In this document: one piece after another, positions 1-64,000 of the stretch
Layout: the number at the start of each line of letters is the position of its first letter
Position numbering within the stretch: the first letter of the stretch is position 1
Origin: a virus
Taxonomy: Duplodnaviria > Caudoviricetes
Length of the DNA stretch: 64,000 bases
Strand: one strand, 5' to 3'
Virus record (IMG/VR): IMGVR_UViG_3300023178_000006
The notes under the pieces: model-generated
Databases searched by the model: none
Seen by the model: only the letters and a program-made list of their open reading frames with translations
Told to the model about the DNA's origin: nothing
Position numbers and translations under genes: made by a program

Positions 1-2
1 TG

Positions 3-2732
3 GTTGCAACAGCAATTTCTGATAACGGATTAGAAGTTAACCCAGATGTTGAAGAACCAAATACAACATTCTACACTGATGAACTCGCATCTTACGTAGA
101 ATTAGACGCAAGTAAAGAAGCAATTCAAGACGGAATCCTTGCTTATCTTGCAAGATACTTTGACATTCTTCCATACAGCGAAGCAAAATGTAGAAGAGAT
201 GTTGGATATATCCTTGACGGAGTATCACATGACATTCAATACGGTGGTAATGCAGCTACATTAAATAACGCATATCTCTACTTTGATAATGCAGTAAATA
301 CCTTGCCTAAAGAACAAAGAGCTGCAAGTAAAGAAGCATTTACTCATGTCGCTAATGTTGTAGAACATGTTGTTAGAAGAATGGAAGTAGACCAATCACG
401 TTGGATTAAACAAACATTCGGAGTTCAAACAGCAACTTATGACCCAGTAACTGGAATCATGGTTGTAACAACAAAAGCTCCACACGGATTAACAACAGAC
501 GATTACGTCATCGTTGAAGATGAGGGTATAACATTTAGTTGTGGTGGTAGTGTTGAAATATCACATCCAAGACCAGATATTGACCCAAATCATAGACAAC
601 CTTTAAGAATTACCGCGGTAACTAACCAGACATTTACAGTAAATGCTGGATATGCCAAAGGATACGCTGGTGCTCATACATTTGTAAGTGCTTTACCTAA
701 CGCTATTCTCCACATTGAAAACCAAATCTACAAGCAAGATATGTCACAAATTGCTGGTGACCCAGAGATTGCAATTAGAGCTAAAAACCTAGTCAATATT
801 ATTTCTAATGTAGTCGATAAGGGTTCTTATGTAGACTTCCCGAATAGAGTAGACCCACTACAAACATGGCAGGCACAACCTTTCATTGATTCGAAAGAAT
901 TAATCGAAGATGCAAGTACTGGTTTAGCAACTTCTGTTCTGAATTACATTTCAAATGTTCATAATGGATTGAGTTTCCCAGAAGCTAAGTGTAGAAGAGA
1001 TATTGGATACTTACTAGACGCTATCTCTCATGATGTTCAGTATGATGGAAACATCGCTACACTAACAGCAACTAAGATTTATTTTGAAAATGGTATCAGC
1101 GTATTACCTGCAGACACAAGAACTCAAACTGCAGACATATACAATTACTTAGGAACAGTTCTTGATGCTGTCGTACAAGAAGATAACAGTGTTGCTAATA
1201 CAACATACACATCGACAACTCAAGATTTACTTGGAACACCTGCAACAGCGATTGAAGGTGGAAGGGTTAGTGACTTAATAGGAATCGTTGAAGACGCAAT
1301 ACGTGCTGACAACTTAGATTCATTACCACTTCCTGTTGAACCTACAATTGCATGGGTTGACACAGGTATTCAAGGTGCAGCTCAACAGATTGAAGATAAT
1401 ACTGAATCACTTGCTGATGAATTAATCTACTACATTAGACAAGAGTTTGATGTACTTGATTATAACAGAGCTAAGTGTAGAAGAGATATTGGATACTTAC
1501 TCGATGCATTCAGTTATGACTTGAACTATGGTGGTAACATCGCATCAAGATGGAATGCAGATTTCTACTTCTGGAATAATCAGTTTAGAGTTCCTGAAGA
1601 CCAACGTATTCCAACAGCAAAAGCTTATAAGCAACTTGGTGTAATATGTAAAGATATCGTACTTGGTAAATATCCAAATCAAACAGTTCTTGGAGAAGTT
1701 GGTACTGATGTAGAGTCTAAGAAAGTTAAAGGACTTGCAGACATGTTCTACAAGACACAATTCTTTAAAGATACTAAGTACTTACCTGCTAAGGAAGAAC
1801 CAGATTATACATATGTTGATGATACATTTACAAGTGCTCAGTTCATCCTCGAACAGAATAAACTCGACCTTGCATTTGATGTCGTAAGATTTGTTAATAC
1901 AACTTATGATTACATTGACATTAACTTAACAAGAAGAGATGGTTACAACTTATTAGAAGCAATTACAAATGACTTTAGATATGAAGATGCTTCCGCGGGC
2001 GTACCAGTGTACGGGAACGTGGCAGGGTCTCAGAAATCTACAAGGTCATTTACCGCAGCATTCTTCGACCAGAAAGGTCAGCATACATTCCCAGTATTTA
2101 ATCCATCTAATACAGCATACAAATACCAAGGAAGTGTATCACAGCTATCTGACCTAGCTGCTATCACAGGACAGAAACCAAATCACGCATATATTGTTGC
2201 AGATAACTATGCAGTAAGTCATTTTGCGGGAGATATATATTATTGGAACGGAACAACTTGGGTATTAGACCAGACTAACGACACATCATTACTTGACGCC
2301 TTTACTGGTGCTTGGGATAGAATGAGAGATTATATTGTTAATAATCTATCACCTAACTCACAACACGACTTAATGGTTGAAGGTTTATTTAATGACTGTC
2401 TGAAAGATAATATTCTAAGACCAGAAACATTAGTATTTGGTTCCTTGGTTGAATCCATTGCTCACCAGTTTAATGGTGCATCAGCAGGTGTTAACAGAAA
2501 TGCTCTACCTCTAAACTTTAGAAACTTAGGTTCTGCTATATCAGCGGTGGCTTCGGTACTAAGTGAAGATGGTGGTAGAATCAGATGGTCGGGTGCGGAT
2601 GAATTGAATAACCAATACTTCGCAAGAGGTCTAAGAATTAATGGTAGAACAGGTCGAATCGAAGGTCGACCATTTACATCATCTGTAAGAAAACTCGCAA
2701 GAAGAGCTTCAAACAGTAGAGCAGCATTATAA
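3..2732 (+). CDS. Large virion structural protein with KCRRD(I/V)GY repeats, 5'-truncated by the window edge
   Basis: The frame is open from position 3 (VATAISDNGLEVNPD...), so the TTG at 303 is not the true start. (E/R)AKCRRD(V/I)GY(I/L)LD...(H/Y)D..Y.GN occurs three times (about 180, 981, 1467), a repeat type I recall from large structural proteins of marine T4-like phages. Confidence 0.7.
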   Translation, partial: VATAISDNGLEVNPDVEEPNTTFYTDELASYVELDASKEAIQDGILAYLARYFDILPYSEAKCRRDVGYILDGVSHDIQYGGNAATLNNAYLYFDNAVNTLPKEQRAASKEAFTHVANVVEHVVRRMEVDQSRWIKQTFGVQTATYDPVTGIMVVTTKAPHGLTTDDYVIVEDEGITFSCGGSVEISHPRPDIDPNHRQPLRITAVTNQTFTVNAGYAKGYAGAHTFVSALPNAILHIENQIYKQDMSQIAGDPEIAIRAKNLVNIISNVVDKGSYVDFPNRVDPLQTWQAQPFIDSKELIEDASTGLATSVLNYISNVHNGLSFPEAKCRRDIGYLLDAISHDVQYDGNIATLTATKIYFENGISVLPADTRTQTADIYNYLGTVLDAVVQEDNSVANTTYTSTTQDLLGTPATAIEGGRVSDLIGIVEDAIRADNLDSLPLPVEPTIAWVDTGIQGAAQQIEDNTESLADELIYYIRQEFDVLDYNRAKCRRDIGYLLDAFSYDLNYGGNIASRWNADFYFWNNQFRVPEDQRIPTAKAYKQLGVICKDIVLGKYPNQTVLGEVGTDVESKKVKGLADMFYKTQFFKDTKYLPAKEEPDYTYVDDTFTSAQFILEQNKLDLAFDVVRFVNTTYDYIDINLTRRDGYNLLEAITNDFRYEDASAGVPVYGNVAGSQKSTRSFTAAFFDQKGQHTFPVFNPSNTAYKYQGSVSQLSDLAAITGQKPNHAYIVADNYAVSHFAGDIYYWNGTTWVLDQTNDTSLLDAFTGAWDRMRDYIVNNLSPNSQHDLMVEGLFNDCLKDNILRPETLVFGSLVESIAHQFNGASAGVNRNALPLNFRNLGSAISAVASVLSEDGGRIRWSGADELNNQYFARGLRINGRTGRIEGRPFTSSVRKLARRASNSRAAL

Positions 2733-2748
2733 AATAGGATAAAGAAAA

Positions 2749-3174
2749 ATGTCTATAACAACAATTACAACTTCTCAGGCACCTGACGCTAAACCAGTTG
2801 CCGTCAATAAGGTTGTATCCACTAACTGGCAAGTTCTTATTGAAGTACCTCAATACGAGGTTCCTGAACTAGTATTTGGTGGTTCAACAACTATTGAGCC
2901 GGGCGTTGGTGAAGTTATTTCACCATTGATTTTGTGTAATACAATCGCAAACACTGTGAACATTGATGTCAGAACACACCGTGATGACGTTAACGCAGAA
3001 TTTTACATATTGAGAAACATGCCTATAGGCGGTTATCAGACAACAGCAATTCCTCTGAATGGCCAGTTTTTAAAGAGTGGTGATACATTAGAAATTATAG
3101 CAGACACTGACTTAGCATGTCATGCTACATTATCATTCACATTAGGTCAATCTGAAGAAGATGACGTTGTTTAA
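2749..3174 (+). CDS. Hypothetical protein, 141 aa, probably virion-associated beta-sandwich
   Basis: Clean ORF with AGGA RBS, located between structural genes; beta-rich alternating pattern. Confidence 0.6.
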   Translation: MSITTITTSQAPDAKPVAVNKVVSTNWQVLIEVPQYEVPELVFGGSTTIEPGVGEVISPLILCNTIANTVNIDVRTHRDDVNAEFYILRNMPIGGYQTTAIPLNGQFLKSGDTLEIIADTDLACHATLSFTLGQSEEDDVV

Positions 3175-3218
3175 GTACTGATAAATATATTAATAATGAT
3201 TAACGGAGAATAACTTAA

Positions 3219-6200
3219 ATGTCCAATTTTGGAACACTAACAGGAAAAAGTCAGCTAATAGGTTTTGGTGAACCTCAAGCATTCCCTATTACACTTGACC
3301 CAGCCGTCTATGAAGGCGCGGTGGTCTATGCTGATAACGATAAAGTTTATTACTCCGACGGGACAAGTTGGATTGAATTATTAGGTGGCGGTGGTACCAC
3401 AGTCGATGCTATTCTTCCTTTTGCGTTTATCCGAGTTGATGGAACAGGTAATATTACAGGTACCGGAATTTCATCTTCGAATTGGGATGCAGTTAATGGT
3501 ACGATGGACTTTACCTTTGATACTGCTCAGCCCGATACTGATTATACTGTTGTCACTGATGGTGAACTCAATGATGATGGTCGTTTAGTATCAATTCAAA
3601 GTAAAACAGTTAATGGATTTGAAGCTTCATTCTATGACAGCAATGGTAATGCAACAACTCCTTCCTCTGCAAGTGCATTTGCTATTATGGTATTTGCATC
3701 TGACCCTGTCACTCAAGTAGGTCAAGGTCAGCAAGGTATCCAAGGTACAACAGGTGCTCAAGGTCTACAAGGTGATTATGGTCCTGGTTTTACAATCATT
3801 GGTTCAGTCGCAGATGTAGATTCAGGTGGTGACCCTCAAGCAACTTTAAATACAGCATTTCCTACTCCAAATACAGGTGAAGGTGTTATTGACGAAGCTG
3901 ATGATGAACTTTGGATTTATAATGGAACGAGCTGGGTTAATATCGGTTCATTCCGCGGAGTTCAAGGTTTACAGGGTGTAATTGGACCACAAGGTTTACA
4001 AGGTCCTTTAGGTAACGAAGGTATCCAAGGTGAAAGAGGATTCCGTGGTTTCCAAGGTATGCAAGGCGTACAGGGCCATCAAGGTGTTCAAGGTGACTTA
4101 GGTATCCAAGGTGTTCAAGGTTTCAGAGGACCTCAAGGTGTTCAAGGTATTACTGGTATCCAAGGTGACTTAGGTATTCAAGGCATCCAAGGAGTTCAAG
4201 GCGTTCAAGGAACAACTGGTATTCAAGGTGATGTAGGTTTACAAGGGTTACAAGGATTTAATGGTGATGATGCTGGTCACGTAGTTGAATACAGATTAGA
4301 TTGGAATACTTCTCAAGCAGACCCAGGCACTGGTAATATTATCTTTAATGATACTGGTTTCTCTAATACATCTAATTTCTCAACAGTTGACACAATGTGG
4401 ATTGACGATGAAGCAATATACGGTGTTAACTTAGACGCACTATATACAACAATTTCAAGTCAAACATCCACTGATAAAGCGGTAATGAAAATTACCAAAC
4501 GTGGAAACCCAGATGATTACGTTATCTTCACAATTCAAAACGCAACAGACCAAACAGGTTACTGGCAATTTAATGTTACATTCCAAGGTGGTAACGCATT
4601 AAGAGAAGACTTTACAGAATATAATGGTGGAAACGGAGTTTGGACACTTAACCCATTATTAGTAGCATTTAGTATTGTTGGTGATGAAGGTATTCAAGGT
4701 CCTATTGGTCCAAGAGGTATTCAAGGCGTTCAAGGATTACAGGGCCCACAAGGTTTACAAGGATTTAGAGGACCACAAGGTACAATAGGTATCCAAGGTA
4801 ATACAGGTGTTCAAGGTGACGTAGGTCTCCAAGGTATTCAAGGAACAACTGGTATTCAGGGTGATGTTGGTATCCAGGGTGTTCAAGGAACAACTGGTGA
4901 CTTTGGTGGTATCACATACGATTACACATACAGTAATAACACAACAGCATCTGACCCAGGCACTGGTATTATTAGGTTTGATGATACAAACTTAGCTTCA
5001 GCAACTCAAATGTACATCGATGACGAAGACGATAATGGCGTCAACGTTATGGATGGATTAATGGTTGACTTAGATGCAGTAAGTTCAGGTGTTAAAGGTT
5101 ATTTCAAAATTACAAATGGTGCAGATACTACAAACCACATTACATTTAGAATTGACGAAATTACGAATGGTTCTGGTTATTGGGTAGTTGATTGTACAAG
5201 ATTAAGTGGAGCATCTTCATTATCTAATGGTTTAGATGTTCGTATATCATTCTCAAGAACTGGTGACCAAGGTACTCAAGGTGTTCAAGGTACTCAAGGA
5301 TTTAGAGGCTTCCAAGGTGATTTAGGTCTCCAAGGTGTTCAGGGTGTACAAGGTACTGATGGTCTTCAAGGTTATAGAGGTTTCCAAGGTGATGTTGGTA
5401 ACACTGGTGCACAAGGTATTCAAGGTGTTCAAGGAACATTTGGTATCCAAGGTGATGTCGGATTACAAGGTGACAGTGGTGCAACCGGTGCTCAAGGTAT
5501 TCAGGGTGTTCAAGGTGGTCAAGGTTTACAAGGACTTCAAGGATTACAAGGTGAACAAGGTGAATATGGCGGTTTAACTTTCCAATGGAACTTTGTTAAT
5601 AACACAATTGGTGGTACAGACCCAGGCACAAACAATTTCAAATTTAATAATGCTAACCCAACATTAGCAACATTAATTACATTAGACGATATTCCAGATG
5701 ACCAATACACTACAGAAATTGATGACTTCTTAGATTTCATCGATGCTCAACCAGGTGCAGTCAAAGGTTATCTAAAAATTCAAAGAGCAGCAGGTGGTGC
5801 AAGTGGAGGTCCAGGAGGGCATCACTGGTTAGTATATGAAATTACAGATTGGACATGGGACGGTGTATCTAAGAATTACGGTTATTTTGATGTTAACTAT
5901 GTTGATGGTAATGTTACTAACTGGGAAACTGCAGTTAATCAAACACACGGTCCTGAAACACTTATTACATTTATTCCAAGAGGTCCCGCAGGTATCCAAG
6001 GTGCGGTTGGTGGAATTGGTCCTCAAGGTGTTCAAGGTCCTACAGGTTCGGGTGCTCAAGGTGTTCAGGGTGTTCAAGGTTCTGGAGGTATTCAAGGTGC
6101 CGATGGTTCATTTGGTGGTGTAACATTTGATTATACATTTAATTCAGGAACGTTAGCTGGTGACCCAGGTGGAGCCGGTTGGGTTAAACTGAATAGTGCT

Positions 6201-8522
6201 ACACAGTCAAGTGCAACATTAATATTCATCGATGATAGAGATGATAACTTCATCGACATTCAACCTTTCTTAAGAACAATTGATGATTCAACATCTCCAG
6301 TTAAAGGTCACGTTAAGATTACTCTTAAGAGTTCTCCACAAAACTTTATCTTATTTACAATTTCAGGTTTAACAGAAACAACAGGTTATTTTGCTATTGA
6401 TGTAGCACACGTTTCCAACGCAGGATATACATTCCAAGGTGGTGACGATGTAATGATTACCTTCGCAAGAACAGGTGATGCTGGTGCGACAGGTGCGCTT
6501 GGACCACAAGGTGTTCAAGGTACTCAAGGTGTTCAAGGTGATTATGGATTCCAAGGACCGGCTGGTGCGGGTGCTCAAGGTATCCAAGGTTTACAAGGAA
6601 CATCTGGTTTCCAAGGTTCTGATGGAGCAGATGGTGCAGCTGGGTCTCAAGGTATCCAAGGTATTCAGGGTTCTACTGGTACTCAAGGATTTGGTGGATT
6701 CCAAGGACCAGGCGGAACTGGTGCTCAAGGTATTCAGGGTGTTCAAGGTTTAATAGGTCAACAAGGTATCGCGGGTGTAGGTGCTGGAGGATTCCAAGGT
6801 CCAGCAGGTGCTCAAGGTATTCAGGGTGTTCAGGGTTCTGACGGTTCAGGAGGAACTCAAGGTGTTCAAGGTACACAGGGTGTCGGTGGAGCAGGTGCTC
6901 CTGGTGCTCAAGGTCCTCAAGGAACTCAAGGTTTAAGTGGTATTGGTGCACAGGGTGTATTTGGAGTCCAGGGTGCGCAAGGTCTACAAGGTGTTCAGGG
7001 TCCTACGGGTGCAGGCATCCAAGGTGCCTCTGGTACAGGTACACAAGGTATTCAAGGTCCTCAAGGTATTGATGGAACAACGGGTACAGGTGTTCAGGGT
7101 ATTCAAGGTTTCCAAGGTTATCAAGGTGTACAAGGTCCTCCAGGAACAGGAGCGCCAGGTATCCAAGGTTATAGAGGTTATCAAGGTGTTCAAGGAAATG
7201 TTGGTGGAGACGGTGGTGGCGGTGTTCAAGGTCCTACTGGTCCACAGGGTATTCAAGGTACTACAGGTGATGCTGGAACAGGATTACAAGGATATAGAGG
7301 TTATCAAGGTGCTCAAGGTGAACAGGGTGCCGATGGTGGAACAGGTGGAGGCGGTGTTCAGGGTGAACAAGGTACTCAAGGTTATAGAGGATTCCAAGGT
7401 AATCAAGGTGTAAGTGGTTCAGGTTCTGGTGGTCCACAAGGTCCTCGTGGTTTCCAAGGTACTGATGGTTTAAGTGGAAATGGAATTCAAGGTCCGTTAG
7501 GCCCAATAGGTCCTCAAGGAACAAGAGGTCCTCAAGGTTATAGAGGTATCCAAGGTATTCAAGGATTTACCGGTGGTGCTTCTTCTCAAGGTTTCACTGG
7601 TGACACAGGTGCTCAAGGTTTCAATGGATATCAAGGTACTCAAGGATTTAGAGGATTCCAAGGTATTGATGGTGGAACTGGTGGAGGTGGTATCCAAGGT
7701 CTACAGGGTGTTCAAGGAACATTAGGTTTCCAAGGTTCACAAGGTCCTGCAGGTTCAGCTTCTGGTATTAACGCACCTTCAATTAGGGAACAAAGTAACG
7801 CACTACAAACAGGTACTTTCTATCCAACATTTATTGAGCCTGGTTCTGGTGTAAGAACACTATATGCTGCAACAACTCCTGATTTATATGCAGGTGGTTC
7901 AGGTGATACTAACTTTACATATAACTTAAACTCAGAAACAGTTCTCGTAGAAAACTTCTATGTAGATGGTGGTATAACACTAGGTGGTGTTACTAGAACT
8001 ACATGGCCATCGGGTGGTTCAGGTTATGATGGTACATCTGCTAACGTACAGTCAGCTAACTACTTAAGATTTAATGATGATATTCCTTTAATCTTCGGTA
8101 CATCAAGTGATGTTGATTTCTACGCAAATAACACAGCAATGTATACCGACCTTAATTCTGGACATGATTGGTTCATTAGAGAAGGTACAGTTGTAAGATT
8201 CACGTTTGATACAGGAACGGGTGACTTCACAGCTGGTGGTAACGTTACAACTAACTCAGACGAAAGATTAAAGATTAATGTTAATACATTAGAAGATGCT
8301 TTAGATAAAGTCAAAGCATTAAGAGGTGTTTCATATAATAAGATTGATAATGAAAGAGATGAGATTGGTCTCATTGCACAAGAGGTTGAGAGTATACTTC
8401 CAGAAGTCGTAAGAGATAATGCTGATGGATTTAAGTCAGTATCTTATGGAAATATAACAGCATTATTAGTTGAAGCAATAAAAGAACAACAAAGACAAAT
8501 TGACGAATTAAAGTCAAAATAA
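3219..8522 (+). CDS. Collagen-like (Gly-X-Gln) tail fibre with four interspersed globular repeats and a C-terminal peptidase S74 intramolecular chaperone
   Basis: Long GxQGxQG runs; C-terminus SDERLKINV...[13 protein letters not shown]...[23 protein letters not shown] is the S74 signature; GGAG RBS. Confidence 0.85.
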
Positions 8523-8572
8523 TTTATACTATGAAGTAAGGGTGACTTGCTCAACAATTATAAAACAGATTG

Positions 8573-8600
8573 AAGGGCATCTCGTATGCCCTTTATTCTT
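8573..8600 (+). terminator. Rho-independent terminator after the collagen fibre gene
   Basis: AAGGGCAT-ctcgt-ATGCCCTT hairpin followed by a T-rich tract. Confidence 0.7.
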
Positions 8601-8607
8601 ATAAATA
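8600..8607 (+). promoter_or_regulatory. T4-type late promoter TATAAATA
   Basis: Exact T4 gp55 consensus about 30 nt upstream of the ATG at 8639. Confidence 0.75.
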
Positions 8608-8638
8608 ACTAATAAAAGATTTAAAAGGTTTCATCGCC

Positions 8639-8974
8639 ATGGCATCAAGAGCTAACATATATATCGATAAAGGTATGGACTTCAGAACAACTGTTGAGTT
8701 GTTCGACGAAGATAATGCCGAGCTTTTCCACAGTACTTATAATTTCTATGGTGGAATGAAAAAGCTATACTCAGACGCAAGCCCCGTTGCGACCTTTACA
8801 ATCGAGAAAACTGCAAATAATGACGTCACTCTGATATTGACGGATACGGATACTTCCGCTCTTAAGCCTGGCAAATACCAATATGATTTAATCATGGAAA
8901 AAACCACAGGAGAATTGTCGAAAATAGTTGAAGGCTTAGCGATTGTAGTTGATACTATTACGGAGGTTTCGTGA
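8639..8974 (+). CDS. Small virion protein, probable fibre/baseplate attachment (BppU N-terminal-like Ig fold)
   Basis: ANIYIDKGMDF...LTLILT..DT..LKPGKYQYDL....G....IVEG pattern typical of small adaptors that precede phage fibre genes. Confidence 0.5.
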   Translation: MASRANIYIDKGMDFRTTVELFDEDNAELFHSTYNFYGGMKKLYSDASPVATFTIEKTANNDVTLILTDTDTSALKPGKYQYDLIMEKTTGELSKIVEGLAIVVDTITEVS

Positions 8975-11900
8975 GTATAAAGGTTAAGGTCAAGTCCTCG
9001 AAAAGTATTCGAGCGGTACCTAAACAAGATACTCAAACGAGTATCGTAGCACCAGGAGAAAGAAAACCGGTAATCGTTCCAGATTCCGTTGTTCTTGGTA
9101 TCGATACAATTGGAGCATACGTACAGGATATTGATGCTGGCCCAGGCATAATCATTACTCCTGAAACAGACACAGAACTTTCTAATGTCGTCGTTTCTCA
9201 CGCAAATACATCTAACGAAGTAAGTACTAATAATGATGTATTAACAATTTCAAGAAATATTGACATCGACCAATTCGGTCATGTTACATCCTTTTATAAT
9301 ACAAGTTTAACTTCTTTAAACTTTACTGCTAACGGCACAGTCATTCAAGCAAATGACTTCACACTAGGTAATACATCACTTACAATTGGTGAATCTACAA
9401 ATGAAATCGTAGGTTTAAGTAATTTTAATGTTGGTGAACTTACTTTAACACAAGACGGAATATTAGGTTTAGATGATATTCGATTAGTTCCTGGCGAAGC
9501 TGATGATGTTATTAACGTCACCGACCACAGAATATCTAATCTTAAAAATCCTTTATTCCCACAAGATGCTGTTACAGTCAATTATTTAGAACAAGAATTA
9601 GGAACAGTTGGAGACCCTACAGACCCAGAAGATGTCGCAAACAAACGTTATGTAGATAATGTTCAAATTGCGATGTTGAATCGTCAAACAGTTCTAGCAG
9701 CATCGACTGCAGACTTAGGTGGTACATATACAACTGGTAATACTTCTTATTCAGACACAATTTCTTTATCTCCCGCCTCAACAATCAATATTGACGGGGT
9801 TACAGATTGGGAACTTGGTGATGGACTTTTAGTCAAAGACCAAACAAACCCAGTACAGAATGGCCGTTACGAGTTAATACAAGTTGGCGCCTTAGCTGAT
9901 GATTGGATTTTCCAGAGAAATCGGTATAACGATGAAACCTCAGAGTATGGACTTACTCTGGCCGAAATACCTGGTTCTTTCGTATTCGTAGTTGATGGTA
10001 CTCTTAACGGCCAAACTGGTTGGGTTGCAACAGTTAATGATGCAGAAACATTTGCGTTAAATACTGACGATATTATATACAAACAATTCCAAGGACATGG
10101 AACCTTTACTGATGGAAGAGGTTTAACTCTTACCGGTCCTTTAGGTACAGAATTTGAGGTAGATTATACTCAAACCTTCGATACTATTAATGGGTTGTCG
10201 GATAACTTAATTATATCATCAAATGTAGTAGATGTCAATAGTTCTGGTGGATTTATTATCCCTGTTGGTGCAACAAGTGATAGACCAACTCCAGACCAAG
10301 GAATGATTCGTTATAATACGACTGATTCAAGATTTGAAGCATATAACGGTATAGCATGGACAGGATTAGGTGGTGTAGTTGATGTTGACCAAGATACTAG
10401 AATTGTTGCTGAATCTTCACCTGGCGCTGACAATGACCAATTGCAATTCTTTACTGCAAATACAGAGGTCATGCGTCTTGAAGCAGATGGTGATTTATAC
10501 TTTGGTTCAAGTCTCAATAAATTAATTATTGATTATAATTCAGGTGATGCTACATTCAGAGGATTAGTAACCTTTGATTCTACTGGAGCAATCACCATTC
10601 CAGATGGTACAACAGCTCAAAGACCTACCGCCGTTCGCGGTATGATTCGTTTTAATATCAGTGACCAACAATTCGAAGGATATGATGGTACTGCATGGAA
10701 AGGTCTTGGTGGAGTTATTGATGTTGACCAAGATACAAAAATTACTGCAGAAGATTCACCAGGCGCAGATAATGACGAACTTAAATTCTTTACTGGTGGA
10801 ACATTAAGATATAAACTCGCACCTGATGGTGATTTCCAGTATGGTGATGGTCTTAATAAGTTTACAGTTGACTGGCAAACTGGTGATACTAACATTGCTG
10901 GAAATACAGACATTCAAGGAACATTAAATGTTGTTGGTGATACAACAATCATTGGTGACACTGACCTTACTGGTTCTTTAGAAGTTGATAGTTTAAATGT
11001 TACTGACCTAACACAAAACAGAGTATTGTTTGCAGGTGTAGATGGTGAAATAACTGATAGTAACGATTTACGTTGGGATGGTTCTACATTTACAGTTACT
11101 GGTGATACAGACATCACTGGTAATCTTACACTTGGTGGTAATATAAGAATTGGTGATGCTGATGTAGATACAATTAATGTTGTTGCAGACTTCACATCTG
11201 ACTTAGTTCCAAATGACCACTTAACATATACAATTGGTTCATTAAATAAAAACTGGAATCGAATCTTCGTATCACAAGTCAAGAGTGACTCAGGTGTAAT
11301 TACATTTGCAGAAACAGGAGCAATCACACTTCCGGTTGGTAATACAAGTGATAGACCTTCAGCTGCAACTGGTATGTTACGTTATAATACTGATGATGCA
11401 CGCTTTGAAGGATATGATGGAAGTAATTGGGCAGGTCTCGCAGGTTCAGTAATCGACGTTGACCAAGATACAAAAATTATTGCTGAATCAAGTCCTAATG
11501 CTGATAATGATGAATTACAATTCTTCACCGCTGGGAATGAAAGATTTAAGATTACTGCAAATGGTGATATTACTACCCCAGCAAATACAGATTTAACATT
11601 TACTGTATCTGGTAATATTGATGTCAGTAATACTATTATAACAGGTTTAGCGGACCCTGTCAACCCTTCTGATGCAGTTAATTTAAGATTTATTAATGAT
11701 AATTTCAGTTCAAACTTAGACATTACAGATGGTGCTAATACAGGAGTAATTGACTTACTCGATTCACCTAGAGTTTACATTGGTACAGGTTTAGAATTAG
11801 GTGCAAATACAGCTCTAGCAAATAATGAATTTGAAATTGGAATGGAAGACACCGGTGTTACTGCAGGTCTATATGGTAACGATGGATTTACTCCTCGTAT

Positions 11901-12996
11901 TCGTATTGATGAACAAGGACGTATTTCATTCGCAACAGACATTCCAGTAGAATTACAAGCGAACGCGATTCCTGACTTTACAGAAACTGTACACGACCTT
12001 GTCGGTGAAATGATGAGGAGTAATGTTGAGTTAGGTATTAATGTAGAAGGTGATGATGCAAACGATAAGATTAATTTCAGAACAAATGACTTCGTAATTA
12101 ATTTAACTGGTAGTGTTCTTGGTTCAAATACTGTTGTTCATAACTCAAACGTTGATATCGCAACAACTATTGACTTCTCTACTGCATACCCAACACTTGA
12201 TACGAGATATTTAGAAGTTGCTGGTGATACCGCAACTGGAGATATAGCAGCACCAAGATTCTTAGACTCAGCGAATACTAATTTCTTCATTGACCCTGCT
12301 GGTGATTCACAAATTAAGAACATTCATATTGGTTATCAACAATCAAGTTCACTAGTAAGAATTGTAGATAACTACATGTATTCAGCCGGTAGTGTTATCG
12401 GATTCTTAAATAACGCTCAAGGATTTGGTGCGGTATGGAATAAACAAACAAGTCTATTTGAAGTTTCAGGTGATGTTCAAGCAAATAGATTTATAGATAG
12501 AAACAATACAAACTATCTCATAGATTTAAACGGTAGTGGAAGTAGAATATTAGAAATCGATGTAGACAACTTTGTCGAAATCGGTAATGATATGAAACTG
12601 TTCTCGGATAAAATATATTCACCGAGTGCTATTACACTTGAATCACTAGCATACGAAGTTGATGTTAGTTCTTCTCATATTACAAACGTTCTCGACCCAA
12701 TTAACGCTCAAGATGCAGCGACTAAGAAATACGTTGATGACGAAATTACAGATTTACAATTAGGTGGTATTCAAATATCAGCTCCAGTGGGGAATACAGA
12801 TGTAATTCAACTTGGAGAAACCTTAAACTTTGCCGAAGGTGAAGGAATTGATATAACAGCTAGCAACAATCAGATATTGATTGCTGGTGAATTAGCGAAC
12901 AACACGAACATTGGTGTTGCTTCATTTAACATAAATAACTTTACAGTTACAAGTGGTGATGTAACAGTCACAACACTTGACGGAGGAACTTTTTAA
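8971..12996 (+). CDS. Tail fibre / baseplate-associated structural protein, 1341 aa, with three internal repeats
   Basis: Three copies of IP.G.T..RP....GMIRYNT....FE.Y.G..W.GL.G.V.DVDQDT.I.AE.SP.ADND.L.FFT; several DAATKKYVD-like motifs; overlaps the upstream stop codon. Confidence 0.7.
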   Translation: MSIKVKVKSSKSIRAVPKQDTQTSIVAPGERKPVIVPDSVVLGIDTIGAYVQDIDAGPGIIITPETDTELSNVVVSHANTSNEVSTNNDVLTISRNIDIDQFGHVTSFYNTSLTSLNFTANGTVIQANDFTLGNTSLTIGESTNEIVGLSNFNVGELTLTQDGILGLDDIRLVPGEADDVINVTDHRISNLKNPLFPQDAVTVNYLEQELGTVGDPTDPEDVANKRYVDNVQIAMLNRQTVLAASTADLGGTYTTGNTSYSDTISLSPASTINIDGVTDWELGDGLLVKDQTNPVQNGRYELIQVGALADDWIFQRNRYNDETSEYGLTLAEIPGSFVFVVDGTLNGQTGWVATVNDAETFALNTDDIIYKQFQGHGTFTDGRGLTLTGPLGTEFEVDYTQTFDTINGLSDNLIISSNVVDVNSSGGFIIPVGATSDRPTPDQGMIRYNTTDSRFEAYNGIAWTGLGGVVDVDQDTRIVAESSPGADNDQLQFFTANTEVMRLEADGDLYFGSSLNKLIIDYNSGDATFRGLVTFDSTGAITIPDGTTAQRPTAVRGMIRFNISDQQFEGYDGTAWKGLGGVIDVDQDTKITAEDSPGADNDELKFFTGGTLRYKLAPDGDFQYGDGLNKFTVDWQTGDTNIAGNTDIQGTLNVVGDTTIIGDTDLTGSLEVDSLNVTDLTQNRVLFAGVDGEITDSNDLRWDGSTFTVTGDTDITGNLTLGGNIRIGDADVDTINVVADFTSDLVPNDHLTYTIGSLNKNWNRIFVSQVKSDSGVITFAETGAITLPVGNTSDRPSAATGMLRYNTDDARFEGYDGSNWAGLAGSVIDVDQDTKIIAESSPNADNDELQFFTAGNERFKITANGDITTPANTDLTFTVSGNIDVSNTIITGLADPVNPSDAVNLRFINDNFSSNLDITDGANTGVIDLLDSPRVYIGTGLELGANTALANNEFEIGMEDTGVTAGLYGNDGFTPRIRIDEQGRISFATDIPVELQANAIPDFTETVHDLVGEMMRSNVELGINVEGDDANDKINFRTNDFVINLTGSVLGSNTVVHNSNVDIATTIDFSTAYPTLDTRYLEVAGDTATGDIAAPRFLDSANTNFFIDPAGDSQIKNIHIGYQQSSSLVRIVDNYMYSAGSVIGFLNNAQGFGAVWNKQTSLFEVSGDVQANRFIDRNNTNYLIDLNGSGSRILEIDVDNFVEIGNDMKLFSDKIYSPSAITLESLAYEVDVSSSHITNVLDPINAQDAATKKYVDDEITDLQLGGIQISAPVGNTDVIQLGETLNFAEGEGIDITASNNQILIAGELANNTNIGVASFNINNFTVTSGDVTVTTLDGGTF

Positions 12997-13030
12997 CCTT
13001 CCTATATAGGAGTGAAAAAAGGACATATAT

Positions 13031-15841
13031 ATGTCGACATTAATTAAACTTAGAAGAAGTGCCGTTGCCGGTCGCGTTCCTACTACAGCTCAGTTGGAGT
13101 TGGGCGAACTTGCGATTAACACACAAGACGGTAAAATCTTTATTAAACAATATGATTCAGTTTCAAATACTGAAAGCATCATAGAGTTTAGTGCAGACCC
13201 TAATGACCTTCTTACTTTAATTAAAACTGTCGATGGTGCAGGCTCAGGTCTTGATGCCGACTTATTAGATGGATTAGATTCCACACAATATTTACGTTCA
13301 GATGTAGATGATACATTTGACGCTAACCTCACAATTACTGGTGACCTTACAGTTTCAGGTAATACAACGTATGTTAATACCGAAACAATTCAGTTATCAG
13401 ATAACATTATTACTCTTAACGCAAACTTTACAGGTAATACTGCAACTCAAGACGCCGGTATAGAAGTTGAGAGAGGTGGCGAAACTAATGTAGTATTACA
13501 ATGGAATGAGACCAATAACTATTGGGAGATTGCATCTGGTGGTACCGTAGGCCGTATTCTTACAACAGGAGATGTTGGAAGTGGTAATGGACTAGATGCC
13601 GATTTACTTGATGGACAAGAAGGAACATACTATTTAGATTGGACCAATACAACAAATAAACCCGACCCAAAAATTGATGTTGTTGTTACTGGTGATGTCG
13701 AAGGAAGTGGAAATACAACACTTACAGATGTTACTGATGGTACAATTAATATAAACTTAGAACTTACTGATACTGGAGTAACTCCAGGAACTTATGGTAA
13801 TGCTTCTCAAATTCCAGTCGTTACAGTTGATGTCGATGGAAGAATTACAGCATTATCAAATACCGCAGTTGCTGGTGTAAACGCAACAAATTGGTATTCA
13901 GCAAATAATACCTATGCAATTGAAACAGGTGATGGTTCAACATTCAATACTGTTATTGATGAATTTACAGGACCATTCACAGTCAATGGTGATATCGTTG
14001 TCACTGGTTTAGTTGATGGAAGAGATATTGCATTAGATGGTGCTAAACTTGATTTATTAGAAGATGGATTAGACCTTACATTAACTGGAAAGGTTACTGG
14101 TACAGCATCATCAAATACAGGTGTAATGACCCTTGCTACTGAGTTAGCGAATACAGGTGTTACACCAGGTGTTTATGGTTCCTCTACAGCAATTCCAGTT
14201 TTTACCGTCGATGAAGATGGACGATTAACAACTGCAAATACTGCTGCTGTATCAGGTGTAGAAGATTTCTTCTTTGTAGATGCGAATAATACTATCACTT
14301 TAGAAACAGGTGATGGTACAATATATCTCGCTCATATCGATAAACTCGATAGAATCGAAGAAGACCTTACAATAAACTTACAAGGAAAAGTCACAGGTTC
14401 AGTTACATCAAATACTGGAACTATGACTGTTCAAACCGAACTCGCGAACACGGGCGTCACGCCTGGTACGTACGGGACCGCTTCACAAATTCCAGTTTTA
14501 ACAATTGATGAAGATGGACGTATAACATCTGCGAGTAATACAGCTGTTGCTGGTGTTGATGCTACAAACTGGTATAGCGCAAATAATACATTCGCTATTG
14601 AAACAGGTGATGGTAGTGTATTCAACACAGTCATAGATTCTTTCAACGATATAAGTGCAAATAACATTAGTGTTAGTGGTACAGTTGATGGAAGAGATAT
14701 TGCAGCTGATGGTTTAAAATTAGATGGTATAGAATCTAACGCGACAGCAGACCAAACTGCTGCAGAGATTCTTACCGAAATCAAGTCAGTGGATGGTGCA
14801 GGGTCGGGACTTGATGCAGACCTACTTGATGGTCTGCATGCCTCGGATATTTTAGCTCAAGCAGCTAATACCGCATCTTCTGGTGTTGGTAATGGTTTAA
14901 TTACTATTACCGCAAACAACGGGTTAATTGGTAGTGGTGGTTTTAATCTTAATGATTTCTCAAATACTACAATCGACATCGAACACGCAGACACATCTTC
15001 TCAACCAAGTATTTTAGGTTCTGGTGGAGATGTCATACAAGATGTTATACTCGACACATACGGACATGTAACAGGTTTAACACAAGTTGATTTTGATAAT
15101 AGGTACTATACTGAAACAGAATTAGATGCAGGTCAGCTTGACAATAGATATTATACAGAAACAGAATTAGATGCAGGTCAATTAGATAACAGATATTATA
15201 CAGAAACAGAAACTAATAATTTACTTGACCTTAAAACAGATAAAACAACACAGATTATAGCTGGTGCTGGTCTTACTGATGGTGGACCATTATCGGCAAA
15301 CGTGACAATTAGTCACGCAGATACAAGTAGTGTAGCAAATGTTTCAGTGACTGGTAATGACGTTATTGAAAGTTTAAATTTCGATACTTTCGGTCACGTC
15401 TTATCACATACAACTAAAACATTAAGCTTCCTAACTCAAGCACAAGCAGATGCTAGATATGTAAATGTAACTGGTGATACAATGACCGGTGCACTTACAG
15501 TTTCCAATACGATTTCTTTAGAAGCTGCTACATTTGATTCAGAAGAAAAATTATCGATAGGAACATCTCAATTTACTGCTTACAGTTTTGACGCAACACA
15601 ATATGGTGGTGCTGAAATAATTGTTGTAGCAACATTGGGAACCGCTAAACATATTAGTAAGTTACTCATAACACATGATGGCTCAACTGCTTATGCAACT
15701 GAGTTTGGTGAGGTAACTACTGGTTCTGTTCTAGCAACATTTGATGTTACATATAATAGTGGTGACGTAGAGTTTAAGATTACTCCTTCAAACAGTAGTT
15801 ATAAAACATACAAACTGCAGGTAACACTTATAGAAATTTAA
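13031..15841 (+). CDS. Tail fibre protein, 936 aa
   Basis: N-terminal IKLRRSAVAGRVPTTAQLELGELAINTQDGKIF anchor typical of phage fibres; GLDADLLDG motifs; three GVTPG.YG...IP..TVD.DGR repeats. Confidence 0.75.
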   Translation: MSTLIKLRRSAVAGRVPTTAQLELGELAINTQDGKIFIKQYDSVSNTESIIEFSADPNDLLTLIKTVDGAGSGLDADLLDGLDSTQYLRSDVDDTFDANLTITGDLTVSGNTTYVNTETIQLSDNIITLNANFTGNTATQDAGIEVERGGETNVVLQWNETNNYWEIASGGTVGRILTTGDVGSGNGLDADLLDGQEGTYYLDWTNTTNKPDPKIDVVVTGDVEGSGNTTLTDVTDGTININLELTDTGVTPGTYGNASQIPVVTVDVDGRITALSNTAVAGVNATNWYSANNTYAIETGDGSTFNTVIDEFTGPFTVNGDIVVTGLVDGRDIALDGAKLDLLEDGLDLTLTGKVTGTASSNTGVMTLATELANTGVTPGVYGSSTAIPVFTVDEDGRLTTANTAAVSGVEDFFFVDANNTITLETGDGTIYLAHIDKLDRIEEDLTINLQGKVTGSVTSNTGTMTVQTELANTGVTPGTYGTASQIPVLTIDEDGRITSASNTAVAGVDATNWYSANNTFAIETGDGSVFNTVIDSFNDISANNISVSGTVDGRDIAADGLKLDGIESNATADQTAAEILTEIKSVDGAGSGLDADLLDGLHASDILAQAANTASSGVGNGLITITANNGLIGSGGFNLNDFSNTTIDIEHADTSSQPSILGSGGDVIQDVILDTYGHVTGLTQVDFDNRYYTETELDAGQLDNRYYTETELDAGQLDNRYYTETETNNLLDLKTDKTTQIIAGAGLTDGGPLSANVTISHADTSSVANVSVTGNDVIESLNFDTFGHVLSHTTKTLSFLTQAQADARYVNVTGDTMTGALTVSNTISLEAATFDSEEKLSIGTSQFTAYSFDATQYGGAEIIVVATLGTAKHISKLLITHDGSTAYATEFGEVTTGSVLATFDVTYNSGDVEFKITPSNSSYKTYKLQVTLIEI
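15095..15211 (+). repeat. 45-bp coding tandem repeat (about 2.6 copies) encoding DNRYYTETELDAGQL
   Basis: Units start at 15095, 15140 and 15185 and are near-identical at DNA level. Confidence 0.9.
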
Positions 15842-15895
15842 TAAATAGAAAAGTAATTACAATATAAAATCGCCTGACTGGGGAGAGTGAACCGA

Positions 15896-18800
15896 ATGGC
15901 AAACGACAAAAAATTTATAGTCAAGAATGGTCTCTTGACTCCTGAAAACGCTGTTATTGGTACAACGACTGATAATGGTGTGGACCAACTTCAGGTCACA
16001 GGAACAACAAATTTATCCGGTGAAGCTAGTATATCTAGCAACACTGCTTCGTCTGCTACTCTCGATGTTCATAACTTCTTAGGTGCTGGTTCTTCCACAA
16101 TCGTAGCCACATTCCGTGGTGATTCTGATGCTCTTCAAGTTAAGAATATTGGCACGGGTGATTACTCAATCGTTAACACTCAACAGAATAATGGTATTAT
16201 CTTCTATGATAGTACACCTGGTGTTGTTATTCAATATAATGGTAGTGACCGTTTAAATATTGATTCAACAGGAAACCACTTTACTGGTTTATCAACAACA
16301 GACATTGATGGAAACAGAATTATTACCACGGCCGATGAGGGTCCTGGTAATGGTTTTGATGCAGACACAGTTGATGGTTTAGAAGCTGCATCCTTCTTAC
16401 GTTCTGATGCTGACGATACAGGTACTGGAAATTATATCTTTACAAAAGATTTAACAGTAAATCAAAATGTTCAGATTGACGGCGACCTTACAGTTTCTGG
16501 TAATACAACTTATGTAGATACAGAAACAATTCTTTTATCTGATAATATTATCACACTCAACGCAAACCATTCTGGTGCTCCAACACAAAATGCTGGTTGG
16601 GAAGTCAATAGAGGTTCATCTGCAAATTCAGGTGTTCTTTGGGACGAAACAAATGATTGGTTTAAATTAAATTCTGCAGGTAATGATTTAGGTCGTATTA
16701 TTACAACAGCTGATGAAGGTCCAGGCAATGGGTTTGATGCTGATACTGTTGATGGATTAGAAGGCGCTCAATTCTTAAGGTCAGATGTTGATGATACAGC
16801 GAATGGTGTTATTACATTTGCAAACTCTTCAACGATTTTTGGTGATGGTACTGGTGCAGTTACAATTACCTATGATGTTTCTGGTAATAATAGACAAATA
16901 TATGTTAATGCTGGTGTTTGGGGTATTCTAAACCAGACAGCAGGTTTTGGAATGAGCTTAGACTCTAATGATGATTTATACATCAATAGAGATATAAGAG
17001 CAAATCGTCATATAACCGCAGACGATAATATTACCTCAACCGCGGGGAATATTGAAGCAACCGCAGGTTCGGTAACTGCCGGGACTACAGTAAACGCAGG
17101 GACAAACGTTGTTGCAGGTGGTACAGTTACTGGTACTCAATTTATTGATGCTGATGATTCAGGTTATTATTTAAATCCAAATGATACATCTATTCTACAA
17201 ACTGTAGGTATTGACGACAATTTAATTCATAATGGAAACCAAGATACAAGACTTGCTTTCACGACAGACACTATTAAATTAGATACTGACGGAACCACAA
17301 GATTAACAGCAAATAATACTGGAGTTCATATTGATAATCTCAATGTTGGAACTCTTATTGCTGATTCAGGTTCGTTTAACACAGAAGTTGAATCTCCAAT
17401 TTATTACGATAAAGACGACCGAAATTATTATGGAGATTTTGCTGGTGATTCTCAGATGAACACCATCGATATCGATGATTATGTTCGTCATAGAGGAGAC
17501 ACAAATACTTACTTTGGATTTAATGGTAATGACCAAGCTGTAATATACACTGGTGGTACCGAAGCACTATTCGCTAATAACACAATTGTAAGAACAACAA
17601 GAACATTACAAGTTTCAAAATTCCAAGATGCTGATGACCCATCATATGAAGTAGACCCAGCGGGTACTTCAATAATGAACACCATAGGAATTGATGATTA
17701 CATCTTCCACAATGGTGATACAGACACATATTTTGGATTTAACGCTAATGACAACTATCAAATATTTACAGGTGGTACTCAAAGGTTAGAAGTCAATGGT
17801 ACATTTATTACTGGTGCCGTTGATGGTTTCTTCCCTAATTTATATGCAGCAAGGTATTACGACAGTGGTAATGCTACTTATTATGGAGATTTTGCAAGTA
17901 CATCTCGTGTAAATGATATTAGTTTAGTTGGTCAAATTATTCATGACGGTGATACAGACACTTACTTAGATTTCAATGGTGCAGATTCTTTCCAAGTCGT
18001 AACAGGTGGTTCTCAAAGATTATTAGTTAACAATACTTATGTGTTAGCAAATAACCAAATGCGTTCACCTATCTATTATGATAATAATGATACTGCGTAT
18101 TACGGTGACTTTGCTTCTACATCACAAATGAATCGTATTGATATTAATGATTATATCAGACATCGTGGTGATACAAATACCTTCATGGGATTTGATGCTA
18201 ATGATAGTATTACATTCCAAACTGGTGGTGCTGAAAGAGTTAATATTACTGATGCGAATACAACATTCTATCAACCAATAACTGTTCAAGGTGATGTAAT
18301 TGGTGATAGGTTCGTTGATAGACAAAGTAATTCATACTACGTAAACCCAGCAGATACTGCAGTCAGTGGTACGTTTGCTGGTGGTTTAAGAATCGGAAAC
18401 ATTTCTGATTACGCTAACTGGGACGATAACTCAGGTAATGGTGGTATCGGAATTGCGGGTCACGGTGCAATTGCTGCAGGTCAAAACCCAACAATCACAG
18501 TATCAGGTAATTATTCTGGTGGATACGCATTATTATATCTAAACAGAATTGACCCAACGACAAACCCAACAAACAACGGTCAAAGATATATTCACTTCTA
18601 TCATGATGGTACATCAGGTGGTTCAATACGTGGTGATAGCTTTGGTAATCTATACAACGTAAATAATGCTGGAAGTACATGGGGATTCTGGACATCAGGT
18701 TATACCGAAACATTAATTGCTGATGATAGTGGAAATGTTATGGTTCAAGCTGGTTCTTCACCAACATACACAGATGGTGGAGATAATACAGCACTTACAA

Positions 18801-21800
18801 CAACTCCAAGTAATCCTGTTCTTCATGTCGGCGGTTCAATTTATCTAAATGGGAATGACGACGGAATTATATTTGGTCGTGGTACAGCATCATTCTTAAA
18901 AGATGAAGAACTTGCCTTTGGTTGGGGCGGCGGTTGGTACATGCAAGATGGTACATATCTCCGTGTCAGAAATAACAAAACAATTTACTCAACCGGTGAT
19001 GCATGGTTCAATAGAGTCTATGCTCAACAAAATCAAGCTTACTACCTAGACCCAGATGGTGATTCACAATTAAACACTGTTGACATTGATGATTACATTC
19101 GTCATCGTGGTGATACAAATACATATATCGGTTTTGCTGCTAATGACACATTTAGAGTTTGGACAAATGGAAATCAAAGATTAAACATTGATAACGACTC
19201 TGCTGATTTCTCTATTAATGTTTACGCTCCAAGATACTATGATTCAAACGACAATGCTTTCTATGCTGACCCTGCTGGAACTTCAATATTCAGAAGATTA
19301 AATGTATATAGTGGAGAAACAACAGGTGAACTTAATGTTGGTCGTGGTTCAACACAAAGATTTAGGCATTATATTACAGACGGCATTGGATACATTCAAT
19401 ACTGGCAAGATGAAACAGATGGAACAGACCACTCAGTAAGATTTGAAATTCTTTCAAGTTCTTCTGGTGCAAACATATTCCAGTTTAATAGACCAATTGT
19501 TTTAACTTCAAACCAAACAGTTACAGCATCTAAGTTTATAGATTCAGATGATACAAGATATTACTTAGACCCTAACGCAACTGGTAACCCAGGAAATATT
19601 TCTGGTGTATTTAATGGTGCTGTATCATTCGGTTTACCAGGCAATGGTACTGCAAACAATGCTGAAGCTCAGAAAGGTAGATGGTTATCTATTGAAGGTA
19701 ATGCTGATACTTCAGGTGAAGGTTCATCAAGAATATTCTTCACAGAACATAACAGTACAACAGGTTCAATGTCCGCTTATGGTATGTCACTTGGATATCG
19801 TGGTGGTTCTACAAGTATTGTTGGTGCTGATGGAAACACTTGGACAGGTTTAGGTCAAATCAGTAACGGTCAATGGGGACTGTGGGGACACGACGGAAAC
19901 GCAACTGGTCAATGGGCAATGAGAGGTCCAAGGTCTGGTTCTTTTGTTCAGGCATCTGGTTCATTCCGCGCTCCAATTTTCTATGATAGTAACAATACAA
20001 ACTTTTATGTAGACCCAAATAGTTCTTCAAGAATGGATACCATTGTTCTCAATGATGGAGTTACATTAAGGTCACCAAATGGAGATTATGGTTCATTTGC
20101 GATTGATGGAGCAGCAAGAAATGGTTGGGAAGGATTCTCAATCGGTGACCGCATGGTATTCATGCATGATAATTCAAACACAGTCGGTGTTTACAATGAT
20201 GTAGATAACGAATGGATTTGGTATGCTGAACGTAACTCATACATGAGATTAATGTATAATGGCGGCGAACAAGCAAGAACAGACAACGGGTACTTTAGAG
20301 CAAATAACCAATTACGTACTCCAATATTCTACGACTTAAATAATACGGCATTCTACGTAGACCCTAATTCAACTTCAAACATTCAAAACTTAATTGTTAA
20401 TGGTACATTTACTCAAGGTGGTTATGAACAAAATAACCCAGTAGAATCTCGTTGGTATCAACAAGGTACATATAGTTATAGCACATCACAAACACCTAAT
20501 ACACAATATTACTGGATTCCAGTTGGTGTTACAAATAATGGTGGTGCAAAAGGTTTCTTAGAATATTACGCTAAAGACGATGTAAACTATAGTGGTAATG
20601 TTATTGGTAGAATTGTAATCAGTTCATGGAACAACTCATCTATTTCTATTGACCATCATACAACTGGTCCACTTAACAGTGCAGTACCAAAAGTTCGTGT
20701 TGATAACAACAACAGAATTTGGATGCAGATGGATGGCATCACTTGGGATTCTTATGTAAGATGGCACTGGGTTGCAATATCAGGTATCACAATAGAAGAT
20801 GGTAGTGCTAGACAATTAACAACACCTGCAAATTCTATTGAAATCTTAACTGGTCAACAAGTAAGAGCAACTCTTGGAAATGTTACTGGTGCTAGTGTTA
20901 CGAATACAAGACATCACTTCGGTGAAATTGAAGTAAGAGGTCAAACACGCTCACCAATTTATTATGATTTAGATAACACAGGATATTTTGGAGACTTTGC
21001 TTCTCGTTCAAGATTTAATACTTTAGAATTAGGAAACCAAGGTGCCCTAACAAGTTCTACTTCATATCCATTAGGAATCTATCATAATAACAGATACTTA
21101 ATTGGTTTCAGAAACAGTGGTGCTGATGCTAACTATCCTTGGTTAGTCCACGATAATGTCAATGGTAAATCTGCATTTATTATTCACTTTAATGGTAAAG
21201 GTGATAGATTCTATGTAGATGAAGATGGTGATACAGTATTCTCAGGAGATATTACTGCAGACGAAATGTTTGCAAGAAGATTTGTAGATACAGATAACAA
21301 TTCATATTTTGTAGACCCAGCAAGTAACTCGTTTATGGCGAGTATTACTTTACAACAAAACACTGTAGGACAAGCTTATGCTGGGGTTGCAACGCAACCA
21401 ACATATTATATTGGACAACAACGTGGTGACAATGATGCTTGGAAGATTTATGGTGAATCACCCGGTGGTACAAACACAGGTAACTTAATCCTTCAATCAG
21501 AAGACGATTATGATAGTAATGAATCAATAAGATTCAGATTCAAGCGTACTTATGGTGCTTATGATACTAATGACGTATTACAAGCTTTCTATAACTATGT
21601 TTATTCACCAAGCAGTTTCCGTTCACCTATCTTCTATGATAGTAATAACACTGCATACTATGCAAATCCAGCATCTCAATCACACTTTAATACATTAACA
21701 CTTCAAGGTAATAGATTAGGATTTGTTAACTCGTCGTTTGATGCAGAGATACGAGTATCTGATAATAACCCAGACGGTACAGGTGCAACATTTGAATTCT

Positions 21801-24800
21801 GGGGTGACCAAGTTCAGTACAATGCTGAAGTAGCGTCTGAAGTATTCCGTGCAACAAGACACATGCGTGCACCTATCTACTATGATGGTAATGATGCAAA
21901 CTTTTACCTAGACCCTAACAGTATTTCTATTTTAAATGATGTTAGAGCAAGTATTTTCTACGATAGAGATAATACTAACTATTATGTCAATCCAGCTGGT
22001 ACTTCAGTAACAAATGTAATGAGAGCTCAGCGTTTTGCACACGTTGATGATGTTTCACAAAACGACGTATTTGGTTTATACTTTAGTGCTAACCAAAGTG
22101 ATGCTTATGCTATCTACCGCGAAGGCGGTGCTTGGACTAACCCTTATCCTGATTTAAGAATTGCTTTCCACACCGGTATTAAGTTTGGTGCTAATGCTTC
22201 TTACCAAGGTATGCGTTTCTATACTGATTATAACATGGTAACTCAGGTCATGTCAGTCAATAATAGTTCAGACCCATTAGGTGGCGGTAACGTATATGTT
22301 AATAATAACTTACAAGCCGGTTCTTCATTAAGAGCTCCAATATTCTACGATAGTAATAATACAAACTTTTATGCAAACCCGCTTGGAACATCTAGATTCC
22401 AAGTACTTCAAATGGTACCAACCGCAGGATATAACAGTACTGGTGGCACACCTGCAACCGTAAGACTTGGTGATGAAACAAATAATACTAATGCAACTCT
22501 ACAAGAAAGTAGAAGACCAGACATAACTCTAAGAGGACAATATCCTCAGTTGAATATTATGTCATCTCGTATTAATAACGGTACTCACGGTCCTACTCTA
22601 AGATTTGTTGCCTATGATAGTGCTAATGCTTCTTCAGGTAACTTTAAGCATTGGGTAATTGGTACTTCTGGTACAAATGCAACATCGTTACACTTCGGTT
22701 ATTCACCTAACCAATCAAACCCACACTATGGTATTGGTCAAGGTTGGTCAAGTGGTAACAACGTTTCTATATTCTGGATACAAAATGACCGTAACGTATA
22801 TGCAGAAAATGATATGCGTGCTAGACGTTTCGTTGATAGGGATAACACATCTTACTTTACACACCCTGCTGACAGGTCAGATTTATATGATTTAAGATTA
22901 CGTAGTAATTATGTAAGAACATATTATCATTCAGGTTCTAACTTTGTTAATGGTACTCTTGTAAGAACAAGTATTCCTGCGACAGCAACCAACGGTGCTT
23001 CTTATGTATTAGAAGCAACAGGTAAATCATATTCAGGTGATGCACCATTCTCATTCATAGCTCAAGGTTACTTATACGCTAATACAATCATTAACCATTC
23101 TGGTCAACACTTTGGTAAGGCCGGGTTCACCACAATGCGCGCATTTGAAAATGGTGGAGTATTATGTTTCTGGTGGCCAAGAGTATCTTATTGGAACTCA
23201 TTCGCCGTTCACGTAAGAAACGCAAATGGTGATGATAGAAACTTAGTCACAAGTGTTTCAAACTCTTCGTTGCCAAGTTACTCGAAAGGTGTAACAACAA
23301 CAATGAGAACAACTGCGGTATATAACACCAACATTAATACAGGTGATATGTACGCAACACGTTATTATGATAGTAATAACACAGCTTACTATGGAGACTT
23401 TGCTTCAACATCAAGAATGAATGAAGTATCAGTCAATAGAACAAATCACTTGGGCGGAGCTCCTGCTTACTTCTATACAAGTTCAGGCAACTTGCGCGGA
23501 TATATTCGTGCAACTGAATCTAATGATTCTCACTTTGAATTTGCTACATCAGGTGGAGAGGATTTCATCTTCCGTGATGGTGGATTCGGAGGTTCTTGGA
23601 ATCAAATCATTCGTGGTAATGGTCATGTATTAGTATCGTCAAGATTTGATACTCCTATTATGTATGATAGGAATAATACTGGTTACTATGTCAATCCAGC
23701 CGGTGCTTCACAATTCTCATCTGTTTATGCAAATGACTGGTTTAGACCACAAGGTGGAACTGGTGTTTATTGGCAGGATTATGGTTATGGTATACGTTCA
23801 GCGGGTGGTGAAGGAAACCCATACGGAAACATCGCAACTTACAACACTGGTAGAAATGGTTGGAGTGGTTATGGTATAGGTACTCGATGGACTCTGATGT
23901 CCACAGAGGGTAACAACTGGGGTATGCATGATAATTCTCGTGGTTGGAACTACTACTATAACGGTTCATATCATAGATTCTATTATGGATATGTTTATTC
24001 AAGTGAATCTTTCCGTGCTCCAATATTCTATGATTTAGATAACACTGGTTATTATGGAAACTTTGCTGGCGATACTAACTGGCAAGGTCTAACTGCTCGT
24101 GGTCAAGCAATGATTGGATTGCCTGGTCATACAAGAAGTGGTGCAATAAGTAACTACGGTAGAAGACCTAATATTACAGGTGACTCAAACTATTGGACAG
24201 GTTCCAAAGGTTGGGGTAGAGTAAATATGAACACAGTCGGTGACTGGGGTTCAGGCTTCTTCGATTCATGGTCAAACCCACCTAACCAACCTTCAGGTAC
24301 ATCTCACTGGGTTGGTGTTCAAGCATATCACTACACTAATGGTTCAGCAAGGTATGGTTGGCAGTTAGCGGGTGGTCCAATTGCTAACTTAAGATTTAGA
24401 AATACTTGGTCAGGATTCTCAAGTTGGAAAACTGTTCCAATGTTGGATGTTAACAGTTCCAACGGTGGTTCAATGTATGCTGGTCGTTATTATGATTCTA
24501 ATAACACAGGATATTATGGAGACTTTGCATCTACATCGAGAATGAATGTCATTGACATCAATGAAGGTTATAACTACGGTTGGTGGAGAAATAGAAACGC
24601 AGGCCAAGGTTTATATAACCAATCTACAGGTCGACACTTCTATAGCCCAGGGTCAACATATTGGCATCTAGACGGTGCAAGTGGCTCAGGTGGATTGATT
24701 ATATATGACCGTTATAACGGTTCTCAAGGAAGTAGTACAGGTCGTCGTGGTTATCTTTACTATAATAGTTCAGGTTTTGGATTATTAAACAGTTCAGGAA

Positions 24801-26224
24801 ACTGGGGTGTAAGACTTAACCCAGGCAATTCATATACTGAGATTTATAACATCACATATATGAATGATGCAAGAGCTAATATTTACTATGATAGAGGCAA
24901 TACTGGTTACTATGCTAATCCAGCTGGTACTTCATTATTCAATGAAAACAGAAACAACCAAACACACTTTGGTAGAGATTCAAGGTCTGGTTATGGTGGT
25001 CAATACGGAACATACAGCTCATACTTCAAGCGTATGGCCTATATGTCATTCGACTGGAATGCTAACTATGATTATTACTACTATCACGGTCTTGCTTCAA
25101 CAGACATTAATGGTTCGTTCACAGATTCGATGTCACTTAACTCGTTTAATGACATTAACTTAAGACTTGACTCGAATAATAATAACGGAAACTCTTACGT
25201 ACGTATTCACGATAATGGTTATACCAATGCACAAAACGTAGCATATATCGGTAGAGAAGGTGGAAACGCAATCGCATACTTCTATAACAGAGTATATGGT
25301 GCAATCTTCTATGATAGTAATGATGGTGGATATTACTTAGACTTAAACAGCACATCAAACTCAGCACAGAGAATGAGAGGTGGTGTACTCCACGGACCTA
25401 ACCCAACTTGGGGTAGATACTTATATGTTGGTGGTAATGGTCACTGGACAAGTTCATACGCATCGGTTGCAACAACTAACGGTAACCTTCACTTAGATTG
25501 TCAAGGTGGACGTAGTACATATATTAACTGGTACGTTGGTGGAACAACTTACATTAATGGTACACTACAAGTTAACTTCATCTATGATAGAGATAATACT
25601 GGTTATTATGTAAATCCAGCAAGTACTTCGAGGTTTAATGCAATAGAAGTATTTGGAAATGCTGCTTACATAAGAGGTAGCTCACCTACACTATACTTTA
25701 GAGATACAAACCATCGTTCAGCGATGATACACAACAACTCGAACTTATTGTATATTCTTAGAGGTTCTGGTAATGATAGTACATCTTGGTCTTCATACGC
25801 TGGATACTGGCCTGTATATTGGAACTTAGGAAATAACGATGCGACATTCGGTGGTTCTATCTGGGCACGTACTAACATCACTGCATACTCTGATGAAAGA
25901 TTAAAAGAGAATGTAGAAACAATTGATGGTGCTCTTGATAAAGTTCTAAACTTACGTGGTGTTTACTACAACTGGAAGTCAGATGAAGAGAAGACAAGAA
26001 AAGTTGGTGTAGTAGCTCAGGAAGTAGAACCAGTATTACCTGAAGTTGTTATGCTTCACCAAGATGCCGAAGATAAAGAAGGTACTCTTGCGGTTGATTA
26101 TGGAAATATAACAGCAGTTCTTATTGAAGCCGTTAAGGAACAACAAGAACTAATAAATAACCAGAAAGAAGAAATCAGCGAACTTAAAGAGATGGTTTCT
26201 GCATTGATGGATAAACTTAACTAA
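15896..26224 (+). CDS. Giant long tail fibre/adhesin, about 3440 aa, with a C-terminal peptidase S74 chaperone
   Basis: The ATG at 15896 follows a GGGAGAG RBS (ORF track starts at GTG 15887). About 25 (Y/F)YD.NNT.YY..P/F.S.S repeats by my count; C-terminal YSDERLKENV...GVVAQEVE..LPEVV...YGNITAVLIEAVKEQQ. Confidence 0.85.
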   Translation: MANDKKFIVKNGLLTPENAVIGTTTDNGVDQLQVTGTTNLSGEASISSNTASSATLDVHNFLGAGSSTIVATFRGDSDALQVKNIGTGDYSIVNTQQNNGIIFYDSTPGVVIQYNGSDRLNIDSTGNHFTGLSTTDIDGNRIITTADEGPGNGFDADTVDGLEAASFLRSDADDTGTGNYIFTKDLTVNQNVQIDGDLTVSGNTTYVDTETILLSDNIITLNANHSGAPTQNAGWEVNRGSSANSGVLWDETNDWFKLNSAGNDLGRIITTADEGPGNGFDADTVDGLEGAQFLRSDVDDTANGVITFANSSTIFGDGTGAVTITYDVSGNNRQIYVNAGVWGILNQTAGFGMSLDSNDDLYINRDIRANRHITADDNITSTAGNIEATAGSVTAGTTVNAGTNVVAGGTVTGTQFIDADDSGYYLNPNDTSILQTVGIDDNLIHNGNQDTRLAFTTDTIKLDTDGTTRLTANNTGVHIDNLNVGTLIADSGSFNTEVESPIYYDKDDRNYYGDFAGDSQMNTIDIDDYVRHRGDTNTYFGFNGNDQAVIYTGGTEALFANNTIVRTTRTLQVSKFQDADDPSYEVDPAGTSIMNTIGIDDYIFHNGDTDTYFGFNANDNYQIFTGGTQRLEVNGTFITGAVDGFFPNLYAARYYDSGNATYYGDFASTSRVNDISLVGQIIHDGDTDTYLDFNGADSFQVVTGGSQRLLVNNTYVLANNQMRSPIYYDNNDTAYYGDFASTSQMNRIDINDYIRHRGDTNTFMGFDANDSITFQTGGAERVNITDANTTFYQPITVQGDVIGDRFVDRQSNSYYVNPADTAVSGTFAGGLRIGNISDYANWDDNSGNGGIGIAGHGAIAAGQNPTITVSGNYSGGYALLYLNRIDPTTNPTNNGQRYIHFYHDGTSGGSIRGDSFGNLYNVNNAGSTWGFWTSGYTETLIADDSGNVMVQAGSSPTYTDGGDNTALTTTPSNPVLHVGGSIYLNGNDDGIIFGRGTASFLKDEELAFGWGGGWYMQDGTYLRVRNNKTIYSTGDAWFNRVYAQQNQAYYLDPDGDSQLNTVDIDDYIRHRGDTNTYIGFAANDTFRVWTNGNQRLNIDNDSADFSINVYAPRYYDSNDNAFYADPAGTSIFRRLNVYSGETTGELNVGRGSTQRFRHYITDGIGYIQYWQDETDGTDHSVRFEILSSSSGANIFQFNRPIVLTSNQTVTASKFIDSDDTRYYLDPNATGNPGNISGVFNGAVSFGLPGNGTANNAEAQKGRWLSIEGNADTSGEGSSRIFFTEHNSTTGSMSAYGMSLGYRGGSTSIVGADGNTWTGLGQISNGQWGLWGHDGNATGQWAMRGPRSGSFVQASGSFRAPIFYDSNNTNFYVDPNSSSRMDTIVLNDGVTLRSPNGDYGSFAIDGAARNGWEGFSIGDRMVFMHDNSNTVGVYNDVDNEWIWYAERNSYMRLMYNGGEQARTDNGYFRANNQLRTPIFYDLNNTAFYVDPNSTSNIQNLIVNGTFTQGGYEQNNPVESRWYQQGTYSYSTSQTPNTQYYWIPVGVTNNGGAKGFLEYYAKDDVNYSGNVIGRIVISSWNNSSISIDHHTTGPLNSAVPKVRVDNNNRIWMQMDGITWDSYVRWHWVAISGITIEDGSARQLTTPANSIEILTGQQVRATLGNVTGASVTNTRHHFGEIEVRGQTRSPIYYDLDNTGYFGDFASRSRFNTLELGNQGALTSSTSYPLGIYHNNRYLIGFRNSGADANYPWLVHDNVNGKSAFIIHFNGKGDRFYVDEDGDTVFSGDITADEMFARRFVDTDNNSYFVDPASNSFMASITLQQNTVGQAYAGVATQPTYYIGQQRGDNDAWKIYGESPGGTNTGNLILQSEDDYDSNESIRFRFKRTYGAYDTNDVLQAFYNYVYSPSSFRSPIFYDSNNTAYYANPASQSHFNTLTLQGNRLGFVNSSFDAEIRVSDNNPDGTGATFEFWGDQVQYNAEVASEVFRATRHMRAPIYYDGNDANFYLDPNSISILNDVRASIFYDRDNTNYYVNPAGTSVTNVMRAQRFAHVDDVSQNDVFGLYFSANQSDAYAIYREGGAWTNPYPDLRIAFHTGIKFGANASYQGMRFYTDYNMVTQVMSVNNSSDPLGGGNVYVNNNLQAGSSLRAPIFYDSNNTNFYANPLGTSRFQVLQMVPTAGYNSTGGTPATVRLGDETNNTNATLQESRRPDITLRGQYPQLNIMSSRINNGTHGPTLRFVAYDSANASSGNFKHWVIGTSGTNATSLHFGYSPNQSNPHYGIGQGWSSGNNVSIFWIQNDRNVYAENDMRARRFVDRDNTSYFTHPADRSDLYDLRLRSNYVRTYYHSGSNFVNGTLVRTSIPATATNGASYVLEATGKSYSGDAPFSFIAQGYLYANTIINHSGQHFGKAGFTTMRAFENGGVLCFWWPRVSYWNSFAVHVRNANGDDRNLVTSVSNSSLPSYSKGVTTTMRTTAVYNTNINTGDMYATRYYDSNNTAYYGDFASTSRMNEVSVNRTNHLGGAPAYFYTSSGNLRGYIRATESNDSHFEFATSGGEDFIFRDGGFGGSWNQIIRGNGHVLVSSRFDTPIMYDRNNTGYYVNPAGASQFSSVYANDWFRPQGGTGVYWQDYGYGIRSAGGEGNPYGNIATYNTGRNGWSGYGIGTRWTLMSTEGNNWGMHDNSRGWNYYYNGSYHRFYYGYVYSSESFRAPIFYDLDNTGYYGNFAGDTNWQGLTARGQAMIGLPGHTRSGAISNYGRRPNITGDSNYWTGSKGWGRVNMNTVGDWGSGFFDSWSNPPNQPSGTSHWVGVQAYHYTNGSARYGWQLAGGPIANLRFRNTWSGFSSWKTVPMLDVNSSNGGSMYAGRYYDSNNTGYYGDFASTSRMNVIDINEGYNYGWWRNRNAGQGLYNQSTGRHFYSPGSTYWHLDGASGSGGLIIYDRYNGSQGSSTGRRGYLYYNSSGFGLLNSSGNWGVRLNPGNSYTEIYNITYMNDARANIYYDRGNTGYYANPAGTSLFNENRNNQTHFGRDSRSGYGGQYGTYSSYFKRMAYMSFDWNANYDYYYYHGLASTDINGSFTDSMSLNSFNDINLRLDSNNNNGNSYVRIHDNGYTNAQNVAYIGREGGNAIAYFYNRVYGAIFYDSNDGGYYLDLNSTSNSAQRMRGGVLHGPNPTWGRYLYVGGNGHWTSSYASVATTNGNLHLDCQGGRSTYINWYVGGTTYINGTLQVNFIYDRDNTGYYVNPASTSRFNAIEVFGNAAYIRGSSPTLYFRDTNHRSAMIHNNSNLLYILRGSGNDSTSWSSYAGYWPVYWNLGNNDATFGGSIWARTNITAYSDERLKENVETIDGALDKVLNLRGVYYNWKSDEEKTRKVGVVAQEVEPVLPEVVMLHQDAEDKEGTLAVDYGNITAVLIEAVKEQQELINNQKEEISELKEMVSALMDKLN

Positions 26225-26229
26225 ACTAG

Positions 26230-26258
26230 TTGACATTACAAGATACTTGTGATATAAT
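26230..26258 (+). promoter_or_regulatory. Sigma70-type promoter (TTGACA-17-TATAAT, extended -10)
   Basis: TTGACA 26230-26235, 17-nt spacer, TGaTATAAT ending 26258. Confidence 0.75.
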
Positions 26259-26272
26259 TAGTTGGTTATTAA

Positions 26273-26280
26273 TATAAATA
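26273..26280 (+). promoter_or_regulatory. T4-type late promoter TATAAATA
   Basis: Exact consensus upstream of the ATG at 26312. Confidence 0.7.
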
Positions 26281-26311
26281 ATATAGTAATTTAAATTACG
26301 GAGAAAATAAA

Positions 26312-26740
26312 ATGGCACTTACATACGAATGGAAAGTCACCGGTGTTAGAAAAACTGACACTGTGAATAGTGAAGGCGCTTCTTTAGAAGGTGCAGTTGT
26401 TCAAACATATTGGGAAGTCCACGGAACTGATGAGAATGGTAACAAAGCTCATTTTTCTGGTGCAACTCCTTTCAGTGCAGCAAACACACCTGCGGGTTCA
26501 TTTGTTGCTTTTGAGGATTTGACTGAAGAAACCGTTCTTAGTTGGATTAAAGCAGTAGTTGAAAACGACCAACCTTATAAAGAACATATCGACGAACGTA
26601 TTCTTTACCAAATTGGTCAAGATGCAGTACAAGATGCACCTATGCCTTGGGCTCCAGAAGATGACCCATTAGTGGCATCGGTCCCAGCAGAAAGTGAAAC
26701 TGTCGAATTAGCCAACACAGACCCAACTGACTCTGAGTAA
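26312..26740 (+). CDS. Small fibre-associated protein (TYEWK family), possible assembly chaperone
   Basis: TYEWKV...F.AFE.LTEE.VL.WI motif; lies directly after the giant fibre gene. Confidence 0.55.
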   Translation: MALTYEWKVTGVRKTDTVNSEGASLEGAVVQTYWEVHGTDENGNKAHFSGATPFSAANTPAGSFVAFEDLTEETVLSWIKAVVENDQPYKEHIDERILYQIGQDAVQDAPMPWAPEDDPLVASVPAESETVELANTDPTDSE

Positions 26741-26756
26741 TCCCAGGAGATAAGCA

Positions 26757-27089
26757 ATGACTTACACCTGGGAAATACTCTGGCTCGATACGAAAGACGT
26801 TGTTGACCCCAACGGGGTTACGCTGTCGAAAGCAGTTTTAGAAGTTCAATTCAAGAGAGTCGGAACAGATGATGATAGCAATAGATTTGCTATAGGCGGT
26901 GTTGCAGCTTTAAATACTGACGCTTTAGAATCATCTTCATTTATCGCATTTGAATCACTCACAGAAGAACAAGTTCTTAATTGGGTAACAGCTGAAATAG
27001 GTCAAAATAACGTTGATGATTTTGATGCTAGGATTTTAGCTAAGAAAGAAAGATACGGTAAAGTAATGACCGAGGTTCCTTGGTCTTAA
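26757..27089 (+). CDS. Paralog of the 26312 protein
   Basis: Shares TY.W.I and FIAFESLTEEQVLNWV motifs with the upstream ORF; GGAG RBS. Confidence 0.6.
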   Translation: MTYTWEILWLDTKDVVDPNGVTLSKAVLEVQFKRVGTDDDSNRFAIGGVAALNTDALESSSFIAFESLTEEQVLNWVTAEIGQNNVDDFDARILAKKERYGKVMTEVPWS

Positions 27090-27106
27090 AAAATCATAAA
27101 TAATAG

Positions 27107-27135
27107 TTGACATTTACATAAAACTGTGTTATAAT
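27107..27135 (+). promoter_or_regulatory. Sigma70-type promoter (TTGACA-17-TATAAT, extended -10)
   Basis: TTGACA 27107-27112, TGtTATAAT ending 27135, upstream of the glycan module. Confidence 0.75.
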
Positions 27136-27173
27136 AACACGTAGAATAGAATGATTTACATCATGGAGAAAAT

Positions 27174-28214
27174 ATGCATGATTTGCGCCGTCACGGTTTA
27201 GTACATTGGGCACTTAAAAGAGGTGCCTCAATTAAACCTATAATCCTACCAAAAGAGCTTACTGGCGAAACAGGAATTATGAATCCCTCTATATTCATAC
27301 ATAGAGGGAAAATTTTATTAAACGTTCGTCACGTAAACTATACACTATACCACTCAGAAGGTAAAAAGTTCCCGCATACTTGGGGACCACTTCAATATAT
27401 TCACCCAGAAAACGATGTATCTTTAACAACACACAATATTATGTGTGAGCTTGATACTGACTTTAATGTGATTCCTACTTCACCTCATCGTATTAAAATG
27501 AATTTAGATACTGGTGAACCTACATGGAATTTTATCGGACTTGAAGATGGAAGATTATTTTCATGGGAAGATAGATTATTCTTATGTGGTGTAAGAAGAG
27601 ATTGTTATGATGACCAAGGTACTGGTCGAATGGATATGGCTGAAATAGAATTTATAGATGGTATATGGCAAGAAGTATCTCGTAATCCCGTTCCAGCTCC
27701 TCCACCAGACAAAACATTCTGTGAAAAGAACTGGATGCCAATTGTTGATATGCCTTGGCACTTTGTGAAATGGTGTAATCCAACTGAAGTTGTAAAATAT
27801 GATATTGATACGAGAACAACTGAAACAGTTCATCTTGACGAGACAAAAAGAATTGACATAAAACGTGATTTACGTGGTGGTACTCAAGTGTATCCTATTG
27901 GTGATGGAAGGCATATGTGTCTTACTCACGAAGTTGATTTAGGTAAAGATATTTTTGCAAGAAAAGACGGACATTATAACCATAGAGTAATCATTTGGGA
28001 TAAAGATTGGAATATTATTAAGTATACTGATGACTTTCACTTCTTAGGGACTCAGAAGGACCCTACGACAGGTTACGATTACAATATTGAATTTGCTACG
28101 GGTATGACCTTTCTAAATGGAGAAGTTATTATCGTATTTGGATACCAAGATAACGGAACGTTCTTATTAAGAATGCCGGATAAACTTTGGTGGGAATTTG
28201 TACAGAGAGGATAA
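27174..28214 (+). CDS. Glycoside-hydrolase-like beta-propeller protein
   Basis: NPSI, GLED.RL, EKNWMP, LRGGT and IEFA.G motifs of the five-bladed propeller glycosidase/phosphorylase-like proteins often found next to phage glycosyltransferases. Confidence 0.65.
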   Translation: MHDLRRHGLVHWALKRGASIKPIILPKELTGETGIMNPSIFIHRGKILLNVRHVNYTLYHSEGKKFPHTWGPLQYIHPENDVSLTTHNIMCELDTDFNVIPTSPHRIKMNLDTGEPTWNFIGLEDGRLFSWEDRLFLCGVRRDCYDDQGTGRMDMAEIEFIDGIWQEVSRNPVPAPPPDKTFCEKNWMPIVDMPWHFVKWCNPTEVVKYDIDTRTTETVHLDETKRIDIKRDLRGGTQVYPIGDGRHMCLTHEVDLGKDIFARKDGHYNHRVIIWDKDWNIIKYTDDFHFLGTQKDPTTGYDYNIEFATGMTFLNGEVIIVFGYQDNGTFLLRMPDKLWWEFVQRG

Positions 28215-28215
28215 G

Positions 28216-29463
28216 ATGCACCAATTACAAGAACTATTAGAAACTCATATACTGGACCCAAAAAATCCAGAGAAATTATTTGAGTTAGCGAAAGAATACG
28301 ATAGATTAGGTCAAGGTGCTATGTCAGTATCTTTGTTTCTTAAGACTGCTGATTTAACAGAAGATAGATTATTACAATATAAATGTCTATGTGGAATTGG
28401 TTTATCTTATGAGAGACAAGGAGGAAGAACATTTACTGTTGAAGGTGCTTTCTTAGATGCAGCTGCTTTAATGCCAGACAGACCAGAAGCTCATTACTTT
28501 TTAGCAAGGATGTATTCTGAACAATCACGACATAAACATTCTTTATATCATTCAAATGCTGGACTTAAAGCTGAAACAGTATTACCTAAACTTGATTATA
28601 TTGGTGACCAATATCCTGGAAGAACCTATATGGCTTTTTATAATACTATTGCAACATGGTATATTGCTGGTCAACAAACTGGAAAGCATAAACTCTTTGA
28701 TTTAAAATATAAAGTTTGGACTGATGATTTTGTTTCTGGAAAGGTAGATAAGATGTTAAGTCAAATATTCTATCCAGATACTATTCCTTATAAAAAGCAT
28801 GATGAACCTAGATTTAAATATCCTTTCCCAGGCTTGCAAGGCGTAATGAGAAATTATTCTAAACACTTTCAAGACCTTTTTGTACTTACTGCTTTTAAAG
28901 GAAAGAGAAATGGTACTTATTTAGAGATTGGTTCAGGTGAACCTATTACACATAACAATACATACTTACTAGAATCTGGATTTGGTTGGAAAGGTATTTC
29001 AATCGATAATGACCCAGGATTGTGTTGTGCTTTTAAAGAAGAAAGAAATAATACAGTAATTTGTGCTGATGCTACAGACATAGGTTTTGAAGACTTATTT
29101 GCAAAACACTGTATTGACCCAGTTATAGATTATTTACAAGTTGATTGTGATGATGTTTCATTACAGATATTAGAAAATATTCCTTTCGATAAACATAAAT
29201 TTGGAGTGATTACATTTGAACATGACGCTTATAGATTAGGAAATGATAACAGAGATAGAGCTCGTGAATTACTAAAGGAGCATGGATATGTTCTAGTAGT
29301 AAGTGATTTAGGATTCCATCCCGAACATGCCTATGAAGATTGGTATATTCACCCAGCCGTTGTAGAGTTTCCTAGAGCAATGGCAACCCCTCAAGATAGA
29401 ATAAATTTTGTGTGGGATTATTTTATGGAACCTTTAACAGAGGAGAATAGTTTAGAGATATGA
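28216..29463 (+). CDS. TPR-repeat protein fused to a FkbM-like SAM-dependent methyltransferase domain
   Basis: N-terminal helical repeats (PDRPEAHYFLARMY); C-terminal DLFVL...NGTYLEIGS....NNTYLLE..FGWKGISID...IDYLQVD...FGVITFEHD. ATG at 28216 follows GAGG. Confidence 0.65.
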   Translation: MHQLQELLETHILDPKNPEKLFELAKEYDRLGQGAMSVSLFLKTADLTEDRLLQYKCLCGIGLSYERQGGRTFTVEGAFLDAAALMPDRPEAHYFLARMYSEQSRHKHSLYHSNAGLKAETVLPKLDYIGDQYPGRTYMAFYNTIATWYIAGQQTGKHKLFDLKYKVWTDDFVSGKVDKMLSQIFYPDTIPYKKHDEPRFKYPFPGLQGVMRNYSKHFQDLFVLTAFKGKRNGTYLEIGSGEPITHNNTYLLESGFGWKGISIDNDPGLCCAFKEERNNTVICADATDIGFEDLFAKHCIDPVIDYLQVDCDDVSLQILENIPFDKHKFGVITFEHDAYRLGNDNRDRARELLKEHGYVLVVSDLGFHPEHAYEDWYIHPAVVEFPRAMATPQDRINFVWDYFMEPLTEENSLEI

Positions 29464-30212
29464 TTACAGTGATAGTGACAGGTGGATTTGACCCAATACA
29501 TTCGGGCCATGTTGCTTATTTAAAAGATGCATCATGTTATGGTACACGTTTAGTTGTAGGTGTAAATTCAGATGATTGGTTAAGAAGAAAGAAAGGAAGA
29601 GAGTTCATGCCTTGGGAAGAACGCTCTGAAATTATAAAAGGATTAGCAAGTGTAGATGAAGTAATCGCATTTGATGATTCAGATGGCACAGCAATTGATG
29701 CTATCAAACAAGTTAAAGAAAAATATCCTAACGATAAGATTATATTCGCTAATGGTGGTGATAGAACAAAAGATAACATACCAGAAATGGTGTTCGATGA
29801 TGTTGTCTTTGAATTTGGTGTAGGTGGTGAAGATAAAAAGAACTCAAGTAGTTGGATTCTTAAAGAATGGTCTCAACCTACAGTACAAAGAGCATGGGGA
29901 ACATATACTGTTTTAGATACAAATGGTTCATGGCAAGTTAAAGAACTCGCATTTGACGTAGGAAATAGTCTTAGTGACCAAAGACACTTCGATAGGTCAG
30001 AACACTGGCATGTCGTACAAGGTGAAATTGAAATGAGATTAGAATTTGCTAATGGCGATAAAGAAATTAAAACATATCGTAAAGGTCAAAGTATAGATAT
30101 TCCAGTAAATACGTGGCATAAAGCAATCAATGTAGGTACAGAAACTGCTAAAGTAATTGAAGTTTGGTTAGGAGATAATCTTACAGAAGATGACATCGAA
30201 CGTCGTGATTAG
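29460..30212 (+). CDS. Cytidylyltransferase-like nucleotidyltransferase fused to a cupin (mannose-6-phosphate isomerase C-terminal-like) domain
   Basis: TGGFDPIHSGH (HIGH motif), VGVNSD.WL.RKKG, FANGGDR; C-terminal RAWG.Y..L...SLSDQRHFDRSEHWHVV.G cupin. Confidence 0.85.
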   Translation: MITVIVTGGFDPIHSGHVAYLKDASCYGTRLVVGVNSDDWLRRKKGREFMPWEERSEIIKGLASVDEVIAFDDSDGTAIDAIKQVKEKYPNDKIIFANGGDRTKDNIPEMVFDDVVFEFGVGGEDKKNSSSWILKEWSQPTVQRAWGTYTVLDTNGSWQVKELAFDVGNSLSDQRHFDRSEHWHVVQGEIEMRLEFANGDKEIKTYRKGQSIDIPVNTWHKAINVGTETAKVIEVWLGDNLTEDDIERRD

Positions 30213-30220
30213 TATAAATA
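30213..30220 (+). promoter_or_regulatory. T4-type late promoter TATAAATA
   Basis: Exact consensus upstream of 30268. Confidence 0.75.
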
Positions 30221-30267
30221 GACTTATATAAAATTAAGTTTAACACGCTAATAGTCAGGAGACGAAG

Positions 30268-31215
30268 ATGGCGATTAAAGTCGGCGGTACTACTATTATT
30301 GATAATAGTAGAAACATATCAAATTTAGAAGGTTTTTCAGGCTCGTTCGGAGACTTTAGACCTGAACATTCAGATTTAGGCAATATAACAGGAACTGCAA
30401 CACTAGATTTTTCTGGTGCTCGTGTTAGTAAAGCCACTATGACTGGGGATACAACATTCTCAGAATCAAACAAAATAATTGGTAGAGATAAAGTACTTTA
30501 TATCGATACCAGCGCATCTAGTTATACACCAACATTTTCATCTAACGTAGAATTTCCTAATGGTACACCAACGTGGTCTGGTTATAGACACTGGGTAATA
30601 TCATTTATATGCTGGGGTAACACAGTTGTAAGAGCAACAGCACTAGGTTTTACAGATGCTGGTACACCACAGTCAAACGTTCCGCAACAATTCCTATTAG
30701 ATTCTAATTTTGAAACTTTTAATTTCTTTTCATCCCCAAATTACGCAGAATGTTGGTGCGCAGTAGATTTCGAAAGAGATGATGTAAACAACAGAATTAA
30801 AATAGGAGCTTGGAGTGGTGATTCAAGTGCTATGTCATCAACACAATATACGTACTTAAATTATACTGGGTTAACTGGAATTGATGCTACTACGGGAGTT
30901 CAAGTACAATATAATGTACAATCACAGTCATGTGGTGGTTCTGAATGTAATGCTAACCAATATAGTTTTGGACCAACTCCAGTGAGTGACGGATACAATT
31001 CTGGTACTTATTATAACATGTCAGGATACGTAAGATTTGGTTGGTCTGCGATGGCATTAAATGATGGTGACGACACATACGTATCGGGGAATATGCAATC
31101 AGCAAACCCAGATTTAAGAATTAAAATTGTTGCTAATGAAGGAACTTTCTATTCAACTTGTGAAATGGGAAATATTACTTTGCGAGCTCAAAATGCTGAC
31201 CAACCTACAAAATAG
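30268..31215 (+). CDS. Short fibre-tip-like protein, paralog 1
   Basis: MAIKV start and a conserved ~125-aa module (T.F.ESN...L.LD......PTFSSNV.F....PTW....HW.I.F......VRA.A.G) shared with 31225 and 32230. Confidence 0.55.
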   Translation: MAIKVGGTTIIDNSRNISNLEGFSGSFGDFRPEHSDLGNITGTATLDFSGARVSKATMTGDTTFSESNKIIGRDKVLYIDTSASSYTPTFSSNVEFPNGTPTWSGYRHWVISFICWGNTVVRATALGFTDAGTPQSNVPQQFLLDSNFETFNFFSSPNYAECWCAVDFERDDVNNRIKIGAWSGDSSAMSSTQYTYLNYTGLTGIDATTGVQVQYNVQSQSCGGSECNANQYSFGPTPVSDGYNSGTYYNMSGYVRFGWSAMALNDGDDTYVSGNMQSANPDLRIKIVANEGTFYSTCEMGNITLRAQNADQPTK

Positions 31216-31224
31216 GATATTAAT

Positions 31225-32031
31225 ATGGCAATTAAAGTAGACACAGTAGAAGTATTATCAAACGGATATGCATTAAGTAATATTGTTAATGCTACTGGAG
31301 TATACAGTGATTTATTTCCAGATGGACAAGCTATTGGAACTACTATCGACATGGATGTACCTCTACAAACAAAGGTACTAGGTGCAGCAACTACATTTAC
31401 ATTTTCAAATATTGCAACAGGAAAACAATGTGTATTACTTTTAGATTTAAGTTCTGATGGGTATGCACCTACTTTTCCTTCGGGGACAGGGTGGCCAGAA
31501 GAAACTGAACCTTCTTGGACAGGAACAAGATATTGGCAAGTTTGTTTTACTGCATGGGATAACACAACTGTAAGAGCGATTGCAACAGGATATTCGGGTG
31601 CTGGAACAAATGCGGCAAATGTTGATTTAGGAGCTAACTTTACCTCATATGTAAGTGCTTCAGGTCAATTCGCAGAAGCAGTATGTAGATTTAATATGAA
31701 CAATGATGGTACTATGAACACTAACAGTAGTGGTAGTACTGGTAGCGGTGGTTCTTCTGGATTAATAAGTAGGACGTGGTTAGCTTCAGGAAGTGCTTCA
31801 GATTATGACATTAAGTGGGACGGAACAGGCGCTACAAGTAAATTAACAACGAATCCTGGACTTGGAACCTGGTTAAATTTAGGTACTACGAGAACTTGGG
31901 TAATAGAAGATGATGATATAGGTGAAGGAAATGTTCACTCAGTTTCAGGTACTCTTTCAATTAGAGACGCTACAACCCAATCTGTTATAGACACATGTAC
32001 TGCGACATTAAGCGTCGATGCACTATTTTAA
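31225..32031 (+). CDS. Short fibre-tip-like protein, paralog 2
   Basis: Same N-terminal module; Gly/Ser/Thr-rich divergent C-terminus. Confidence 0.55.
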   Translation: MAIKVDTVEVLSNGYALSNIVNATGVYSDLFPDGQAIGTTIDMDVPLQTKVLGAATTFTFSNIATGKQCVLLLDLSSDGYAPTFPSGTGWPEETEPSWTGTRYWQVCFTAWDNTTVRAIATGYSGAGTNAANVDLGANFTSYVSASGQFAEAVCRFNMNNDGTMNTNSSGSTGSGGSSGLISRTWLASGSASDYDIKWDGTGATSKLTTNPGLGTWLNLGTTRTWVIEDDDIGEGNVHSVSGTLSIRDATTQSVIDTCTATLSVDALF

Positions 32032-32041
32032 GGAATAAAGA

Positions 32042-32230
32042 ATGGATATACCAACACCAAAACACGACGTAATACAACAAGGCGGAGTGGTTATAAGGCA
32101 ATTCTATACAAAGAATGCTAATAACGAGATTATTGAAGTATTCAAAACAATGCCTTATCATGCAAATAACGAACTAGATACTGCAGAGTGTCAGAATTTT
32201 ATTACAAATGTATTAAGAGGAAGTGAATAA
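32042..32230 (+). CDS. Hypothetical protein, 62 aa
   Basis: AGGA RBS; its stop overlaps the next start (TAATG). Confidence 0.55.
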   Translation: MDIPTPKHDVIQQGGVVIRQFYTKNANNEIIEVFKTMPYHANNELDTAECQNFITNVLRGSE

Positions 32231-33066
32231 TGGCTGTTAAGATTTCTAACACAACAGTAATTGCTGATGACTTTCAGTTATTAAACGTTGCCGATACCAT
32301 TGGTAAATATACTGATTTGCATGCAGTTGCAACTGATACTACGAACAACATCAACTTCACTACGACTATGATGACGTGTACTATGACTCAAAATGAAACA
32401 TTCACCGAGTCGAATGGTGCACCTGGTTTAACTGCGACTTTACTTTTAGATACAACAAATTCTTCACATACTCCAACATTTTCAAGCAATGTAAATTGGG
32501 AAAATAATACTACACCAACTTGGAGTGACTTTCAACACTGGCACATTACATTCTTTTACGCAGATAGTAATGATATACGTGCAGCTGCAGTAGGTTACAC
32601 TGATATAACTCCTTCAGAATCGGTAACTCTTCATGGAACTTCTAGTAGTCCACAAAGTACGTTTATGACTACTATGCCAGCAAGTGCAGATTGCATTTAC
32701 GGATATCAGTTTACTAGTGATGGTAACATAAAAAGATATACAAATGGTTCTGTTTATGGTAATACTGGTTTATGGACTTGGAGTACATCTAAGTGGAATA
32801 ATATTACACCATCACAAACATATTACATAAGATTCAGTAACCACGATACTTCACAAGGTGTGGGATTAGATACGAGTGCGAGTGCTCCATTAAATACTTG
32901 GAATGCATTAACTTCATCTAGATATGCTAGATACGATGTTGCTGGACCACGAAATTCGGTAGGTACGCTTATTTCAGTTTTTAAAGTTGAAATTGCTTCT
33001 GATTCAAATGGTTCGAACATAGTTGCTACTGGGTACTATGAATGTGAAATTAACGGAACAGCATAG
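32230..33066 (+). CDS. Short fibre-tip-like protein, paralog 3
   Basis: MAVKI start and the same conserved N-terminal module. Confidence 0.55.
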   Translation: MAVKISNTTVIADDFQLLNVADTIGKYTDLHAVATDTTNNINFTTTMMTCTMTQNETFTESNGAPGLTATLLLDTTNSSHTPTFSSNVNWENNTTPTWSDFQHWHITFFYADSNDIRAAAVGYTDITPSESVTLHGTSSSPQSTFMTTMPASADCIYGYQFTSDGNIKRYTNGSVYGNTGLWTWSTSKWNNITPSQTYYIRFSNHDTSQGVGLDTSASAPLNTWNALTSSRYARYDVAGPRNSVGTLISVFKVEIASDSNGSNIVATGYYECEINGTA

Positions 33067-33074
33067 AGGATAAT

Positions 33075-33842
33075 ATGGGATTACCACATACACAAAATTT
33101 AATTATCGGAAGTAAGAATACTGCCGGCAGTGGAGGTGTTGGAGGAAATGATTATCCAACATCTGGTGAATCAATTTTAGATAGAGAATCACCTTCAAAA
33201 ACTGTTATAACAGACTTCTTTGGGTTTAGACAAGACCAACCAGCGAGTGCAGATTCAGATGTTATTTTAGACTTTTTCTATGATACAATTCTTGGTGGAT
33301 TGAGTGTTAGAACAACTAACAACGGAAGTGGTGCAACTGGTTCCAATACCACTACAACTTTCCAATATTATACGACTGCAAACGTAGCGGGTAATATTGC
33401 AACTAATAGTTCTCGTATTCATTATTCAAATGATTCTGCAGTATCAGGTGAAACTTATCCAGGTCCCGCTGACCAAATTAAAGTTGTTCATAGTTCTTCT
33501 ACATTAGCAGATATAGGTGTCACCACGCGCACTTTCACCATGAATACATACCATTATGCTGGTACAGGAGCTCCTGCAACAATTGCTTCTTACACGAATG
33601 ATACTTGGACTACTTTACATAACATTGGTGGTCAGTCAGGAATCGATGTACCAACAGATAGTGTTGGAATAAGAGTAAGAATGAACAACACCTGTAATGC
33701 TCAACCAGGTGGAACTGAAACTTCAAGATTAAACACAAGAGAAACAATTGAGTGTTGGGTTAAAGCGATTGGTGGTTACGATGATACATTATTGTTCAAG
33801 TATGACGTTGAAAACAAAGCAAGGGCGGAAGCAACTTATTAA
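33075..33842 (+). CDS. Hypothetical virion-associated protein, 255 aa
   Basis: GAGGA RBS; T/S/G/N-rich beta composition; lies in the late operon. Confidence 0.5.
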   Translation: MGLPHTQNLIIGSKNTAGSGGVGGNDYPTSGESILDRESPSKTVITDFFGFRQDQPASADSDVILDFFYDTILGGLSVRTTNNGSGATGSNTTTTFQYYTTANVAGNIATNSSRIHYSNDSAVSGETYPGPADQIKVVHSSSTLADIGVTTRTFTMNTYHYAGTGAPATIASYTNDTWTTLHNIGGQSGIDVPTDSVGIRVRMNNTCNAQPGGTETSRLNTRETIECWVKAIGGYDDTLLFKYDVENKARAEATY

Positions 33843-33857
33843 AGGATAAATATTAAT

Positions 33858-34601
33858 ATGTCAATACCAAATACAAGAGAGCTTTTTAAAGATTATATCC
33901 TCCGAAAAATTGGTGCGCCTGTTATCGAAGTAAATGTGTCGGACGAACAAGTTGAAGACCGTGTTGATGAAGCAGTTTCTTTCTGGAGAGATTATCACTA
34001 CAATGGAAGTCAGCTCGTTTACTTAAAGCATCAGATTACACAAGAAGATAAAGATAATGGATATATTTCTTTACCACAAGGTCTATTAGGTATTTCAGGC
34101 ATTTTCCCACTTACAACAAACCTTTCTACTGGTTCTGGTATTTTTAATGTTCAGTATCAGTTTGTATTAAACAATATACAAGACATTACAGGATATAATG
34201 TTCAGAACTATTATATGGCAATGTCACATCTTCAATTCTTACAAGAAATCCTTGTAGGAAAACCGATGATTCGATATAACAAACACGTTAATAGATTACA
34301 TATCGATGTTGATAACGAATTTATGACAGTAGGTGAATATGTTATTATTGAAGCATACGATGTTATTGACCCAGCTACTTACTCAGATGTTTGGGGAGAC
34401 AGATGGTTGCAAAACTATGCGACTGTTTTAGTGAGGGAGCAATGGGGACTCAACTTAACTAAATTTACCAACATGCAATTAGTTGGTGGTGTATCATTTA
34501 ACGGAGAACAGATTTTATCAGAAGCACGAGAAGAAAGACGAAATATGGAAGAAGAAGCGATAAGAGCTTATCAGCCTCTCACCTATAACTTTATTGGGTA
34601 A
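33858..34601 (+). CDS. gp13: Neck protein gp13
   Basis: LRKIGAPVIEVNVSDEQVEDRVDEA...WG.NL.KF..MQL.GGVSFNG..I motif; position before gp14/gp15. Confidence 0.9.
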   Translation: MSIPNTRELFKDYILRKIGAPVIEVNVSDEQVEDRVDEAVSFWRDYHYNGSQLVYLKHQITQEDKDNGYISLPQGLLGISGIFPLTTNLSTGSGIFNVQYQFVLNNIQDITGYNVQNYYMAMSHLQFLQEILVGKPMIRYNKHVNRLHIDVDNEFMTVGEYVIIEAYDVIDPATYSDVWGDRWLQNYATVLVREQWGLNLTKFTNMQLVGGVSFNGEQILSEAREERRNMEEEAIRAYQPLTYNFIG

Positions 34602-34608
34602 TGTTTAA

Positions 34609-35298
34609 ATGGCAACAAATGTATTCTTCAGAAATTACGATAACTTCAACGAGCAACAATTAATTGATGACCTCGTAATTGAAAGTATCAAAATGTATGG
34701 TGTCGATGTTATATACATCGCTAGAGACTTTGGTGCTATTGATAGAGTTTTCAATGAAGATGATTTACCATTATATAATAAAGTCTTTCAATTCGAAGCT
34801 TATGTTAAGAGTGTTGATGGATTTGAAGGTGAAGGTGATTTCCTTTCTAAATTCGGTTTACAAATCAGAGACCAAGTTACATTCTCAGTAGCAAATCGTA
34901 CGTTCGAACGTTTCGTCACCCGCGAGACAGAAGATATTATTCGACCGCGTGAAGGTGATTTAATTTATTTCCCTCTCAACGAAAAGATGTTTGAAATCAA
35001 ATTTACAGAACACGAAAGCGTATTCTATCAAAACGGTTCTTTACAAGTATTTGATATGAGATGTGAATTAATCGAATACTCTGGTCAAAGAATGGAAACC
35101 GGATATGAGAACATTGATGATTACTTCGATAAGATTGACACTACAGGTACTACAACATTACAAGCACTCGCAAATACAGAAGCTGATGGTAGTGATGCAT
35201 TAGCGAGGAACTACACTTTTGAAACGGAAGGAGATAATATTCTTGATTTCTCAGAGAGTGACCCATTCACTGAAAACATTAATATTAGCGACACATAA
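34609..35298 (+). CDS. gp14: Neck protein gp14
   Basis: EQ.LIDDLVIESIKMYG.DV.YI.R...GF.GEGDFLSKFGL...RP.EGDLIYFP motif. Confidence 0.9.
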   Translation: MATNVFFRNYDNFNEQQLIDDLVIESIKMYGVDVIYIARDFGAIDRVFNEDDLPLYNKVFQFEAYVKSVDGFEGEGDFLSKFGLQIRDQVTFSVANRTFERFVTRETEDIIRPREGDLIYFPLNEKMFEIKFTEHESVFYQNGSLQVFDMRCELIEYSGQRMETGYENIDDYFDKIDTTGTTTLQALANTEADGSDALARNYTFETEGDNILDFSESDPFTENINISDT

Positions 35299-36113
35299 TG
35301 GCAATTGCAAATTATTTTTATAACGCAACTTTAAGAAAATACGTAGCACTATTTGGTACGTACTTTAATCAACTTGAAGTGAAGCGTGTAGACAATGGTG
35401 GAGTAACACAACAATCAATGATTGTTCCTATCTCTTATGCACCATTCCAAAAGATACTTGCAAGGTTAGAACAGAATCCAGATTTTAAAGCAAAGTCTGC
35501 GATTACTCTTCCTCGTATGTCGTTTGAAATGACAGGAATGAGTTATGATGCAGAACGTAAAATATCTCCTATTACTAAGATAAGAAAAAATGTAGTATCT
35601 GATGATATAAGTGGAAGAAAGTTTCACTATGCTGGTGTTCCATATAACATGGAATTTCAGCTTTATATTATGACAAAATACCAAGAAGATGCGGTAAAAA
35701 TAATGGAACAGATTTTACCTTTCTTTAATCCAGATTACACCAGAACTGCTCGAATTATTACCGGATTAGAACCAATAGACATTCCTTTAATATTAAACGG
35801 AGTGACTACAGAGGACATCTATGAGGGTTCTTTTGAAGAGAGACGTTCTATATTATATACTTTAAGCTTTACAATGAAAGGTTGGTTCTTTGGACCAGAA
35901 AAAGAGAAAGGAATTATCAAGTTTATCGATACTCGTTATCATACTGATGTTACTTCAAATACAACTCCTGAGGAGTTCCAAACAATTCAACCTGGAATGA
36001 CTGCTAATAACGAACCAACAACAGACCCTGAATTGACTGTTGATTATAGTTTAATTGATTTTGATGACGACTGGGATTATATCAAACAAATATCCGATAC
36101 TGAACCCAGCTAA
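35298..36113 (+). CDS. gp15: Tail sheath stabiliser/terminator gp15
   Basis: YFYN.TLRKY.ALFG..FN...VP.SYAP.QK...TLPRMSFEM...EQILPFF.P motif. Confidence 0.9.
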   Translation: MAIANYFYNATLRKYVALFGTYFNQLEVKRVDNGGVTQQSMIVPISYAPFQKILARLEQNPDFKAKSAITLPRMSFEMTGMSYDAERKISPITKIRKNVVSDDISGRKFHYAGVPYNMEFQLYIMTKYQEDAVKIMEQILPFFNPDYTRTARIITGLEPIDIPLILNGVTTEDIYEGSFEERRSILYTLSFTMKGWFFGPEKEKGIIKFIDTRYHTDVTSNTTPEEFQTIQPGMTANNEPTTDPELTVDYSLIDFDDDWDYIKQISDTEPS

Positions 36114-36132
36114 ATTTTAGGAATACAATATT

Positions 36133-36579
36133 ATGAAAATTGGATTTACATGTAGTACATTTGACCTGCTTCATGCTGGCCATGTACAAATGTTAAGAGA
36201 TGCAAAATCTCAGTGTGATTATTTAATGGTAGGATTACAGATTGACCCATCAATAGACAGACCAAAAGAAAAGAACCCACCTATACAATCAGTAGTTGAA
36301 AGATATACTCAACTCAAAGCTGTAAGATATGTTGATGAAATTATTCCTTATAAAACAGAACAAGACTTGATAGATATATTAGAGCTATATACAATTCACG
36401 TTCGTATTTTAGGTGAAGAGTATAGAGATAAAGAATTTACAGGAAAGGATATTTGTCGTAAAAGAGATATAGAATTGTTCTTTAATAAACGTGACCACAG
36501 GTTCAGTACATCTGGTTTACGAAAAGCTTGTGCTTGGGTAAATAATGACGGTGATTGGAAAATGACTAAGGAAGGATAA
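36133..36579 (+). CDS. Glycerol-3-phosphate cytidylyltransferase-like protein (TagD family)
   Basis: GFTCSTFDLLHAGH, DYL.VGLQ.DP..DRP.KN.P.QS..ER, R.H.FSTS.LR. Confidence 0.85.
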   Translation: MKIGFTCSTFDLLHAGHVQMLRDAKSQCDYLMVGLQIDPSIDRPKEKNPPIQSVVERYTQLKAVRYVDEIIPYKTEQDLIDILELYTIHVRILGEEYRDKEFTGKDICRKRDIELFFNKRDHRFSTSGLRKACAWVNNDGDWKMTKEG

Positions 36580-37037
36580 TGGCGAAGAAAGATAAAATAG
36601 CAGAAACACTTGATATAAGACCTATTGAAGAGGCACAAGAGGAGTTGCCTGCAAATTCTTTTTCAACTAATGATGATGTAGAGAGCTTACCAGTTGTAAG
36701 ACAAGAAAATCTACCCGCAGTTGCTGAACAACAAGCTGAAGAGAATTTAAAAGACATAGAATTAGCGAAAGCAAATATTGAGAATATTATTAATCTCGGT
36801 GATGATGCAGTAAAAGAAATGGTTGAGATTGCAAAACAATCAGAATCACCAAGAGCATTTGAAGTTGTTTCGACTTTAATGAAAACACTATTAGATGCTA
36901 ACAAAGATTATGTTGATATGTCAACTAAAAAGAGATATGCGAAAGAAGAACAAACAACGCAAACTCAAGTGACTAATAATAATCTTATCGTATCAACTGC
37001 AGACTTATTGAAAATGATTAAAGACGGAAACGAATAA
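36579..37037 (+). CDS. gp16: Terminase small subunit gp16
   Basis: A..SESPRAFEVV..LMK and NNN.IVST.DL.KM motifs; directly upstream of gp17. Confidence 0.85.
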   Translation: MAKKDKIAETLDIRPIEEAQEELPANSFSTNDDVESLPVVRQENLPAVAEQQAEENLKDIELAKANIENIINLGDDAVKEMVEIAKQSESPRAFEVVSTLMKTLLDANKDYVDMSTKKRYAKEEQTTQTQVTNNNLIVSTADLLKMIKDGNE

Positions 37038-38644
37038 TGCCAGTTGGGTACTTAGGTAACACTTACCTCAAGAGAGCGAATGAGGTACACGAGTTTACAC
37101 CTGAACAAATTAAGGAGTATATGAAGTGTGCAGAAGACCCAATATATTTCGCAGAAAATTATATTAAAATCGTACATGTTGACAAGGGGTTTGTTCCCTT
37201 TGAAATGTATGATTATCAAAAAGACATTACACAAAAGATTACAAACAATAGACGTGTTGCAGTTTTAACCGCTCGTCAAAGTGGTAAGACAACAACTGCA
37301 ACCGCAGTTATATTACATTATATTCTATTTAATGAATTTAAGACTGTTGCGATATTAGCGAACAAGGGTGATGCTGCTCGAGAAGTTCTTTCAAGAGTTC
37401 AACTTGCTTATGAAGCATTACCTAAATGGATGCAACAAGGTATCGAAGAATGGAATAAAGGTAATATTACACTAGAGAATGGTTGTAAAATATATGCAGG
37501 TACAACGACATCTTCGGCAATTAGGGGTAAATCAATATCATTCCTATATCTCGATGAGGTTGCGTTTATTGAAGGATTCGATGAGTTCTTCGCTTCTGTA
37601 TATCCTACAATCTCTGCTGGTGAAACTACAAAGTTATTAATGACTTCAACACCAAATGGATTAAACCATTTTTGGAAAACATGTAAAGGTGCTAGAGAAG
37701 GTACTAATGGTTATGAATTCGTTGAAGTTATGTGGAATGATGTTCCAGGGCGTGATGAAAAGTGGAAAAACGAAACACTTGAAGCTTTGGATTTTGACGA
37801 AGAAAAGTTTAGACAAGAATACTGTTGTCAATTCTTAGGAAGTTCTGGTACTCTTGTTGATGGTTCCAAACTTAAAGAATTAGCATACAGTCGTCCTATT
37901 GCAGAAAACCAAGGGTTAACTCAATATGAAGCTGTTCAAGAAGGTCACGCTTATGTGATGACTGTTGACGTTTCAAGAGGAAAAGGACTAGATTATAGTA
38001 CTTTTAATGTAATCGACGTAACACAAATGCCTTATAAACAGGTTTGTGTCTATCGAGATAACATGGTTGCTCCTGTCGATTTTGCATCTATTATATATAG
38101 AATAGGACTAATGTACAATGAGAGTTCTGTCCTAATCGAAATCAATGATATTGGTGAACAGGTTTCGGACGTACTCTTAATGGACTATGGTTATGAAAAT
38201 CTTCTTTATACAGAAAATGCGGGACGTTCCGGAAAAAGGATTTCAGCAGGTTTTGGAAAAAGAGTAGATAATGGAATACGTACAACTAAGAGTGTAAAAT
38301 CAATTGGTTGTACAATATTAAAAATGTTGATTGAACAGAATCAACTTATAGTACAAGACTATAATACAATACAAGAGTTATCACGTTTTAGTAAAAAGGG
38401 TTCTTCTTATGAAGCAGAATCTGGTTCCCACGATGATTTGGTTATGAACCTGGTCATATTTTCGTGGTTATCAGACCAAACTTTCTTTAAAGACCTCACT
38501 GACATAAATACGTTATTAAAGCTTCGACAAAAAACTGAAGAACAAATTGAAGAAGAATTATTACCGTTTGGATTTATAGATGATGGAAGTGAACTGCCAG
38601 ATTCAGACGGATTCGAAGCTGTACGAAACGCATGGGAGATATAA
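37037..38644 (+). CDS. gp17: Terminase large subunit gp17
   Basis: ARQSGKTT Walker A, YLDEVAF Walker B, STPNGLNHF, DVSRG.GLDYS nuclease motif, HDDLVM. Confidence 0.97.
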   Translation: MPVGYLGNTYLKRANEVHEFTPEQIKEYMKCAEDPIYFAENYIKIVHVDKGFVPFEMYDYQKDITQKITNNRRVAVLTARQSGKTTTATAVILHYILFNEFKTVAILANKGDAAREVLSRVQLAYEALPKWMQQGIEEWNKGNITLENGCKIYAGTTTSSAIRGKSISFLYLDEVAFIEGFDEFFASVYPTISAGETTKLLMTSTPNGLNHFWKTCKGAREGTNGYEFVEVMWNDVPGRDEKWKNETLEALDFDEEKFRQEYCCQFLGSSGTLVDGSKLKELAYSRPIAENQGLTQYEAVQEGHAYVMTVDVSRGKGLDYSTFNVIDVTQMPYKQVCVYRDNMVAPVDFASIIYRIGLMYNESSVLIEINDIGEQVSDVLLMDYGYENLLYTENAGRSGKRISAGFGKRVDNGIRTTKSVKSIGCTILKMLIEQNQLIVQDYNTIQELSRFSKKGSSYEAESGSHDDLVMNLVIFSWLSDQTFFKDLTDINTLLKLRQKTEEQIEEELLPFGFIDDGSELPDSDGFEAVRNAWEI

Positions 38645-38656
38645 ACCTATGCTTTT

Positions 38657-38664
38657 TATAAATA
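38657..38664 (+). promoter_or_regulatory. T4-type late promoter TATAAATA
   Basis: Exact consensus upstream of gp18. Confidence 0.8.
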
Positions 38665-38725
38665 AAACAGTGATAACTATAATTAAGACTAGGTTTTTAA
38701 ATAGATAATATTAAAGGAGAATAAT

Positions 38726-40648
38726 ATGGCTTTTTCCGTAAGTCCTTCCGTAATAGTTCGCGAAGTGGACGCAAGTGCAGCGGTACCAGCCATCGCAACA
38801 CCACCTGCCGCTATCGCAGGTGTTTTTAGATGGGGTCCTGTAGGCGAGGCAGTTCTAGTTTCTTCTGAGAATGATTTAGTAAATAGATTTGGTACACCAA
38901 CCAATAATAATTACGAAACATTCTTTGTAGCAGCAGACTATCTTTCTTATGCAAATGCTCTTTACGTGGCTAGAGTAGATAACGGTGCAGTTAAAGCATC
39001 TGCATCAGATACATCAAGTGCAAATACACAACTACATACTTTCGGTGCGTTCGACGCTTTATATCCTGGAGAGTTAGGAAACTCTATTGACGTTGCTTAC
39101 GTTAAGGGTTCAAGCTTCTCAAACGATGTACTAAGTGTTGGTGATATTACTGCTTCTCAATTAACTGGTAACACTCAAATTCAACAAACACTAAACTTTA
39201 ATGATAGTGATGTTGATTTCGAAGTAGCACCTGCTAATAGAATCACATCAGGATTAATTGATGCTGGTGATATTCTTGTAATCGGAAACGATTCAGTAGG
39301 ATACCAAGAGTTAGAAGTAAGTTCAATCACAGAAACAGCGAGAGACACATTAGGAGATGAAACTGCAAATACTTCATTAATCGTAGCATACGATTATAAT
39401 ATTGTATTCGGTTCATCTTGGAGATTAGCAGAATCTGACTTGAACAAACTTTCTATTGTAAGAAAGTGGAAATACTCAAGCTGGTTTGGTAAAGCACCTC
39501 AAACTGCTAACTATCACATCGCAGTAATCGACAATGATGGTACTATTTCTGGTGAAGCTGGAACAGCACTGGAACTTTATACCGATGTTTCAACTACGTC
39601 AACCGCTAAACTATCAGACGGAACAACAAATTACTACGTAGATGTAATCGACAATGGCTCTTCATGGGTTGCAGTCGCAAATACATCGCATTTCGAATCA
39701 GGCGCACAAGACAGTTCTTATGAAACTCTTGCAAATGGTACCGATGGTACATCAGAAACTGCAACAGCATTAGGACCTATCGCGGGTGGTTACGATTTAT
39801 TCAAGAATGCAAACGAGATTGACGTCTCATTTGTTCTACAAGGTAAGGGTGACCAAGCCGGAACAGTTGCTAACTACATCATTTCTAACATCACAGATTA
39901 CAGAAAAGATGCAGTCGCATTCTTATCACCTTCTAAGGCTGATGTCGTAGACGAAAACAAAACAAACGCAAAACTTAACAACGTCATTGCATATCGTAAT
40001 AAGTTACAAAACTCTTCATACTGGTTTATGGATAGTGGATACAAATACAGATATGACAAGTACAATGATACCTACCGTTATGTTCCACTAAATGGTGACA
40101 CTGCAGGTCTAGCTTCAAGAGTTGAACCTTTCGAATCACCAGCTGGTTTCCGTAAGGGTGTAATTAAGAATGTTGTAAAACTTGCTTTCAACCCTAACAA
40201 AACACAAAGAGACCAATTATACTCTTCAGATGTTAACCCTGTAATGAGTCAAGTAGGACAAGGAATTGTACTATTCGGTGATAAGACAGGTCTTGGTTTA
40301 CCAAGTGCATTTGACAGAATCAATGTAAGAAGACTCTTTATTGCGGTTGAGAAAGCAATTGCTAATGCAGCACAATCTTTCTTATTCGAACTTAACGATG
40401 AATTCTCACAGACTCAGTTCAAAAATATCGTTGAACCTTTCTTAAGAGAAATTCAAGGTAGACGTGGTATTATCGACTTTAGAGTAATTTCTGATACAAC
40501 AGTAAATACTCCTGAAATCGTTGATGCTGGTAAGTTTAGAGCAAATATCTTTATTAAACCTGCTAGAAGCATTAATGTTATTGAATTAACATTTGTTGCA
40601 ACAAGAAGTGGTGTTGAATTTGAAGAAATTGTTGGCTCAATTGGTTAA
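38726..40648 (+). CDS. gp18: Tail sheath protein gp18
   Basis: SP.V.VREVD, F.WGP, SPAG..KG, GDKT......AFDRINVRRLF, FIKPARSIN.I.L.FVATR.GV.F.E. Confidence 0.97.
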   Translation: MAFSVSPSVIVREVDASAAVPAIATPPAAIAGVFRWGPVGEAVLVSSENDLVNRFGTPTNNNYETFFVAADYLSYANALYVARVDNGAVKASASDTSSANTQLHTFGAFDALYPGELGNSIDVAYVKGSSFSNDVLSVGDITASQLTGNTQIQQTLNFNDSDVDFEVAPANRITSGLIDAGDILVIGNDSVGYQELEVSSITETARDTLGDETANTSLIVAYDYNIVFGSSWRLAESDLNKLSIVRKWKYSSWFGKAPQTANYHIAVIDNDGTISGEAGTALELYTDVSTTSTAKLSDGTTNYYVDVIDNGSSWVAVANTSHFESGAQDSSYETLANGTDGTSETATALGPIAGGYDLFKNANEIDVSFVLQGKGDQAGTVANYIISNITDYRKDAVAFLSPSKADVVDENKTNAKLNNVIAYRNKLQNSSYWFMDSGYKYRYDKYNDTYRYVPLNGDTAGLASRVEPFESPAGFRKGVIKNVVKLAFNPNKTQRDQLYSSDVNPVMSQVGQGIVLFGDKTGLGLPSAFDRINVRRLFIAVEKAIANAAQSFLFELNDEFSQTQFKNIVEPFLREIQGRRGIIDFRVISDTTVNTPEIVDAGKFRANIFIKPARSINVIELTFVATRSGVEFEEIVGSIG

Positions 40649-40679
40649 TAAATAATTAGTAAAATAGGAGAACTAACAA

Positions 40680-41213
40680 ATGGCATTTAATATTAATGAG
40701 TTCAAATCCCAGCTAGTTGGTGGTGGTGCTCGACCTACGTTATTCCAATGTCAAATCTTAAACCCTGTTGCTCCTGAAGCCGACTTTAAAGTTCCTTTCA
40801 TGGTAAGAGCTGCGGGTATACCCGGCTCTTCCTTAGGTTCTTTCACAGCACCATACTTTGGTCGTCAGGTCAAGTATGCAGGTGATAGGGTATTTGAAGA
40901 TTGGACAGTGACTGTTATTAACGATGAAGATTTCATTGTTAGAAACGGTTTGGAAGCATGGTCAAATGCTATCAATACACATGATGGTAATTTACGCTCA
41001 CTTCCATCTGATTACAAATCAAATGGTTTAATTACACAATATAGTAAAGACGGAGACGCAATTAGAACTTATGTGTTCGAAGGTATGTACCCAGTGACTA
41101 TTGACCAAATCCAAATGGATTGGGGTACAACCGATACAATTGAAGAATTCTCAGTGACCTTCCAATATGACTTCTGGAGAGTCGAAGGTTCAACTGGAAT
41201 TCCAACTACATAA
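40680..41213 (+). CDS. gp19: Tail tube protein gp19
   Basis: GGGARP.LF, GRQVK.AGDR.F.DWT.TVINDEDF..R, IEEFSVTFQY. Confidence 0.95.
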   Translation: MAFNINEFKSQLVGGGARPTLFQCQILNPVAPEADFKVPFMVRAAGIPGSSLGSFTAPYFGRQVKYAGDRVFEDWTVTVINDEDFIVRNGLEAWSNAINTHDGNLRSLPSDYKSNGLITQYSKDGDAIRTYVFEGMYPVTIDQIQMDWGTTDTIEEFSVTFQYDFWRVEGSTGIPTT

Positions 41214-41230
41214 TAATAGGAATTTAAATA

Positions 41231-42760
41231 ATGAAGATTTTTGGCTTCGAAATTAAGAGGCCTGAAGATGAGATAAAGAATGCTCCTATCTCATTTACAG
41301 AACCTCAAAATGATGATGGTGCGATTACCGTATCAGGTAACTCGCTAGGGGGCTTTTATAGTACTCTATTAGATATGGAAGGTTCAGCTAAGTCTGAATC
41401 CGAACTTATCACAAAGTATAGGAACATGGCCCTTCAGCCTGAGATTGCTCAGGCAGTTGATGATATAGTGAATGAAGCTATCTCGATTGAAATGGACGAA
41501 AGTGTCGTTAGCATAAGTTTAGGTGAAACTGATTTACCTGATAAAGTTAAAGACAAGATTGTAGAAGAATTTGATAACGTCGTATCTATGTTTGATATGT
41601 CAAACCAAGGATACGATATGTTCTATAAGTTTTATATCGACGGTCGATTGAATTATCATATTATAATCGACCCCGATAACCTTAAAAGAGGTATTATAGA
41701 ACTACGTTATTGTGACCCTCGAAAACTAAAACTAATTCGAGAGTTGGACAAGAAAAGTAAAGACAAGCACTCAGGTGCTCCAGTCAAAAAGATTAAGAAT
41801 GAATACTATATGTATTCTGAAAATGGATTTGGAGCTACTAGTGCAAGCGGTTCAACTGTTGGTTTTAAAATTGCGAAGGACTCTATTGCTAGAGTAACTT
41901 CAGGATTGATGAATGAGAATAATAGTTTAGTATTATCTCACTTACATCCAGCAATTAAACCTTTAAATCAGTTGAGAATGCTAGAGGATGCTACAGTCAT
42001 TTATACATTGACTAGAGCTCCTGAAAGAAGAATTTTTTATATTGATGTAGGTAATTTACCTAAGAATAAGGCGGAACAATATCTTAGAGATATGATGACT
42101 CGCCATAAGAATAAACTTCAATATAATTCGTCAACAGGTGAGATTACAGATTCTCGTAAAATGTTGACAATGACTGAGGACTTTTGGTTCCCACGTCGTG
42201 GCGGTGAGCGTACCACAGAGGTTGATACATTAGCAGGTGGTAGTGCTCAAGGTTTAAGCAACGACGAAAACATGACGTATTTTCAACGTAAATTATATAA
42301 ATCGTTGAAAGTACCTTTAACGCGTTTAGAGCCTGAAACAATGGCGAACTTTGGTAGAGTTTCAGAAATTACCAGAGACGAGTTAAAGTTTGGAAAGTTT
42401 ATTAAACGTATTAGGTCACGTTTTTCTTGGATATTTAATATCGTATTAGAAAAACAACTAGTATTAAAGGGTATTCTTACTCCTGAAGAGTTTCAACAAA
42501 TTCGAAACGATATTCGATATGAATTTGCAAAAGACAACTATTATGATGAGTTAAAACATGCAGAGATTCTTAAGGAAAGATTAGGAACCTTAAGAGATAT
42601 TGAAGATTCGATTGGAAAATATTACTCGAAAGAATGGGTAATTAGAAACGTTCTTCAGATGAGTGAAGAGGAATTTAATGAAATGAATGACCAAATGGTC
42701 GCTGAAAAAGAAGCAGAACCTTCTGAAGACGGTGACGATATGGATTCAAATCCTTTTTAA
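41231..42760 (+). CDS. gp20: Portal vertex protein gp20
   Basis: NQLRMLEDA.VIY...RAPERRIFYIDVGNLPK.KAEQYL, EDFW.PRRGG..TTE, EITRDELKF.KF. Confidence 0.97.
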   Translation: MKIFGFEIKRPEDEIKNAPISFTEPQNDDGAITVSGNSLGGFYSTLLDMEGSAKSESELITKYRNMALQPEIAQAVDDIVNEAISIEMDESVVSISLGETDLPDKVKDKIVEEFDNVVSMFDMSNQGYDMFYKFYIDGRLNYHIIIDPDNLKRGIIELRYCDPRKLKLIRELDKKSKDKHSGAPVKKIKNEYYMYSENGFGATSASGSTVGFKIAKDSIARVTSGLMNENNSLVLSHLHPAIKPLNQLRMLEDATVIYTLTRAPERRIFYIDVGNLPKNKAEQYLRDMMTRHKNKLQYNSSTGEITDSRKMLTMTEDFWFPRRGGERTTEVDTLAGGSAQGLSNDENMTYFQRKLYKSLKVPLTRLEPETMANFGRVSEITRDELKFGKFIKRIRSRFSWIFNIVLEKQLVLKGILTPEEFQQIRNDIRYEFAKDNYYDELKHAEILKERLGTLRDIEDSIGKYYSKEWVIRNVLQMSEEEFNEMNDQMVAEKEAEPSEDGDDMDSNPF

Positions 42761-42768
42761 TATAAATA
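42761..42768 (+). promoter_or_regulatory. T4-type late promoter TATAAATA
   Basis: Exact consensus immediately after the gp20 stop. Confidence 0.75.
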
Positions 42769-42802
42769 AAATTAATATAGCAAAATAAATAGGGACTTAA
42801 CA

Positions 42803-43714
42803 ATGAAAAACTTTAAAGATGTTCTCTCAGAAATCGCCCAACCAAAAAGTGGCGATGAGAAAAAGTTTAAAGACTTACATAAAATAGAATTAATCAAGCA
42901 CCCAGTAGCACCTGATAATCAGTTTACTGGAGAGATTGATGGTGTGGAAAGGAAGGCAAGACCTGCTGACCAAGATGGCGATAAGAATTACGACCCACAT
43001 CTCGATAAGAAAGATAAGCCATTTAAATTACCAAGAGATACAGGTGGTGGTGCATTAAGAAAAGAGAATACTGAAGTTTCTTTTAAAGATTTAATGAACA
43101 AAATCACATCAGAGGAAGACCTTCTTGAAAGTCCCCAAGAAGAAATTCCAATGATGATGAAACAGCTTCATTATATTTGCTATGCTTGTGAAGACTTAAT
43201 GGAATTCTTAGCAACTGACGAAATTGACCCAGAAGAATGGTGGCAAAATAAGTTGGCTCAAGTATTTGGTAACGTTAAATCATTACACGCTTATGCAAAA
43301 GGTAGTGAAAAAGCAGCTGAAGCAGAAAAAGACATTGACCTAGGTAGTGATGATGTTGAAGAACAATATGAAAGTATTGATGAAGAAATAGCAGAACTTC
43401 TTCATGAAGAAAAATGTTCATGTTGTGGAAACGAAATTACTAAAGACGGATGTGGATGCGATGAAGATTGCCCACACTGTGGTGGAAAGGGAAAAGTAGA
43501 TGAAGCAGTCCAAGTTAAACCAATCAGGGCTGGGCAGTTGGTATTAGGTAACAGAAAAAGAGTTTCTGTAAAACCTCAAGATGCAAAGTTATTAGACAAG
43601 ATGTTTAAGACTTTAAGAGATAAAAAGAACAAGGAAGAAATGTACGAACTTTTAATGAGTAATGAAAGAGGGTACAACGAAATATTAGACTTTGCTAAAA
43701 AAGCAGGTATATAA
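42803..43714 (+). CDS. Probable prohead core/internal head protein at the gp67/gp68 position
   Basis: Acidic and charged; lies between gp20 and gp21; EEWWQNKLA motif and a Cys-rich insert. Confidence 0.5.
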   Translation: MKNFKDVLSEIAQPKSGDEKKFKDLHKIELIKHPVAPDNQFTGEIDGVERKARPADQDGDKNYDPHLDKKDKPFKLPRDTGGGALRKENTEVSFKDLMNKITSEEDLLESPQEEIPMMMKQLHYICYACEDLMEFLATDEIDPEEWWQNKLAQVFGNVKSLHAYAKGSEKAAEAEKDIDLGSDDVEEQYESIDEEIAELLHEEKCSCCGNEITKDGCGCDEDCPHCGGKGKVDEAVQVKPIRAGQLVLGNRKRVSVKPQDAKLLDKMFKTLRDKKNKEEMYELLMSNERGYNEILDFAKKAGI

Positions 43715-43953
43715 TGGCATGGGTTTCAGTACCAGGTTCTAATGGAATTTGGGAATATGATAACGCAGCCACAGCATCAGATACTTATTCAGATGCTAAT
43801 GGCACTACAACCGCAGGGGTAAGAACATATACTCCTCCGGGTGGAAATGCTCAATATATCTATGTAAAAGTTAGAAAAGTTGGGGAAACCGCAGAGCGGG
43901 GCGAATTATCAAAGAATTTCTACGATAATCGAAACGCAAACGGTATACCTTAA
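43714..43953 (+). CDS. Hypothetical protein, 79 aa
   Basis: TAATG coupling to the upstream gene. Confidence 0.6.
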   Translation: MAWVSVPGSNGIWEYDNAATASDTYSDANGTTTAGVRTYTPPGGNAQYIYVKVRKVGETAERGELSKNFYDNRNANGIP

Positions 43954-43958
43954 ATGAA

Positions 43959-43966
43959 TATAAATA
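43959..43966 (+). promoter_or_regulatory. T4-type late promoter TATAAATA
   Basis: Exact consensus upstream of gp21. Confidence 0.75.
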
Positions 43967-43992
43967 TTTAAAAGAATTATTAGGGTAGAAAC

Positions 43993-44676
43993 ATGAAATT
44001 AATTACTGAAGTTAACGAAACTTGCGAAGTATTAACCGAAGCTAAAGAGGACGGAAAAAAGTCTTACTTTATCGAAGGTATCTTCATGCAAGGCGACATT
44101 AAAAATCGCAACGGAAGAATTTATCCATGCGACACTTTAGAGAATGAAATGAATCGTTATAACGAGCAATTCATTGAATCTAAAAGAGCGCTTGGTGAAC
44201 TAGGACATCCTGACGGTCCTACGATTAACGGAGACCGTGTTTCTCATTTGATAACTAATATGAAACGCGAAGGTAATGATTTTTACGGTAAAGCAAAAAT
44301 CTTATCAACTCCAATGGGTGAGATTGTCAAAACTTTCATAGACGAGGGAGTTAAAATTGGCGTTTCAACAAGAGGTTTAGGCTCGGTAAAACAATTGAAG
44401 GATGGCGTTATGGAAGTTCAAAAAGATTTCCATTTAGCGACAGTGGACATTGTAACTGACCCTTCAGCTCCTAATGCTTTTGTAAATGGTATTATGGAGA
44501 ATAGAGAGTATTACTACGACATCGCTTCTGCGTCTTGGAGAGCTCAGGAAGTAACTGAGGTAATCGAAGAGATTGTTGAAGAAGTTGAGAAAAAAATCAA
44601 CCGAGTGGTACGTAAAATTGATGAAGAAACGGCAGCAAGAATGTTTAGTACATTCGTTCGTTCTTTGAGAAAATAA
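43993..44676 (+). CDS. gp21: Prohead core protease gp21
   Basis: IEGIFMQ..IKNRNGR.YP, ALGELGHP, G.S.RGLGS, DIV.DPSAPNAFV.GIME. Confidence 0.95.
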   Translation: MKLITEVNETCEVLTEAKEDGKKSYFIEGIFMQGDIKNRNGRIYPCDTLENEMNRYNEQFIESKRALGELGHPDGPTINGDRVSHLITNMKREGNDFYGKAKILSTPMGEIVKTFIDEGVKIGVSTRGLGSVKQLKDGVMEVQKDFHLATVDIVTDPSAPNAFVNGIMENREYYYDIASASWRAQEVTEVIEEIVEEVEKKINRVVRKIDEETAARMFSTFVRSLRK

Positions 44677-44743
44677 CTTTTTAATAAATAATTTGCAGTC
44701 AGATTTAATTTGTACTTAAACAATATTTAAAGGAGAAAACATT

Positions 44744-45736
44744 ATGGCAGACGACAAAAATACATTCGTTGCTGACGACGGTATTTCAACTGTCCCACAA
44801 CCGGCGAAGCCTGAGGGTGGTGAAGGTAATAGAAAGCCTAAAAAAGAAGATAAGCCTAAAGAGGTAGGTGTAAAAACTCCTGGTCAAGAAAAAGCCGGTG
44901 AGAAAGTACCTACAGCTGAAGATGTCGAAGTAGAAGGAACTGAAACAATTGAAGAAACAGAAGAAACTGTGGAAGAAGTTGTAGTAGAATCTTCAATCGC
45001 TTCTATCATCGAAGGTGAAGAACTTTCTGAAGAATTCAAAAACAAAATTGAAGTTGTTTTTGAAGCAGCAGTTAACGAACAGGTCACAGCTCAAGTAGCA
45101 GCTATTAAAGAAGAGCTTGAAACTAAGCTCGAAAGCGAATTAGATGAATCAATCGAAACTCGCATGAAAGACATCGTTGAAAACGTAGACAAGTATCTTG
45201 ACTATGTAGTTGGCGAGTGGATGGAAGAGAACAAGATTGCAGTAGAAGCTGGCATTAAAGTAGAAATGGCAGAATCTCTCATGAATGGTCTTAAAGATTT
45301 ATTCACTGAGCACAATGTATCTATCGACGAAGAAACTTTCGACGTAGTTGCAGAACTTGAAACACAAGTTTCTGATTTAGAAGAAAAATCAAATGCTTTA
45401 GTTAATGAGAATATCGAATTAGCTAAAACTATTTCTTCTATCAAAGCAGAAAAAGTTTTCGAAGAAATGACTGAAGGTCTTTCTGACAATCAGAAAGAAA
45501 GATTTAAAGTCCTTTCAGAAAAACTAGATGTTGAAGATTTAGAGTCTTATACTGAAAATCTTCAAGTAATCAAGGAATCTTTCTTTAGTGAAGGCAAAGT
45601 TGCCACACCTAAAGTAGAAGAAGTCGAAGAAGACGAAATTATTCTAGAAGAACAGGAAGTTAAAAAACCAGCTTCTGATTACGCTTCTGTAAATGCTCTT
45701 GTTGAAGCACTCGATGCGAGAAAAAAGAATAATTAA
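44744..45736 (+). CDS. gp22: Prohead core scaffold protein gp22
   Basis: LSEEFK.K...FEAAV, VD.YL.YVV.EW.EEN..A.E.GI..E..ES...GLK.LF.EH; acidic coiled coil. Confidence 0.9.
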   Translation: MADDKNTFVADDGISTVPQPAKPEGGEGNRKPKKEDKPKEVGVKTPGQEKAGEKVPTAEDVEVEGTETIEETEETVEEVVVESSIASIIEGEELSEEFKNKIEVVFEAAVNEQVTAQVAAIKEELETKLESELDESIETRMKDIVENVDKYLDYVVGEWMEENKIAVEAGIKVEMAESLMNGLKDLFTEHNVSIDEETFDVVAELETQVSDLEEKSNALVNENIELAKTISSIKAEKVFEEMTEGLSDNQKERFKVLSEKLDVEDLESYTENLQVIKESFFSEGKVATPKVEEVEEDEIILEEQEVKKPASDYASVNALVEALDARKKNN

Positions 45737-45753
45737 TTAAAAATTGGTTTTAT

Positions 45754-45761
45754 TATAAATA
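45754..45761 (+). promoter_or_regulatory. T4-type late promoter TATAAATA
   Basis: Exact consensus upstream of gp23. Confidence 0.8.
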
Positions 45762-45794
45762 AAATTTACGTTAATTAAAAATAGGAGAGACATT

Positions 45795-47123
45795 ATGTCA
45801 AACTATCAACAACTCGTGGAAAAGTGGGAGCCAATTTTAGAGCACGACTCTTTTTCACCAATTAGCGATCAACATAGGAAAGCAGTAACAGCTACTATCC
45901 TAGAGAACACAGAAAGAGCACTTTCTGAAACAGGTGACTTGTCTGCAAACATGACAAGCCTTCTTTCAGAAGCACCTACCAACGATGCTGGTACAGGTGG
46001 TTTCTCTGCAAGTGTATCTCCAGGAAATGCAGCAGCTGGTCCAACAGCTGGTTATGACCCTATCTTGATTTCATTAGTACGTAGAGCTATTCCTAACCTA
46101 ATCGCTTACGATATCTGTGGTGTTCAGCCAATGACTGGCCCAACAGGTTTAATCTTCGCGATGAGAGCACGTTACGGTTCTCAAGGTGGTGCGGAAGCTT
46201 TATATGCTGAAGCCGATACCGACTTTGGTGGTACTGGTACACACGCAAATACTTTGCCAAACGCTAATACAACGCTTATTACAACTGGTACAGGTATGGA
46301 CACAGCAGCGGCTGAAGCTTTAGGCGACGGTCAAGGTACAAACTTCGCAGAAATGGCATTCTCTATTGAGAAAGTTACTGTTGCTGCTAAGACACGTGCT
46401 TTAAAAGCTGAATACACAACTGAACTTGCTCAAGACTTAAGAGCAGTCCACGGCCTAGACGCTGAAACAGAATTGGCTAACATTCTTCAATCTGAAATCT
46501 TAACAGAAATCAACCGTGAAGTTGTTAGAACAATCTACAAAACAGCTGAAGTAGGTGGTGACAATACTGCTGCTTCTGGAGTATTCGACTTAGACGTTGA
46601 TGCAAACGGAAGATGGTCAGTTGAGAAGTTCAAAGGCTTAATGTTCCAAATCGAACAAGAAGCTAACGCTATCGCAAAAGGAACTCGTAGAGGGAAAGGT
46701 AACATCGTTATTTGTTCTTCAGACGTAGCTTCTGCATTGCAAATGGCTGGTGTATTGGATTACGCTCCTGCCTTAAACTCTAACTCTTTAGAAGTTGATG
46801 ACACAGGTAATACTTTTGCTGGTGTTCTTAACGGAAGATTCAGAGTATACGTTGACCCATTCGCAGGCGGCAACTACTTAGTAGTTGGTTATAAGGGTTC
46901 ATCTGCATTTGATGCAGGTTTATTCTACTGCCCATACGTTCCTTTACAAATGGTTCGTGCGGTTGGTGAGAACAGCTTCCAACCAAAAATTGGATTCAAG
47001 ACTCGTTACGGAATGGTTGCAAACCCATTCGCTGAAGGTGACGTTTCTAACCAAGGTTTGGGTGCTCTTACTCAAGACGTCAACAAGTACTACAGAAAAA
47101 TTAGAGTCACAAACTTATTCTAA
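45795..47123 (+). CDS. gp23: Major capsid protein gp23
   Basis: L.EKW.PIL, LISLVRR..PNLIAYDICGVQPMTGPTGLIFAMR, YTTELAQDLRAVHGLDAE.EL, FQPKIGFKTRYG. Confidence 0.98.
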   Translation: MSNYQQLVEKWEPILEHDSFSPISDQHRKAVTATILENTERALSETGDLSANMTSLLSEAPTNDAGTGGFSASVSPGNAAAGPTAGYDPILISLVRRAIPNLIAYDICGVQPMTGPTGLIFAMRARYGSQGGAEALYAEADTDFGGTGTHANTLPNANTTLITTGTGMDTAAAEALGDGQGTNFAEMAFSIEKVTVAAKTRALKAEYTTELAQDLRAVHGLDAETELANILQSEILTEINREVVRTIYKTAEVGGDNTAASGVFDLDVDANGRWSVEKFKGLMFQIEQEANAIAKGTRRGKGNIVICSSDVASALQMAGVLDYAPALNSNSLEVDDTGNTFAGVLNGRFRVYVDPFAGGNYLVVGYKGSSAFDAGLFYCPYVPLQMVRAVGENSFQPKIGFKTRYGMVANPFAEGDVSNQGLGALTQDVNKYYRKIRVTNLF

Positions 47124-47172
47124 TTTTAAGTACTCCATAAAAATAAGAGTAGCATTCAGCTACCGAATTTTA

Positions 47173-47202
47173 AAGGGTCTCTTTCAGGGACCCTTTTTTT
47201 TA
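47173..47202. terminator. Bidirectional rho-independent terminator after gp23
   Basis: AAGGGTCTCT-ttc-AGGGACCCTT hairpin with a T-tract on + and an A-run on the other side; sits at a convergent gene boundary. Confidence 0.8.
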
Positions 47203-47433
47203 CTTTGTTTTATGCTTATCGAAATACGAACGAATCAGGAAGATTCGTGTATAAGCTACGACTGTCATTACACAAGTCACTAGCGTTCCCAGCGTGAGTG
47301 GGTCTGTGATTCCAAACTTATCAATAAAGATATACAATAAAGACAAGTTCAATGGATAGTTGATAAGAAGACCGGTTGCAACTTGAGTGCCGGTTTCTTT
47401 ATGAATTCGTTTTGTTCTTGTAGATAATTTCAT
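47200..47433 (-). CDS. Small two-TM membrane protein (GtrA-like pattern), 77 aa
   Basis: The ATG at 47433 starts just after the tRNA CCA end (the ORF-track start 47475 lies inside the tRNA). KET..QV.TGL.IN.PL...T.V.YTRI..IR..F. Confidence 0.55.
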   Translation of the reverse strand: MKLSTRTKRIHKETGTQVATGLLINYPLNLSLLYIFIDKFGITDPLTLGTLVTCVMTVVAYTRIFLIRSYFDKHKTK

Positions 47434-47440
47434 AATAAAT

Positions 47441-47515
47441 TGGTAGCCCGTAGGAGAATCGAACTCCTGTTGCATGGATGAAAACCATGTGTCCTAACCA
47501 CTAGACGAACGGGCC
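47441..47515 (-). tRNA. tRNA-Glu (anticodon TTC) with encoded CCA
   Basis: GGCCCGT acceptor strand, CATGG-TT-TTC-AT-CCATG anticodon arm, CAGGAG-TTCGATT-CTCCT T-arm, ACGGGCT-A-CCA end; 75 nt. Confidence 0.95.
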
Positions 47516-47764
47516 GGATAAAAAAACGGCAATCCTTCCATATACGCCTATCAAAGGTATGTCAAGGATTGCCTAGGTATTGAATTTCAGTGTCACAATC
47601 GTCATTTGGTCTTACTGCCGGACTACCGGGCCCGTCGACTAAACGGGGATTTCAAACTACCTTAAAATCAAAATTTGGGGGGATGGATTTGTGTTAACGT
47701 AATTCGTTAAATAGTGTAGAATTGTTAATCGTAAATCCTGTCCCTACCCCGAGCTCGAAGCCCC

Positions 47765-48290
47765 TATTATTGAAACTGGTATAAAATCGCAGGTACGTCT
47801 CTCAGACTAACATGGTACTCGTTAATCCCAGTCTCGGTTGGTACCTAAGTACCATCTCTGCCTAAAGGGAATAAAGCCTGGACCGCCGTCCTGTGTCCCT
47901 CGGTTTCCTTGCGGGGAATTTGAGGTTCTTCCTTTTCCATTGCGGACCTTCCGAGGGTCTAGTACTTCATCTTGTGTTTCCGCACCTCTTTGGTCTCTAC
48001 AGTATCGAGCGTTTCTTCATACATGGAGACGCTTTCCCACCTGCTCTAATGATTTTGTTGTCACCCGTATAATTACGTACTTTCCAGTACTGGCCTTCTC
48101 ATTACTCTAACCTATCCTAGCTTGCAATCTTTGGACTCGGTTAGTTTCAGCTGCCAGTCGGGCGACTTTACTTCCTACACTTAAGACCTTCACGTTTGGT
48201 AAGAACGTCCATCAATCTAATTCTCTTCGCCGAATGTGACCACTATTTCAGACACTTTCCCTTTCCGGCGGGGAGTATTCCGTCATTATG
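47765..48290 (-). ncRNA. Candidate large structured non-coding RNA of about 520 nt, possibly extending to about 47520
   Basis: Has its own perfect sigma70 promoter and no credible ORF on the sense strand; GC-richer than its flanks; many hairpins and a long-range helix (see findings). Confidence 0.65.
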
Positions 48291-48296
48291 TTAGAT

Positions 48297-48325
48297 ATTA
48301 TACCACAGCTTTTTGAAATTGTCAA
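48297..48325 (-). promoter_or_regulatory. Early sigma70-type promoter driving the ncRNA/tRNA transcript
   Basis: Minus strand TTGACA (48325-48320), 17 nt, TGG-TATAAT (48302-48297); A-tract UP region. Confidence 0.85.
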
Positions 48326-48363
48326 CTGTTTTTTGCAAAAAAGTTGCACTTTTTTTCAAGAGC

Positions 48364-48579
48364 TTATTTTGAGTTTACGAACTCATTCAGTTCAGAAGCT
48401 ACAGAAATGATATCCTGTGCTGAAACTGAGGTTGTAGGTAATGATTTCTTATCATCAGGGTGATTGTCGTTATGATTATACGTAGCGTCAATCTTCCTTT
48501 GTAAGTTATCGTATAGTATGGATTGAGCCATACTGAGTAGGTCGGCACGTATCTCGTACCCAGATTTTCCGTTTGACAT
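48364..48579 (-). CDS. Hypothetical protein, 71 aa (YEIR.DLL.MA family)
   Basis: GGAGG RBS; K..YEIR..LL.MA...II..A.EL..FV pattern common in T4-like phages. Confidence 0.7.
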   Translation of the reverse strand: MSNGKSGYEIRADLLSMAQSILYDNLQRKIDATYNHNDNHPDDKKSLPTTSVSAQDIISVASELNEFVNSK

Positions 48580-48616
48580 AATTTCCTCCTTGTGTGTATG
48601 TGTGTTTATGTCTTTA

Positions 48617-48925
48617 TTAAACTGTTAGGTATTCGTTAATTCTCCTAACAGTGTCTATTTCAGTTTGTGGATTATTCCACATCCTGTTTCTTGGACTTGG
48701 ATGCGGTATCTTTAAATGAGACACCTCATTCTTATCCAACCAAGTAGAAGCGATATTTCCTAAAGCAATAACTTTATCATATCGTTTTACTAAGTTAATG
48801 TCATCGTATGAGCGGTTAGTCCAATCAAATTGCCTACCTACCCACTTGATAACTCTGTTCTTTGTTGGTGATTTTTCTGGTGTTGTTTTACCAGGCGCTT
48901 CACCTACTATAATCAAAGATTCCAT
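48617..48925 (-). CDS. Minimal uracil-DNA-glycosylase-superfamily-like protein
   Basis: IIVGEAPG, VIALG..A and IPHPSPRNR motifs of UDG-fold proteins; only 102 aa. Confidence 0.55.
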   Translation of the reverse strand: MESLIIVGEAPGKTTPEKSPTKNRVIKWVGRQFDWTNRSYDDINLVKRYDKVIALGNIASTWLDKNEVSHLKIPHPSPRNRMWNNPQTEIDTVRRINEYLTV

Positions 48926-49089
48926 TATATACTTATACGTTCCATTGCAGTTCTATAACCATTTTTACGAACTCCACTTTCAAACATAATTGCTTCTTTC
49001 ATGAATGTGAATACGTATTCCGCTTTGAGTACGTCATCAGCATCTTTAACGATTACTTTAAATGCATTTTCTTTCTTATTCTTCTTCAT
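48925..49089 (-). CDS. Hypothetical protein, 54 aa
   Basis: ATG at 49089 after GAGGA, coupled to the FkbM stop; the ORF-track start at 49227 overlaps FkbM. Confidence 0.45.
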   Translation of the reverse strand: MKKNKKENAFKVIVKDADDVLKAEYVFTFMKEAIMFESGVRKNGYRTAMERISI

Positions 49090-49819
49090 TATCTTTCCTC
49101 GTGATGTATAACAACCAATAAGAATGACTTGGTCTAGCATTCTTGAGTAGATGGTCTTGCCACATGAACAATCCATCAACCTCTCCAAACTGACTTCGTG
49201 TACGTACCTCGTGACGAGGTGAATCAACGAAGTGATTCAAAAAGTTATCTCTAAAATGAAAGAAGTCCTTTAAACCACCAGGTGTTGCTTGAGTATGAAC
49301 TTCAACCACCATGTGCTTAACATTGTTGAGCATATAATCAAGGTTCTCTTCTGTAAATACATCGTATTCAGCACCTTCAATATCTGCTTTAAGGTAGTCA
49401 ATATAATCTATATCATACCTTTCAACGAGTTGTTTAAAAGAAATCTTATCGATATCTTCATTAGTTGTTTCATCATGAATAGTTTTGTATACACCATCAG
49501 CAGAACCAATAATTGCATTAATAGGAAATACAATAGGGTCTGGTTCGTTCATCATAAACTCAGATACATTATCAATAGCGCATTTGAGTAGGTGTCTGTT
49601 ACCTTCAACCATGTAAACTTTAGATGCACCACCATCACATGCTAGTGCTGAGAACATACCAACACAAGCACCAAGGTCAACTACTACATCACCAGGTTGT
49701 ACTTTATACCACCATTCATATTCTTTTTCTTGAAAGAATTCAGTATAAAAAACTGATATCATCTCAGATACCAGTCCGCCCATATTCATAACTTGATTGA
49801 GCGCCTTTTTTCTAATCAT
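49076..49819 (-). CDS. FkbM-family SAM-dependent methyltransferase
   Basis: VQPGDVVVDLGACVG.F, IDYLKADIEGAEYDV. Confidence 0.85.
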   Translation of the reverse strand: MIRKKALNQVMNMGGLVSEMISVFYTEFFQEKEYEWWYKVQPGDVVVDLGACVGMFSALACDGGASKVYMVEGNRHLLKCAIDNVSEFMMNEPDPIVFPINAIIGSADGVYKTIHDETTNEDIDKISFKQLVERYDIDYIDYLKADIEGAEYDVFTEENLDYMLNNVKHMVVEVHTQATPGGLKDFFHFRDNFLNHFVDSPRHEVRTRSQFGEVDGLFMWQDHLLKNARPSHSYWLLYITRKDNEEE

Positions 49820-49822
49820 AAC

Positions 49823-50005
49823 CTAAAGCTCGTTATATTTTACGATTTCCTGGTCGTCACCAAACCCTTTAGTTTTTAGATAACCATCAGCAATAAGCGA
49901 ATCAATCACTAATGTGACCATACGCTTTCGGTTTGCTTGTAAACCCCAAATATATCCAATAACAGTAAATACAATCGCTGTAAACCAGAATTGTTCCATT
50001 GACAT
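49823..50005 (-). CDS. Small single-TM protein
   Basis: N-terminal hydrophobic helix; tightly packed with its neighbours. Confidence 0.6.
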   Translation of the reverse strand: MSMEQFWFTAIVFTVIGYIWGLQANRKRMVTLVIDSLIADGYLKTKGFGDDQEIVKYNEL

Positions 50006-50008
50006 ACT

Positions 50009-50248
50009 TTAATCTCCGTGTCGTTGCAAAACTTTTTCGATAATGCGTTGAGTAGCATCGAGTTTTTCGAATTCTTTATCTTCTTTATCTTCATTAACAG
50101 CAATGAATCCTTCTTGAATTGCCATTTCATAAAGCGCATCTCTATTCTCTACAAACAAAGTTTCAACAACTTTACGTAAGAATAAATCCTTACTTATTTT
50201 GCCTTCGTTTACTTCGGACAATAATTCTTCGACCAAATTATCGAGCAT
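50009..50248 (-). CDS. Hypothetical protein, 79 aa
   Basis: AAGGAG RBS. Confidence 0.65.
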   Translation of the reverse strand: MLDNLVEELLSEVNEGKISKDLFLRKVVETLFVENRDALYEMAIQEGFIAVNEDKEDKEFEKLDATQRIIEKVLQRHGD

Positions 50249-50287
50249 AGGTTTCTCCTTGATTTAGTTATAGTATAATTATAAAAG

Positions 50288-50854
50288 TTACGCACTCGCA
50301 CCTTGATAACCTTGCCACCAATCAGGAGCTGGTCTACGCCATTCCCATTTAGCAAAAGGTTTGGATGCATGATAGTAATTCCTATAAGCTTCCACAGCAT
50401 TTCCCTCAACTTTACATTCAGGAAAATGATTCATCGCCTGAGCGAATTCTGTTAGTCCTATGTCTGGTATATTCTTTGGTGGTTTAGATAATAGTACACC
50501 AAGTTTTAACCAGGTTGCGTGAGCTTTCCCACGTCGATATTCAAATTCGTTGGCCAACCCACGAAAATGTTCGTAGTGCCATTCATAGTTTGTCTTACTT
50601 TCTTTTGTCCAAGTTGTGCATGGGTGAAATTTATGTACAGCCAAATAGTACATGTCATCACGCTCATCACCGAATGAATAATATTGTTGTATTGTTTTAC
50701 CAGACTTAGAAGGTCGTCTTTCAGGTGTACCATCAAGGAGTCGGTGAACCGTTGACAACATTTGAGCAGACTCAATAATCATTTTAGGAACGTGTCTGTC
50801 ACAACACATTTGAGCTGCTGTTATAGGATTCTCATCTAGTACAAATATATTCAT
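50288..50854 (-). CDS. Pyrimidine-dimer DNA glycosylase (endonuclease V/DenV-superfamily-like)
   Basis: MNIF.LD..P..AA...CD.HV.KMI.ESAQMLST, HP...W, F.QAM, AYR.YY motifs. Confidence 0.75.
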   Translation of the reverse strand: MNIFVLDENPITAAQMCCDRHVPKMIIESAQMLSTVHRLLDGTPERRPSKSGKTIQQYYSFGDERDDMYYLAVHKFHPCTTWTKESKTNYEWHYEHFRGLANEFEYRRGKAHATWLKLGVLLSKPPKNIPDIGLTEFAQAMNHFPECKVEGNAVEAYRNYYHASKPFAKWEWRRPAPDWWQGYQGASA

Positions 50855-51069
50855 TCTTCAATATTGGCTAAGTGTTCATGCAATTCGTTAAGTTCAATAG
50901 AGAGCTTACGAATCTTTTCTTTATCTTGGTAGTATGCTTGTCCATCAGCATACGGTAAAAACTCATTTAGAGTTTCAATTTTATTTTGTCGCCAAGCAAT
51001 TGCTTCTTCGATAGATTTTTTCGATACAATTTCATCGGCATCTACAACTGGTGCTAAAACGCGGTGCAT
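50851..51069 (-). CDS. Hypothetical coiled-coil protein, 72 aa
   Basis: AAGGAG RBS; overlaps the next start. Confidence 0.6.
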   Translation of the reverse strand: MHRVLAPVVDADEIVSKKSIEEAIAWRQNKIETLNEFLPYADGQAYYQDKEKIRKLSIELNELHEHLANIEE

Positions 51070-51080
51070 TTGATTTCTCC

Positions 51081-51593
51081 TTATGCAGCTTCACAAAAAT
51101 ATTGTTTCAATTCGTCAGAAGATAGAATAAGTCCATCTTTCATAGTGAAAGAAGAAGAATAGAACTTCCTCTCGTTGTTTGGTAGCATAGTCCAAGTTTC
51201 AAATTTAGACTTAATCTCAGACCTCATATAACCAAACTCTTCGTTTGGAGTTTTCTTAGTGGCAATAAGACCATACTCAGCTGGAGTTATCATGATGGGA
51301 GTTTCCCAACCCTCGAAGTGGTCTTCCATTTTGAAGTCACACTCATCGAACAACTCCATAGAAAGGATATACTCCTTCGAAGCATCGTTAGAATAACACA
51401 CGTGGTCTTCCAGCATTTGCCAGAAATCTTTTGATTGCGCCTGTTCTAGGTTACAATCAACCACATACCCAGTACCACCCTTGTACTTCCAGTAGGCATC
51501 ATCACCTGTACCAAGGTTGCCCTCAGCATCCCAAGCGTAGTTTTCCATGTATTGTGTTTGAATAACGATTTTCATAATATTTCCTTTTCCCAT
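51081..51593 (-). CDS. Hypothetical early protein, 170 aa
   Basis: MK.VIQTQY.ENY....YWK.KGG..Y motif seen in phage early genes; probable start at the MKIVIQ Met; directly downstream of an early promoter. Confidence 0.65.
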   Translation of the reverse strand: MGKGNIMKIVIQTQYMENYAWDAEGNLGTGDDAYWKYKGGTGYVVDCNLEQAQSKDFWQMLEDHVCYSNDASKEYILSMELFDECDFKMEDHFEGWETPIMITPAEYGLIATKKTPNEEFGYMRSEIKSKFETWTMLPNNERKFYSSSFTMKDGLILSSDELKQYFCEAA

Positions 51594-51604
51594 TTACGTT
51601 GACC

Positions 51605-51633
51605 ATTATACCACAGGTAATTGTAATTGTCAA
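51605..51633 (-). promoter_or_regulatory. Early sigma70-type promoter
   Basis: TTGACA (51633-51628), 17 nt, TGG-TATAAT (51610-51605). Confidence 0.85.
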
Positions 51634-51662
51634 CTATTTTTTTAAACTTTTTTGTTATAAGG

Positions 51663-51980
51663 TTATTCCCAAACAAAGTTTTCCCAAGGTTCATAACAAC
51701 CAGCAACTCCAATTGCTGAATTATCACAACCTCTGTTATCATCAAAAATCTCTAACTTGATTTTGTCAAACATATCTTTTGTCAGTTTGACCATGTTGAC
51801 ATTTTCCATAAAGATACATGATTCATAATCAATAGACATAGGCTTTACGTCGATATGATTTTCGCCAAACTCTTTAATCATTCCAACATATCTCTTACCA
51901 TTCAGTAAAAACTGACACTGTTCGAAAGTATCACCAAATGTTTCTTCACCAAGTTTGGTCCATTTTTCAAATAATTTCAT
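51663..51980 (-). CDS. Hypothetical protein, 105 aa
   Basis: GAGG RBS; TAATG coupling. Confidence 0.6.
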   Translation of the reverse strand: MKLFEKWTKLGEETFGDTFEQCQFLLNGKRYVGMIKEFGENHIDVKPMSIDYESCIFMENVNMVKLTKDMFDKIKLEIFDDNRGCDNSAIGVAGCYEPWENFVWE

Positions 51981-52279
51981 TAAGCAACCTCTCTATAACC
52001 AGCAGCTTTACCATAAAAGCCAAGTTTTTCTAATTTTAAAACAATTTCGTTAAAAGCCGCACCTTCAGAATCTTGCGGATAGATACCCACTGTCATTGGG
52101 TCATCAATGAATAATTGACATTGTTCCCAAGTTGGGTTTTGATTGATATAATCGTTGATGATTTTCTTTCCTTTTTCAAAAAGATTCTCATCTCTAGTTC
52201 TGACCTCAAAGTCAGTGATTTCATAACCGTCCATAGTCAAAGATGGTTCCGGTTGGTTTCCTAATATTCTTATTTCCAT
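51980..52279 (-). CDS. Hypothetical early protein, 99 aa
   Basis: AAGGAG RBS, first gene after an early promoter. Confidence 0.7.
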   Translation of the reverse strand: MEIRILGNQPEPSLTMDGYEITDFEVRTRDENLFEKGKKIINDYINQNPTWEQCQLFIDDPMTVGIYPQDSEGAAFNEIVLKLEKLGFYGKAAGYREVA

Positions 52280-52309
52280 TTTTACTCCTTTTCCTTAATT
52301 TATATGTAT

Positions 52310-52338
52310 ATTATACCAAATCAAAGTGAATTTGTCAA
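52310..52338 (-). promoter_or_regulatory. Early sigma70-type promoter
   Basis: TTGACA (52338-52333), 17 nt, TGG-TATAAT (52315-52310). Confidence 0.85.
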
Positions 52339-52496
52339 CTGTTTTTGTGAAAAAAGTGCAACTTTTTTTCAATTCCTTCATAGAAGCCTTTTAAAAAATG
52401 GAAGGTATTCTATATGGCTTGAGAATTATGTTCTATCTTGATGGTCTGAGGGCTTCGTATGATGCTATTATATTATCACTATGGTTCTTTAGTTAT

Positions 52497-52504
52497 TATA
52501 AATA
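52497..52504 (+). promoter_or_regulatory. T4-type late promoter heading the csg operon
   Basis: Exact TATAAATA 46 nt upstream of the ATG at 52550. Confidence 0.7.
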
Positions 52505-52549
52505 GAACATGTATAACCCAGTAGGGCTAATACAAATAACAGGGATTAT

Positions 52550-52846
52550 ATGGAATCAGTACTACAATTAATATCCGAGCTAGGTTTACCTATTGCTGGT
52601 GCATTAATTATGGGATTCTTCATCTTCATTATTATTAAACAAATTTTTGAAGGAATCATTGATAGCATTAATACTTTAAATATGTTCTGTGAAAGCCTAG
52701 AGAATAGAGCGAGAACTATGTCTAATGAGGTAGTTAAAATCGATTTGCTCGTGTCTAGCGCACTTGGATTAAATCCCGACATCGAGCGTATAGCTCGGGC
52801 AGAAAATTTTATTGAAGACGGAAAACTCGACGTAAGGAGAGACTAA
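52550..52846 (+). CDS. Single-TM plus coiled-coil membrane protein
   Basis: LISELGLPIAGALIMGFFIFIII helix followed by heptad-like segment; paralog of 53048. Confidence 0.65.
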   Translation: MESVLQLISELGLPIAGALIMGFFIFIIIKQIFEGIIDSINTLNMFCESLENRARTMSNEVVKIDLLVSSALGLNPDIERIARAENFIEDGKLDVRRD

Positions 52847-53061
52847 TGCTATTTTGTGGTTATCACTTCAGTTTAAGTGCTGGAGGGGATTTACTGATTT
52901 TTGACGAAGGTGACGGAGAGTTAACCTTAGAAAAGTTTGAGTGGAAACCTGGTGATGAATTCATCGCTTCTCAAACTGAAAATGGTGCTGTAACACTTAG
53001 AAGAAAAGCAGACAGAATATATAATCCAAAACAACTGGATTTATTCGATGGAAGAATTTGA
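52846..53061 (+). CDS. Hypothetical protein, 71 aa
   Basis: TAATG coupling upstream and overlap downstream. Confidence 0.55.
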   Translation: MLFCGYHFSLSAGGDLLIFDEGDGELTLEKFEWKPGDEFIASQTENGAVTLRRKADRIYNPKQLDLFDGRI

Positions 53062-53332
53062 TATTATAACACTCGTTAGTGAGTACGGGTTTCCTACAAT
53101 TATGGTGATTGGGTTAGGATATTTCGTGTACTTTGTTTATAACTTTATACAAGAGAATATTTTACCAACAATCGATAAAATGCATTTTCAATTAATCAAA
53201 GTGATTGATAGAATGAGAATGCTAGACCAGGATTTAATTAGACTGCAAGAGAAGGTAGACGTAGTTTTAAAATATAAAGAAAATGAGAAACTGAGAGAGG
53301 CAGGTGAAAAACATGATAAAAAAGATAATTGA
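53048..53332 (+). CDS. Single-TM plus coiled-coil membrane protein (paralog of 52550)
   Basis: LVSEYGFPTIMVIGLGYFVYFVY helix then coiled coil. Confidence 0.65.
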   Translation: MEEFDIITLVSEYGFPTIMVIGLGYFVYFVYNFIQENILPTIDKMHFQLIKVIDRMRMLDQDLIRLQEKVDVVLKYKENEKLREAGEKHDKKDN

Positions 53333-53819
53333 TGTAATTTTATTATCCGTTCTAACAATTGGTATTGCAAATGCTGAGCCTATTGTTCACAAATTCAAAA
53401 ATCCTAGTTTCAGTGGTGTTGGAACAGGTGCTCATTATCTCACTATTGAGAATCAAGAACATTCACGTAAGAAAGCAATCAAAGATGCATTAGATGCAGC
53501 CGAGAGAGCAGCACAACGAGAAATTGATAATTCAACATTATCAAAATTTATACGAAATTTAGAGAGTAGGATTTACGCTCAGTTAGCAAAACAATTAGTA
53601 GACAATATGTTTTCTAACGACGACCCTGTAAGATTTGGGTCCTTTGTTTTAGAAGGGTCAACAGTTACATATGAAGTTATTACAAACGCTGACGGAACAG
53701 AATTTATTAAAATGACAATTGTAGATGAAGATGGTACTACAACTGTTATTGAAATACCAATTGGTTCAGGTAACTTTGGAAGTGATGGAGATACTGGTGG
53801 GGATGGTGACGGTGGCTAA
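53313..53819 (+). CDS. csgF: Curli assembly component CsgF-like
   Basis: Signal peptide ending IANA; mature N-terminus EPIVHKFKNPSFSG resembles the CsgF F.NP.FGG motif; A..QN-like ENQE; F..NLESRI..QL...L; GSF.LEG.TV. Confidence 0.8.
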   Translation: MIKKIIDVILLSVLTIGIANAEPIVHKFKNPSFSGVGTGAHYLTIENQEHSRKKAIKDALDAAERAAQREIDNSTLSKFIRNLESRIYAQLAKQLVDNMFSNDDPVRFGSFVLEGSTVTYEVITNADGTEFIKMTIVDEDGTTTVIEIPIGSGNFGSDGDTGGDGDGG

Positions 53820-54780
53820 ACTTTTATCCGCTGTATTTTTATCACTATTATTAGCAAGTTGTGCACAGATGCCACAATGGTCTGAAGGACCAGCATATTG
53901 TGAGTATGGTGAAGGAAGATATGCACAAGGATTTAATACCGATTTTGATAATGATGGTATTATAAATGATGATGCTTTAAGTGTTGGAAAACAACTATAT
54001 ACTGGTACTCGTAAGTATATTGAAACAAAACAAATATGTGTTGAGGCACCACAAGTTGTAAGGTTACCATCATATATTGATTTGCTTAATTTACCACCTG
54101 CTAAAAATAAGCCTGTGGTTGCTGTATATCAATTCCAAGATAAAACAGGACAACGTAAAGATTCAGTTACAGGGCAAAGTTTCTCCACTGCGGTAACACA
54201 AGGTGGAACAGAATTATTAATTGACGCACTCAAAACCGCAGGTGATGGTACATGGTTTAGAGTAGTAGAAAGACAAGGTATTGATGCTTTAGTAAGAGAA
54301 CGACAAATTATTCGTTCGGGCAGAGATGAAGCTGCAAAAGCATTAGATGTTGAACCACAAAAATTAGGACCACTTTTATTTGCAGGTATGATAATCGAAG
54401 GTGGTATTATTGGATATGATAGTAATATACAAACTGGTGGACGAGGAGCAAGAACTCTTGGGATTGGATTTAGTAAATCATACAGACAAGACCAAGTCAC
54501 TGTTTCTTTAAGAGCAGTATCTGTTCTCACTGGTGAAGTACTATTAAATGTTCAAACTAAAAAGACAATTTTAAGTTATGGTTCCGGAGGAGATGTATTT
54601 AGATTCATAGAGCAAGGAACGCAATTGATAGAATATGAAGACGGTGTAGGAAATAATGAAAGTGTGACATACGCAGTACGAACAGCAATTGAAGCTGCCG
54701 TATTGGAAATGGTTTATCAAGGTAATCGTCGTGGATACTGGGAGATAGACTGGAATAAAAATGAAGAGGAAAAAGAATGA
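53803..54780 (+). CDS. csgG: Curli secretion channel CsgG-like outer-membrane lipoprotein
   Basis: Lipobox LLASC; VAVY.F.D.TGQ.K, STAVTQG....LIDALK...WF.VVER.G...L..ERQIIR, PLLFAG.IIEGGI.GYD.N..TGG.GAR.LGIG.S..YR.D.VTV.LRAV.V.TGEVL..V.T.KTILS. Confidence 0.92.
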   Translation: MVTVAKLLSAVFLSLLLASCAQMPQWSEGPAYCEYGEGRYAQGFNTDFDNDGIINDDALSVGKQLYTGTRKYIETKQICVEAPQVVRLPSYIDLLNLPPAKNKPVVAVYQFQDKTGQRKDSVTGQSFSTAVTQGGTELLIDALKTAGDGTWFRVVERQGIDALVRERQIIRSGRDEAAKALDVEPQKLGPLLFAGMIIEGGIIGYDSNIQTGGRGARTLGIGFSKSYRQDQVTVSLRAVSVLTGEVLLNVQTKKTILSYGSGGDVFRFIEQGTQLIEYEDGVGNNESVTYAVRTAIEAAVLEMVYQGNRRGYWEIDWNKNEEEKE

Positions 54781-55511
54781 ATAAAAAACTTTTAGGCCTA
54801 AGTTTAGCTTTTATTATGATTCCATTTTTAACATTTGCTCAAGCAACTGATGATAACGAAATCAACATCGAACAGGATGGTGATACTCTTACTTTGTATA
54901 TCGACCAATACGGTTACGGTAACAAAATTGGAGCTGATGATTTTAGTTCATCTTCAAGTGCTATGGTTATAACTGGTTCATCTGTAAATATGAACATTGA
55001 CCAAATTGGTAACTCAAACTTATTATTTGGTCCATTAATTGCAGATAGCTATGTTCTGAATCTATTATTTACTGGTGACAGTAACTCTTGGGATTGGGAT
55101 ATCGGTTATGTTGGTTCTTCAGATAGTTCTACAATGGATGTAGATATTACTGGTGATTCTAACACTATGGATTTTGACCAAGGATACAATGCAAGTGCGG
55201 AAAGATTGGATTTTGATTTAACAGTTATTGGAGACAGTAACATTTTTGATGTTGACATTGACGTTGACGACGCAGTTTGGAATTTCGATATTACTGGTGG
55301 AAGCAACAATATCAATACATTACAAAAGGACGGAGCGGAGCATGAGATTAACTTGACTCACGTAGGTTCTTCTGCTGATATTGATATTAACCAAATCAGT
55401 GGTACATGTCCTACAGGTGTTTCTACTTGTAATGGCATAATTACGTTGGATGTCGATAGTGAAAATGCAACAATTCAGATTAATCAAAAAGATTCATCTA
55501 ACGATTCTTAG
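54777..55511 (+). CDS. Curlin-like secreted beta-solenoid protein 1
   Basis: Sec signal peptide; repeated x-I-x-Q/T-x-G-x-x-N units (INIEQDGD, YIDQYGYGN, NIDQIGNSN, DITGDSN, TVIGDSN, DITGGSN); adjacent to csgG. Confidence 0.7.
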   Translation: MNKKLLGLSLAFIMIPFLTFAQATDDNEINIEQDGDTLTLYIDQYGYGNKIGADDFSSSSSAMVITGSSVNMNIDQIGNSNLLFGPLIADSYVLNLLFTGDSNSWDWDIGYVGSSDSSTMDVDITGDSNTMDFDQGYNASAERLDFDLTVIGDSNIFDVDIDVDDAVWNFDITGGSNNINTLQKDGAEHEINLTHVGSSADIDINQISGTCPTGVSTCNGIITLDVDSENATIQINQKDSSNDS

Positions 55512-56619
55512 CGCATTTCTTTTATTACTACCATTGGGTCTGTCTGCAGCAGACTCAATCGGTAGTATAATTGAACACAAGGGAAGTGCTTCACTTACTC
55601 GTGAACAGGGTGAAGAGCTTGTCGTGAGTGGTTCATTTATACCAGAAGTTGAAATGAACGACACGGCCGAAACAGAAAACGGTCGAATGCTTATCGAATT
55701 CTTAGATAAAGCAGAACTCAGTCTTACAGAAAACACAAAAGTATACATTGATAGAGTATACTACGACCCAGACCCAAGCAAATCAAAAATGGCAATGAGA
55801 ATGGCAATGGGAACTGCAAGGTTCGCATCAGGTCGTTTGGGTATGGTCAACAAAAATAATATAGACATACAAACACCCACAGCTACCATATCAGTTCGTG
55901 GAACAGATTTTACAACAACCATAGATGAATTAGGAAGGTCACTGGTGATACTTTTACCAGACCAATATGGTAATCCATCTGGCACAATAGAAGTTTCAAA
56001 TTTAGGTGGTACGATTGTCTTAGAAGAGGCTTACGCGGCCACTATGGTATCTACATTAGATAGTCCACCGACTCCTAAAGTACAAATAACTAATATAACA
56101 CCAGCGATGATTGATAACATGTTTATCGTTTCTCCTCCACCTGAAGTGAAAGAAGCAATTGACGAAGAAATGCAAGATGACGCAAATGAAGACCAAGGAT
56201 TACTTGACATCGACTTTTTAGAATTCAATGAATTAGAAAAAGATTATCTTGAAGATGACGCATTAGAATTTACTGAACTAGACATTGATTTTCTTGATGT
56301 TGATTTCTTAACAGACGTTTTAGATGTCGTTGAAGAATTAATTAAAACAACTGCAGCACTTGATGATAGAGCTATCTCAGGTACATCTTTAGGAGCTCAA
56401 CTTAAAGGTGCAGCATTTGGACTTAATGCTGATTCTCAATATAATATTTACGAAGACAGTGGTAAGATTATATTTTATAGAAACGTAGAAGGTACGATAC
56501 AACTCGCATTTGCGGTAGATGCTTCAGTTAAAATCGATACTGAAGTGGACGGATATTCTGGTATCATTGACTTGAACCAAGGTCAAGATTCTGTAATAGT
56601 AATTAAACAAGGTGGATAA
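55465..56619 (+). CDS. FecR-domain periplasmic protein with an acidic linker
   Basis: Signal peptide; D...T.NGR..I.F.D...L.L.ENT...ID...G..RF.SG...I.TPTATI.VRGTDF motif of the FecR domain. Confidence 0.8.
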   Translation: MQQFRLIKKIHLTILSAFLLLLPLGLSAADSIGSIIEHKGSASLTREQGEELVVSGSFIPEVEMNDTAETENGRMLIEFLDKAELSLTENTKVYIDRVYYDPDPSKSKMAMRMAMGTARFASGRLGMVNKNNIDIQTPTATISVRGTDFTTTIDELGRSLVILLPDQYGNPSGTIEVSNLGGTIVLEEAYAATMVSTLDSPPTPKVQITNITPAMIDNMFIVSPPPEVKEAIDEEMQDDANEDQGLLDIDFLEFNELEKDYLEDDALEFTELDIDFLDVDFLTDVLDVVEELIKTTAALDDRAISGTSLGAQLKGAAFGLNADSQYNIYEDSGKIIFYRNVEGTIQLAFAVDASVKIDTEVDGYSGIIDLNQGQDSVIVIKQGG

Positions 56620-56627
56620 ATAATAAA

Positions 56628-56852
56628 ATGGAAAAAGAAATACTTAAAATAATTGCAAATCGATGTGATTGCTCTTTAGAAGAAGTCACAAACGAAAAAC
56701 ATATCGTAGATGATTTAAACGCGGATTCATTAAGTGTAGTAGAAATCATTATGGACTTAGAAGCCGAATTTAATATTCAAATTACTGATGAAGAAGCCGA
56801 AGAATTATTAACAGTAAAACAGATTAAAGAATATGTCGAGGTGAATACCTAA
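56628..56852 (+). CDS. acpP: Acyl carrier protein
   Basis: DLNADSLSVVEIIMDLEAEFNIQITDEEAEELLTVKQI with the DSL phosphopantetheine-attachment serine. Confidence 0.9.
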   Translation: MEKEILKIIANRCDCSLEEVTNEKHIVDDLNADSLSVVEIIMDLEAEFNIQITDEEAEELLTVKQIKEYVEVNT

Positions 56853-57226
56853 TGGCAAGTATACATTATCTCAAAAGAACAGCTGGTGAAGCGGTCGTAA
56901 AGATTTACGAAACAAGTAGCAGCGGCGATACAATAGAATTAGATATTGCTAATTTAATTTCAGATGGTCAAACATTTGATGCTAATTCAGCTAACGTCAC
57001 AATTAAAGAAATCTTTTGGGGTGTAAAACATAACCACTATATTGACGTATCTCGTAAAGAACGAGGTGGTTCTAATGTTCATGGTCATTATTATTTAGTC
57101 AATGCAGGTTCATATGATTACGATGGATTTGTAGATGATGTATATTCAGAAAGAAACATACAAGTATTACTTGATGGACCTGGTCATGTCATACTTAAAT
57201 TAAATAAAACAGCTGGTTATAGTTGA
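56852..57226 (+). CDS. Hypothetical protein, 124 aa
   Basis: TAATG coupling to acp; beta-rich. Confidence 0.6.
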   Translation: MASIHYLKRTAGEAVVKIYETSSSGDTIELDIANLISDGQTFDANSANVTIKEIFWGVKHNHYIDVSRKERGGSNVHGHYYLVNAGSYDYDGFVDDVYSERNIQVLLDGPGHVILKLNKTAGYS

Positions 57227-57963
57227 TGGACGAATTTGATAGAAAATTAGATAAATGGTTATTAGGTTTCAGTTGGTGCCTATTGGGAATGTATTTTCTT
57301 TTGGCAACTGGTAAAGCTTATGCAGATAATGTTATAACCATTGAACAAACTGGTGATAATTTAAATTTAGAGATTCAGCAATATGGTGCTGATAACGAAA
57401 TTAAAATGTTAGACCAATATTCGTATATTAACGCGTCATCGTTAGATTTATTAGTTGTTCAATATAATACTGCAGGTAATGATAACACAATAGTATTTGA
57501 TGAAATCAGTGGAACAGGTAACGAATTTAAATTGGGTCAAGGTGTTGCTTTTGATAACACCACACAAGGTTGGAACTATGATGGTGCCGAAGGCGGTGGT
57601 CATTATATGGAAATAGATTTATATGGTAATGATAACTTTGTTGAATGGCATCAAACAAATCAAAGTGATGCAACTGACGGACATGATTTTAACTTACATG
57701 TTGCTGGGTCTGATAATTGGATAGATGGAAGACAACAATCTTCAGGCGCAAAAGAAGCAAACATTACACTTTATAATTCAGACAACGTTTTAACATTTAG
57801 ACAGAAAGGAGCTAACGCAACTCACTCAGCAAATATTACCTTAGATGGTATTTACGGAACGACAGCAACTATTAGACAAAATAGCACAACCAATCAAACA
57901 TACAATTTATCAGTGGATTGTTATACAGTTGGTGGTTGCTCAGTGAATGTGCTACAAGAATAA
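57223..57963 (+). CDS. Curlin-like secreted beta-solenoid protein 2
   Basis: Signal peptide ending AYA; repeats ITIEQTGDN, EIQQYGADN, DLYGNDN, HVAGSDN, TFRQKGAN; C-terminal Cys pair. Confidence 0.65.
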   Translation: MMDEFDRKLDKWLLGFSWCLLGMYFLLATGKAYADNVITIEQTGDNLNLEIQQYGADNEIKMLDQYSYINASSLDLLVVQYNTAGNDNTIVFDEISGTGNEFKLGQGVAFDNTTQGWNYDGAEGGGHYMEIDLYGNDNFVEWHQTNQSDATDGHDFNLHVAGSDNWIDGRQQSSGAKEANITLYNSDNVLTFRQKGANATHSANITLDGIYGTTATIRQNSTTNQTYNLSVDCYTVGGCSVNVLQE

Positions 57964-58277
57964 TGCAAGAGTTAGATGATTTTGGAAATCCAGTAGGAAC
58001 ATTATATCCGGGTGATGAAGGTTGCCCTCAAGATATGATTTGTTTAACCGAAGAAGGATTTAACCAAATGCTTTCTGAAGCTGATATGTATTATAATACA
58101 GAAACATTCCAAGTTGAGCCGATGGGCGATGCTGAAGCAATTATAGATTTCACAACGGATTTATTGTTCTTGGATATTTGGACTATTTTAAATATGGCAG
58201 TACCATTAACAATTTTCGCAGTATATGGTTTAACATTATATGCAGCAGTAAAGTATATCCAAAAGAAGTTTAGTTAA
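57963..58277 (+). CDS. Small membrane protein with a C-terminal TM helix
   Basis: ATG at 57963 (TAATG coupling); acidic N-terminus and hydrophobic C-terminus. Confidence 0.55.
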   Translation: MQELDDFGNPVGTLYPGDEGCPQDMICLTEEGFNQMLSEADMYYNTETFQVEPMGDAEAIIDFTTDLLFLDIWTILNMAVPLTIFAVYGLTLYAAVKYIQKKFS

Positions 58278-58278
58278 A

Positions 58279-60321
58279 ATGAAATGGTTAACAAAGTGGT
58301 GGACGGTATTATTCACCATTGCTGGTTTTTCAGCGTTACAAATATCAAACCCAAATTTTATTCAAAGTATAGAGTATTCTTATTATGACTATCTCCATTC
58401 AAAAAAGGAAAAAATTGCGTCGGAGGATATCGTCCTCGTCAACATTGACGAAAGAGCTATCAGAGCACAAGGCCAATATCCTTGGCCTAGGGGGAACATT
58501 GCTGATTTCATTAATGCTGGTCCTGCTGATTCTCTTTATGTCTTAAACATAATATATTCTGAAGAAGATAGATTTGGTGAAGATAACGAACTTGCAGAAG
58601 CACTGGCCAATAGAGCTGTTGTATTATCATCAGCACCCACACAACAAACATCTGGTGGAATAGGAACCTTTGTAGGTGTTGCCACTTTTGGAGAACAAGA
58701 TGAAAATTGGTTGTATGAATTTCCAGGCCTTTTGTACCCTATTGAATCTCTTTCTAATTGGGTTTTTGGTGTTGGGGCCACCGTTGCTATTCCTGATGAA
58801 CCAACAGGTGTCGTGCGAAGAGCACCCCTCGTTGTTAAAGCAGCCGGGAATCCTTATCCATCTCTCGCCCTTGACACACTACGAGTGTACACCGGAGAAC
58901 CAAGCTATCAAATGAAAGTAGGCACCAATGGTGTCGAATGGATTCGCATGGGTCGACAAGACCCAATCACTACAAACTCCTTCGCAGAAGTCCCTATAGC
59001 TTTCTGGAATGAATTCGAACAAGTCAGTATATTAGACCCATTACCCGAAGGTAAAGTTTTAATCTTTGGTATTACAGCTGAAGGATATGCTAATCCAGTT
59101 GCAACCCCATTGGGTGCAGTGTATCCCCACGAAGTTCAAGGTCATTTAATTCAGACCGTTCTTTCAGGAGTCGAAATACAGATTCCCGACTGGAAGCCAA
59201 TAGCCGAGCTCGGTCTTCTGGTGTTATTGAGTCTAGGTATCCTTGGAGCGGTCTATATCTTGCCCATAACTCTTGGGGTGATAAAGAGTCTAATTCTGAT
59301 TTGCGGTTCTTATGGAGTATCATTGTATCTCTGGAATGATGCTTTAATCTTTGTTGACGCGACCTTAAGTTCATTTGCTTCCTTAGTAGTTTTTGCCCAA
59401 TCAAGTTTTAACAAGTATTTTATCACATTTTTAGAGAAACGTCAACTAGCAAAACAGTTCGCTGGTTATGCTTCTCCTACAGTCGTTCGTTTACTCCAAG
59501 AGAATCCTTCTCTCGTTAAAGAGGGAATGAAAAAAGAAATTAGTATTTGTTTTTCTGATTTAAGAGGATTTACACCACTGGGTGAAAGCTTCGGAGATGA
59601 CGTACAAGGATTAACGAAGTTAATGAATGGGTATATGGATTCAATCACTGAGCCTGTCCTTAACGCTGATGGAATGATTATAAAGTATATAGGCGATGCT
59701 TCGATGCACATACACAATGCGCCTATTGACGACCCTGAACATCCTAAAACTGCAGTACAAACTGGAATCAATATGCTAAGGAGTGTAGAAAAATTCAATG
59801 AAAAGATTACAGCAGAAGGTCGACCACCAATTGGCATGGGGGCTGGGATTAACACTGGTCTTGGTTATCTTGGTGAGATGGGTTCTACAGAACGACACAG
59901 TTATGATGTACTTGGTGACAGCGTTTCAACTGCTGCACGAATTGAGTCAAAATGTAAAGAATATGGTTGCTTATTATTAGTTGGCGAAGAAACAGTTAAA
60001 CGATGTTCTCCTAATGATTTCTTTTTCCTTAAAGTAGACGACCTTGCAGTAAAAGGAAAAACAGTAGGAATTGGAATATACACAGTATTAGACCTTGATA
60101 AGAATAAATATATTAAACCGGCCGAGATGCATGAAGCAATGCATCAGAATTACCGTAAACAAAACTTCGATAAAGCTATTAAAATATGTAACGACCTTAT
60201 GGAATGTTTTGAAGGTCAGATGGAAGGTTACTACAAGATGTGGATTGAGCGTTGCGAATATATGAAAACGCAAGATTTACCGAAGGATTGGAACGGTGTC
60301 TTTATTGCTACGACTAAATAA
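58279..60321 (+). CDS. CHASE2-domain class III adenylate/guanylate cyclase
   Basis: N-terminal TM; CHASE2 motifs IV.V.IDE.AI...GQ.PWPR and DG/TGVVRR.PL; TM bundle; cyclase motifs FSDLRGFT, KYIGDA, GINTG...G.MGS..R..Y.V.GD.V..AAR.E. Confidence 0.92.
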   Translation: MKWLTKWWTVLFTIAGFSALQISNPNFIQSIEYSYYDYLHSKKEKIASEDIVLVNIDERAIRAQGQYPWPRGNIADFINAGPADSLYVLNIIYSEEDRFGEDNELAEALANRAVVLSSAPTQQTSGGIGTFVGVATFGEQDENWLYEFPGLLYPIESLSNWVFGVGATVAIPDEPTGVVRRAPLVVKAAGNPYPSLALDTLRVYTGEPSYQMKVGTNGVEWIRMGRQDPITTNSFAEVPIAFWNEFEQVSILDPLPEGKVLIFGITAEGYANPVATPLGAVYPHEVQGHLIQTVLSGVEIQIPDWKPIAELGLLVLLSLGILGAVYILPITLGVIKSLILICGSYGVSLYLWNDALIFVDATLSSFASLVVFAQSSFNKYFITFLEKRQLAKQFAGYASPTVVRLLQENPSLVKEGMKKEISICFSDLRGFTPLGESFGDDVQGLTKLMNGYMDSITEPVLNADGMIIKYIGDASMHIHNAPIDDPEHPKTAVQTGINMLRSVEKFNEKITAEGRPPIGMGAGINTGLGYLGEMGSTERHSYDVLGDSVSTAARIESKCKEYGCLLLVGEETVKRCSPNDFFFLKVDDLAVKGKTVGIGIYTVLDLDKNKYIKPAEMHEAMHQNYRKQNFDKAIKICNDLMECFEGQMEGYYKMWIERCEYMKTQDLPKDWNGVFIATTK

Positions 60322-60967
60322 GTTATTAATTGGAGTTCTTTTATTAGCACTTCCAGCTGAAGCTTACATACCAAAACAAAAATTTTATCCAACTTACGTT
60401 GACCCTGCAATGATTGCAAAATTCAAAGCAGGTCATACCGCACCTTATGATGACGCATATGTTCGTCGAGTTGTTGTAGGTAAAGCTCGAATAATGGAAA
60501 ACGGTGCTATTATTACTTTACCACACGGACCAGAACTTGTTCCTCCTCTAAAAGATTTAATGCATCACCCAAAGTTTAAGGAAAAGAAACCAACCCCACA
60601 ATTCTCAGAAAATAGTATAAATTTAAATCTTGACATGTCCTCTCCAGAATTTTATTGGAATGAAAGAGAAAAAAGATGGATTGATTTATTCTTTTGGACC
60701 ACACAGATACTCGATGTATATTCAACTTATAAAGGTATGAAGTATTCTTGTTTAACTGAAGCGAATCCTTTATTACCTGAAGTTCCAGAAGTACATGAAA
60801 TGGTCGGTTTAAAGTTAGGTGTTATTGGTGGAATAAAATTTGTTTTAGATGGTGATGATACCTTTTGGTATGATTGGAAATTAGGTGCAGGCGTTTCAAC
60901 TGGACTTGTTGTAGCAAATAATTTTAGATTAATTAATAAAGCCGAGAGACAGTGCGAAAAAAGATAA
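60296..60967 (+). CDS. Hypothetical exported/membrane protein, 223 aa
   Basis: Signal-like N-terminus; C-terminal DVYST..G.......EANPLL motif with hydrophobic segments. Confidence 0.55.
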   Translation: MSLLLRLNKLLIGVLLLALPAEAYIPKQKFYPTYVDPAMIAKFKAGHTAPYDDAYVRRVVVGKARIMENGAIITLPHGPELVPPLKDLMHHPKFKEKKPTPQFSENSINLNLDMSSPEFYWNEREKRWIDLFFWTTQILDVYSTYKGMKYSCLTEANPLLPEVPEVHEMVGLKLGVIGGIKFVLDGDDTFWYDWKLGAGVSTGLVVANNFRLINKAERQCEKR

Positions 60968-60987
60968 GGGAGCCTTTCGACTCCCTT
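60966..60987. terminator. Probable bidirectional terminator ending the csg operon
   Basis: AAGGGAG-cctttcga-CTCCCTT hairpin at the convergence of + and - gene blocks. Confidence 0.65.
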
Positions 60988-61011
60988 GTGTTCTGTGATT
61001 GCAGATAAAGT

Positions 61012-61128
61012 TTAGACAATGGTACTTATGCTATAAACCATCATTCCTAAAAAGATTGTGGTTAATAAGCACTCAACACAAAGCTCCCCATTTACACGCA
61101 ACCACACTTTTTGTGCCATTGCTTTCAT
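61012..61128 (-). CDS. Hydrophobic microprotein, 38 aa
   Basis: ATG at 61128 with AAGGGA RBS; MKAMAQKVWLRVNGELCVECLLTTIFLGMMVYSISTIV. Confidence 0.55.
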   Translation of the reverse strand: MKAMAQKVWLRVNGELCVECLLTTIFLGMMVYSISTIV

Positions 61129-61138
61129 AACAGTTCCC

Positions 61139-61267
61139 TTATTTGTTGTGTTTTTGTTTTTGAACTTCAGAGAGGTAGTTAGCAACTCTGATATCCCACA
61201 TTGGAGCATACTTTAAAAAAAGGTATGATATAAACAGACCGAAAGGTATAATAAAAAATAGTTCCAT
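61139..61267 (-). CDS. Hydrophobic microprotein, 42 aa (not in ORF track)
   Basis: MELFFIIPFGLFISYLFLKYAPMWDIRVANYLSEVQKQKHNK; TAATG coupling to the upstream micro-ORF. Confidence 0.55.
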   Translation of the reverse strand: MELFFIIPFGLFISYLFLKYAPMWDIRVANYLSEVQKQKHNK

Positions 61268-61356
61268 TATCTACCCGGATGCCATGGTTGTACCCAATAT
61301 TTAAAGAACGTTCTAGTCCAACCACGGGTGAAGAACCTTTTTAACGCTTTAAACAT
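61267..61356 (-). CDS. Basic aromatic microprotein, 29 aa (not in ORF track)
   Basis: MFKALKRFFTRGWTRTFFKYWVQPWHPGR; GGAG RBS; overlaps both neighbours. Confidence 0.45.
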   Translation of the reverse strand: MFKALKRFFTRGWTRTFFKYWVQPWHPGR

Positions 61357-61438
61357 TGGGATTTACTCCCATTAATGAAATGCAAAAAATACCAACGAGA
61401 ACAAACAGTTCAACTCGTTCTTGCATCTTTTCTTTCAT
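61349..61438 (-). CDS. Hydrophobic microprotein, 29 aa (not in ORF track)
   Basis: MKEKMQERVELFVLVGIFCISLMGVNPNV; AAGGAG RBS and TAATG coupling to the EF-hand gene. Confidence 0.5.
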   Translation of the reverse strand: MKEKMQERVELFVLVGIFCISLMGVNPNV

Positions 61439-61692
61439 TATTCTCCTTTAGGACAATTACTTCTAAAGATATACTGAGATGCTATTCTAGCTTCCTTTTT
61501 ATCTAAATAAGAATCCTTGTTCTTATCGGCTGCTTTAAATAATCCATTCTTAACGGTACATCCCGCAGCTTTGAGTTCGGCTTTGCTGATTAGTTTGTCA
61601 CCATCCAAATCGAATCGTTCCATCCTCCAGTCAGCATACGCTGGAGCAGCAATAAAGCATGCTGCTATCGCTATCATAATTTTCTTATTCAT
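61438..61692 (-). CDS. Secreted two-EF-hand protein
   Basis: Signal peptide ending AYA; DLDGDKLISKAE and DKNKDSYLDKKE loops; Cys pair. Confidence 0.75.
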   Translation of the reverse strand: MNKKIMIAIAACFIAAPAYADWRMERFDLDGDKLISKAELKAAGCTVKNGLFKAADKNKDSYLDKKEARIASQYIFRSNCPKGE

Positions 61693-61713
61693 TATATTCC
61701 AAGGTTGTGGATG

Positions 61714-61896
61714 TTATACTATGAAGTATTGAATCAGCGCCATACTACCTAGCATAAAACCAAGTACTAATACTTGGATAATCGATGCATAAGCAACTTG
61801 TTTCATTGGGTGGATTTCAACTAATTTTTCTACGACACTCTCACCAGGTGAAAGATTCGCGATTTTTAGTGCTGTTTCTTTTTTCAATTCGAACAT
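61714..61896 (-). CDS. Small protein with a C-terminal TM helix, 60 aa
   Basis: Hydrophobic C-terminus; fills the gap between neighbouring - strand genes. Confidence 0.55.
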   Translation of the reverse strand: MFELKKETALKIANLSPGESVVEKLVEIHPMKQVAYASIIQVLVLGFMLGSMALIQYFIV

Positions 61897-62008
61897 CCGT
61901 TGTTTCTAGTACAACTTCCCCATCGTTGTACGATACTATATATACATAGAATTTATAATATATTATAAAAATTTAAAATAATTGCAATTATTTACAGAAT
62001 TGTTACAA

Positions 62009-62290
62009 TTACTCGAACAAATCAGTTTGCAATGGCTCTGGAAACTGAGTTGAATTTCGATATTCCTCATTTTCCATTTGCACTTCATAATATTTTTTCA
62101 ATTCATCATATGCATTTCTGATTTGAACTGGCATTACGCCACCGCTTTGAATTACCCACTCAATTTCGTTTGCTAACTTTCTTGAGAGTTGTAGTTCAAC
62201 AGCAGTTCCTCTACTATGAGATTCTGTTGAATCAGAATCATAAAGCACTTCATCTTCTCCGCCAAACGGGTTTGGTGCTACTTTTTTCAT
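62009..62290 (-). CDS. Hypothetical protein, 93 aa
   Basis: AGGAG RBS; E...SR.LA..I......P..V..AY..L pattern. Confidence 0.65.
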   Translation of the reverse strand: MKKVAPNPFGGEDEVLYDSDSTESHSRGTAVELQLSRKLANEIEWVIQSGGVMPVQIRNAYDELKKYYEVQMENEEYRNSTQFPEPLQTDLFE

Positions 62291-62291
62291 A

Positions 62292-63449
62292 CTATACTCC
62301 TATTGTAGATGATTCATAAACTGAGTTATGTGTTTGAGTACAACGAACAAACGTTGCACACTTATTTAAATGTTTAAGCTTTGCGGCCCCTGCATATGTA
62401 CATGCACTACGTAAGCCACCTAAAATATCATTAATAGTATTTTGTACAGCACCTCTATAAGGAACTCTTACTGTACGACCTTCACTCGCTCTATACTCTT
62501 TTAATCCACCAAAGTGTTTATCATTAGCAGATTTAGAACTCATACCATAAAACTCTACAAATTGTTTCTCAATACGTTTACCAATCCCCGCGGACGTAGC
62601 GGGCGCCTGCACGTTTGAAATAATAGATTCAGTAATTACATTACCACCACCTTCATCATGTCCTGCGAGCATTCCACCCAACATTACAAAATCTGCTCCT
62701 GCGGCAAATGCTTTACATACATCACCAGGATTAGTACACCCACCGTCAGCAATGATATGTCCTCCAAGACCATGCGCCGCGTCAGCACACTCGATGACCG
62801 CAGAGAGTTGAGGGTAACCCACCCCAGTCTGAATACGAGTAGTACATACACTCCCAGGACCAATGCCGACTTTAACGATATCTGCTCCACTTAAAATTAA
62901 CTCCTCTGTCATTTCTTTTGTTACTACGTTACCAGCAATAATGACGATGTTTGGTGCCTTTTCTCTGAGGGTTGCGATGAAATCTCTAAATCTACTACTA
63001 TATCCATTTGCAACATCTACACAGACATACTTAATCGACTCTCTATTGTATGTGTAAACCTTAATGAATTTAGTTAAATCTTCATCACTAATGCCCATGC
63101 TATATGCTACAAATTCAGTACGAAGAATTTGGTCGTCATTATAGAATGCAATCAATTCATCTTCACTATATGTTTTCACTAGAGTGGTAAACAATCCTTG
63201 TTTCGAAAGAGTGTCAGCCATTTCCATCGTTCCTACTCCGTCCATATTGGCAGCCATAATAGGAATACCATAATAGTGCGGAGTTTCTCCAGACGCGCGG
63301 ATAGATTCTATCGACATTTCTGGTGGTTCATAATTACGAAAAGTAAATCCACGATATAAATCTACTTCTTTACGACTTCCAAGTGTTGACCGTTTTGGTT
63401 GAATTAAAACATCCTTATAGTCAAGCTTTATTTCGTTATCAATTCTCAA
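62292..63449 (-). CDS. guaC: GMP reductase
   Basis: [99 protein letters not shown]; TTG start after AGGAG. Confidence 0.93.
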
Positions 63450-63460
63450 CGAGACTCTCC

Positions 63461-63613
63461 TTAATCTCTCATAAATTCTTCAAGCAGTTCATCACCGTAG
63501 TTTTGAACAAACTCAGTTCCTTTGGCAATATACTTAATAGCATAATACCAAACTGTCCACAATACAACAGGCACAATTACTAGTGCCACCTTTCCCCAGT
63601 ACTTATAGTTCAT
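63461..63613 (-). CDS. Single-TM microprotein, 50 aa (not in ORF track)
   Basis: [50 protein letters not shown]; fills the gap exactly. Confidence 0.55.
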
Positions 63614-63820
63614 TTATGTGTTGTCTCCATCAGTGTATTTAACTTCACTCTTATCAAAAACTTTATGAAAAGTTTTATTTAAGAATCCGCCTTCTTCCCA
63701 TGCGAGAGGAAGGTATTTTTTCTGTCTTTTTTCTTCGACAACATGATTAGACATGTATGCGAAAATGAACATGAAAAACATTATTCCAATCACAAAGAGG
63801 GTTTCAAGAACTTCATACAT
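63614..63820 (-). CDS. Single-TM protein, 68 aa
   Basis: AAGGAGG RBS; N-terminal TM. Confidence 0.65.
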   Translation of the reverse strand: MYEVLETLFVIGIMFFMFIFAYMSNHVVEEKRQKKYLPLAWEEGGFLNKTFHKVFDKSEVKYTDGDNT

Positions 63821-63998
63821 TTTCAGCCTCCTTTAGATGTTTGCAAGTACCTCTGAACGTGAATCCAGGGCATGTACACTTGCCATTATTAATACTATAA
63901 TAGTTTCCTTTTGAACCTTTCACTAAGATTGCAGTTGGTGCGACTGTCTCTGGTCTTTCACCAATCTTTTTAAACTTACGTCTTGTTTTTGAAAAGCC
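63813..63998 (-). CDS. SWIM-type zinc-finger protein, 5'-truncated by the window edge
   Basis: Reading frame ...VKGSKGNYYSINNGKCTCPGFTFRGTCKHLKEAENV* carries a CxC...CxH motif. Confidence 0.7.
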   Translation of the reverse strand, partial: GFSKTRRKFKKIGERPETVAPTAILVKGSKGNYYSINNGKCTCPGFTFRGTCKHLKEAENV

Positions 63999-64000
63999 TT

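Follow-up and report, generated by a model that had tools for sequence, protein, structure and literature searches.

We find that the - strand of a 64,000-nt stretch of viral DNA (IMG/VR record IMGVR_UViG_3300023178_000006, hereafter the window) almost certainly encodes a genuine structured non-coding RNA, which is transcribed in natural communities and very probably belongs to a class absent from Rfam 15. Its conserved core, about 420 nt in minimal relatives and longer in the window, has homologues in ~130 viral and marine metagenome contigs, which yield 71 distinct cores with pairwise identities of 47-100% (median 62%). In descriptive terms, the transcript is 400 nt or longer, lacks ORFs and combines many compensated helices with conserved unpaired blocks. 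A large ornate non-coding RNA had been predicted here from the letters of the sequence, and the transcript and the covariation now confirm it.

Limits and expression of the transcription unit

Read along the - strand, the unit consists of the promoter, the conserved core, an accessory 3' extension (to 47520), a terminator and tRNA-Glu (Table 1). The promoter is the perfect TTGACA-17-TGnTATAAT element that had been claimed: a -35 box TTGACA (48325-48320), a 17-nt spacer and an extended -10 element TGgTATAAT (48305-48297), with 12/12 consensus matches, lie 7 nt upstream of the RNA, and TTGACw-17-TATAAT recurs at a constant offset in the family members displayed. At the other end, minimal family members stop ~420 nt downstream of the promoter at a hairpin-U9 terminator, which directly follows the closing helix in L116, L118, L107, L120, L126, L223 and others. 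The claimed position upstream of tRNA-Glu is likewise correct, tRNA-Glu(UUC) being on the same strand. Frequent G-U pairs (GU, 25 in H19; UG, 34 in H6), together with the promoter and the terminator, identify the - strand as the functional one.

The GC enrichment described in the original prediction is present, with values of 0.46-0.49 over 47600-48200 and 0.33-0.39 in the flanks. The absence of a credible sense ORF was also borne out, since the longest open frame in the core (94 aa) is at shuffle level (mean 85 aa, at least 94 aa in 87 of 300 shuffles) and family core lengths show no preference for multiples of three.

In four salt-marsh metatranscriptomes the core is matched by zero-mismatch contigs (47854-48348, 47798-48768, 47786-47883, 47854-48260 and 47854-48301) at contig depths of 9-168, although such contigs cannot define the ends or levels of the RNA. 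In these runs 47207-47408 was uncovered in all four, 48924-49500 had a depth of 0-3, contig coverage fell near 47786-47798 and module X2 was weakly covered (depth 3.5). The variant L116 is partly present in at least 16 marine runs recorded as RNA, among 24 listed runs from 17 studies.

Comparative evidence for the fold

About 20 helices, long-range ones included (H1, H7, H10/H11, H16', H19 and H20), keep their pairing through compensatory substitutions. Homologues with such changes had been named as a check on the original prediction, and they were found, with covariation scores of 0.38-0.45 against 0.16-0.17 in shuffles. In the 3' half 79.6% of cells are paired (66.6% when shuffled), and the covariation score of 0.377 (0.171 when shuffled) was equalled by 0/500 shuffles, slid controls reaching at most 0.14. 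For the 5' part (H2-H6) the corresponding figures are 81.5% against 62.2% paired and 0.453 against 0.165, with slid controls at or below 0.10; both sides had changed in 19 of the 24 pairs. Unaided, RNAalifold found H19, H20 and H16'; on plain MAFFT alignments, which misalign the variable hairpins, it recovered few helices only, and when column pairs were scored without regard to helices, clade structure drowned the covariation signal. Folding better than shuffled controls, a further check that had been named, was not observed: the single-sequence energy of the sense strand of the window has z = -1.4, no better than shuffles (antisense strand, z = -2.5). The evidence for structure is therefore comparative and not thermodynamic.

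Table 1. Features of the transcription unit in the window (positions on the 64,000-nt stretch; RNA letters in the sense of the - strand).
Feature	Position	Strand	Remarks
Sigma-70 promoter	48297..48325	-	12/12 match; start probably at ~48291-48289
Conserved core RNA, ~510 nt, two domains	~47781..48290	-	homologues, covariation, zero-mismatch metatranscriptome contigs
Domain 1, closed by H1	48047..48288	-	contains H2, H3, H4, H6, H7, H8
H1 UAAUGA/UCAUUA	48288-48283 / 48052-48047	-	99% paired
H2	48281-48272	-	within domain 1
H3	48270-48266 / 48232-48228	-	within domain 1
H4	48255-48236	-	within domain 1
H6	48220-48215 / 48187-48181	-	within domain 1
H5 hairpin ACGU/ACGU, 9-nt loop UCUUACCAA	48192..48208	-	loop near-invariant; family consensus yCUUAyCAr
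H7	48162-48159 / 48067-48064	-	compensatory changes
H8	48157-48153 / 48094-48090	-	compensatory changes
Insertion hairpin CUAACC...GGUUAG inside H8 loop	48107..48144	-	clade-specific; missing from minimal members
H9 hairpin GUACU-GGAA-AGUAC	48077..48090	-	conserved GGAA-type loop, variable stem
H10 5' strand GCAGGU, H11 5' strand CGUCUC	48044-48039, 48031-48026 (feature 48026..48044)	-	long-range; close domain 2
H12 hairpin GUAU/AUAC, 13-nt loop GAAGAAACGCUCG	48002..48022	-	loop near-invariant; 96.9% paired
H13 extended hairpin (GACC/GGUC, GAGG/CCUC, GUG-CGGAAA-CAC)	47945..47995	-	short hairpin in most relatives
3' junction of domain 2, enclosed by H19	47812..47940	-	two branches: H20+H14+H15; H16'+H17
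H19 AUGG/CCAU	47940-47937 / 47815-47812	-	94% paired; 3/4 pairs compensated
H20	47931-47928 / 47876-47873	-	100% paired; 3/4 pairs compensated; holds H14, H15
H14	47925-47898	-	CCUC/GAGG enclosing GCAA loop
H15 GGAC-GGCG-GUCC	47891-47880	-	in H20 branch
H16' UCCC/GGGA	47870-47867 / 47829-47826	-	90% paired; 4/4 compensated; found independently by RNAalifold
H17 GGUAC-UUAG-GUACC	47853-47840	-	89% paired; in H16' branch
Most conserved unpaired block GAUUAACGAGUAC...GUUAGUCUGAGAG	47799..47827	-	invariant and near-invariant columns; family consensus AUUAACGAGUAcgAUAUAAGUCCGAG
H18 AGACU/AGUCU (tentative)	47834-47830 / 47808-47804	-	62% paired family-wide
Module X1	47677..47779	-	small hairpin 47764-47751, rod and hairpin HX
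X1 rod GGGGUAGGGACAGGAUUU / AAAUCCAUCCCCCC	47750-47733 / 47690-47677	-	encloses HX
Hairpin HX, conserved 13-nt loop UACACUAUUUAAC	47728-47694	-	10/10 paired in 16 distinct versions
Module X2	47574..47676	-	hairpins CCCGU-UUAGUCG-ACGGG (47647-47631) and CCGG-UAGU-CCGG (47629-47618)
Terminator-like hairpin GGCAAUCCUU...AAGGAUUGCC, then U7	47520..47573	-	read from sequence; stem conserved, changes in L088/L089
tRNA-Glu (UUC)	47441..47515	-	directly 3' of terminator

Within domain 1, H1 of the window carries a unique compensatory change (U-A to A-U) and H4 is absent from the L001 clade. The H5 stem pairs occur in the family as CG15/GC15/AU12, CG28/UA16 and AU39/UA18, and H9 is built from ~20 different stem sequences that all fold at the same place. 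At the insertion hairpin, L001 has a different, compensating sequence. The 3' strands that close domain 2 are ACCUGC (47794-47789) for H10 and GAGACG (47801-47796) for H11, and other clades have GACUG/CAGUC, or GCGGGU/ACCCGC with CCUGUC/GACAGG, or GGUGGUA/UACCACC with CCCAAC/GUUGGG. The closing pair of H12, whose loop served as a search pattern for homologues, varies as GC22/AU21/UA11/CG9, and where the window has H13, L001 has CCCC/GGGG and CUAG/CUAG at corresponding places. A partner strand for the most conserved unpaired block (47799..47827) was looked for and none was found.

Of the accessory modules, X1 is present in many clades, not all, and is kept in L137 despite the deletion of the core from this variant. 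Its hairpin HX is paired at 8/10 or more positions in 17 versions, and at six of its ten pair positions two different pair types are found, which differ from each other in both bases. The first hairpin of X2 reads CCUGA/UCAGG in L082, with two compensated pairs.

Most of the pairings proposed in the original prediction reappear in the comparative model: ACGU/ACGU as H5, the CUAACC/GGUUAG insert, GUACU-GGAA-AGUAC as H9, GACC/GGUC as H13, CCUC/GAGG with its GCAA loop as H14, GGAC-GGCG-GUCC as H15 and GGUAC-UUAG-GUACC as H17. The proposed long-range helix survives in part, GCAGGU/ACCUGC being H10, whereas its AAAAUC/GAUUUU extension is clade-specific and overlaps H1. The AGCGU/ACGCU pairing was abandoned, being unconserved and clashing with H11 (CGUCUC/GAGACG) and the invariant H12 loop. 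AGACU/AGUCU, our H18, proved weak at 62% paired across the family, and the corresponding pseudoknot (GGACU/AGUCC) is accordingly tentative. Several further candidates were rejected: a hairpin UCUCUU/AAGAGA, the first version of H16, gave way to the long-range H16' (UCUC/GAGA); a tertiary pairing of GCUCG in the H12 loop with CGAGU was favoured by L223 and contradicted by L116 and L132; complementarity for kissing loops between H4 and H14, the one lead towards a homo-oligomer, was not significant by permutation (p ~0.055); and an alternative AUGGUAC/GUACCAU pairing is specific to the window, the family pairing that CCAU with the upstream AUGG (H19).

Class membership and genomic setting

The original prediction placed the RNA either in one of the GOLLD and ROOL classes or in a new one, and it is the second branch that is supported. 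At the gathering threshold, cmscan of the window against Rfam 15 gave no RNA-family match beyond tRNA; all 4227 models run with permissive filters over 47400-48500 gave nothing for the RNA at E<=10; and eight other members gave none for it at E<=1. Across these scans the matches were to tRNA and to a glutamine riboswitch downstream in L223. The RNA accordingly falls outside the covariance models of GOLLD (RF01998), ROOL (RF03087) and the group I intron (RF00028), and neither the Rfam models nor ARAGORN tmRNA detection identify it as RNase P RNA or tmRNA. No description of the RNA turned up in the literature searched.

The resemblances to known classes are ones of kind. Both ROOL and GOLLD are abundant phage-associated RNAs that are frequently encoded close to tRNA islands, have no known function and form RNA-only cages (PMC12286853). 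GOLLD shares with the present RNA its large fold, its phage or prophage setting, its occurrence in aquatic and marine metagenomes, its frequent adjacency to tRNA genes, its division into a conserved and a variable part and its lack of a known function (PMC12286853). GOLLD, however, exceeds 800 nt, against a core of 420-510 nt here. The present family, which is confined to T4-like marine phages, moreover conserves its entire core and carries its variable part as an addition at the 3' end. ROOL is likewise an ornate phage-associated RNA of comparable size (~580-660 nt) with pseudoknots, without a protein partner, very abundant, often near tRNA islands and non-essential or accessory (PMC12286853). 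Its helices and conserved motifs are nonetheless unrelated, and ROOL is known from Firmicutes and from rumen and gut phages, whereas the RNA described here is found in marine T4-like phages whose hosts are probably proteobacterial. The csRNAs of Fremin, Bhatt & Kyrpides (2023; PMC10690425) were also mined by covariation from intergenic regions of IMG/VR, but the 8,495 'DNAVirus_X' motifs measure 29-151 nt and no RNA of 420-780 nt is described among them; individual hairpins of the present RNA could be included.

All loci lie on contigs of T4-like phages, which are uncultured, marine and Kyanoviridae- or pelagimyophage-like. No homologue was found in 185,579 bacterial and archaeal genomes, and blastn of three family variants against 50,697 isolate phages gave matches at the tRNA alone. 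A covariance model (R1) found no match in the complete records of the Pelagibacter phage HTVC008M, Melnitz-3 and AG-345-L05 (best E 0.05-0.37), nor in 77 related capsid-flank loci. Four loci retrieved by search patterns (L081, L085, L086 and L208) were chance or coding matches and were set aside as false positives. The RNA cassette is accessory, because closely related phages are without it; locus L003 shows a clean, cassette-sized deletion, and in L027 the orientation of the cassette is reversed relative to the capsid gene.

The neighbourhood of the RNA differs between loci. Among 75 unique loci, ~17 carry tRNA-Glu immediately 3' of the RNA, so that the predicted proximity to tRNA genes in the manner of GOLLD and ROOL holds for these, while most members have no tRNA nearby; a tRNA-Leu lies 1.6-3 kb 5' of the RNA on the same strand. 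hemC (porphobilinogen deaminase) starts right after the RNA in 22 unique loci. A link to heme, joining tRNA-Glu and hemC via the C5 pathway, was considered and judged probably coincidental; alphaproteobacteria generally use ALA synthase. A conserved protein gene travelling with the RNA was looked for across the family loci and none was found, a result that is neutral for an RNA-only role and gives no handle on function.

Possible roles of the RNA

On balance, we take the RNA to be a stand-alone, trans-acting structured non-coding RNA of an uncatalogued class, carried as an accessory cassette by uncultured T4-like marine phages. On such a model, the host RNA polymerase would transcribe it early and strongly from the consensus sigma-70 promoter, and it would fold into a compact tertiary structure in which the conserved loops and junctions may provide a surface for binding or assembly. 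On the analogy of ROOL and GOLLD, it could then serve as a scaffold or decoy built wholly or mainly of RNA, perhaps as a multimer, that, instead of regulating the adjoining gene, would bind or sequester some host or phage macromolecule as the phage takes over the cell. This scaffold or decoy mechanism, which rests on the analogy, is a tentative proposal, and a multimeric cage specifically, drawn from the same comparison, seems improbable.

The combination of highly conserved junction nucleotides and variable outer helices is just as characteristic of ribozymes. The RNA might accordingly be one, with a catalytic core made of the invariant junctions and loops GAAGAAACGCUCG, AUUAACGAGUA and AUAAGUCCGAG, that cleaves, ligates or processes RNA such as phage or host tRNA precursors or host transcripts. 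Its conserved unpaired nucleotides are indeed framed by covarying helices with expendable peripheral hairpins, its multi-helix junctions are closed by the long-range H1, H10/H11 and H19, the possible crossing helix H18 would make a pseudoknot, and some loci have the tRNA-Glu and tRNA-Leu genes described above. We nevertheless regard a ribozyme as unlikely, since the ribozyme models of Rfam (RNase P, group I/II and the small self-cleavers) give no match at E<=10, H18 is poorly supported and most members have no tRNA close by. Very unlikely, in our view, is a highly divergent member of GOLLD or ROOL or a degenerate, free-standing relative of group I ribozymes, a reading that is largely refuted at the level of sequence and structure profiles by the Rfam searches of the window and the eight members. 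What speaks for it is the ecology common to GOLLD and ROOL (phage-borne, sometimes beside tRNAs, in marine metagenomes) and, for group I, the nested multi-helix domains, purine-rich junctions, possible crossing helix and GNRA-type loops. T4-like phages, moreover, are classic carriers of group I introns, and the order H19, H20 domain, H18 together with the motif GAUAUAAGUCC recalls what we take to be the P3/P4-P6/P7 and J8/7-P7 layout. However, no hairpin lies between the 3' strand of H19 and the AAGUCC strand, so that an equivalent of P8 is missing, and the would-be P7 (H18) is only 62% paired. Nor is the RNA an intron: a promoter and a terminator of its own delimit it, no gene is interrupted by it, and its flanking ORFs are unrelated.

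A giant cis-acting leader, acting like a riboswitch to control read-through into the next gene, would account for hemC or tRNA-Glu directly after the RNA in the loci counted above; in the window GAUUUUAU comes directly after that helix which closes the core, and the drop in coverage at 47786-47798 would be compatible with regulated termination. Yet in many members a strong hairpin-U9 terminator closes the unit, with a new promoter and small genes of unrelated kinds beyond it, the downstream gene varies by clade, and the cassette of L027 is inverted relative to its neighbours. At ~420 nt with two closed domains the RNA also far exceeds in size any riboswitch known to us, and a leader function is therefore decidedly unlikely. 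Scarcely credible is the reading that there is no RNA gene at all, and that the region is protein-coding, in decayed or unusual form, or acts at the level of DNA, for instance as a packaging, replication or recombination site. A 90-aa ORF on the + strand (47838-48110) and antisense ORFs of ~70 aa that recur in 34 loci could be cited for it, but the ORFs do not exceed those of shuffled sequence in length, members of the family do not differ in length by multiples of three, substitutions preserve pairing with G-U pairs on the - strand only, and the promoter and terminator flank a - strand unit that the RNA contigs match.

Among bacterial and phage RNAs, classes that exceed 400 nt and have a complex conserved fold are, to our knowledge, very few (rRNAs, RNase P, group I/II introns, tmRNA, OLE, GOLLD, ROOL, HEARO and raiA), and each has been biologically or structurally informative. 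The stand-alone RNA that we favour is unusually cleanly defined, by a consensus promoter, a terminator, 71 diverse sequences and strong covariation, with evidence of expression from independent marine, estuarine and salt-marsh metatranscriptomes, and its T4-like carriers belong to the group that includes the myophages of the most abundant marine bacteria. It is possible, if speculative, that it represents a third, evolutionarily independent class of ornate phage RNA, abundant in the ocean, which would be a self-assembling RNA-only particle or a new ribozyme expressed at the onset of infection in relatives of SAR11 and OM43 phages, with the 3' HX hairpin as a separable targeting or docking module. 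The RNA is a ready target for cryo-EM and chemical probing and can mark an accessory early-gene cassette in populations of marine phages, and with it one can ask whether phages in general make use of RNA-only assemblies or new ribozymes.

Locus and neighbourhood of the RNA

The phage is a T4-like myovirus that encodes portal, sheath, scaffold and a gp23-type major capsid protein, the last 62-65% identical to its counterparts in Sinorhizobium phiM12/phiN3, cyanomyovirus, Pelagibacter phage HTVC008M and Methylophilales phage Melnitz. The RNA unit is convergent with the capsid gene (see table). The original prediction described a perfect promoter, a stretch free of credible ORFs, raised GC and a downstream tRNA-Glu, and this description was accurate, since all four are present: about 770 nt downstream of the promoter hold no credible ORF, and GC is 0.46-0.49 at the RNA locus versus 0.33-0.39 in its surroundings.

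Features of the RNA locus and the phage structural genes in the window
Feature	Position	Strand	Remark
3445-aa ORF	15887-26224	+	within structural module
gp23-type major capsid protein	45795-47123	+	
Extended sigma-70 promoter, TTGACA-17 nt-TGgTATAAT	48325-48297	-	perfect match
Core RNA	48290 to ~47781	-	~510 nt
Domain 1	48288-48047	-	multi-helix junction, closed by H1
H4	48236-48255	-	
Hairpin in H8 loop	48144-48107	-	clade-specific insertion
Domain 2	48044-47789	-	closed by H10/H11; holds H12, H13 and a three-way junction
H10	48044-48039/47794-47789	-	GCAGGU/ACCUGC
Extended H13	47995-47945	-	clade-specific insertion
H14	47898-47925	-	
Accessory 3' extension	47779-47574	-	includes HX
HX	47694-47728	-	~35-nt hairpin
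GC-rich hairpin + U7 tail	47573-47520	-	read from sequence
tRNA-Glu(UUC)	47515-47441	-	

In every member TTGACw-17-TATAAT stands at a fixed spacing from AUAUUGAGGGAAAC. Many members (loci L116, L118, L107, L110, L120, L122, L126, L223 and others) end ~420 nt downstream in a GC hairpin followed by U8-U10, directly past the closing helix, and the minimal functional unit is therefore about 420 nt; the core in the window has two clade-specific insertions. Within the terminator hairpin (47528-47573), TTGACA is followed ~15-17 nt on by TATATG/TATGGA, and the tRNA might have a weak internal promoter here. An A/T-rich palindrome, AAAAAAGTGCAACTTTTTT (48337-48355), lies between the stop codon of a 71-aa ORF and the -35 element and is crossed by RNA contigs in two runs (reaching 48348 and 48768).

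The genes around the RNA are small early-region genes, and no recurrent RNA-related protein was found among the neighbours of family loci. Directly 3' of the RNA lies tRNA-Glu in ~17 unique loci, porphobilinogen deaminase hemC in 22 (PF01379, E = 3e-59) or, in the remaining arrangement, a terminator and then unrelated genes. In L157 (11440-12276) hemC (PF01379 + PF03900) begins immediately past the RNA, as in 21 other loci, a position filled by tRNA-Glu in other clades. The cassette is a presence/absence polymorphism. L003 comes from a closely related phage, its capsid DNA being 83% identical to that of the window. At L003 positions 5640-5880 the counterpart of window 48577-48619 is joined straight to that of 47239-47416, and the 71-aa ORF, the RNA and tRNA-Glu are therefore all missing there. 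Two other loci (L007, L017) run from the capsid gene straight to the equivalent of window ~50000-50850; the region past the capsid gene is a hotspot of gene turnover. Pelagimyophages are reported to carry curli and heme genes, in an account that makes no mention of such an RNA and reports riboswitches as not found (PMC7029224).

Distribution and expression of the family

The RNA occurs only in a group of T4-like marine phages, all uncultured, and Rfam 15 does not contain it. Among capsid-anchored IMG/VR loci, L001 is a full-length relative (86% identical), and L027, a distant relative with a capsid 64% identical, carries RNA element and capsid gene on the same strand, inverted with respect to the window. 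Three pattern scans built from invariant blocks (TATGAAGAAACGCTCRATA; ATTAACGAGTACNATNTNAGTC; and promoter plus 5' end, TATAATN{5,6}YATRWTGASGGARNNNYCCC) matched 22, 33 and 58 IMG/VR stretches, and 76 matches came from marine, estuarine and salt-marsh metagenomes, TARA and GOS records included. A pattern scan of 185,579 bacterial and archaeal species (one genome each) gave zero matches, blastn found the RNA in none of the INPHARED isolate phages, and covariance model R1 of the 3' half found it absent from the complete HTVC008M and Melnitz-3 records. R1 also gave zero matches on 525 kb of related capsid-flank loci, which doubles as the model's negative control. Once duplicates, a coding false positive (L208) and a core-deleted variant (L137) had been dropped, 71 distinct cores were left, with pairwise identities of 47-100% (median 62%).

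In salt marsh, the window RNA is present in 11 DNA runs and 8 metatranscriptome runs. When four RNA runs were compared with window 46500-49500, zero-mismatch contigs covered 47854-48348, 47798-48768 (where a sequencing adapter abuts 47798), 47786-47883, 47854-48260 and 47854-48301, with depths over the core of 9-168. All four lacked coverage of 47207-47408; depth was 0-3 over 48924-49500, and the 3' extension was scarcely covered (depth 3.5). Uniform DNA carry-over fails to explain this pattern, which fits an abundant core species with an end near the closing helix, although contigs cannot fix ends or levels. A second variant, L116 from the open ocean, had 32-45% of its sampled 31-mers in common with runs recorded as RNA, 16 in number and taken from marine, seawater and estuary material; its full list comprises 24 runs from 17 studies, several libraries being very small.

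Covariation and secondary structure

Single-sequence fold energy was no better than that of shuffles (z = -1.4), and therefore thermodynamics alone lends no support to a structure. Helices were drawn by hand from ten representatives and then tested. For the 3' half, in a structure-aware alignment of 74 sequences made with R1, 79.6% of cells were paired versus 66.6% in shuffles, and the covariation score of 0.377 (0.171 shuffled) was reached by 0 of 500 shuffles and was <=0.14 when partners were slid by 1-3 columns; both sides had changed at 25 of the 34 pairs. The corresponding values for the 5' part (model R2) were 81.5% versus 62.2% paired and a covariation of 0.453 versus 0.165, with slid controls <=0.10 and 19/24 pairs compensated, and the middle part was scored by script on a MAFFT alignment. 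The original observation of a large structured RNA is confirmed.

H1 is paired in 99% of cases, with a private U-A to A-U swap in the window, H7 in 86% and H8 in 81%, and H9 comprises ~20 different stems, all around a GGAA loop. The long-range helix proposed from the window is real: it is H10, compensated in other clades, and with the adjoining H11 (CGUCUC/GAGACG) it closes domain 2. Elsewhere H10/H11 read GACUG/CAGUC; GCGGGU/ACCCGC + CCUGUC/GACAGG; or GGUGGUA/UACCACC + CCCAAC/GUUGGG. H12 is 97% paired, and its closing pair is GC 22, AU 21, UA 11 and CG 9 times. In the three-way junction H19 (94% paired; AUGG/CCAU in the window, GUCG/CGAU, CUGA/UCAG and GUAG/CUAC elsewhere) encloses H20 (100%; with H14 and H15) and H16' (90%, compensation at 4/4 pairs; with H17), and RNAalifold recovered H19, H20 and H16' without manual input. 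An initial local hairpin, H16, was replaced by H16' following the RNAalifold result. A crossing helix, H18, is only 62% paired and is kept as tentative. G-U pairs are frequent in the minus-strand helices, and the minus strand is therefore the functional one.

Several unpaired blocks are invariant or nearly so, namely the loop of H5, the 13-nt loop of H12 (GAAGAAACGCUCG), AUUAACGAGUA and the AUAAGUCCGAG tail; no covarying partner was found for them. In most clades the terminal loops of H4 and H14 share a YGCR core (alignments A5 and A3) and are complementary to each other for 4-7 nt (e.g. UGCAAAU/GUUUGCG), a complementarity that is not significant in a permutation test (p ~0.055); palindromes such as UGCA, UCGCGA and ACGU are common among H4 loops. 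AGUA (47816-47819), 5' of the H19 3' arm, faces GAA 3' of the 5' arm, a strand that is AAA in the window (47936-47934) and GAA in the family; these two strands flanking H19 are arranged as in a loop-E/bulged-G module.

The hairpin HX, with a conserved 13-nt loop (yrCAyUAnnwAAy), follows the core on its 3' side in many clades (the window, L130, L083, L132 and others). Its stem has two wholly different versions, UUAACAAUUC/GAAUUnnGUUAA and AUCUCAAAGA/UCUUUnnGAGAU, each 10/10 paired, and it is retained in L137 despite the core deletion. HX may be a separable module.

Class and possible role

The unit runs from promoter to terminator, contains no ORF and is transcribed, and covariation supports an extensive fold of its RNA in two domains; that it is instead a coding region or a DNA element is unlikely. 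It had been put forward as a member of GOLLD or ROOL, or as a new class. All 4227 models of Rfam 15, which include GOLLD, ROOL, OLE, HEARO, RNase P, tmRNA, group I/II introns and the marine IMES motifs, were scanned against the whole window at gathering thresholds, against 47400-48500 with permissive filters (E<=10) and against eight other family members (E<=1), and the RNA matched no known family in any scan; the sole matches were the tRNA and, in one relative, a downstream glutamine riboswitch. This riboswitch (RF01739, 60.9 bits, L223:561-613, a marine contig) lies directly past the RNA's terminator. Full-text literature searches returned no account of this RNA; Fremin et al. 2023, who screened all of IMG/VR, report motifs of 29-151 nt only (PMC10690425), and fragments of the RNA may be present, unnamed, in their catalogue. 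The original interpretation is partly supported: with no Rfam match the RNA is not GOLLD or ROOL, and it is very probably a new class of broadly similar type; that it is a divergent member of some known family is improbable.

ROOL and GOLLD, which are phage-borne, abundant, often near tRNAs, without protein partners and form RNA-only cages (PMC12286853), are the nearest functional analogues. As the promoter matches consensus, host polymerase would transcribe the RNA early and strongly. The RNA has its own terminator, its neighbours vary and in L027 it is inverted, all of which suggests that it acts in trans; it is unlikely to be a cis-regulatory leader. Its role would depend on tertiary structure, and a scaffold or decoy is the reading that we tentatively favour. 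A ribozyme is the main rival, for invariant junctions within variable helices are equally typical of catalysts, and we consider catalysis doubtful. New large structured RNA classes are rarely found, and this one, a well-defined and diverse family that is expressed in nature, is open to structural and biochemical tests at once.

Follow-up and report, generated by a model that had tools for sequence, protein, structure and literature searches.

We analysed a 64,000-nt stretch of viral DNA (IMG/VR record IMGVR_UViG_3300023178_000006), hereafter the window, in which 13 tightly packed + strand genes (52550-60967) lie downstream of the T4-type late-promoter-like motif TATAAATA (52497..52504, + strand), placed 53 nt 5′ of the first gene. 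Tight coupling of the unit is evident from its gene junctions, which range from -47 to +8 nt. The carrier is an uncultured T4-like myophage of marine or salt-marsh origin with Melnitz and HTVC008M as relatives. A first-pass annotation had correctly described the genes as one late-promoter unit. All genes named in that annotation were confirmed in place; its gene list missed a 71-aa AbrB/MazE-like ORF and ORFs of 124, 104 and 223 aa.

The first gene encodes a small bitopic membrane/coiled-coil protein of 98 aa (protein 1, 52550..52846; phrog_18771, 2e-23), the 'HK' of the literature, and its paralog of 94 aa (protein 2) is found at 53048..53332 (phrog_18771, 2.5e-26). The two are approximately 21% identical and have a G-F-P motif in common. 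Wherever the flank is long enough, protein 1 adjoins the module, and across 74 IMG/VR loci the pair moves together, to either module end. The published 'histidine kinase' label for these small proteins is not supported; protein 1 contains neither a conserved His nor a kinase domain. Among named Atlas clusters, YvrJ lies closest to protein 2 (0.88), which we regard as a lead only.

The CsgF-like protein (53304..53819; Pfam CsgF, 1.5e-16; phrog_35372, 4.9e-39) has a signal peptide and a mature N-terminal FKNPSFSG motif, and homologues that are 36-84% identical are present in all complete loci. The gene for the outer-membrane pore lipoprotein CsgG (53803..54780; Pfam CsgG, 4.5e-56) likely starts at the ATG at 53803; the protein carries the lipobox LLASC, followed after the Cys by an N-terminal extension of approximately 75 aa, and matches E. 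coli CsgG (4uv3) at E 3.5e-50 over residues 85-322. In its constriction loop, F56 is retained and N55 and Y51 are replaced.

Two paralogous proteins were assigned to the curlin-repeat group: protein 1 (244 aa, Sec signal peptide; 54777..55511), a predicted beta-solenoid by family profile and AF2, and protein 2 (246 aa, signal peptide, C-terminal Cys...GGC pair; 57223..57963), by family profile. The Pfam Curlin_rpt matches of the two studied genes are below the cut-off (E 0.0015 and 0.015), but their families do qualify, with Curlin_rpt matched by 26 of 38 homologues in family 1 and 15 of 29 in family 2. Against the PDB, the top matches of the family 1 profile were 8c50 (2.7e-4) and CsgA 8enq (5e-3), and the family 2 profile matched 8c50, a solved curlin-repeat protein, at 1e-9. 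The AF2 model of protein 1 (pLDDT 83) is all-beta and matches beta-helix folds at Z 13-17; in protein 2, C233, G238 and C239 are invariant. Judged by their profiles, both families belong with the solved curlin-repeat proteins, which bears out the earlier proposal that the pore comes with curlin-like candidate cargo.

The secreted FecR-domain protein (384 aa; 55465..56619; Pfam FecR, 2.8e-9; phrog_37870, 2.8e-68), whose gene starts at 55465, consists of a signal peptide, a FecR/PupR-type beta domain, an acidic linker and a small C-terminal beta domain. Its AF2 model (pLDDT 78) matches the PupR C-terminal signalling domain 6ovk with Z 15.3 (136 residues aligned, rmsd 2.6), and the protein matches AFDB FecR clusters at 1e-17 to 1e-11. 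It thus shares the periplasmic FecR/CCSSD fold of the E. coli FecR and Pseudomonas PupR anti-sigma regulators, but it bears a cleavable signal peptide in place of their cytoplasmic anti-sigma domain and TM anchor, and its gene has neither FecI nor a TonB-dependent transducer nearby.

The CHASE2 receptor class III nucleotide cyclase (680 aa; 58279..60321; CHASE2, 1.4e-28; Guanylate_cyc, 2.6e-16) is 52% identical to the Melnitz cyclase. It possesses the canonical residues D427, D473, K469, D543 and R554, and S550 replaces the catalytic (transition-state) Asn, a substitution found in 59 of 67 phage cyclase homologues. Because of the Lys/Asp specificity pair, ATP is the expected substrate. Complex prediction of CHASE2 (residues 22-322) with FecR (28-225) yielded an ipSAE of 0.39, compared to 0.01 for the best control, with at least 73% contact agreement among runs and partner pLDDT of at least 76. 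This result is classed as 'weak support' for the modelled contact, a level that 58 of 80 solved complexes and 2 of 110 mismatches attained. A PF00027 cNMP-binding receiver was found in none of Melnitz, HTVC008M and three large related contigs, and in only 2 of 41 sampled SAR11-family genomes. The complete outer-membrane-to-cytoplasm relay claimed previously is not borne out by a FecR protein of this architecture, a cyclase with Ser for the catalytic Asn, a contact with weak in silico support and so few receivers.

The remaining ORFs are lineage-specific additions outside the core. The acyl carrier protein (74 aa, DSL serine motif; 56628..56852; PP-binding, 1.6e-10) had been counted as a component of the unit; among the 74 related loci it occurs in the closest relative (L003) only, which removes it from the conserved set. 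Its homologues are scattered across unrelated phages. The 71-aa ORF (52846..53061), weakly SpoVT-AbrB/MazE-like (Pfam MazE_antitoxin, E 1e-4, below cut-off), has homologues in L003, L005, L006, L007 and L063 only among the related loci and is specific to the clade of the studied genome. The 124-aa ORF (56852..57226; no signal peptide, no Pfam or PHROG match) is an insertion that, of the fetched loci, only this genome carries; it has no homologue in the related loci and falls in a viral hypothetical-protein cluster of 367 members. The clade-specific 104-aa ORF (57963..58277; C-terminal TM helix, no PHROG match), whose ATG overlaps the preceding stop as TAATG, has homologues in L003, L004, L008, L064 and L078 only. 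The 223-aa signal-peptide/membrane protein (60296..60967; weak DUF5658, E 0.0039, below cut-off) falls in viral clusters and follows the cyclase in the wider clade of the studied genome; homologues with 25-71% identity are directly 3′ of the cyclase in approximately 12 loci.

The frequency of TATAAATA in the window is at chance level (8 copies, 7.4 expected), and its placement is non-random. All eight copies are on the + strand, and seven are located 21-80 nt 5′ of a + strand start, including those of the sheath gene, the major capsid gene and the curli unit (binomial P 7e-11; P approximately 2e-5 by hand calculation, taking into account that 16% of AT-only 8-mers fall in those zones). Of 69 related loci, 23 have the exact motif ahead of the first module gene, and in none does it stand before an internal gene. 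At the distal end, the G+C-rich hairpin previously called a terminator is real (60966..60987, between convergent units; 9-bp stem, 5 G-C pairs). Its T-run is on the minus-strand side only, so that it could serve at most as a bidirectional or convergent terminator.

The cluster is almost certainly a further copy of the viral type VIII secretion (curli) module of the pelagiphage type, which has already been published and is not a new system. Annotations of both Pelagibacter phage HTVC008M and Methylophilales phage Melnitz (Buchholz et al. 2022, PMC9004378) show this cassette with an identical gene order, and the HTVC008M CsgG is 54% identical to the studied copy. Wittmers et al. 2022 (PMC9599517) explicitly described the module as "HK"-CsgF-CsgG-CsgA/B-FecR-CsgA/B-adenylate cyclase, reported its global distribution and metatranscriptome detection, and already put forward the aggregation and superinfection hypotheses. 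Listed carriers also include pelagimyophage MAGs (Zaragoza-Solas 2020, PMC7029224) and HTVC023P-type podophages as well as myophages (Wittmers et al. 2022, PMC9599517). The statement in the first-pass annotation that Melnitz-type relatives lack amyloid subunits is out of date; curlin-repeat, FecR and cyclase genes are present in both Melnitz and HTVC008M.

Our survey of 74 viral loci from IMG/VR agreed with the proposed co-conservation as a unit: the two membrane paralogs, CsgF, CsgG, curlin 1, FecR and the cyclase co-occur wherever the flank suffices, and curlin-repeat 2 is usually part of the set. From the known phage modules the studied copy differs at the lineage level only, by the AbrB-like ORF, the acyl carrier protein and the 124-, 104- and 223-aa ORFs, by the CsgG extension, and by its origin from salt-marsh and coastal samples. 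Metatranscriptome contigs cover the module in four runs, with curlin 1 covered in all four, although these RNA-library contigs cover the flanks at similar depth and may include DNA.

Like bacterial curli systems (E. coli CsgA-G and reduced alphaproteobacterial csg loci), the phage module combines a CsgG lipoprotein pore, a CsgF with a pore-binding type N-terminal motif and curlin-repeat subunits with signal peptides. In contrast, no CsgE, CsgC, CsgD or CsgH was recognised with the module, CsgG Y51 and N55 are replaced, and the subunits are approximately 245 aa long with irregular repeats and Cys pairs. A further difference is the link to FecR and a CHASE2 cyclase, as neither FecR nor a cyclase was found within 10 kb in seven genuine alphaproteobacterial CsgG loci.

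Gene neighbourhoods indicate that FecR and CHASE2 form a bacterial sensor pair, even in SAR11-family genomes, and that the pair is apart from curli there. Among eight alphaproteobacterial loci picked by FecR similarity alone, six carry CHASE2 or a cyclase no more than 10 kb from FecR. One SAR11-family genome shows the order CHASE2-SpoIIE, unknown gene, FecR; in another genome a Slam-like gene and a FecR-TbpB-like gene precede a CHASE2-cyclase, and the pair is also present in MAG locus L095. Published examples are the Campylobacterota CHASE2 cyclase clusters with FecR (PMC9239204) and the Burkholderia RR-LysM/FecR-CHASE2 kinase operon (PMC5192318). In these clusters, as in the phage, the gene for a signal-peptide FecR-domain protein adjoins that for a CHASE2 membrane sensor, which in many cases is a class III cyclase. 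In bacteria the FecR partners are large proteins of 500-1250 aa or more, whereas the 384-aa phage protein carries a C-terminal domain of its own and is encoded amid secretion genes; the bacterial clusters often include TPR, Slam-like or beta-barrel outer-membrane partners, and often a phosphodiesterase or response regulator.

The explanation that we consider probable overall is that of a known curli module joined to a FecR/CHASE2 sensor unit. Late in infection, lipoprotein CsgG and CsgF would form an outer-membrane pore in a host having none, and the two Sec-exported curlin-repeat beta-solenoid proteins would be its cargo and form surface fibres; their export through CsgG is rather likely. The FecR-domain protein and the CHASE2 cyclase would represent a second, originally separate bacterial unit of periplasmic partner and inner-membrane sensor that the phage lineage joined to the secretion genes, and we lean towards the two acting as one sensor, in which the FecR domain may contact the CHASE2 domain and modulate cytoplasmic nucleotide cyclisation. 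Fibre formation and cAMP reporting are inferred, with aggregation, superinfection and lysis timing as conceivable outputs. Counted against this explanation are the changed CsgG constriction, the lack of a recognised CsgE, CsgC or CsgH, the cyclase Ser, the few receivers, the weak-band complex score, and the lack of clumping of Melnitz-infected cells (Buchholz et al. 2022, PMC9004378).

The absence of clumping fits the proposal made for Melnitz (Buchholz et al. 2022) that CsgG/CsgF serve lysis timing as a gated, pinholin- or secretin-like outer-membrane channel, with the curlin-like proteins as accessory or plug parts rather than fibres and the FecR/cyclase pair as trigger. The late-promoter-like motif, as for lysis genes of T4-like phages, the altered constriction and the two small bitopic membrane proteins always found with the module also agree with it. 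We regard it as unlikely: it leaves unexplained why two signal-peptide curlin-repeat paralogs are kept across divergent phages, no endolysin, holin or spanin family was recognised beside the module in the window, and an outer-membrane pore alone does not depolarise the inner membrane. Improbable, too, is that two independent cargo sets merely travel together in a hypervariable island gathering accessory genes, the FecR/CHASE2 cyclase manipulating host physiology via cAMP with no functional tie to secretion. The separate bacterial units, the variable region, the inversion of the csgF-FecR block relative to the cyclase in some loci, extra genes inserted between the parts, and viral curli regions that do not always contain FecR and cyclase (Wittmers et al. 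2022, PMC9599517) are in line with it, but co-occurrence is near-universal at 30-50% protein identity and across rearrangements, and FecR is placed between the two curlin genes, not beside the cyclase.

We give very little credence to an ungated CsgG pore that admits nutrients or cofactors to the infected cell while FecR detects a ligand, for example an iron chelate. Uptake has been suggested in the literature, including Wittmers et al. 2022 (PMC9599517), and agrees with the lack of a recognised CsgE homologue in the studied module, but it accounts for neither the curlin-repeat proteins nor CsgF, the FecR protein has no anti-sigma part, and the partners of its relatives in bacteria are CHASE2 sensors, not TonB-dependent transducers. 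Just as remote is a role of the curlin-like beta-solenoids in the virion or in host recognition, with expression alongside the structural genes and with CsgG/CsgF serving another purpose; the late-promoter context and beta-helix matches to phage tailspikes and fibres (Z 11-12) would suit such a role, but both proteins have cleavable Sec-type signal peptides, their genes lie apart from the structural block, their profiles match specifically curlin-repeat proteins, and podoviruses, whose virions are unrelated, carry these genes as well (Wittmers et al. 2022, PMC9599517).

Thirteen plus-strand ORFs at 52550-60967, joined at junctions of -47 to +8 nt, make up a unit that is almost certainly the pelagiphage-type viral T8SS module already described. 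From 5′ to 3′, they encode two paralogs of 94-98 aa (52550..52846 and 53048..53332; N-terminal TM helix, helical tail, both matching phrog_18771) enclosing a 71-aa ORF with weak AbrB/MazE-like similarity; CsgF; CsgG (start likely ATG 53803; Pfam 4.5e-56; lipobox LLASC); a curlin-like protein (curlin 1, 54777..55511); a FecR-domain protein (55465..56619; Pfam 2.8e-9); an acyl carrier protein (ACP; PP-binding 1.6e-10, DSL serine motif present); a 124-aa ORF; a second curlin-like protein (curlin 2, 57223..57963); a 104-aa tail-anchored ORF whose ATG at 57963 overlaps the stop of the preceding gene; a CHASE2 and Guanylate_cyc protein (58279..60321; 1.4e-28 and 2.6e-16); and finally a 223-aa signal-peptide/membrane protein. 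The window comes from a T4-like myophage, with upstream PHROG matches to large terminase, tail sheath, portal, scaffold and major head protein and a capsid region that shares 76-78% DNA identity with the Methylophilales phage Melnitz and the Pelagibacter phage HTVC008M. The structural region also contains a single 3445-aa ORF (15887-26224, plus strand), which is flanked by ORFs of 1767, 1341 and 936 aa and followed at 26273 by a TATAAATA motif.

A 'curli operon' was noted in pelagimyophages, and 'sibling capture' was proposed (Zaragoza-Solas et al. 2020, PMC7029224). The full region was then described in podo- and myophages as one or two 'HK' genes, CsgF, CsgG, CsgA/B and FecR, with a second CsgA/B in many cases and then an adenylate cyclase; viral curli proteins and FecR were found at 65 of 65 GOV2.0 stations, with metatranscriptome matches too (Wittmers et al. 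2022, PMC9599517). This gene set and order, including the small 'HK' proteins, recur in the window. By tblastn, CsgG and the cyclase lie a few kb apart in HTVC008M and four Melnitz isolates, and the GenBank records of these phages show the window's gene order: CsgF and CsgG are preceded by two small proteins annotated as hypothetical and followed by a curlin-associated repeat protein, a protein with a FecR domain, a further protein listed as curlin-repeat or hypothetical, and an adenylate/guanylate cyclase. Identities to Melnitz and HTVC008M, respectively, were 48 and 43% for membrane paralog 1, 39 and 47% for membrane paralog 2, 40 and 42% for CsgF, 49 and 54% for CsgG, 24 and 32% for curlin 1, 34 and 37% for FecR, and 52 and 33% for the cyclase (tblastn). 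Searched by megablast, 50,697 phage records contained no match to the unit; relatives are detectable at the protein level only. The gene identities proposed in the first-pass annotation were read correctly, as judged by Pfam matches, for a system that had already been described. The window is a further member with lineage-specific insertions, which leaves the general picture unchanged and adds another module-bearing lineage, from salt-marsh and coastal samples. The most abundant ocean bacteria would obtain from their phages two things that they lack, a secretion system and a second-messenger enzyme, both with putative roles.

Using the cyclase as query, we gathered 74 IMG/VR loci. Every locus with enough flank encoded both membrane paralogs, CsgF, CsgG, curlin 1, FecR and the cyclase, and most encoded curlin 2. 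The membrane paralogs were always paired, located either 5′ on the same strand or 3′ of the cyclase on the opposite strand, and in a few loci the csgF-FecR block was inverted relative to the cyclase. The ACP, which had been counted as part of the unit, is not a core component: among the 74 loci it was present only in the closest relative (L003, 83%), and its homologues are scattered in unrelated phages. The AbrB-like and 104-aa ORFs were confined to the window's clade, the 223-aa ORF followed the cyclase in about a dozen loci, and the 124-aa ORF had no homologue in any of the fetched loci. In Atlas searches, the 124-aa and 223-aa ORFs matched viral hypothetical-protein clusters only, a common one in the case of the 124-aa ORF. 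The ACP and the AbrB-like, 124-, 104- and 223-aa ORFs are insertions into the module and do not belong to a conserved machine. The whole module was also found on contigs filed in MAGs (L077-L092) that were labelled Rhodobacterales, Sphingobacteriales, Synechococcus, Planctomycetaceae, Saprospirales, Pelagibacter, Flavobacteriaceae, Luteolibacter, Legionellales and Polynucleobacter, and one 'Rhodobacteraceae' bin held five CsgG copies on separate contigs. The genome contigs that matched the FecR profile were mostly such MAG contigs, of mixed taxonomy and with the complete phage module; they look like mis-binned phage DNA and so give no evidence for a cellular origin.

The 'HK' of Wittmers et al. 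evidently corresponds to the two small proteins encoded 5′ of CsgF. Only G12, P14, F24 and R53 are conserved in 42 membrane-paralog sequences, and membrane paralog 1 of the window (98 aa) contains no His at all. Pfam and PDB profiles returned no ATPase or kinase domain for the small paralogs (94-98 aa), only coiled coils and a weak YvrJ match; YvrJ was also the nearest named cluster in the Atlas (0.88), which we take as a lead only. Because these proteins have neither a conserved phospho-acceptor His nor a HATPase_c domain, we rejected the assignment as histidine kinases, and the label should be dropped. Judged from sequence, they are two bitopic membrane coiled-coil proteins conserved as a pair, and not kinases.

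Of the bacterial curli components, the phage module has the outer-membrane lipoprotein CsgG, CsgF and curlin-repeat subunits. CsgG matched E. coli CsgG (4uv3) with an E-value of 3.5e-50. At the constriction, formed in E. coli by Y51, N55 and F56, F56 is retained, N55 is replaced by Ser, and Y51 is replaced by Ser beside a one-residue insertion. In the window's clade, the lipobox Cys of CsgG is separated from the conserved domain by an additional stretch of about 75 residues, two of them Cys (53803-54170), and the protein measures 316-351 aa, versus 245-290 aa in most other phage copies. CsgF has an N-terminal FKNPSFSG-type motif and exceeded the Pfam cut-off (1.5e-16); it gave no phmmer match to the solved E. 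coli CsgF because it is too diverged.

Both curlin-like copies of the window fell below the Pfam Curlin_rpt cut-off (E 0.0015 and 0.015), and both families qualify. Curlin_rpt matched 26 of 38 curlin 1 homologues (best 6e-10) and 15 of 29 curlin 2 homologues. In the whole PDB sequence set, the top two matches of the curlin 1 family profile were the solved curlin-repeat protein 8c50 (2.7e-4) and E. coli CsgA 8enq (5e-3), and the curlin 2 family profile matched 8c50 at 1e-9. Curlin 2 also has an invariant C-terminal Cys...GGC pair. At the family level, there is good evidence that the putative fibre subunits are true curlin-repeat proteins. The HMM searches suggested at first pass thus matched CsgG, CsgF, FecR, CHASE2 and Guanylate_cyc directly and the curlin repeat through its families. 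AlphaFold predicts curlin 1 as an all-beta solenoid (pLDDT 83). Because the VIA-align matches of this model to beta-helix proteins were generic (Z 13-17) and Foldseek found nothing significant in PDB or Swiss-Prot, the predicted fold is best called a beta-solenoid, which is consistent with a curlin but unspecific and does not indicate CsgA.

The FecR protein begins with a signal peptide, and its FecR domain (33-195) is periplasmic. It shares the periplasmic FecR/CCSSD fold with FecR-type anti-sigma factors (6ovk, AFDB FecR clusters); however, these have a cytoplasmic N-terminal anti-sigma domain and a single TM anchor, and the phage protein lacks both. The model (pLDDT 78) comprises the confident FecR domain, a low-confidence acidic helical linker and a small C-terminal beta domain (312-382). 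The FecR domain superimposed on the C-terminal cell-surface signalling domain of PupR (6ovk) with a Z of 15.3 over 136 residues (rmsd 2.6), and its AFDB cluster matches were proteins of 430-1250 aa headed by an N-terminal FecR domain. Structural matches of the C-terminal domain reached only Z 2-2.5. The 'cell surface anchoring domain' 5ix9 was rejected as a clue to this domain because the match maps to residues 29-126. In about 400 alphaproteobacterial genomes, the FecR profile found the FecR domain only, within large proteins, and no full-length phage-type FecR protein turned up outside phage contigs.

We picked eight alphaproteobacterial loci solely by best FecR-domain match to the phage profile, and six of them encoded, at most 10 kb away, a homologue of CHASE2 and/or of a class III cyclase. 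No FecR or cyclase gene was located within 10 kb of seven genuine alphaproteobacterial CsgG loci. A bacterial MAG locus contained FecR, a 939-aa gene, a CHASE2 cyclase and a response regulator. Similarly, the gene neighbours of CHASE2 cyclases in Campylobacterota encode an outer-membrane protein with a FecR domain, a TPR protein and a phosphodiesterase (PMC9239204), and a Burkholderia operon combines a response regulator, LysM/FecR and a CHASE2-kinase (PMC5192318). The pairing of FecR with CHASE2 is a bacterial habit independent of curli, and we read the phage module as a probable fusion of two bacterial units. In complex prediction, CHASE2 (22-322) and FecR (28-225) reached an ipSAE of 0.39 compared with 0.01 for the best control, which the tool rates as 'weak support' and which counts here as a minor point. 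Of the solved complexes, 58 of 80 pass this mark, as do 2 of 110 mismatches; the runs share at least 73% of their contacts, and the pLDDT of the partners is 76 or more. One of the six loci lies on a 1.2-Mb contig of a SAR11-family genome (L156:6649-12161), where a CHASE2-SpoIIE (PP2C) membrane phosphatase, a 435-aa gene, a 504-aa FecR-domain protein and an alternative oxidase are encoded together; it is a host-lineage FecR-CHASE2 pair with phosphatase output. Another of the six (L162:8616-14948) encodes a Slam-like protein (TPR and SlipAM barrel) together with a FecR protein of 909 aa, whose C-terminal barrel is TbpB-like, and a CHASE2 adenylate cyclase. The arrangement suggests that a dedicated outer-membrane translocon can have FecR partners of CHASE2 sensors as its surface lipoprotein-like cargo.

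In the cyclase, CHASE2 occupies residues 21-319 between TM helices and is followed by the Guanylate_cyc domain (417-595). In Sinorhizobium, a CyaD1 lacking CHASE2 produces cAMP all the time, suggesting that this domain keeps the cyclase off. Five residues are those expected of an adenylate cyclase, namely the metal-binding Asp residues (427, 473), Lys469 and Asp543 as the specificity pair, and Arg554, but the transition-state Asn position is Ser550, so that the six-residue canonical set is incomplete. Because D543/S550 occurred in 59 of 67 distinct phage homologues, Ser is fixed in the dominant phage cyclase subtype and covaries with the specificity position; the remaining 8 of 67 had S543/N550, with perfect covariation of the D/S and S/N pairs across the 67 sequences, and bacterial CHASE2 cyclases have T/N. 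The S543/N550 homologues are HTVC008M-type proteins of about 605-615 aa that lack the C-terminal roughly 80 residues, and this subtype was present in L002, L015, L077, L078, L080, L082, L085 and L089. The cNMP-binding domain PF00027 was absent from Melnitz, HTVC008M and three large related contigs and present in 2 of 41 sampled SAR11-family genomes, many of which are incomplete and whose group may not include the host of this phage. FecR plus CHASE2 as an imported bacterial sensor pair, a cyclase with a conserved non-canonical catalytic residue and a signal without an obvious receiver sharpen what to test.

The best-supported reading of the module comprises three steps: the CsgG/CsgF pore would be installed by the phage late in infection; the two curlin-repeat solenoid proteins would leave through it; and the periplasmic FecR-type partner and CHASE2 cyclase would serve as an envelope sensor. 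Export and fibre formation, the coupling of FecR to CHASE2 and the downstream effect are the inferred parts of this reading. One possible alternative, a pore that acts alone in lysis timing, was proposed for Melnitz, for which CsgG/CsgF alone were discussed and csgA/csgB were said to be absent (Buchholz et al. 2022, PMC9004378). The first-pass annotation echoed this paper in assuming that Melnitz has no amyloid subunits, yet the GenBank Melnitz record annotates a curlin repeat; PHROG scans of genes neighbouring the module found no lysis genes. The module could also consist of independent cargo sets travelling together, a reading to be set beside the outcome of the gene-neighbourhood survey called for at first pass, in which the core co-occurred in all sufficiently flanked loci of the 74. 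An uptake channel is a further alternative; uptake has been discussed together with aggregation and superinfection defence (Wittmers et al. 2022, PMC9599517). A virion role for the solenoids is to be weighed with the Sec-type signal peptides on both curlin 1 and curlin 2.

A further reading is, in our estimate, improbable: the phage module would mirror the bacterial three-part design of translocon, FecR envelope protein and CHASE2 sensor, exemplified by the Slam-like/FecR-TbpB-like/CHASE2-cyclase locus (L162). Because CsgG/CsgF would take the translocon's place, the FecR protein would report pore or fibre state to the cyclase. Because of the Asn-to-Ser exchange fixed in the dominant phage cyclase subtype and the lack of a cNMP receiver in related phages and most sampled SAR11-family genomes, the output would either rely on a receiver that is not recognised or differ from classical cAMP-CRP signalling in product or role, e.g., lysis timing.

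Upstream of the module, TATAAATA is located at 52497. Its count in the window is at chance level (8 observed, 7.4 expected), but all eight copies are on the plus strand and seven lie 21-80 nt upstream of a plus-strand start, including those of sheath and capsid genes (binomial P 7e-11; about 2e-5 by our own arithmetic, using the 16% share of AT-only 8-mers in those zones). Among related loci, exact TATAAATA was found 5′ of the first module gene in 23 of 69, of csgF in 6 of 58 and of the cyclase in 13 of 87, and never before the second membrane paralog, csgG, curlin 1 or FecR. With TATAAATA at -10 and sited before late genes, these are putative T4-type late promoters. A hairpin is present at 60966-60987, with its T-run on the minus-strand side. 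Because a perfect sigma-70-type promoter at 52338-52310 faces away from the module, the 270-nt gap 5′ of the unit would be a divergent early/late control region. It is one of three perfect 12/12 sigma-70-type promoters that point leftward on the minus strand (52338-52310, 51633-51605 and about 48327-48299), at least two with a TG extension and with common flanking sequence of the GTCAACTGTTTTTGTGAAAAAAGTGCAAC type. Opposed to the plus-strand late-promoter-like motifs, all three probably serve the phage as early promoters.

The window stretch was nearly complete in at least 11 salt-marsh DNA runs and partial in six metatranscriptome runs. Contigs of four RNA runs covered the membrane paralogs, csgF, curlin 1 (4/4 runs), ACP, curlin 2 and the cyclase; depth was similar in the module flanks, and RNA libraries can contain DNA, so that these contigs are consistent with transcription of the module but short of proof. 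A stretch of ~780 nt without ORFs (47516-48330, minus strand) lies between tRNA-Glu (47441-47515, minus strand) and the minus-strand TTGACA-17-TATAAT promoter near 48327-48299. Rfam and tmRNA searches of the non-coding 47.5-48.3 kb gave no match, and its fold z-score was -1.27. Metatranscriptome contig depth at 48000-48768 was 157, 168, 24 and 65, compared with 1-20 elsewhere in 48-64 kb, and 47516-48330 is a candidate for an abundant phage non-coding RNA or leader.

Follow-up and report, generated by a model that had tools for sequence, protein, structure and literature searches.

Two curlin-related, predicted beta-solenoid proteins with a conserved cysteine pair in the curli module of an uncultured marine T4-like phage

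The 64,000-nucleotide stretch of viral DNA considered here (IMG/VR record IMGVR_UViG_3300023178_000006; hereafter the window) derives from a T4-like marine myophage that is uncultured and falls in the HTVC008M/Melnitz group, and its major capsid gene shares ~77% DNA identity with the Melnitz and HTVC008M counterparts. Its plus strand carries a tightly packed unit encoding, in this order, CsgF, CsgG, a curlin-like protein (Cur1), a FecR-domain protein, an acyl carrier protein (ACP), an ORF of unknown function, a second curlin-like protein (Cur2), a small membrane protein, and a CHASE2 adenylate cyclase. The same gene order recurs in both Pelagibacter phage HTVC008M and Methylophilales phage Melnitz, as well as in 80 contigs of IMG/VR. 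A box resembling T4-type late promoters (TATAAATA, 52497-52504, plus strand) heads this rightward cluster; all eight matches to the box in the window are on the plus strand, in gaps just 5' of plus-strand genes, and their count is not above chance. The genes for the CsgF homologue (53304-53819; Pfam CsgF, E 1.5e-16) and the CsgG homologue (53803-54780; Pfam CsgG, E 4.5e-56; NCBIfam CsgG, 1.3e-54) lie directly 5' of cur1, with overlapping stop and start codons. CsgG is a lipoprotein (lipobox LLASC) whose ORF is listed from 53725 and whose start is probably Met27. The gene for the FecR-domain periplasmic protein (55465-56619; Pfam FecR, 2.8e-9) overlaps the 3' end of cur1 by 47 nt, and the Met at 55465 is invariant in the FecR-protein alignment. 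Of the two genes that follow, that of the ACP (56628-56852; NCBIfam ACP, 1.5e-21) is a facultative insert, shared by just 4 of 80 related loci. The 124-aa ORF of unknown function (56852-57226) is part of a viral ESM Atlas cluster with 367 members; it is an insert in the present locus only, with no counterpart at any of those 80 loci. Coupled to the cur2 stop is the gene for the small protein with a C-terminal membrane anchor (57963-58277), which occurs in 18 of the 54 loci spanning Cur1 to the cyclase, and next to it lies that for the CHASE2 sensor fused to an adenylate/guanylate cyclase (58279-60321; Pfam CHASE2, 1.4e-28; Guanylate_cyc, 2.6e-16). Pfam and NCBIfam profiles detected no CsgE, CsgC, or CsgD in the module, and no histidine kinase was found upstream, where only two small paralogous membrane proteins (phrog_18771) are encoded. 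Four RNA libraries yielded contigs identical to cur1 or nearly so (0-1 differences), which is weak evidence of transcription, DNA carry-over being possible.

Cur1 (54777-55511, 244 aa) starts at an ATG that overlaps the stop codon of csgG (ATGA) and opens with a putative Sec signal peptide (residues 1-23, 54777-54845; MNKKLLGLSLAFIMIPFLTFAQA, followed by TDD) cleaved after AQA. Cur2 (57226-57963, 245 aa) is listed from the TTG at 57223, but the ATG at 57226, which overlaps the stop codon before it (TGATG), is the likelier start; its putative Sec signal peptide covers residues 1-33 (57226-57324), with cleavage after AYA and before DN. The n-, h-, and AxA regions can be read in both sequences, in agreement with an earlier sequence-only reading of this DNA, which had assigned Sec signals to both proteins and described them as acidic repeat proteins. 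In the AlphaFold2 models, Cur1 residues 1-23 have a pLDDT < 50 and Cur2 residues 3-27 form a helix. Mature Cur1 has a pI of 4.05, with 34 Asp among 221 residues, and mature Cur2 a pI of 4.08. The phi-x-phi-x-Q motif occurs six times in Cur1, against 0.7 in shuffled sequences, and seven times in Cur2, against 1.2, and in neither case did any of 2000 shuffles reach the observed number. Cur1 shows a periodicity of 11 residues (z 5.3); its Gln kernel is kept in the first coil and the last two coils, and the middle coils are rich in Asp and Thr. There, as had also been noticed, Thr and hydrophobic residues replace the repeat Gln, the sequence up to the turn Gly being ITG, FTG, ITG, VIG, ITG, and HVG. 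Cur2 is the more canonical of the two, with an intact Gln ladder (Q52, Q79, Q170, Q193, Q218, and Q244, all invariant in the Cur2 alignment).

The relationship of both proteins to curlins is remote but recurrent. Against the Pfam profile PF07012 (Curlin_rpt; curated cut-off 20.7 bits), Cur1 scores 18.8 and Cur2 15.7 bits, both below the cut-off, and the NCBIfam CsgA profile matches Cur1 with an E of 3e-5. Among homologues, Curlin_rpt matches (E<0.01) 42 of 52 for Cur1 and 19 of 49 for Cur2, and the orthologues HTVC008M gp018 (33.1 bits), Melnitz gp101 (26 bits), and Melnitz gp103 (21.8 bits) score above the cut-off. When aligned with E. coli CsgB by hhalign, Cur1 reached a probability of 77% and Cur2 of 85%; both profiles placed CsgB slightly above CsgA, with probabilities of 6-85% across comparisons, too low to assign a nucleator or major-subunit role to either protein. 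In profile searches of the PDB, Cur2 matched the curlin 8C50 best, though only weakly (E 0.035), and the Cur1 profile gave no match to PDB sequences. Cur1 and Cur2 themselves align with a probability of 99.4 over 75 columns, the common part being the signal peptide and the first coil only. Of the features that define curlins, an N-terminal Sec signal and co-encoded CsgG and CsgF are present for both proteins, and strand-arc-strand repeats forming a two-sheet beta-solenoid are predicted; in addition, the locus follows, in a marine phage genome, the gene order of the pelagiphage T8SS module (PMC9599517). Against a curlin assignment, the Gln/Asn kernel of Cur1 is limited to the end coils and its 15% Asp is unlike enteric CsgA. 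On balance, the sequences and models support the view that Cur1 and Cur2 are curlin-related, putatively secreted beta-solenoids encoded beside CsgG and CsgF.

AlphaFold2 predicts both proteins (pLDDT 80, pTM 0.77) to be all-beta to their last residues, with open solenoid ends. Together with the Curlin_rpt matches in homologues, these models bear out the earlier proposal of two curlin-like beta-solenoids, which was to be given up if neither a predicted solenoid nor similarity to curlin profiles was found; both were found. Structurally, both models come closest to SufD-type helices (Z 16-17 for Cur1, 13.9 for Cur2), and the SufD/SufB/SmsB core (1VH4, 5AWF, 9H78) fits both models with an rmsd of 2.9-3.6 Å over 190-200 residues. 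The SufD helix is flattened, each of its turns comprising two strands (PMC6006206). The likeness is in architecture only, at 7-10% identity and with no repeat motif in common, and SufD-type proteins, unlike Cur1 and Cur2, serve cytoplasmic Fe-S assembly and carry helical flanking domains. The CsgA structure 8C50 ties with the top Cur2 matches (Z 13.3, 181 residues, 18% identity) but superposes poorly on Cur2, at an rmsd of 8.8 Å compared with 2.9 Å for the right-handed SufD helix; curli CsgA was absent among the best 50 structural matches of Cur1.

Cur1 and Cur2 alike contain a single Cys pair. In Cur1, C211-x6-C218 (CPTGVSTC, residues 211-218, 55407-55430) is in the arc before the last coil (model loop 208-218), and in Cur2, C232-x5-C238 (CYTVGGC, residues 232-238, 57919-57939) closes the last arc (model loop 233-237). 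The sequence-only reading had taken both pairs to be C-terminal; in Cur1, a complete last coil of 26 residues comes after the pair. Its suggestion of disulfide-capped solenoids does not agree with the models, in which each pair lies in a lateral arc between strands, regular strands continue to the C terminus, and neither end is capped. A disulfide, if formed, would staple a lateral arc of the C-terminal part and stabilize that end without capping it. The pair is kept in all 120 + 51 close homologues of Cur1, where C211 is an invariant alignment column, and in 173 of 175 homologues of Cur2, where both Cys are among only 18 invariant columns. Across the wider Cur1 superfamily it is relocated or missing in 21 of 53 representatives and therefore cannot be essential to the mechanism. 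No such pair was present in 11 sampled alphaproteobacterial curlin-repeat ORFs or, by reading of the sequences, in E. coli CsgA or CsgB.

The two proteins differ in how they are conserved. Averaged over 64 loci, Cur1 is 70% identical to the window protein, Cur2 48%, and CsgG 73%. Cur2 is found in 52 of the 54 loci spanning Cur1 to the cyclase, and distant modules have the Cur1 type only, in a CsgF-CsgG-Cur1-FecR-cyclase arrangement. By these comparisons, Cur1 is the conserved core substrate candidate and Cur2 a hypervariable, accessory one. Positional orthologues of Cur1 and Cur2 in the same cluster are gp016 (annotated as curlin minor subunit CsgB) and gp018 of HTVC008M, and gp101 and gp103 (annotated as curlin associated repeat proteins) of Melnitz. 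HTVC008M gp016 is 32% identical to Cur1, and gp016 and gp101 have their Cys pair mid-protein, near residue 100, whereas that of Cur1 precedes the last coil. A tblastn search with Cur2 against the phage collection gave no match at E 1e-3; gp103 and gp018 have the C-terminal motif Y-x-L-x3-C-x4-5-C-x-V-x-V-x-Q in common with Cur2, and gp018 has an extra N-terminal PA14 domain.

In enteric curli, CsgA is the major subunit and CsgB the nucleator. The sequence-only reading had offered such a subunit/nucleator pair as one possibility for Cur1 and Cur2, which have only the signal peptide and first coil in common. We consider it probable, though by no means certain, that the phage encodes a type VIII (curli) secretion module with Cur1 and Cur2 as its two substrates of the CsgA/CsgB type. 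Expression would fall late in infection, and Cur1 and Cur2 would each cross the inner membrane via Sec, after which a periplasmic oxidase might close the single Cys pair into a 5-6-residue loop. Each chain would then be threaded through the phage CsgG/CsgF pore and fold outside the cell as a flat beta-solenoid, its roughly nine coils each made up of two strands. Head-to-tail stacking of Cur1 would most likely give a curli-like fibre or surface layer, and Cur2, a fast-evolving protein that in HTVC008M is fused to a PA14 domain of the lectin type, would most likely be an exposed accessory subunit serving as tip, adhesin, or alternative fibre unit.

Other roles can be envisaged for the pair. Both proteins have a strongly acidic composition rich in Asp, GDSN turns recur in them, and they match a Ca2+-dependent beta-helical antifreeze protein and adhesin-type beta-helices (Z 10-13), all of which would suit monomeric, non-amyloid Ca2+- or Mg2+-binding surface proteins, adhesin or coat, displayed via CsgG/CsgF and altering the infected-cell surface, e.g. 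for superinfection exclusion or particle attachment. The PA14 domain on one Cur2 orthologue and the hypervariability of Cur2, a frequent trait of exposed receptor-like proteins, point the same way; however, the antifreeze and adhesin matches are generic for beta-helices and rank below the SufD-type ones, no cell-anchoring element is evident in Cur1 or Cur2, and the curlin kernel at both ends of Cur1 and the open ends suit stacking better than a monomer. We judge this alternative unlikely. That Cur1 and Cur2 belong to the virion as decoration or fibre proteins and lie near CsgG/CsgF incidentally is scarcely credible: despite the late-promoter-like box at the cluster head and the common occurrence of beta-helices in phage tail spikes, both carry what read as cleavable Sec signals, needless for T4-like virion proteins, PHROG structural families gave no match, and linkage to CsgG/CsgF is strict across myo- and podoviruses (PMC9599517).

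A signaling role, which the sequence-only reading had also raised and which we regard as rather unlikely, would have Cur1 and Cur2 as non-polymerizing secreted solenoids, of which Cur1 or both bind the FecR protein or stall in CsgG via the disulfide loop, so that the state of the pore or cell surface is reported to the CHASE2 cyclase, setting late-infection cAMP. FecR-CHASE2 pairs are self-sufficient partners in curlin-free bacteria, which counts against such a relay, as do the absence of any profile match linking the FecR protein to either of the curlin families, the open solenoid ends of the models, and the mobility or absence of the Cys pair in relatives of Cur1, a poor fit to a fixed stopper. 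In its favor, the FecR gene invariably adjoins and overlaps cur1, the distant modules retain FecR and the cyclase without Cur2, the FecR-like protein ends in a curlin-like strand (I-x-I-x-Q-x-N/G) in 52 of 52 homologues, CsgE and CsgC are missing from the module, and Melnitz-infected cells showed no phage-induced fibres or clumping (PMC9004378). That the cysteine-stapled solenoids are a tether or stopper and signaling ligand rather than fibre subunits, the disulfide loop near their C terminus holding the last coil in or at the CsgG/CsgF pore or presenting it to the FecR protein, is decidedly doubtful; if true, the CHASE2 cyclase, and with it cAMP in the dying host, would be linked to export via the phage pore.

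The reading of Cur1 and Cur2 as curli-type substrates places them among known systems. The phage curli module, with both CsgA/B copies, FecR, and cyclase, was published by Wittmers et al. (2022, mSystems; PMC9599517), who found it in pelagiphage podo- and myoviruses, without CsgE and CsgC, expressed in metatranscriptomes and abundant in the ocean (an estimated ~0.1% of assembled viral proteins). Because that study already covers the module with both curlin copies, the window pair belongs to a known kind, its genes being further members of two published protein groups (PMC9599517). The published order (CsgF, CsgG, curlin-repeat protein, FecR, second curlin-repeat protein, adenylate cyclase) and setting, in marine T4-like and podovirus genomes, are those of the window, which differs by the ACP and the 124-aa ORF added between FecR and Cur2 and in that no upstream histidine kinase was found. 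The literature conflicts on csgA/csgB, absent according to PMC9004378 and present according to PMC9599517 and GenBank records; our analysis supports the presence of these curlin-type fibre genes in phage modules and otherwise leaves the picture of the phage curli system unchanged. Such modules would add a surface function that host SAR11 and OM43 cells lack. Like Cur1 and Cur2, E. coli CsgA and CsgB have a Sec signal, phi-x-phi-x-Q / G-x-x-N strand-turn repeats, adjoining csgG and csgF, a predicted solenoid with two strands per coil, and two paralogues per cluster. In contrast, the phage proteins have about nine coils in the models instead of five, no Gly-rich N22 segment, a pI of ~4, and, in Cur1, no Gln in the middle coils, and the phage module is without the CsgE, CsgC, and CsgD of E. 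coli curli. A long multi-repeat curlin like Cur2 is known from Pontibacter korlensis (CsgA, 8C50; Sleutel et al. 2023, PMC10192328). Whereas E. coli CsgA and CsgB are devoid of Cys, Cur1 and Cur2 each have one conserved pair. Cysteines, disulfides, and a solenoid model are not mentioned in the text of PMC9599517, and the strictly conserved Cys pair near the end of each protein is the only new detail relative to the published module, to which it offers a simple, testable handle.

The window is a portion of the genome of a T4-like myophage that is marine and uncultured. DNA identity to the Methylophilales phage Melnitz and the Pelagibacter phage HTVC008M is ~77% in the major capsid region, and the cyclase gene is 71% identical to that of Melnitz. 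The two secreted curlin-repeat proteins, Cur1 and Cur2, are encoded in a rightward run of closely spaced and frequently overlapping genes that starts at 52497 with a late-promoter-like TATAAATA on the plus strand. Two small paralogous membrane proteins follow (52550-52846 and 53048-53332; both phrog_18771, function not known), each with an N-terminal membrane helix; they lie ahead of csgF in nearly all related loci and probably belong to the curli module, and in published podovirus modules histidine kinases are said to occupy their position. All on the plus strand, the genes that come next encode CsgF (Pfam E 1.5e-16), CsgG (Pfam E 4.5e-56; lipobox LLASC), Cur1 (54777-55511), a FecR-domain protein (55465-56619), two products of genes inserted ahead of cur2 (56628-57226; an acyl carrier protein, ACP, and then a 124-aa ORF), Cur2 (57226-57963), a small protein carrying a membrane anchor at its C-terminus (57963-58277) and a CHASE2 adenylate cyclase, upstream of which no terminator-like site was found between genes on the plus strand. 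The small anchored protein, present in 18/54 related loci, has a C-x5-C pair of its own (CPQDMIC).

TATAAATA boxes occur at 8600, 26273, 30213, 38657, 42761, 43959, 45754 and 52497, all eight on the plus strand and in short gaps immediately 5' of plus-strand genes, both structural ones and those of the curli cluster, a placement that fits putative late promoters of the T4 type, with a box count not above chance. A leftward sigma-70 promoter that matches the consensus perfectly (TTGACA, 17 nt, TATAAT with TG) lies at 52310-52338 of the minus strand. It marks a divergent border, with small genes running leftward on one side and the curli cluster rightward on the other. Contigs from four RNA libraries matched cur1 at 0-1 differences, with DNA carry-over possible; they also reach the ACP-ORF junction and cur2, leaving uncovered stretches such as 55604-55870 and 58541-59074. 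The C-terminus of the FecR-domain protein (56560-56619) carries a curlin-like strand after a Gly/Asp turn, as do 52/52 FecR-like homologues (examples are GQDSVIVIKQGG, GEDILIYINQVN and GQENAITINQTN; same position in the related loci L001, L002 and L003-L082, L002 being HTVC008M). This strand is similar to the final strands of both Cur1 and Cur2; when the FecR alignment was compared with each curlin alignment by hhalign, no signal and no wider similarity emerged.

The sequence-only reading had described Cur1 and Cur2 as curlin-like beta-solenoids with Sec signals, acidic repeats and a C-terminal Cys pair each, and that observation is correct, the solenoid being a predicted fold. Both proteins have plausible signal peptides (AQA|TDD in Cur1 and AYA|DN in Cur2), for Cur2 from a start that is more likely the ATG at 57226 (TGATG overlap) than the TTG at 57223, and both mature forms have a pI of ~4.05. 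The phi-x-phi-x-Q repeat occurs six times in Cur1 and seven times in Cur2, against ~1 expected (0/2000 shuffles), with an 11-residue periodicity in Cur1 (z 5.3). The Gln ladder of Cur2 is invariant, and the middle coils of Cur1 do carry Thr or hydrophobic residues at the curlin Gln positions. The two proteins are akin over 75 columns only (hhalign probability 99.4), which comprise the signal peptide and the first coil, the shared coil reading DDN-x-I-x-I-E-Q-x-G-D-x-L-x-L-x-I-D-Q-x-G-Y-x-N.

The assignment to curlins is broadly right, although the window proteins themselves score 18.8 (Cur1) and 15.7 bits (Cur2) against Curlin_rpt, under the Pfam cut-off of 20.7 bits; NCBIfam CsgA matches Cur1 at E 3e-5. 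The link is firmer for the families than for either window protein singly: Curlin_rpt matches were obtained for 42/52 Cur1 and 19/49 Cur2 homologues, and the cultured-phage orthologues exceed the cut-off. Profile comparison with E. coli CsgB gave probabilities of 77% (Cur1) and 85% (Cur2). The top PDB match of the Cur2 profile is 8C50, the curli subunit CsgA of Pontibacter korlensis, and is weak (E 0.035); the Cur1 alignment retrieved nothing from the PDB at E <= 1. No PHROGs family was matched by Cur1, Cur2, the small anchored protein or the 124-aa ORF, and tblastn with Cur2 against the phage collection found nothing at E 1e-3, although there are positional orthologues. The 120 listed protein matches of the Cur2 profile were all marine metagenome proteins, with no named bacterial relative. 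Homologues of Cur1 in genome contigs (56-71% identity; L088-L096) were found solely in MAGs labelled Poseidonia (an archaeon), Sphingobacteriales, Rhodobacteraceae, Synechococcus, Planctomycetaceae and Flavobacteriales; these taxa are mutually unrelated, and the contigs are most likely mis-binned phage sequence rather than carriers of bacterial homologues.

AlphaFold2, with alignments of 52 (Cur1) and 49 (Cur2) sequences, returned all-beta models with pLDDT 80 and pTM 0.77 for both proteins. Foldseek matched neither model to the PDB at E <= 0.001, its weak top rows being beta-helices, and a shape search of the ESM Atlas found only generic beta-helix or beta-repeat clusters. In an exhaustive structural alignment to 48,161 PDB representatives, SufD, SufB and SmsB ranked first (Z 15-17 for Cur1 and 13-14 for Cur2; rmsd 2.9-4.1 Å over ~190-207 residues), and ordinary three-sided beta-helices scored lower (Z 10-13 for Cur1 and, by a smaller margin, 8-12 for Cur2). 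The register read from the sequences, about nine coils of 22-26 residues each, agrees with the SufD-type helix as published, with two strands per turn (PMC6006206). The curli subunit 8C50 is level with the top matches of the Cur2 model (Z 13.3, 18% identity) but superposes poorly (rmsd 8.8 Å); it is not among the best 50 matches listed for Cur1, which does not imply its exclusion.

The Cys pairs, CPTGVSTC at residues 211-218 of Cur1 and CYTVGGC at 232-238 of Cur2, had been proposed to cap the solenoids by a disulfide, and this is not borne out by the models, in which they flank or sit in a lateral loop between strands (predicted at 208-218 in Cur1 and 233-237 in Cur2) and regular strands run past them to the C-terminus. 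Among close relatives of Cur1, the pair precedes the last coil in 120/120 database and 51/51 IMG/VR homologues. For Cur2, just 18 columns are invariant in an alignment of 41% mean identity, the two Cys being among them, and the pair is kept in 173/175 homologues, the two exceptions appearing truncated or chimeric; Melnitz gp103 and HTVC008M gp018 share the motif. Across the wider Cur1 superfamily (234 clusters at 50% identity searched), 53 full-length representatives were scored: 7 have the pair ahead of the last coil, 10 in the middle of the protein and 13 at the very C-terminus, whereas 21 lack it; all five representatives with contigs examined lie in phage-like CsgF-CsgG-X-FecR-cyclase contexts. 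The bacterial comparison covered 11 curlin-repeat ORFs, which came from five alphaproteobacterial genomes out of a sample of 301, and none has a C-terminal Cys pair. From this conservation pattern, the bacterial comparison and the position in the models, we read the pair as a predicted disulfide staple of an arc rather than an end cap, acquired repeatedly within this phage family and dispensable for Cur1-type proteins in general. A metal site was also considered and rejected, an isolated C-x5-6-C of a secreted protein being more likely a (predicted) disulfide.

The two proteins also differ in how they are kept. Cur1 and CsgG co-vary (r 0.87; mean identities 70% and 73%, respectively), and Cur2 is more variable, with a mean identity of 48% (range 30-96%) and a varying length. 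The cur2 gene occupies the cluster's variable slot, which also receives ACP, the 124-aa ORF and other inserts; ACP is at the window position in 4/80 related loci, with no acyltransferase or synthase partner seen nearby, and the 124-aa ORF, a member of a purely viral, 367-member cluster of unknown function, in 0/80. In HTVC008M, the positional orthologue gp018 (L002 8765-10090; 441 aa) has an N-terminal PA14 domain (27.7 bits), curlin repeats (33.1 bits) and then the Cur2-type Cys-pair motif, an arrangement suggestive of a lectin-type head carried by a curlin stalk. Distant modules keep the Cur1 type and lack Cur2. Together, the CsgG co-variation, the variability and slot of Cur2, the PA14 fusion and the Cur2-less modules speak for Cur1 as obligatory substrate and for Cur2 as an exposed accessory, which says nothing on which of them, if either, nucleates.

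Cur1 and Cur2 are very probably curlin-type substrates of type VIII secretion, and whether they form fibres is evenly balanced. The mechanism that we favour overall, with fair rather than strong confidence, is that both would be exported by Sec, upon which the Cys pair would close as a disulfide; the stapled chain would then traverse CsgG/CsgF and, outside the cell, fold into open-ended solenoids that may stack, Cur2 joining via the N-terminal coil that it has in common with Cur1. A three-copy prediction of mature Cur1 scored 0.21 (mark 0.42) and counts neither for nor against such assembly, and a monomeric acidic surface protein is a doubtful alternative. The invariable linkage of cur1 to the FecR gene and the curlin-like last strand of the FecR protein speak for a signalling or tether role of Cur1/Cur2 with FecR and CHASE2, which we consider improbable, and a virion protein is highly improbable.

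E. coli CsgA and CsgB are devoid of Cys, and E. coli CsgG lacks the ~90-residue extension found between lipobox and CsgG domain in the window (53803-54150), which contains an acidic, DxDxDG-like motif (FNTDFDNDGIIND; weak match to Excalibur, E 0.46) as well as two Cys. Among phages, the order CsgF-CsgG-Cur1-FecR-Cur2-cyclase is that of HTVC008M, where gp016 is annotated as 'curlin minor subunit CsgB', and of Melnitz, where gp101 and gp103 are each a 'curlin associated repeat protein'; it was recovered in 80 IMG/VR contigs, with Cur2 in 52/54 loci spanning Cur1 to cyclase. Earlier papers described CsgF and CsgG only and speculated that adjoining ORFs might stand in for CsgA and CsgB (PMC7029224). 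In one of them, Melnitz was stated to lack csgA and csgB (PMC9004378), whereas the same authors' GenBank record gives gp101 and gp103 the curlin associated repeat annotation, and the two proteins exceed the Curlin_rpt cut-off. Wittmers et al. 2022 (PMC9599517) found CsgF, CsgG and a curli repeat protein to be universal in the module, with FecR next and, in many cases, an adenylate cyclase and a further gene for a curli repeat protein, in both podo- and myoviruses, and reported module transcripts in Pacific metatranscriptomes. We found no description of the Cys pair in the literature, and PMC9599517 mentions neither cysteine nor disulfide. What the window shows is therefore the module of PMC9599517 found again in a new phage, and the conserved Cys staple, the core/accessory split and the PA14 fusion are modest additions to it.
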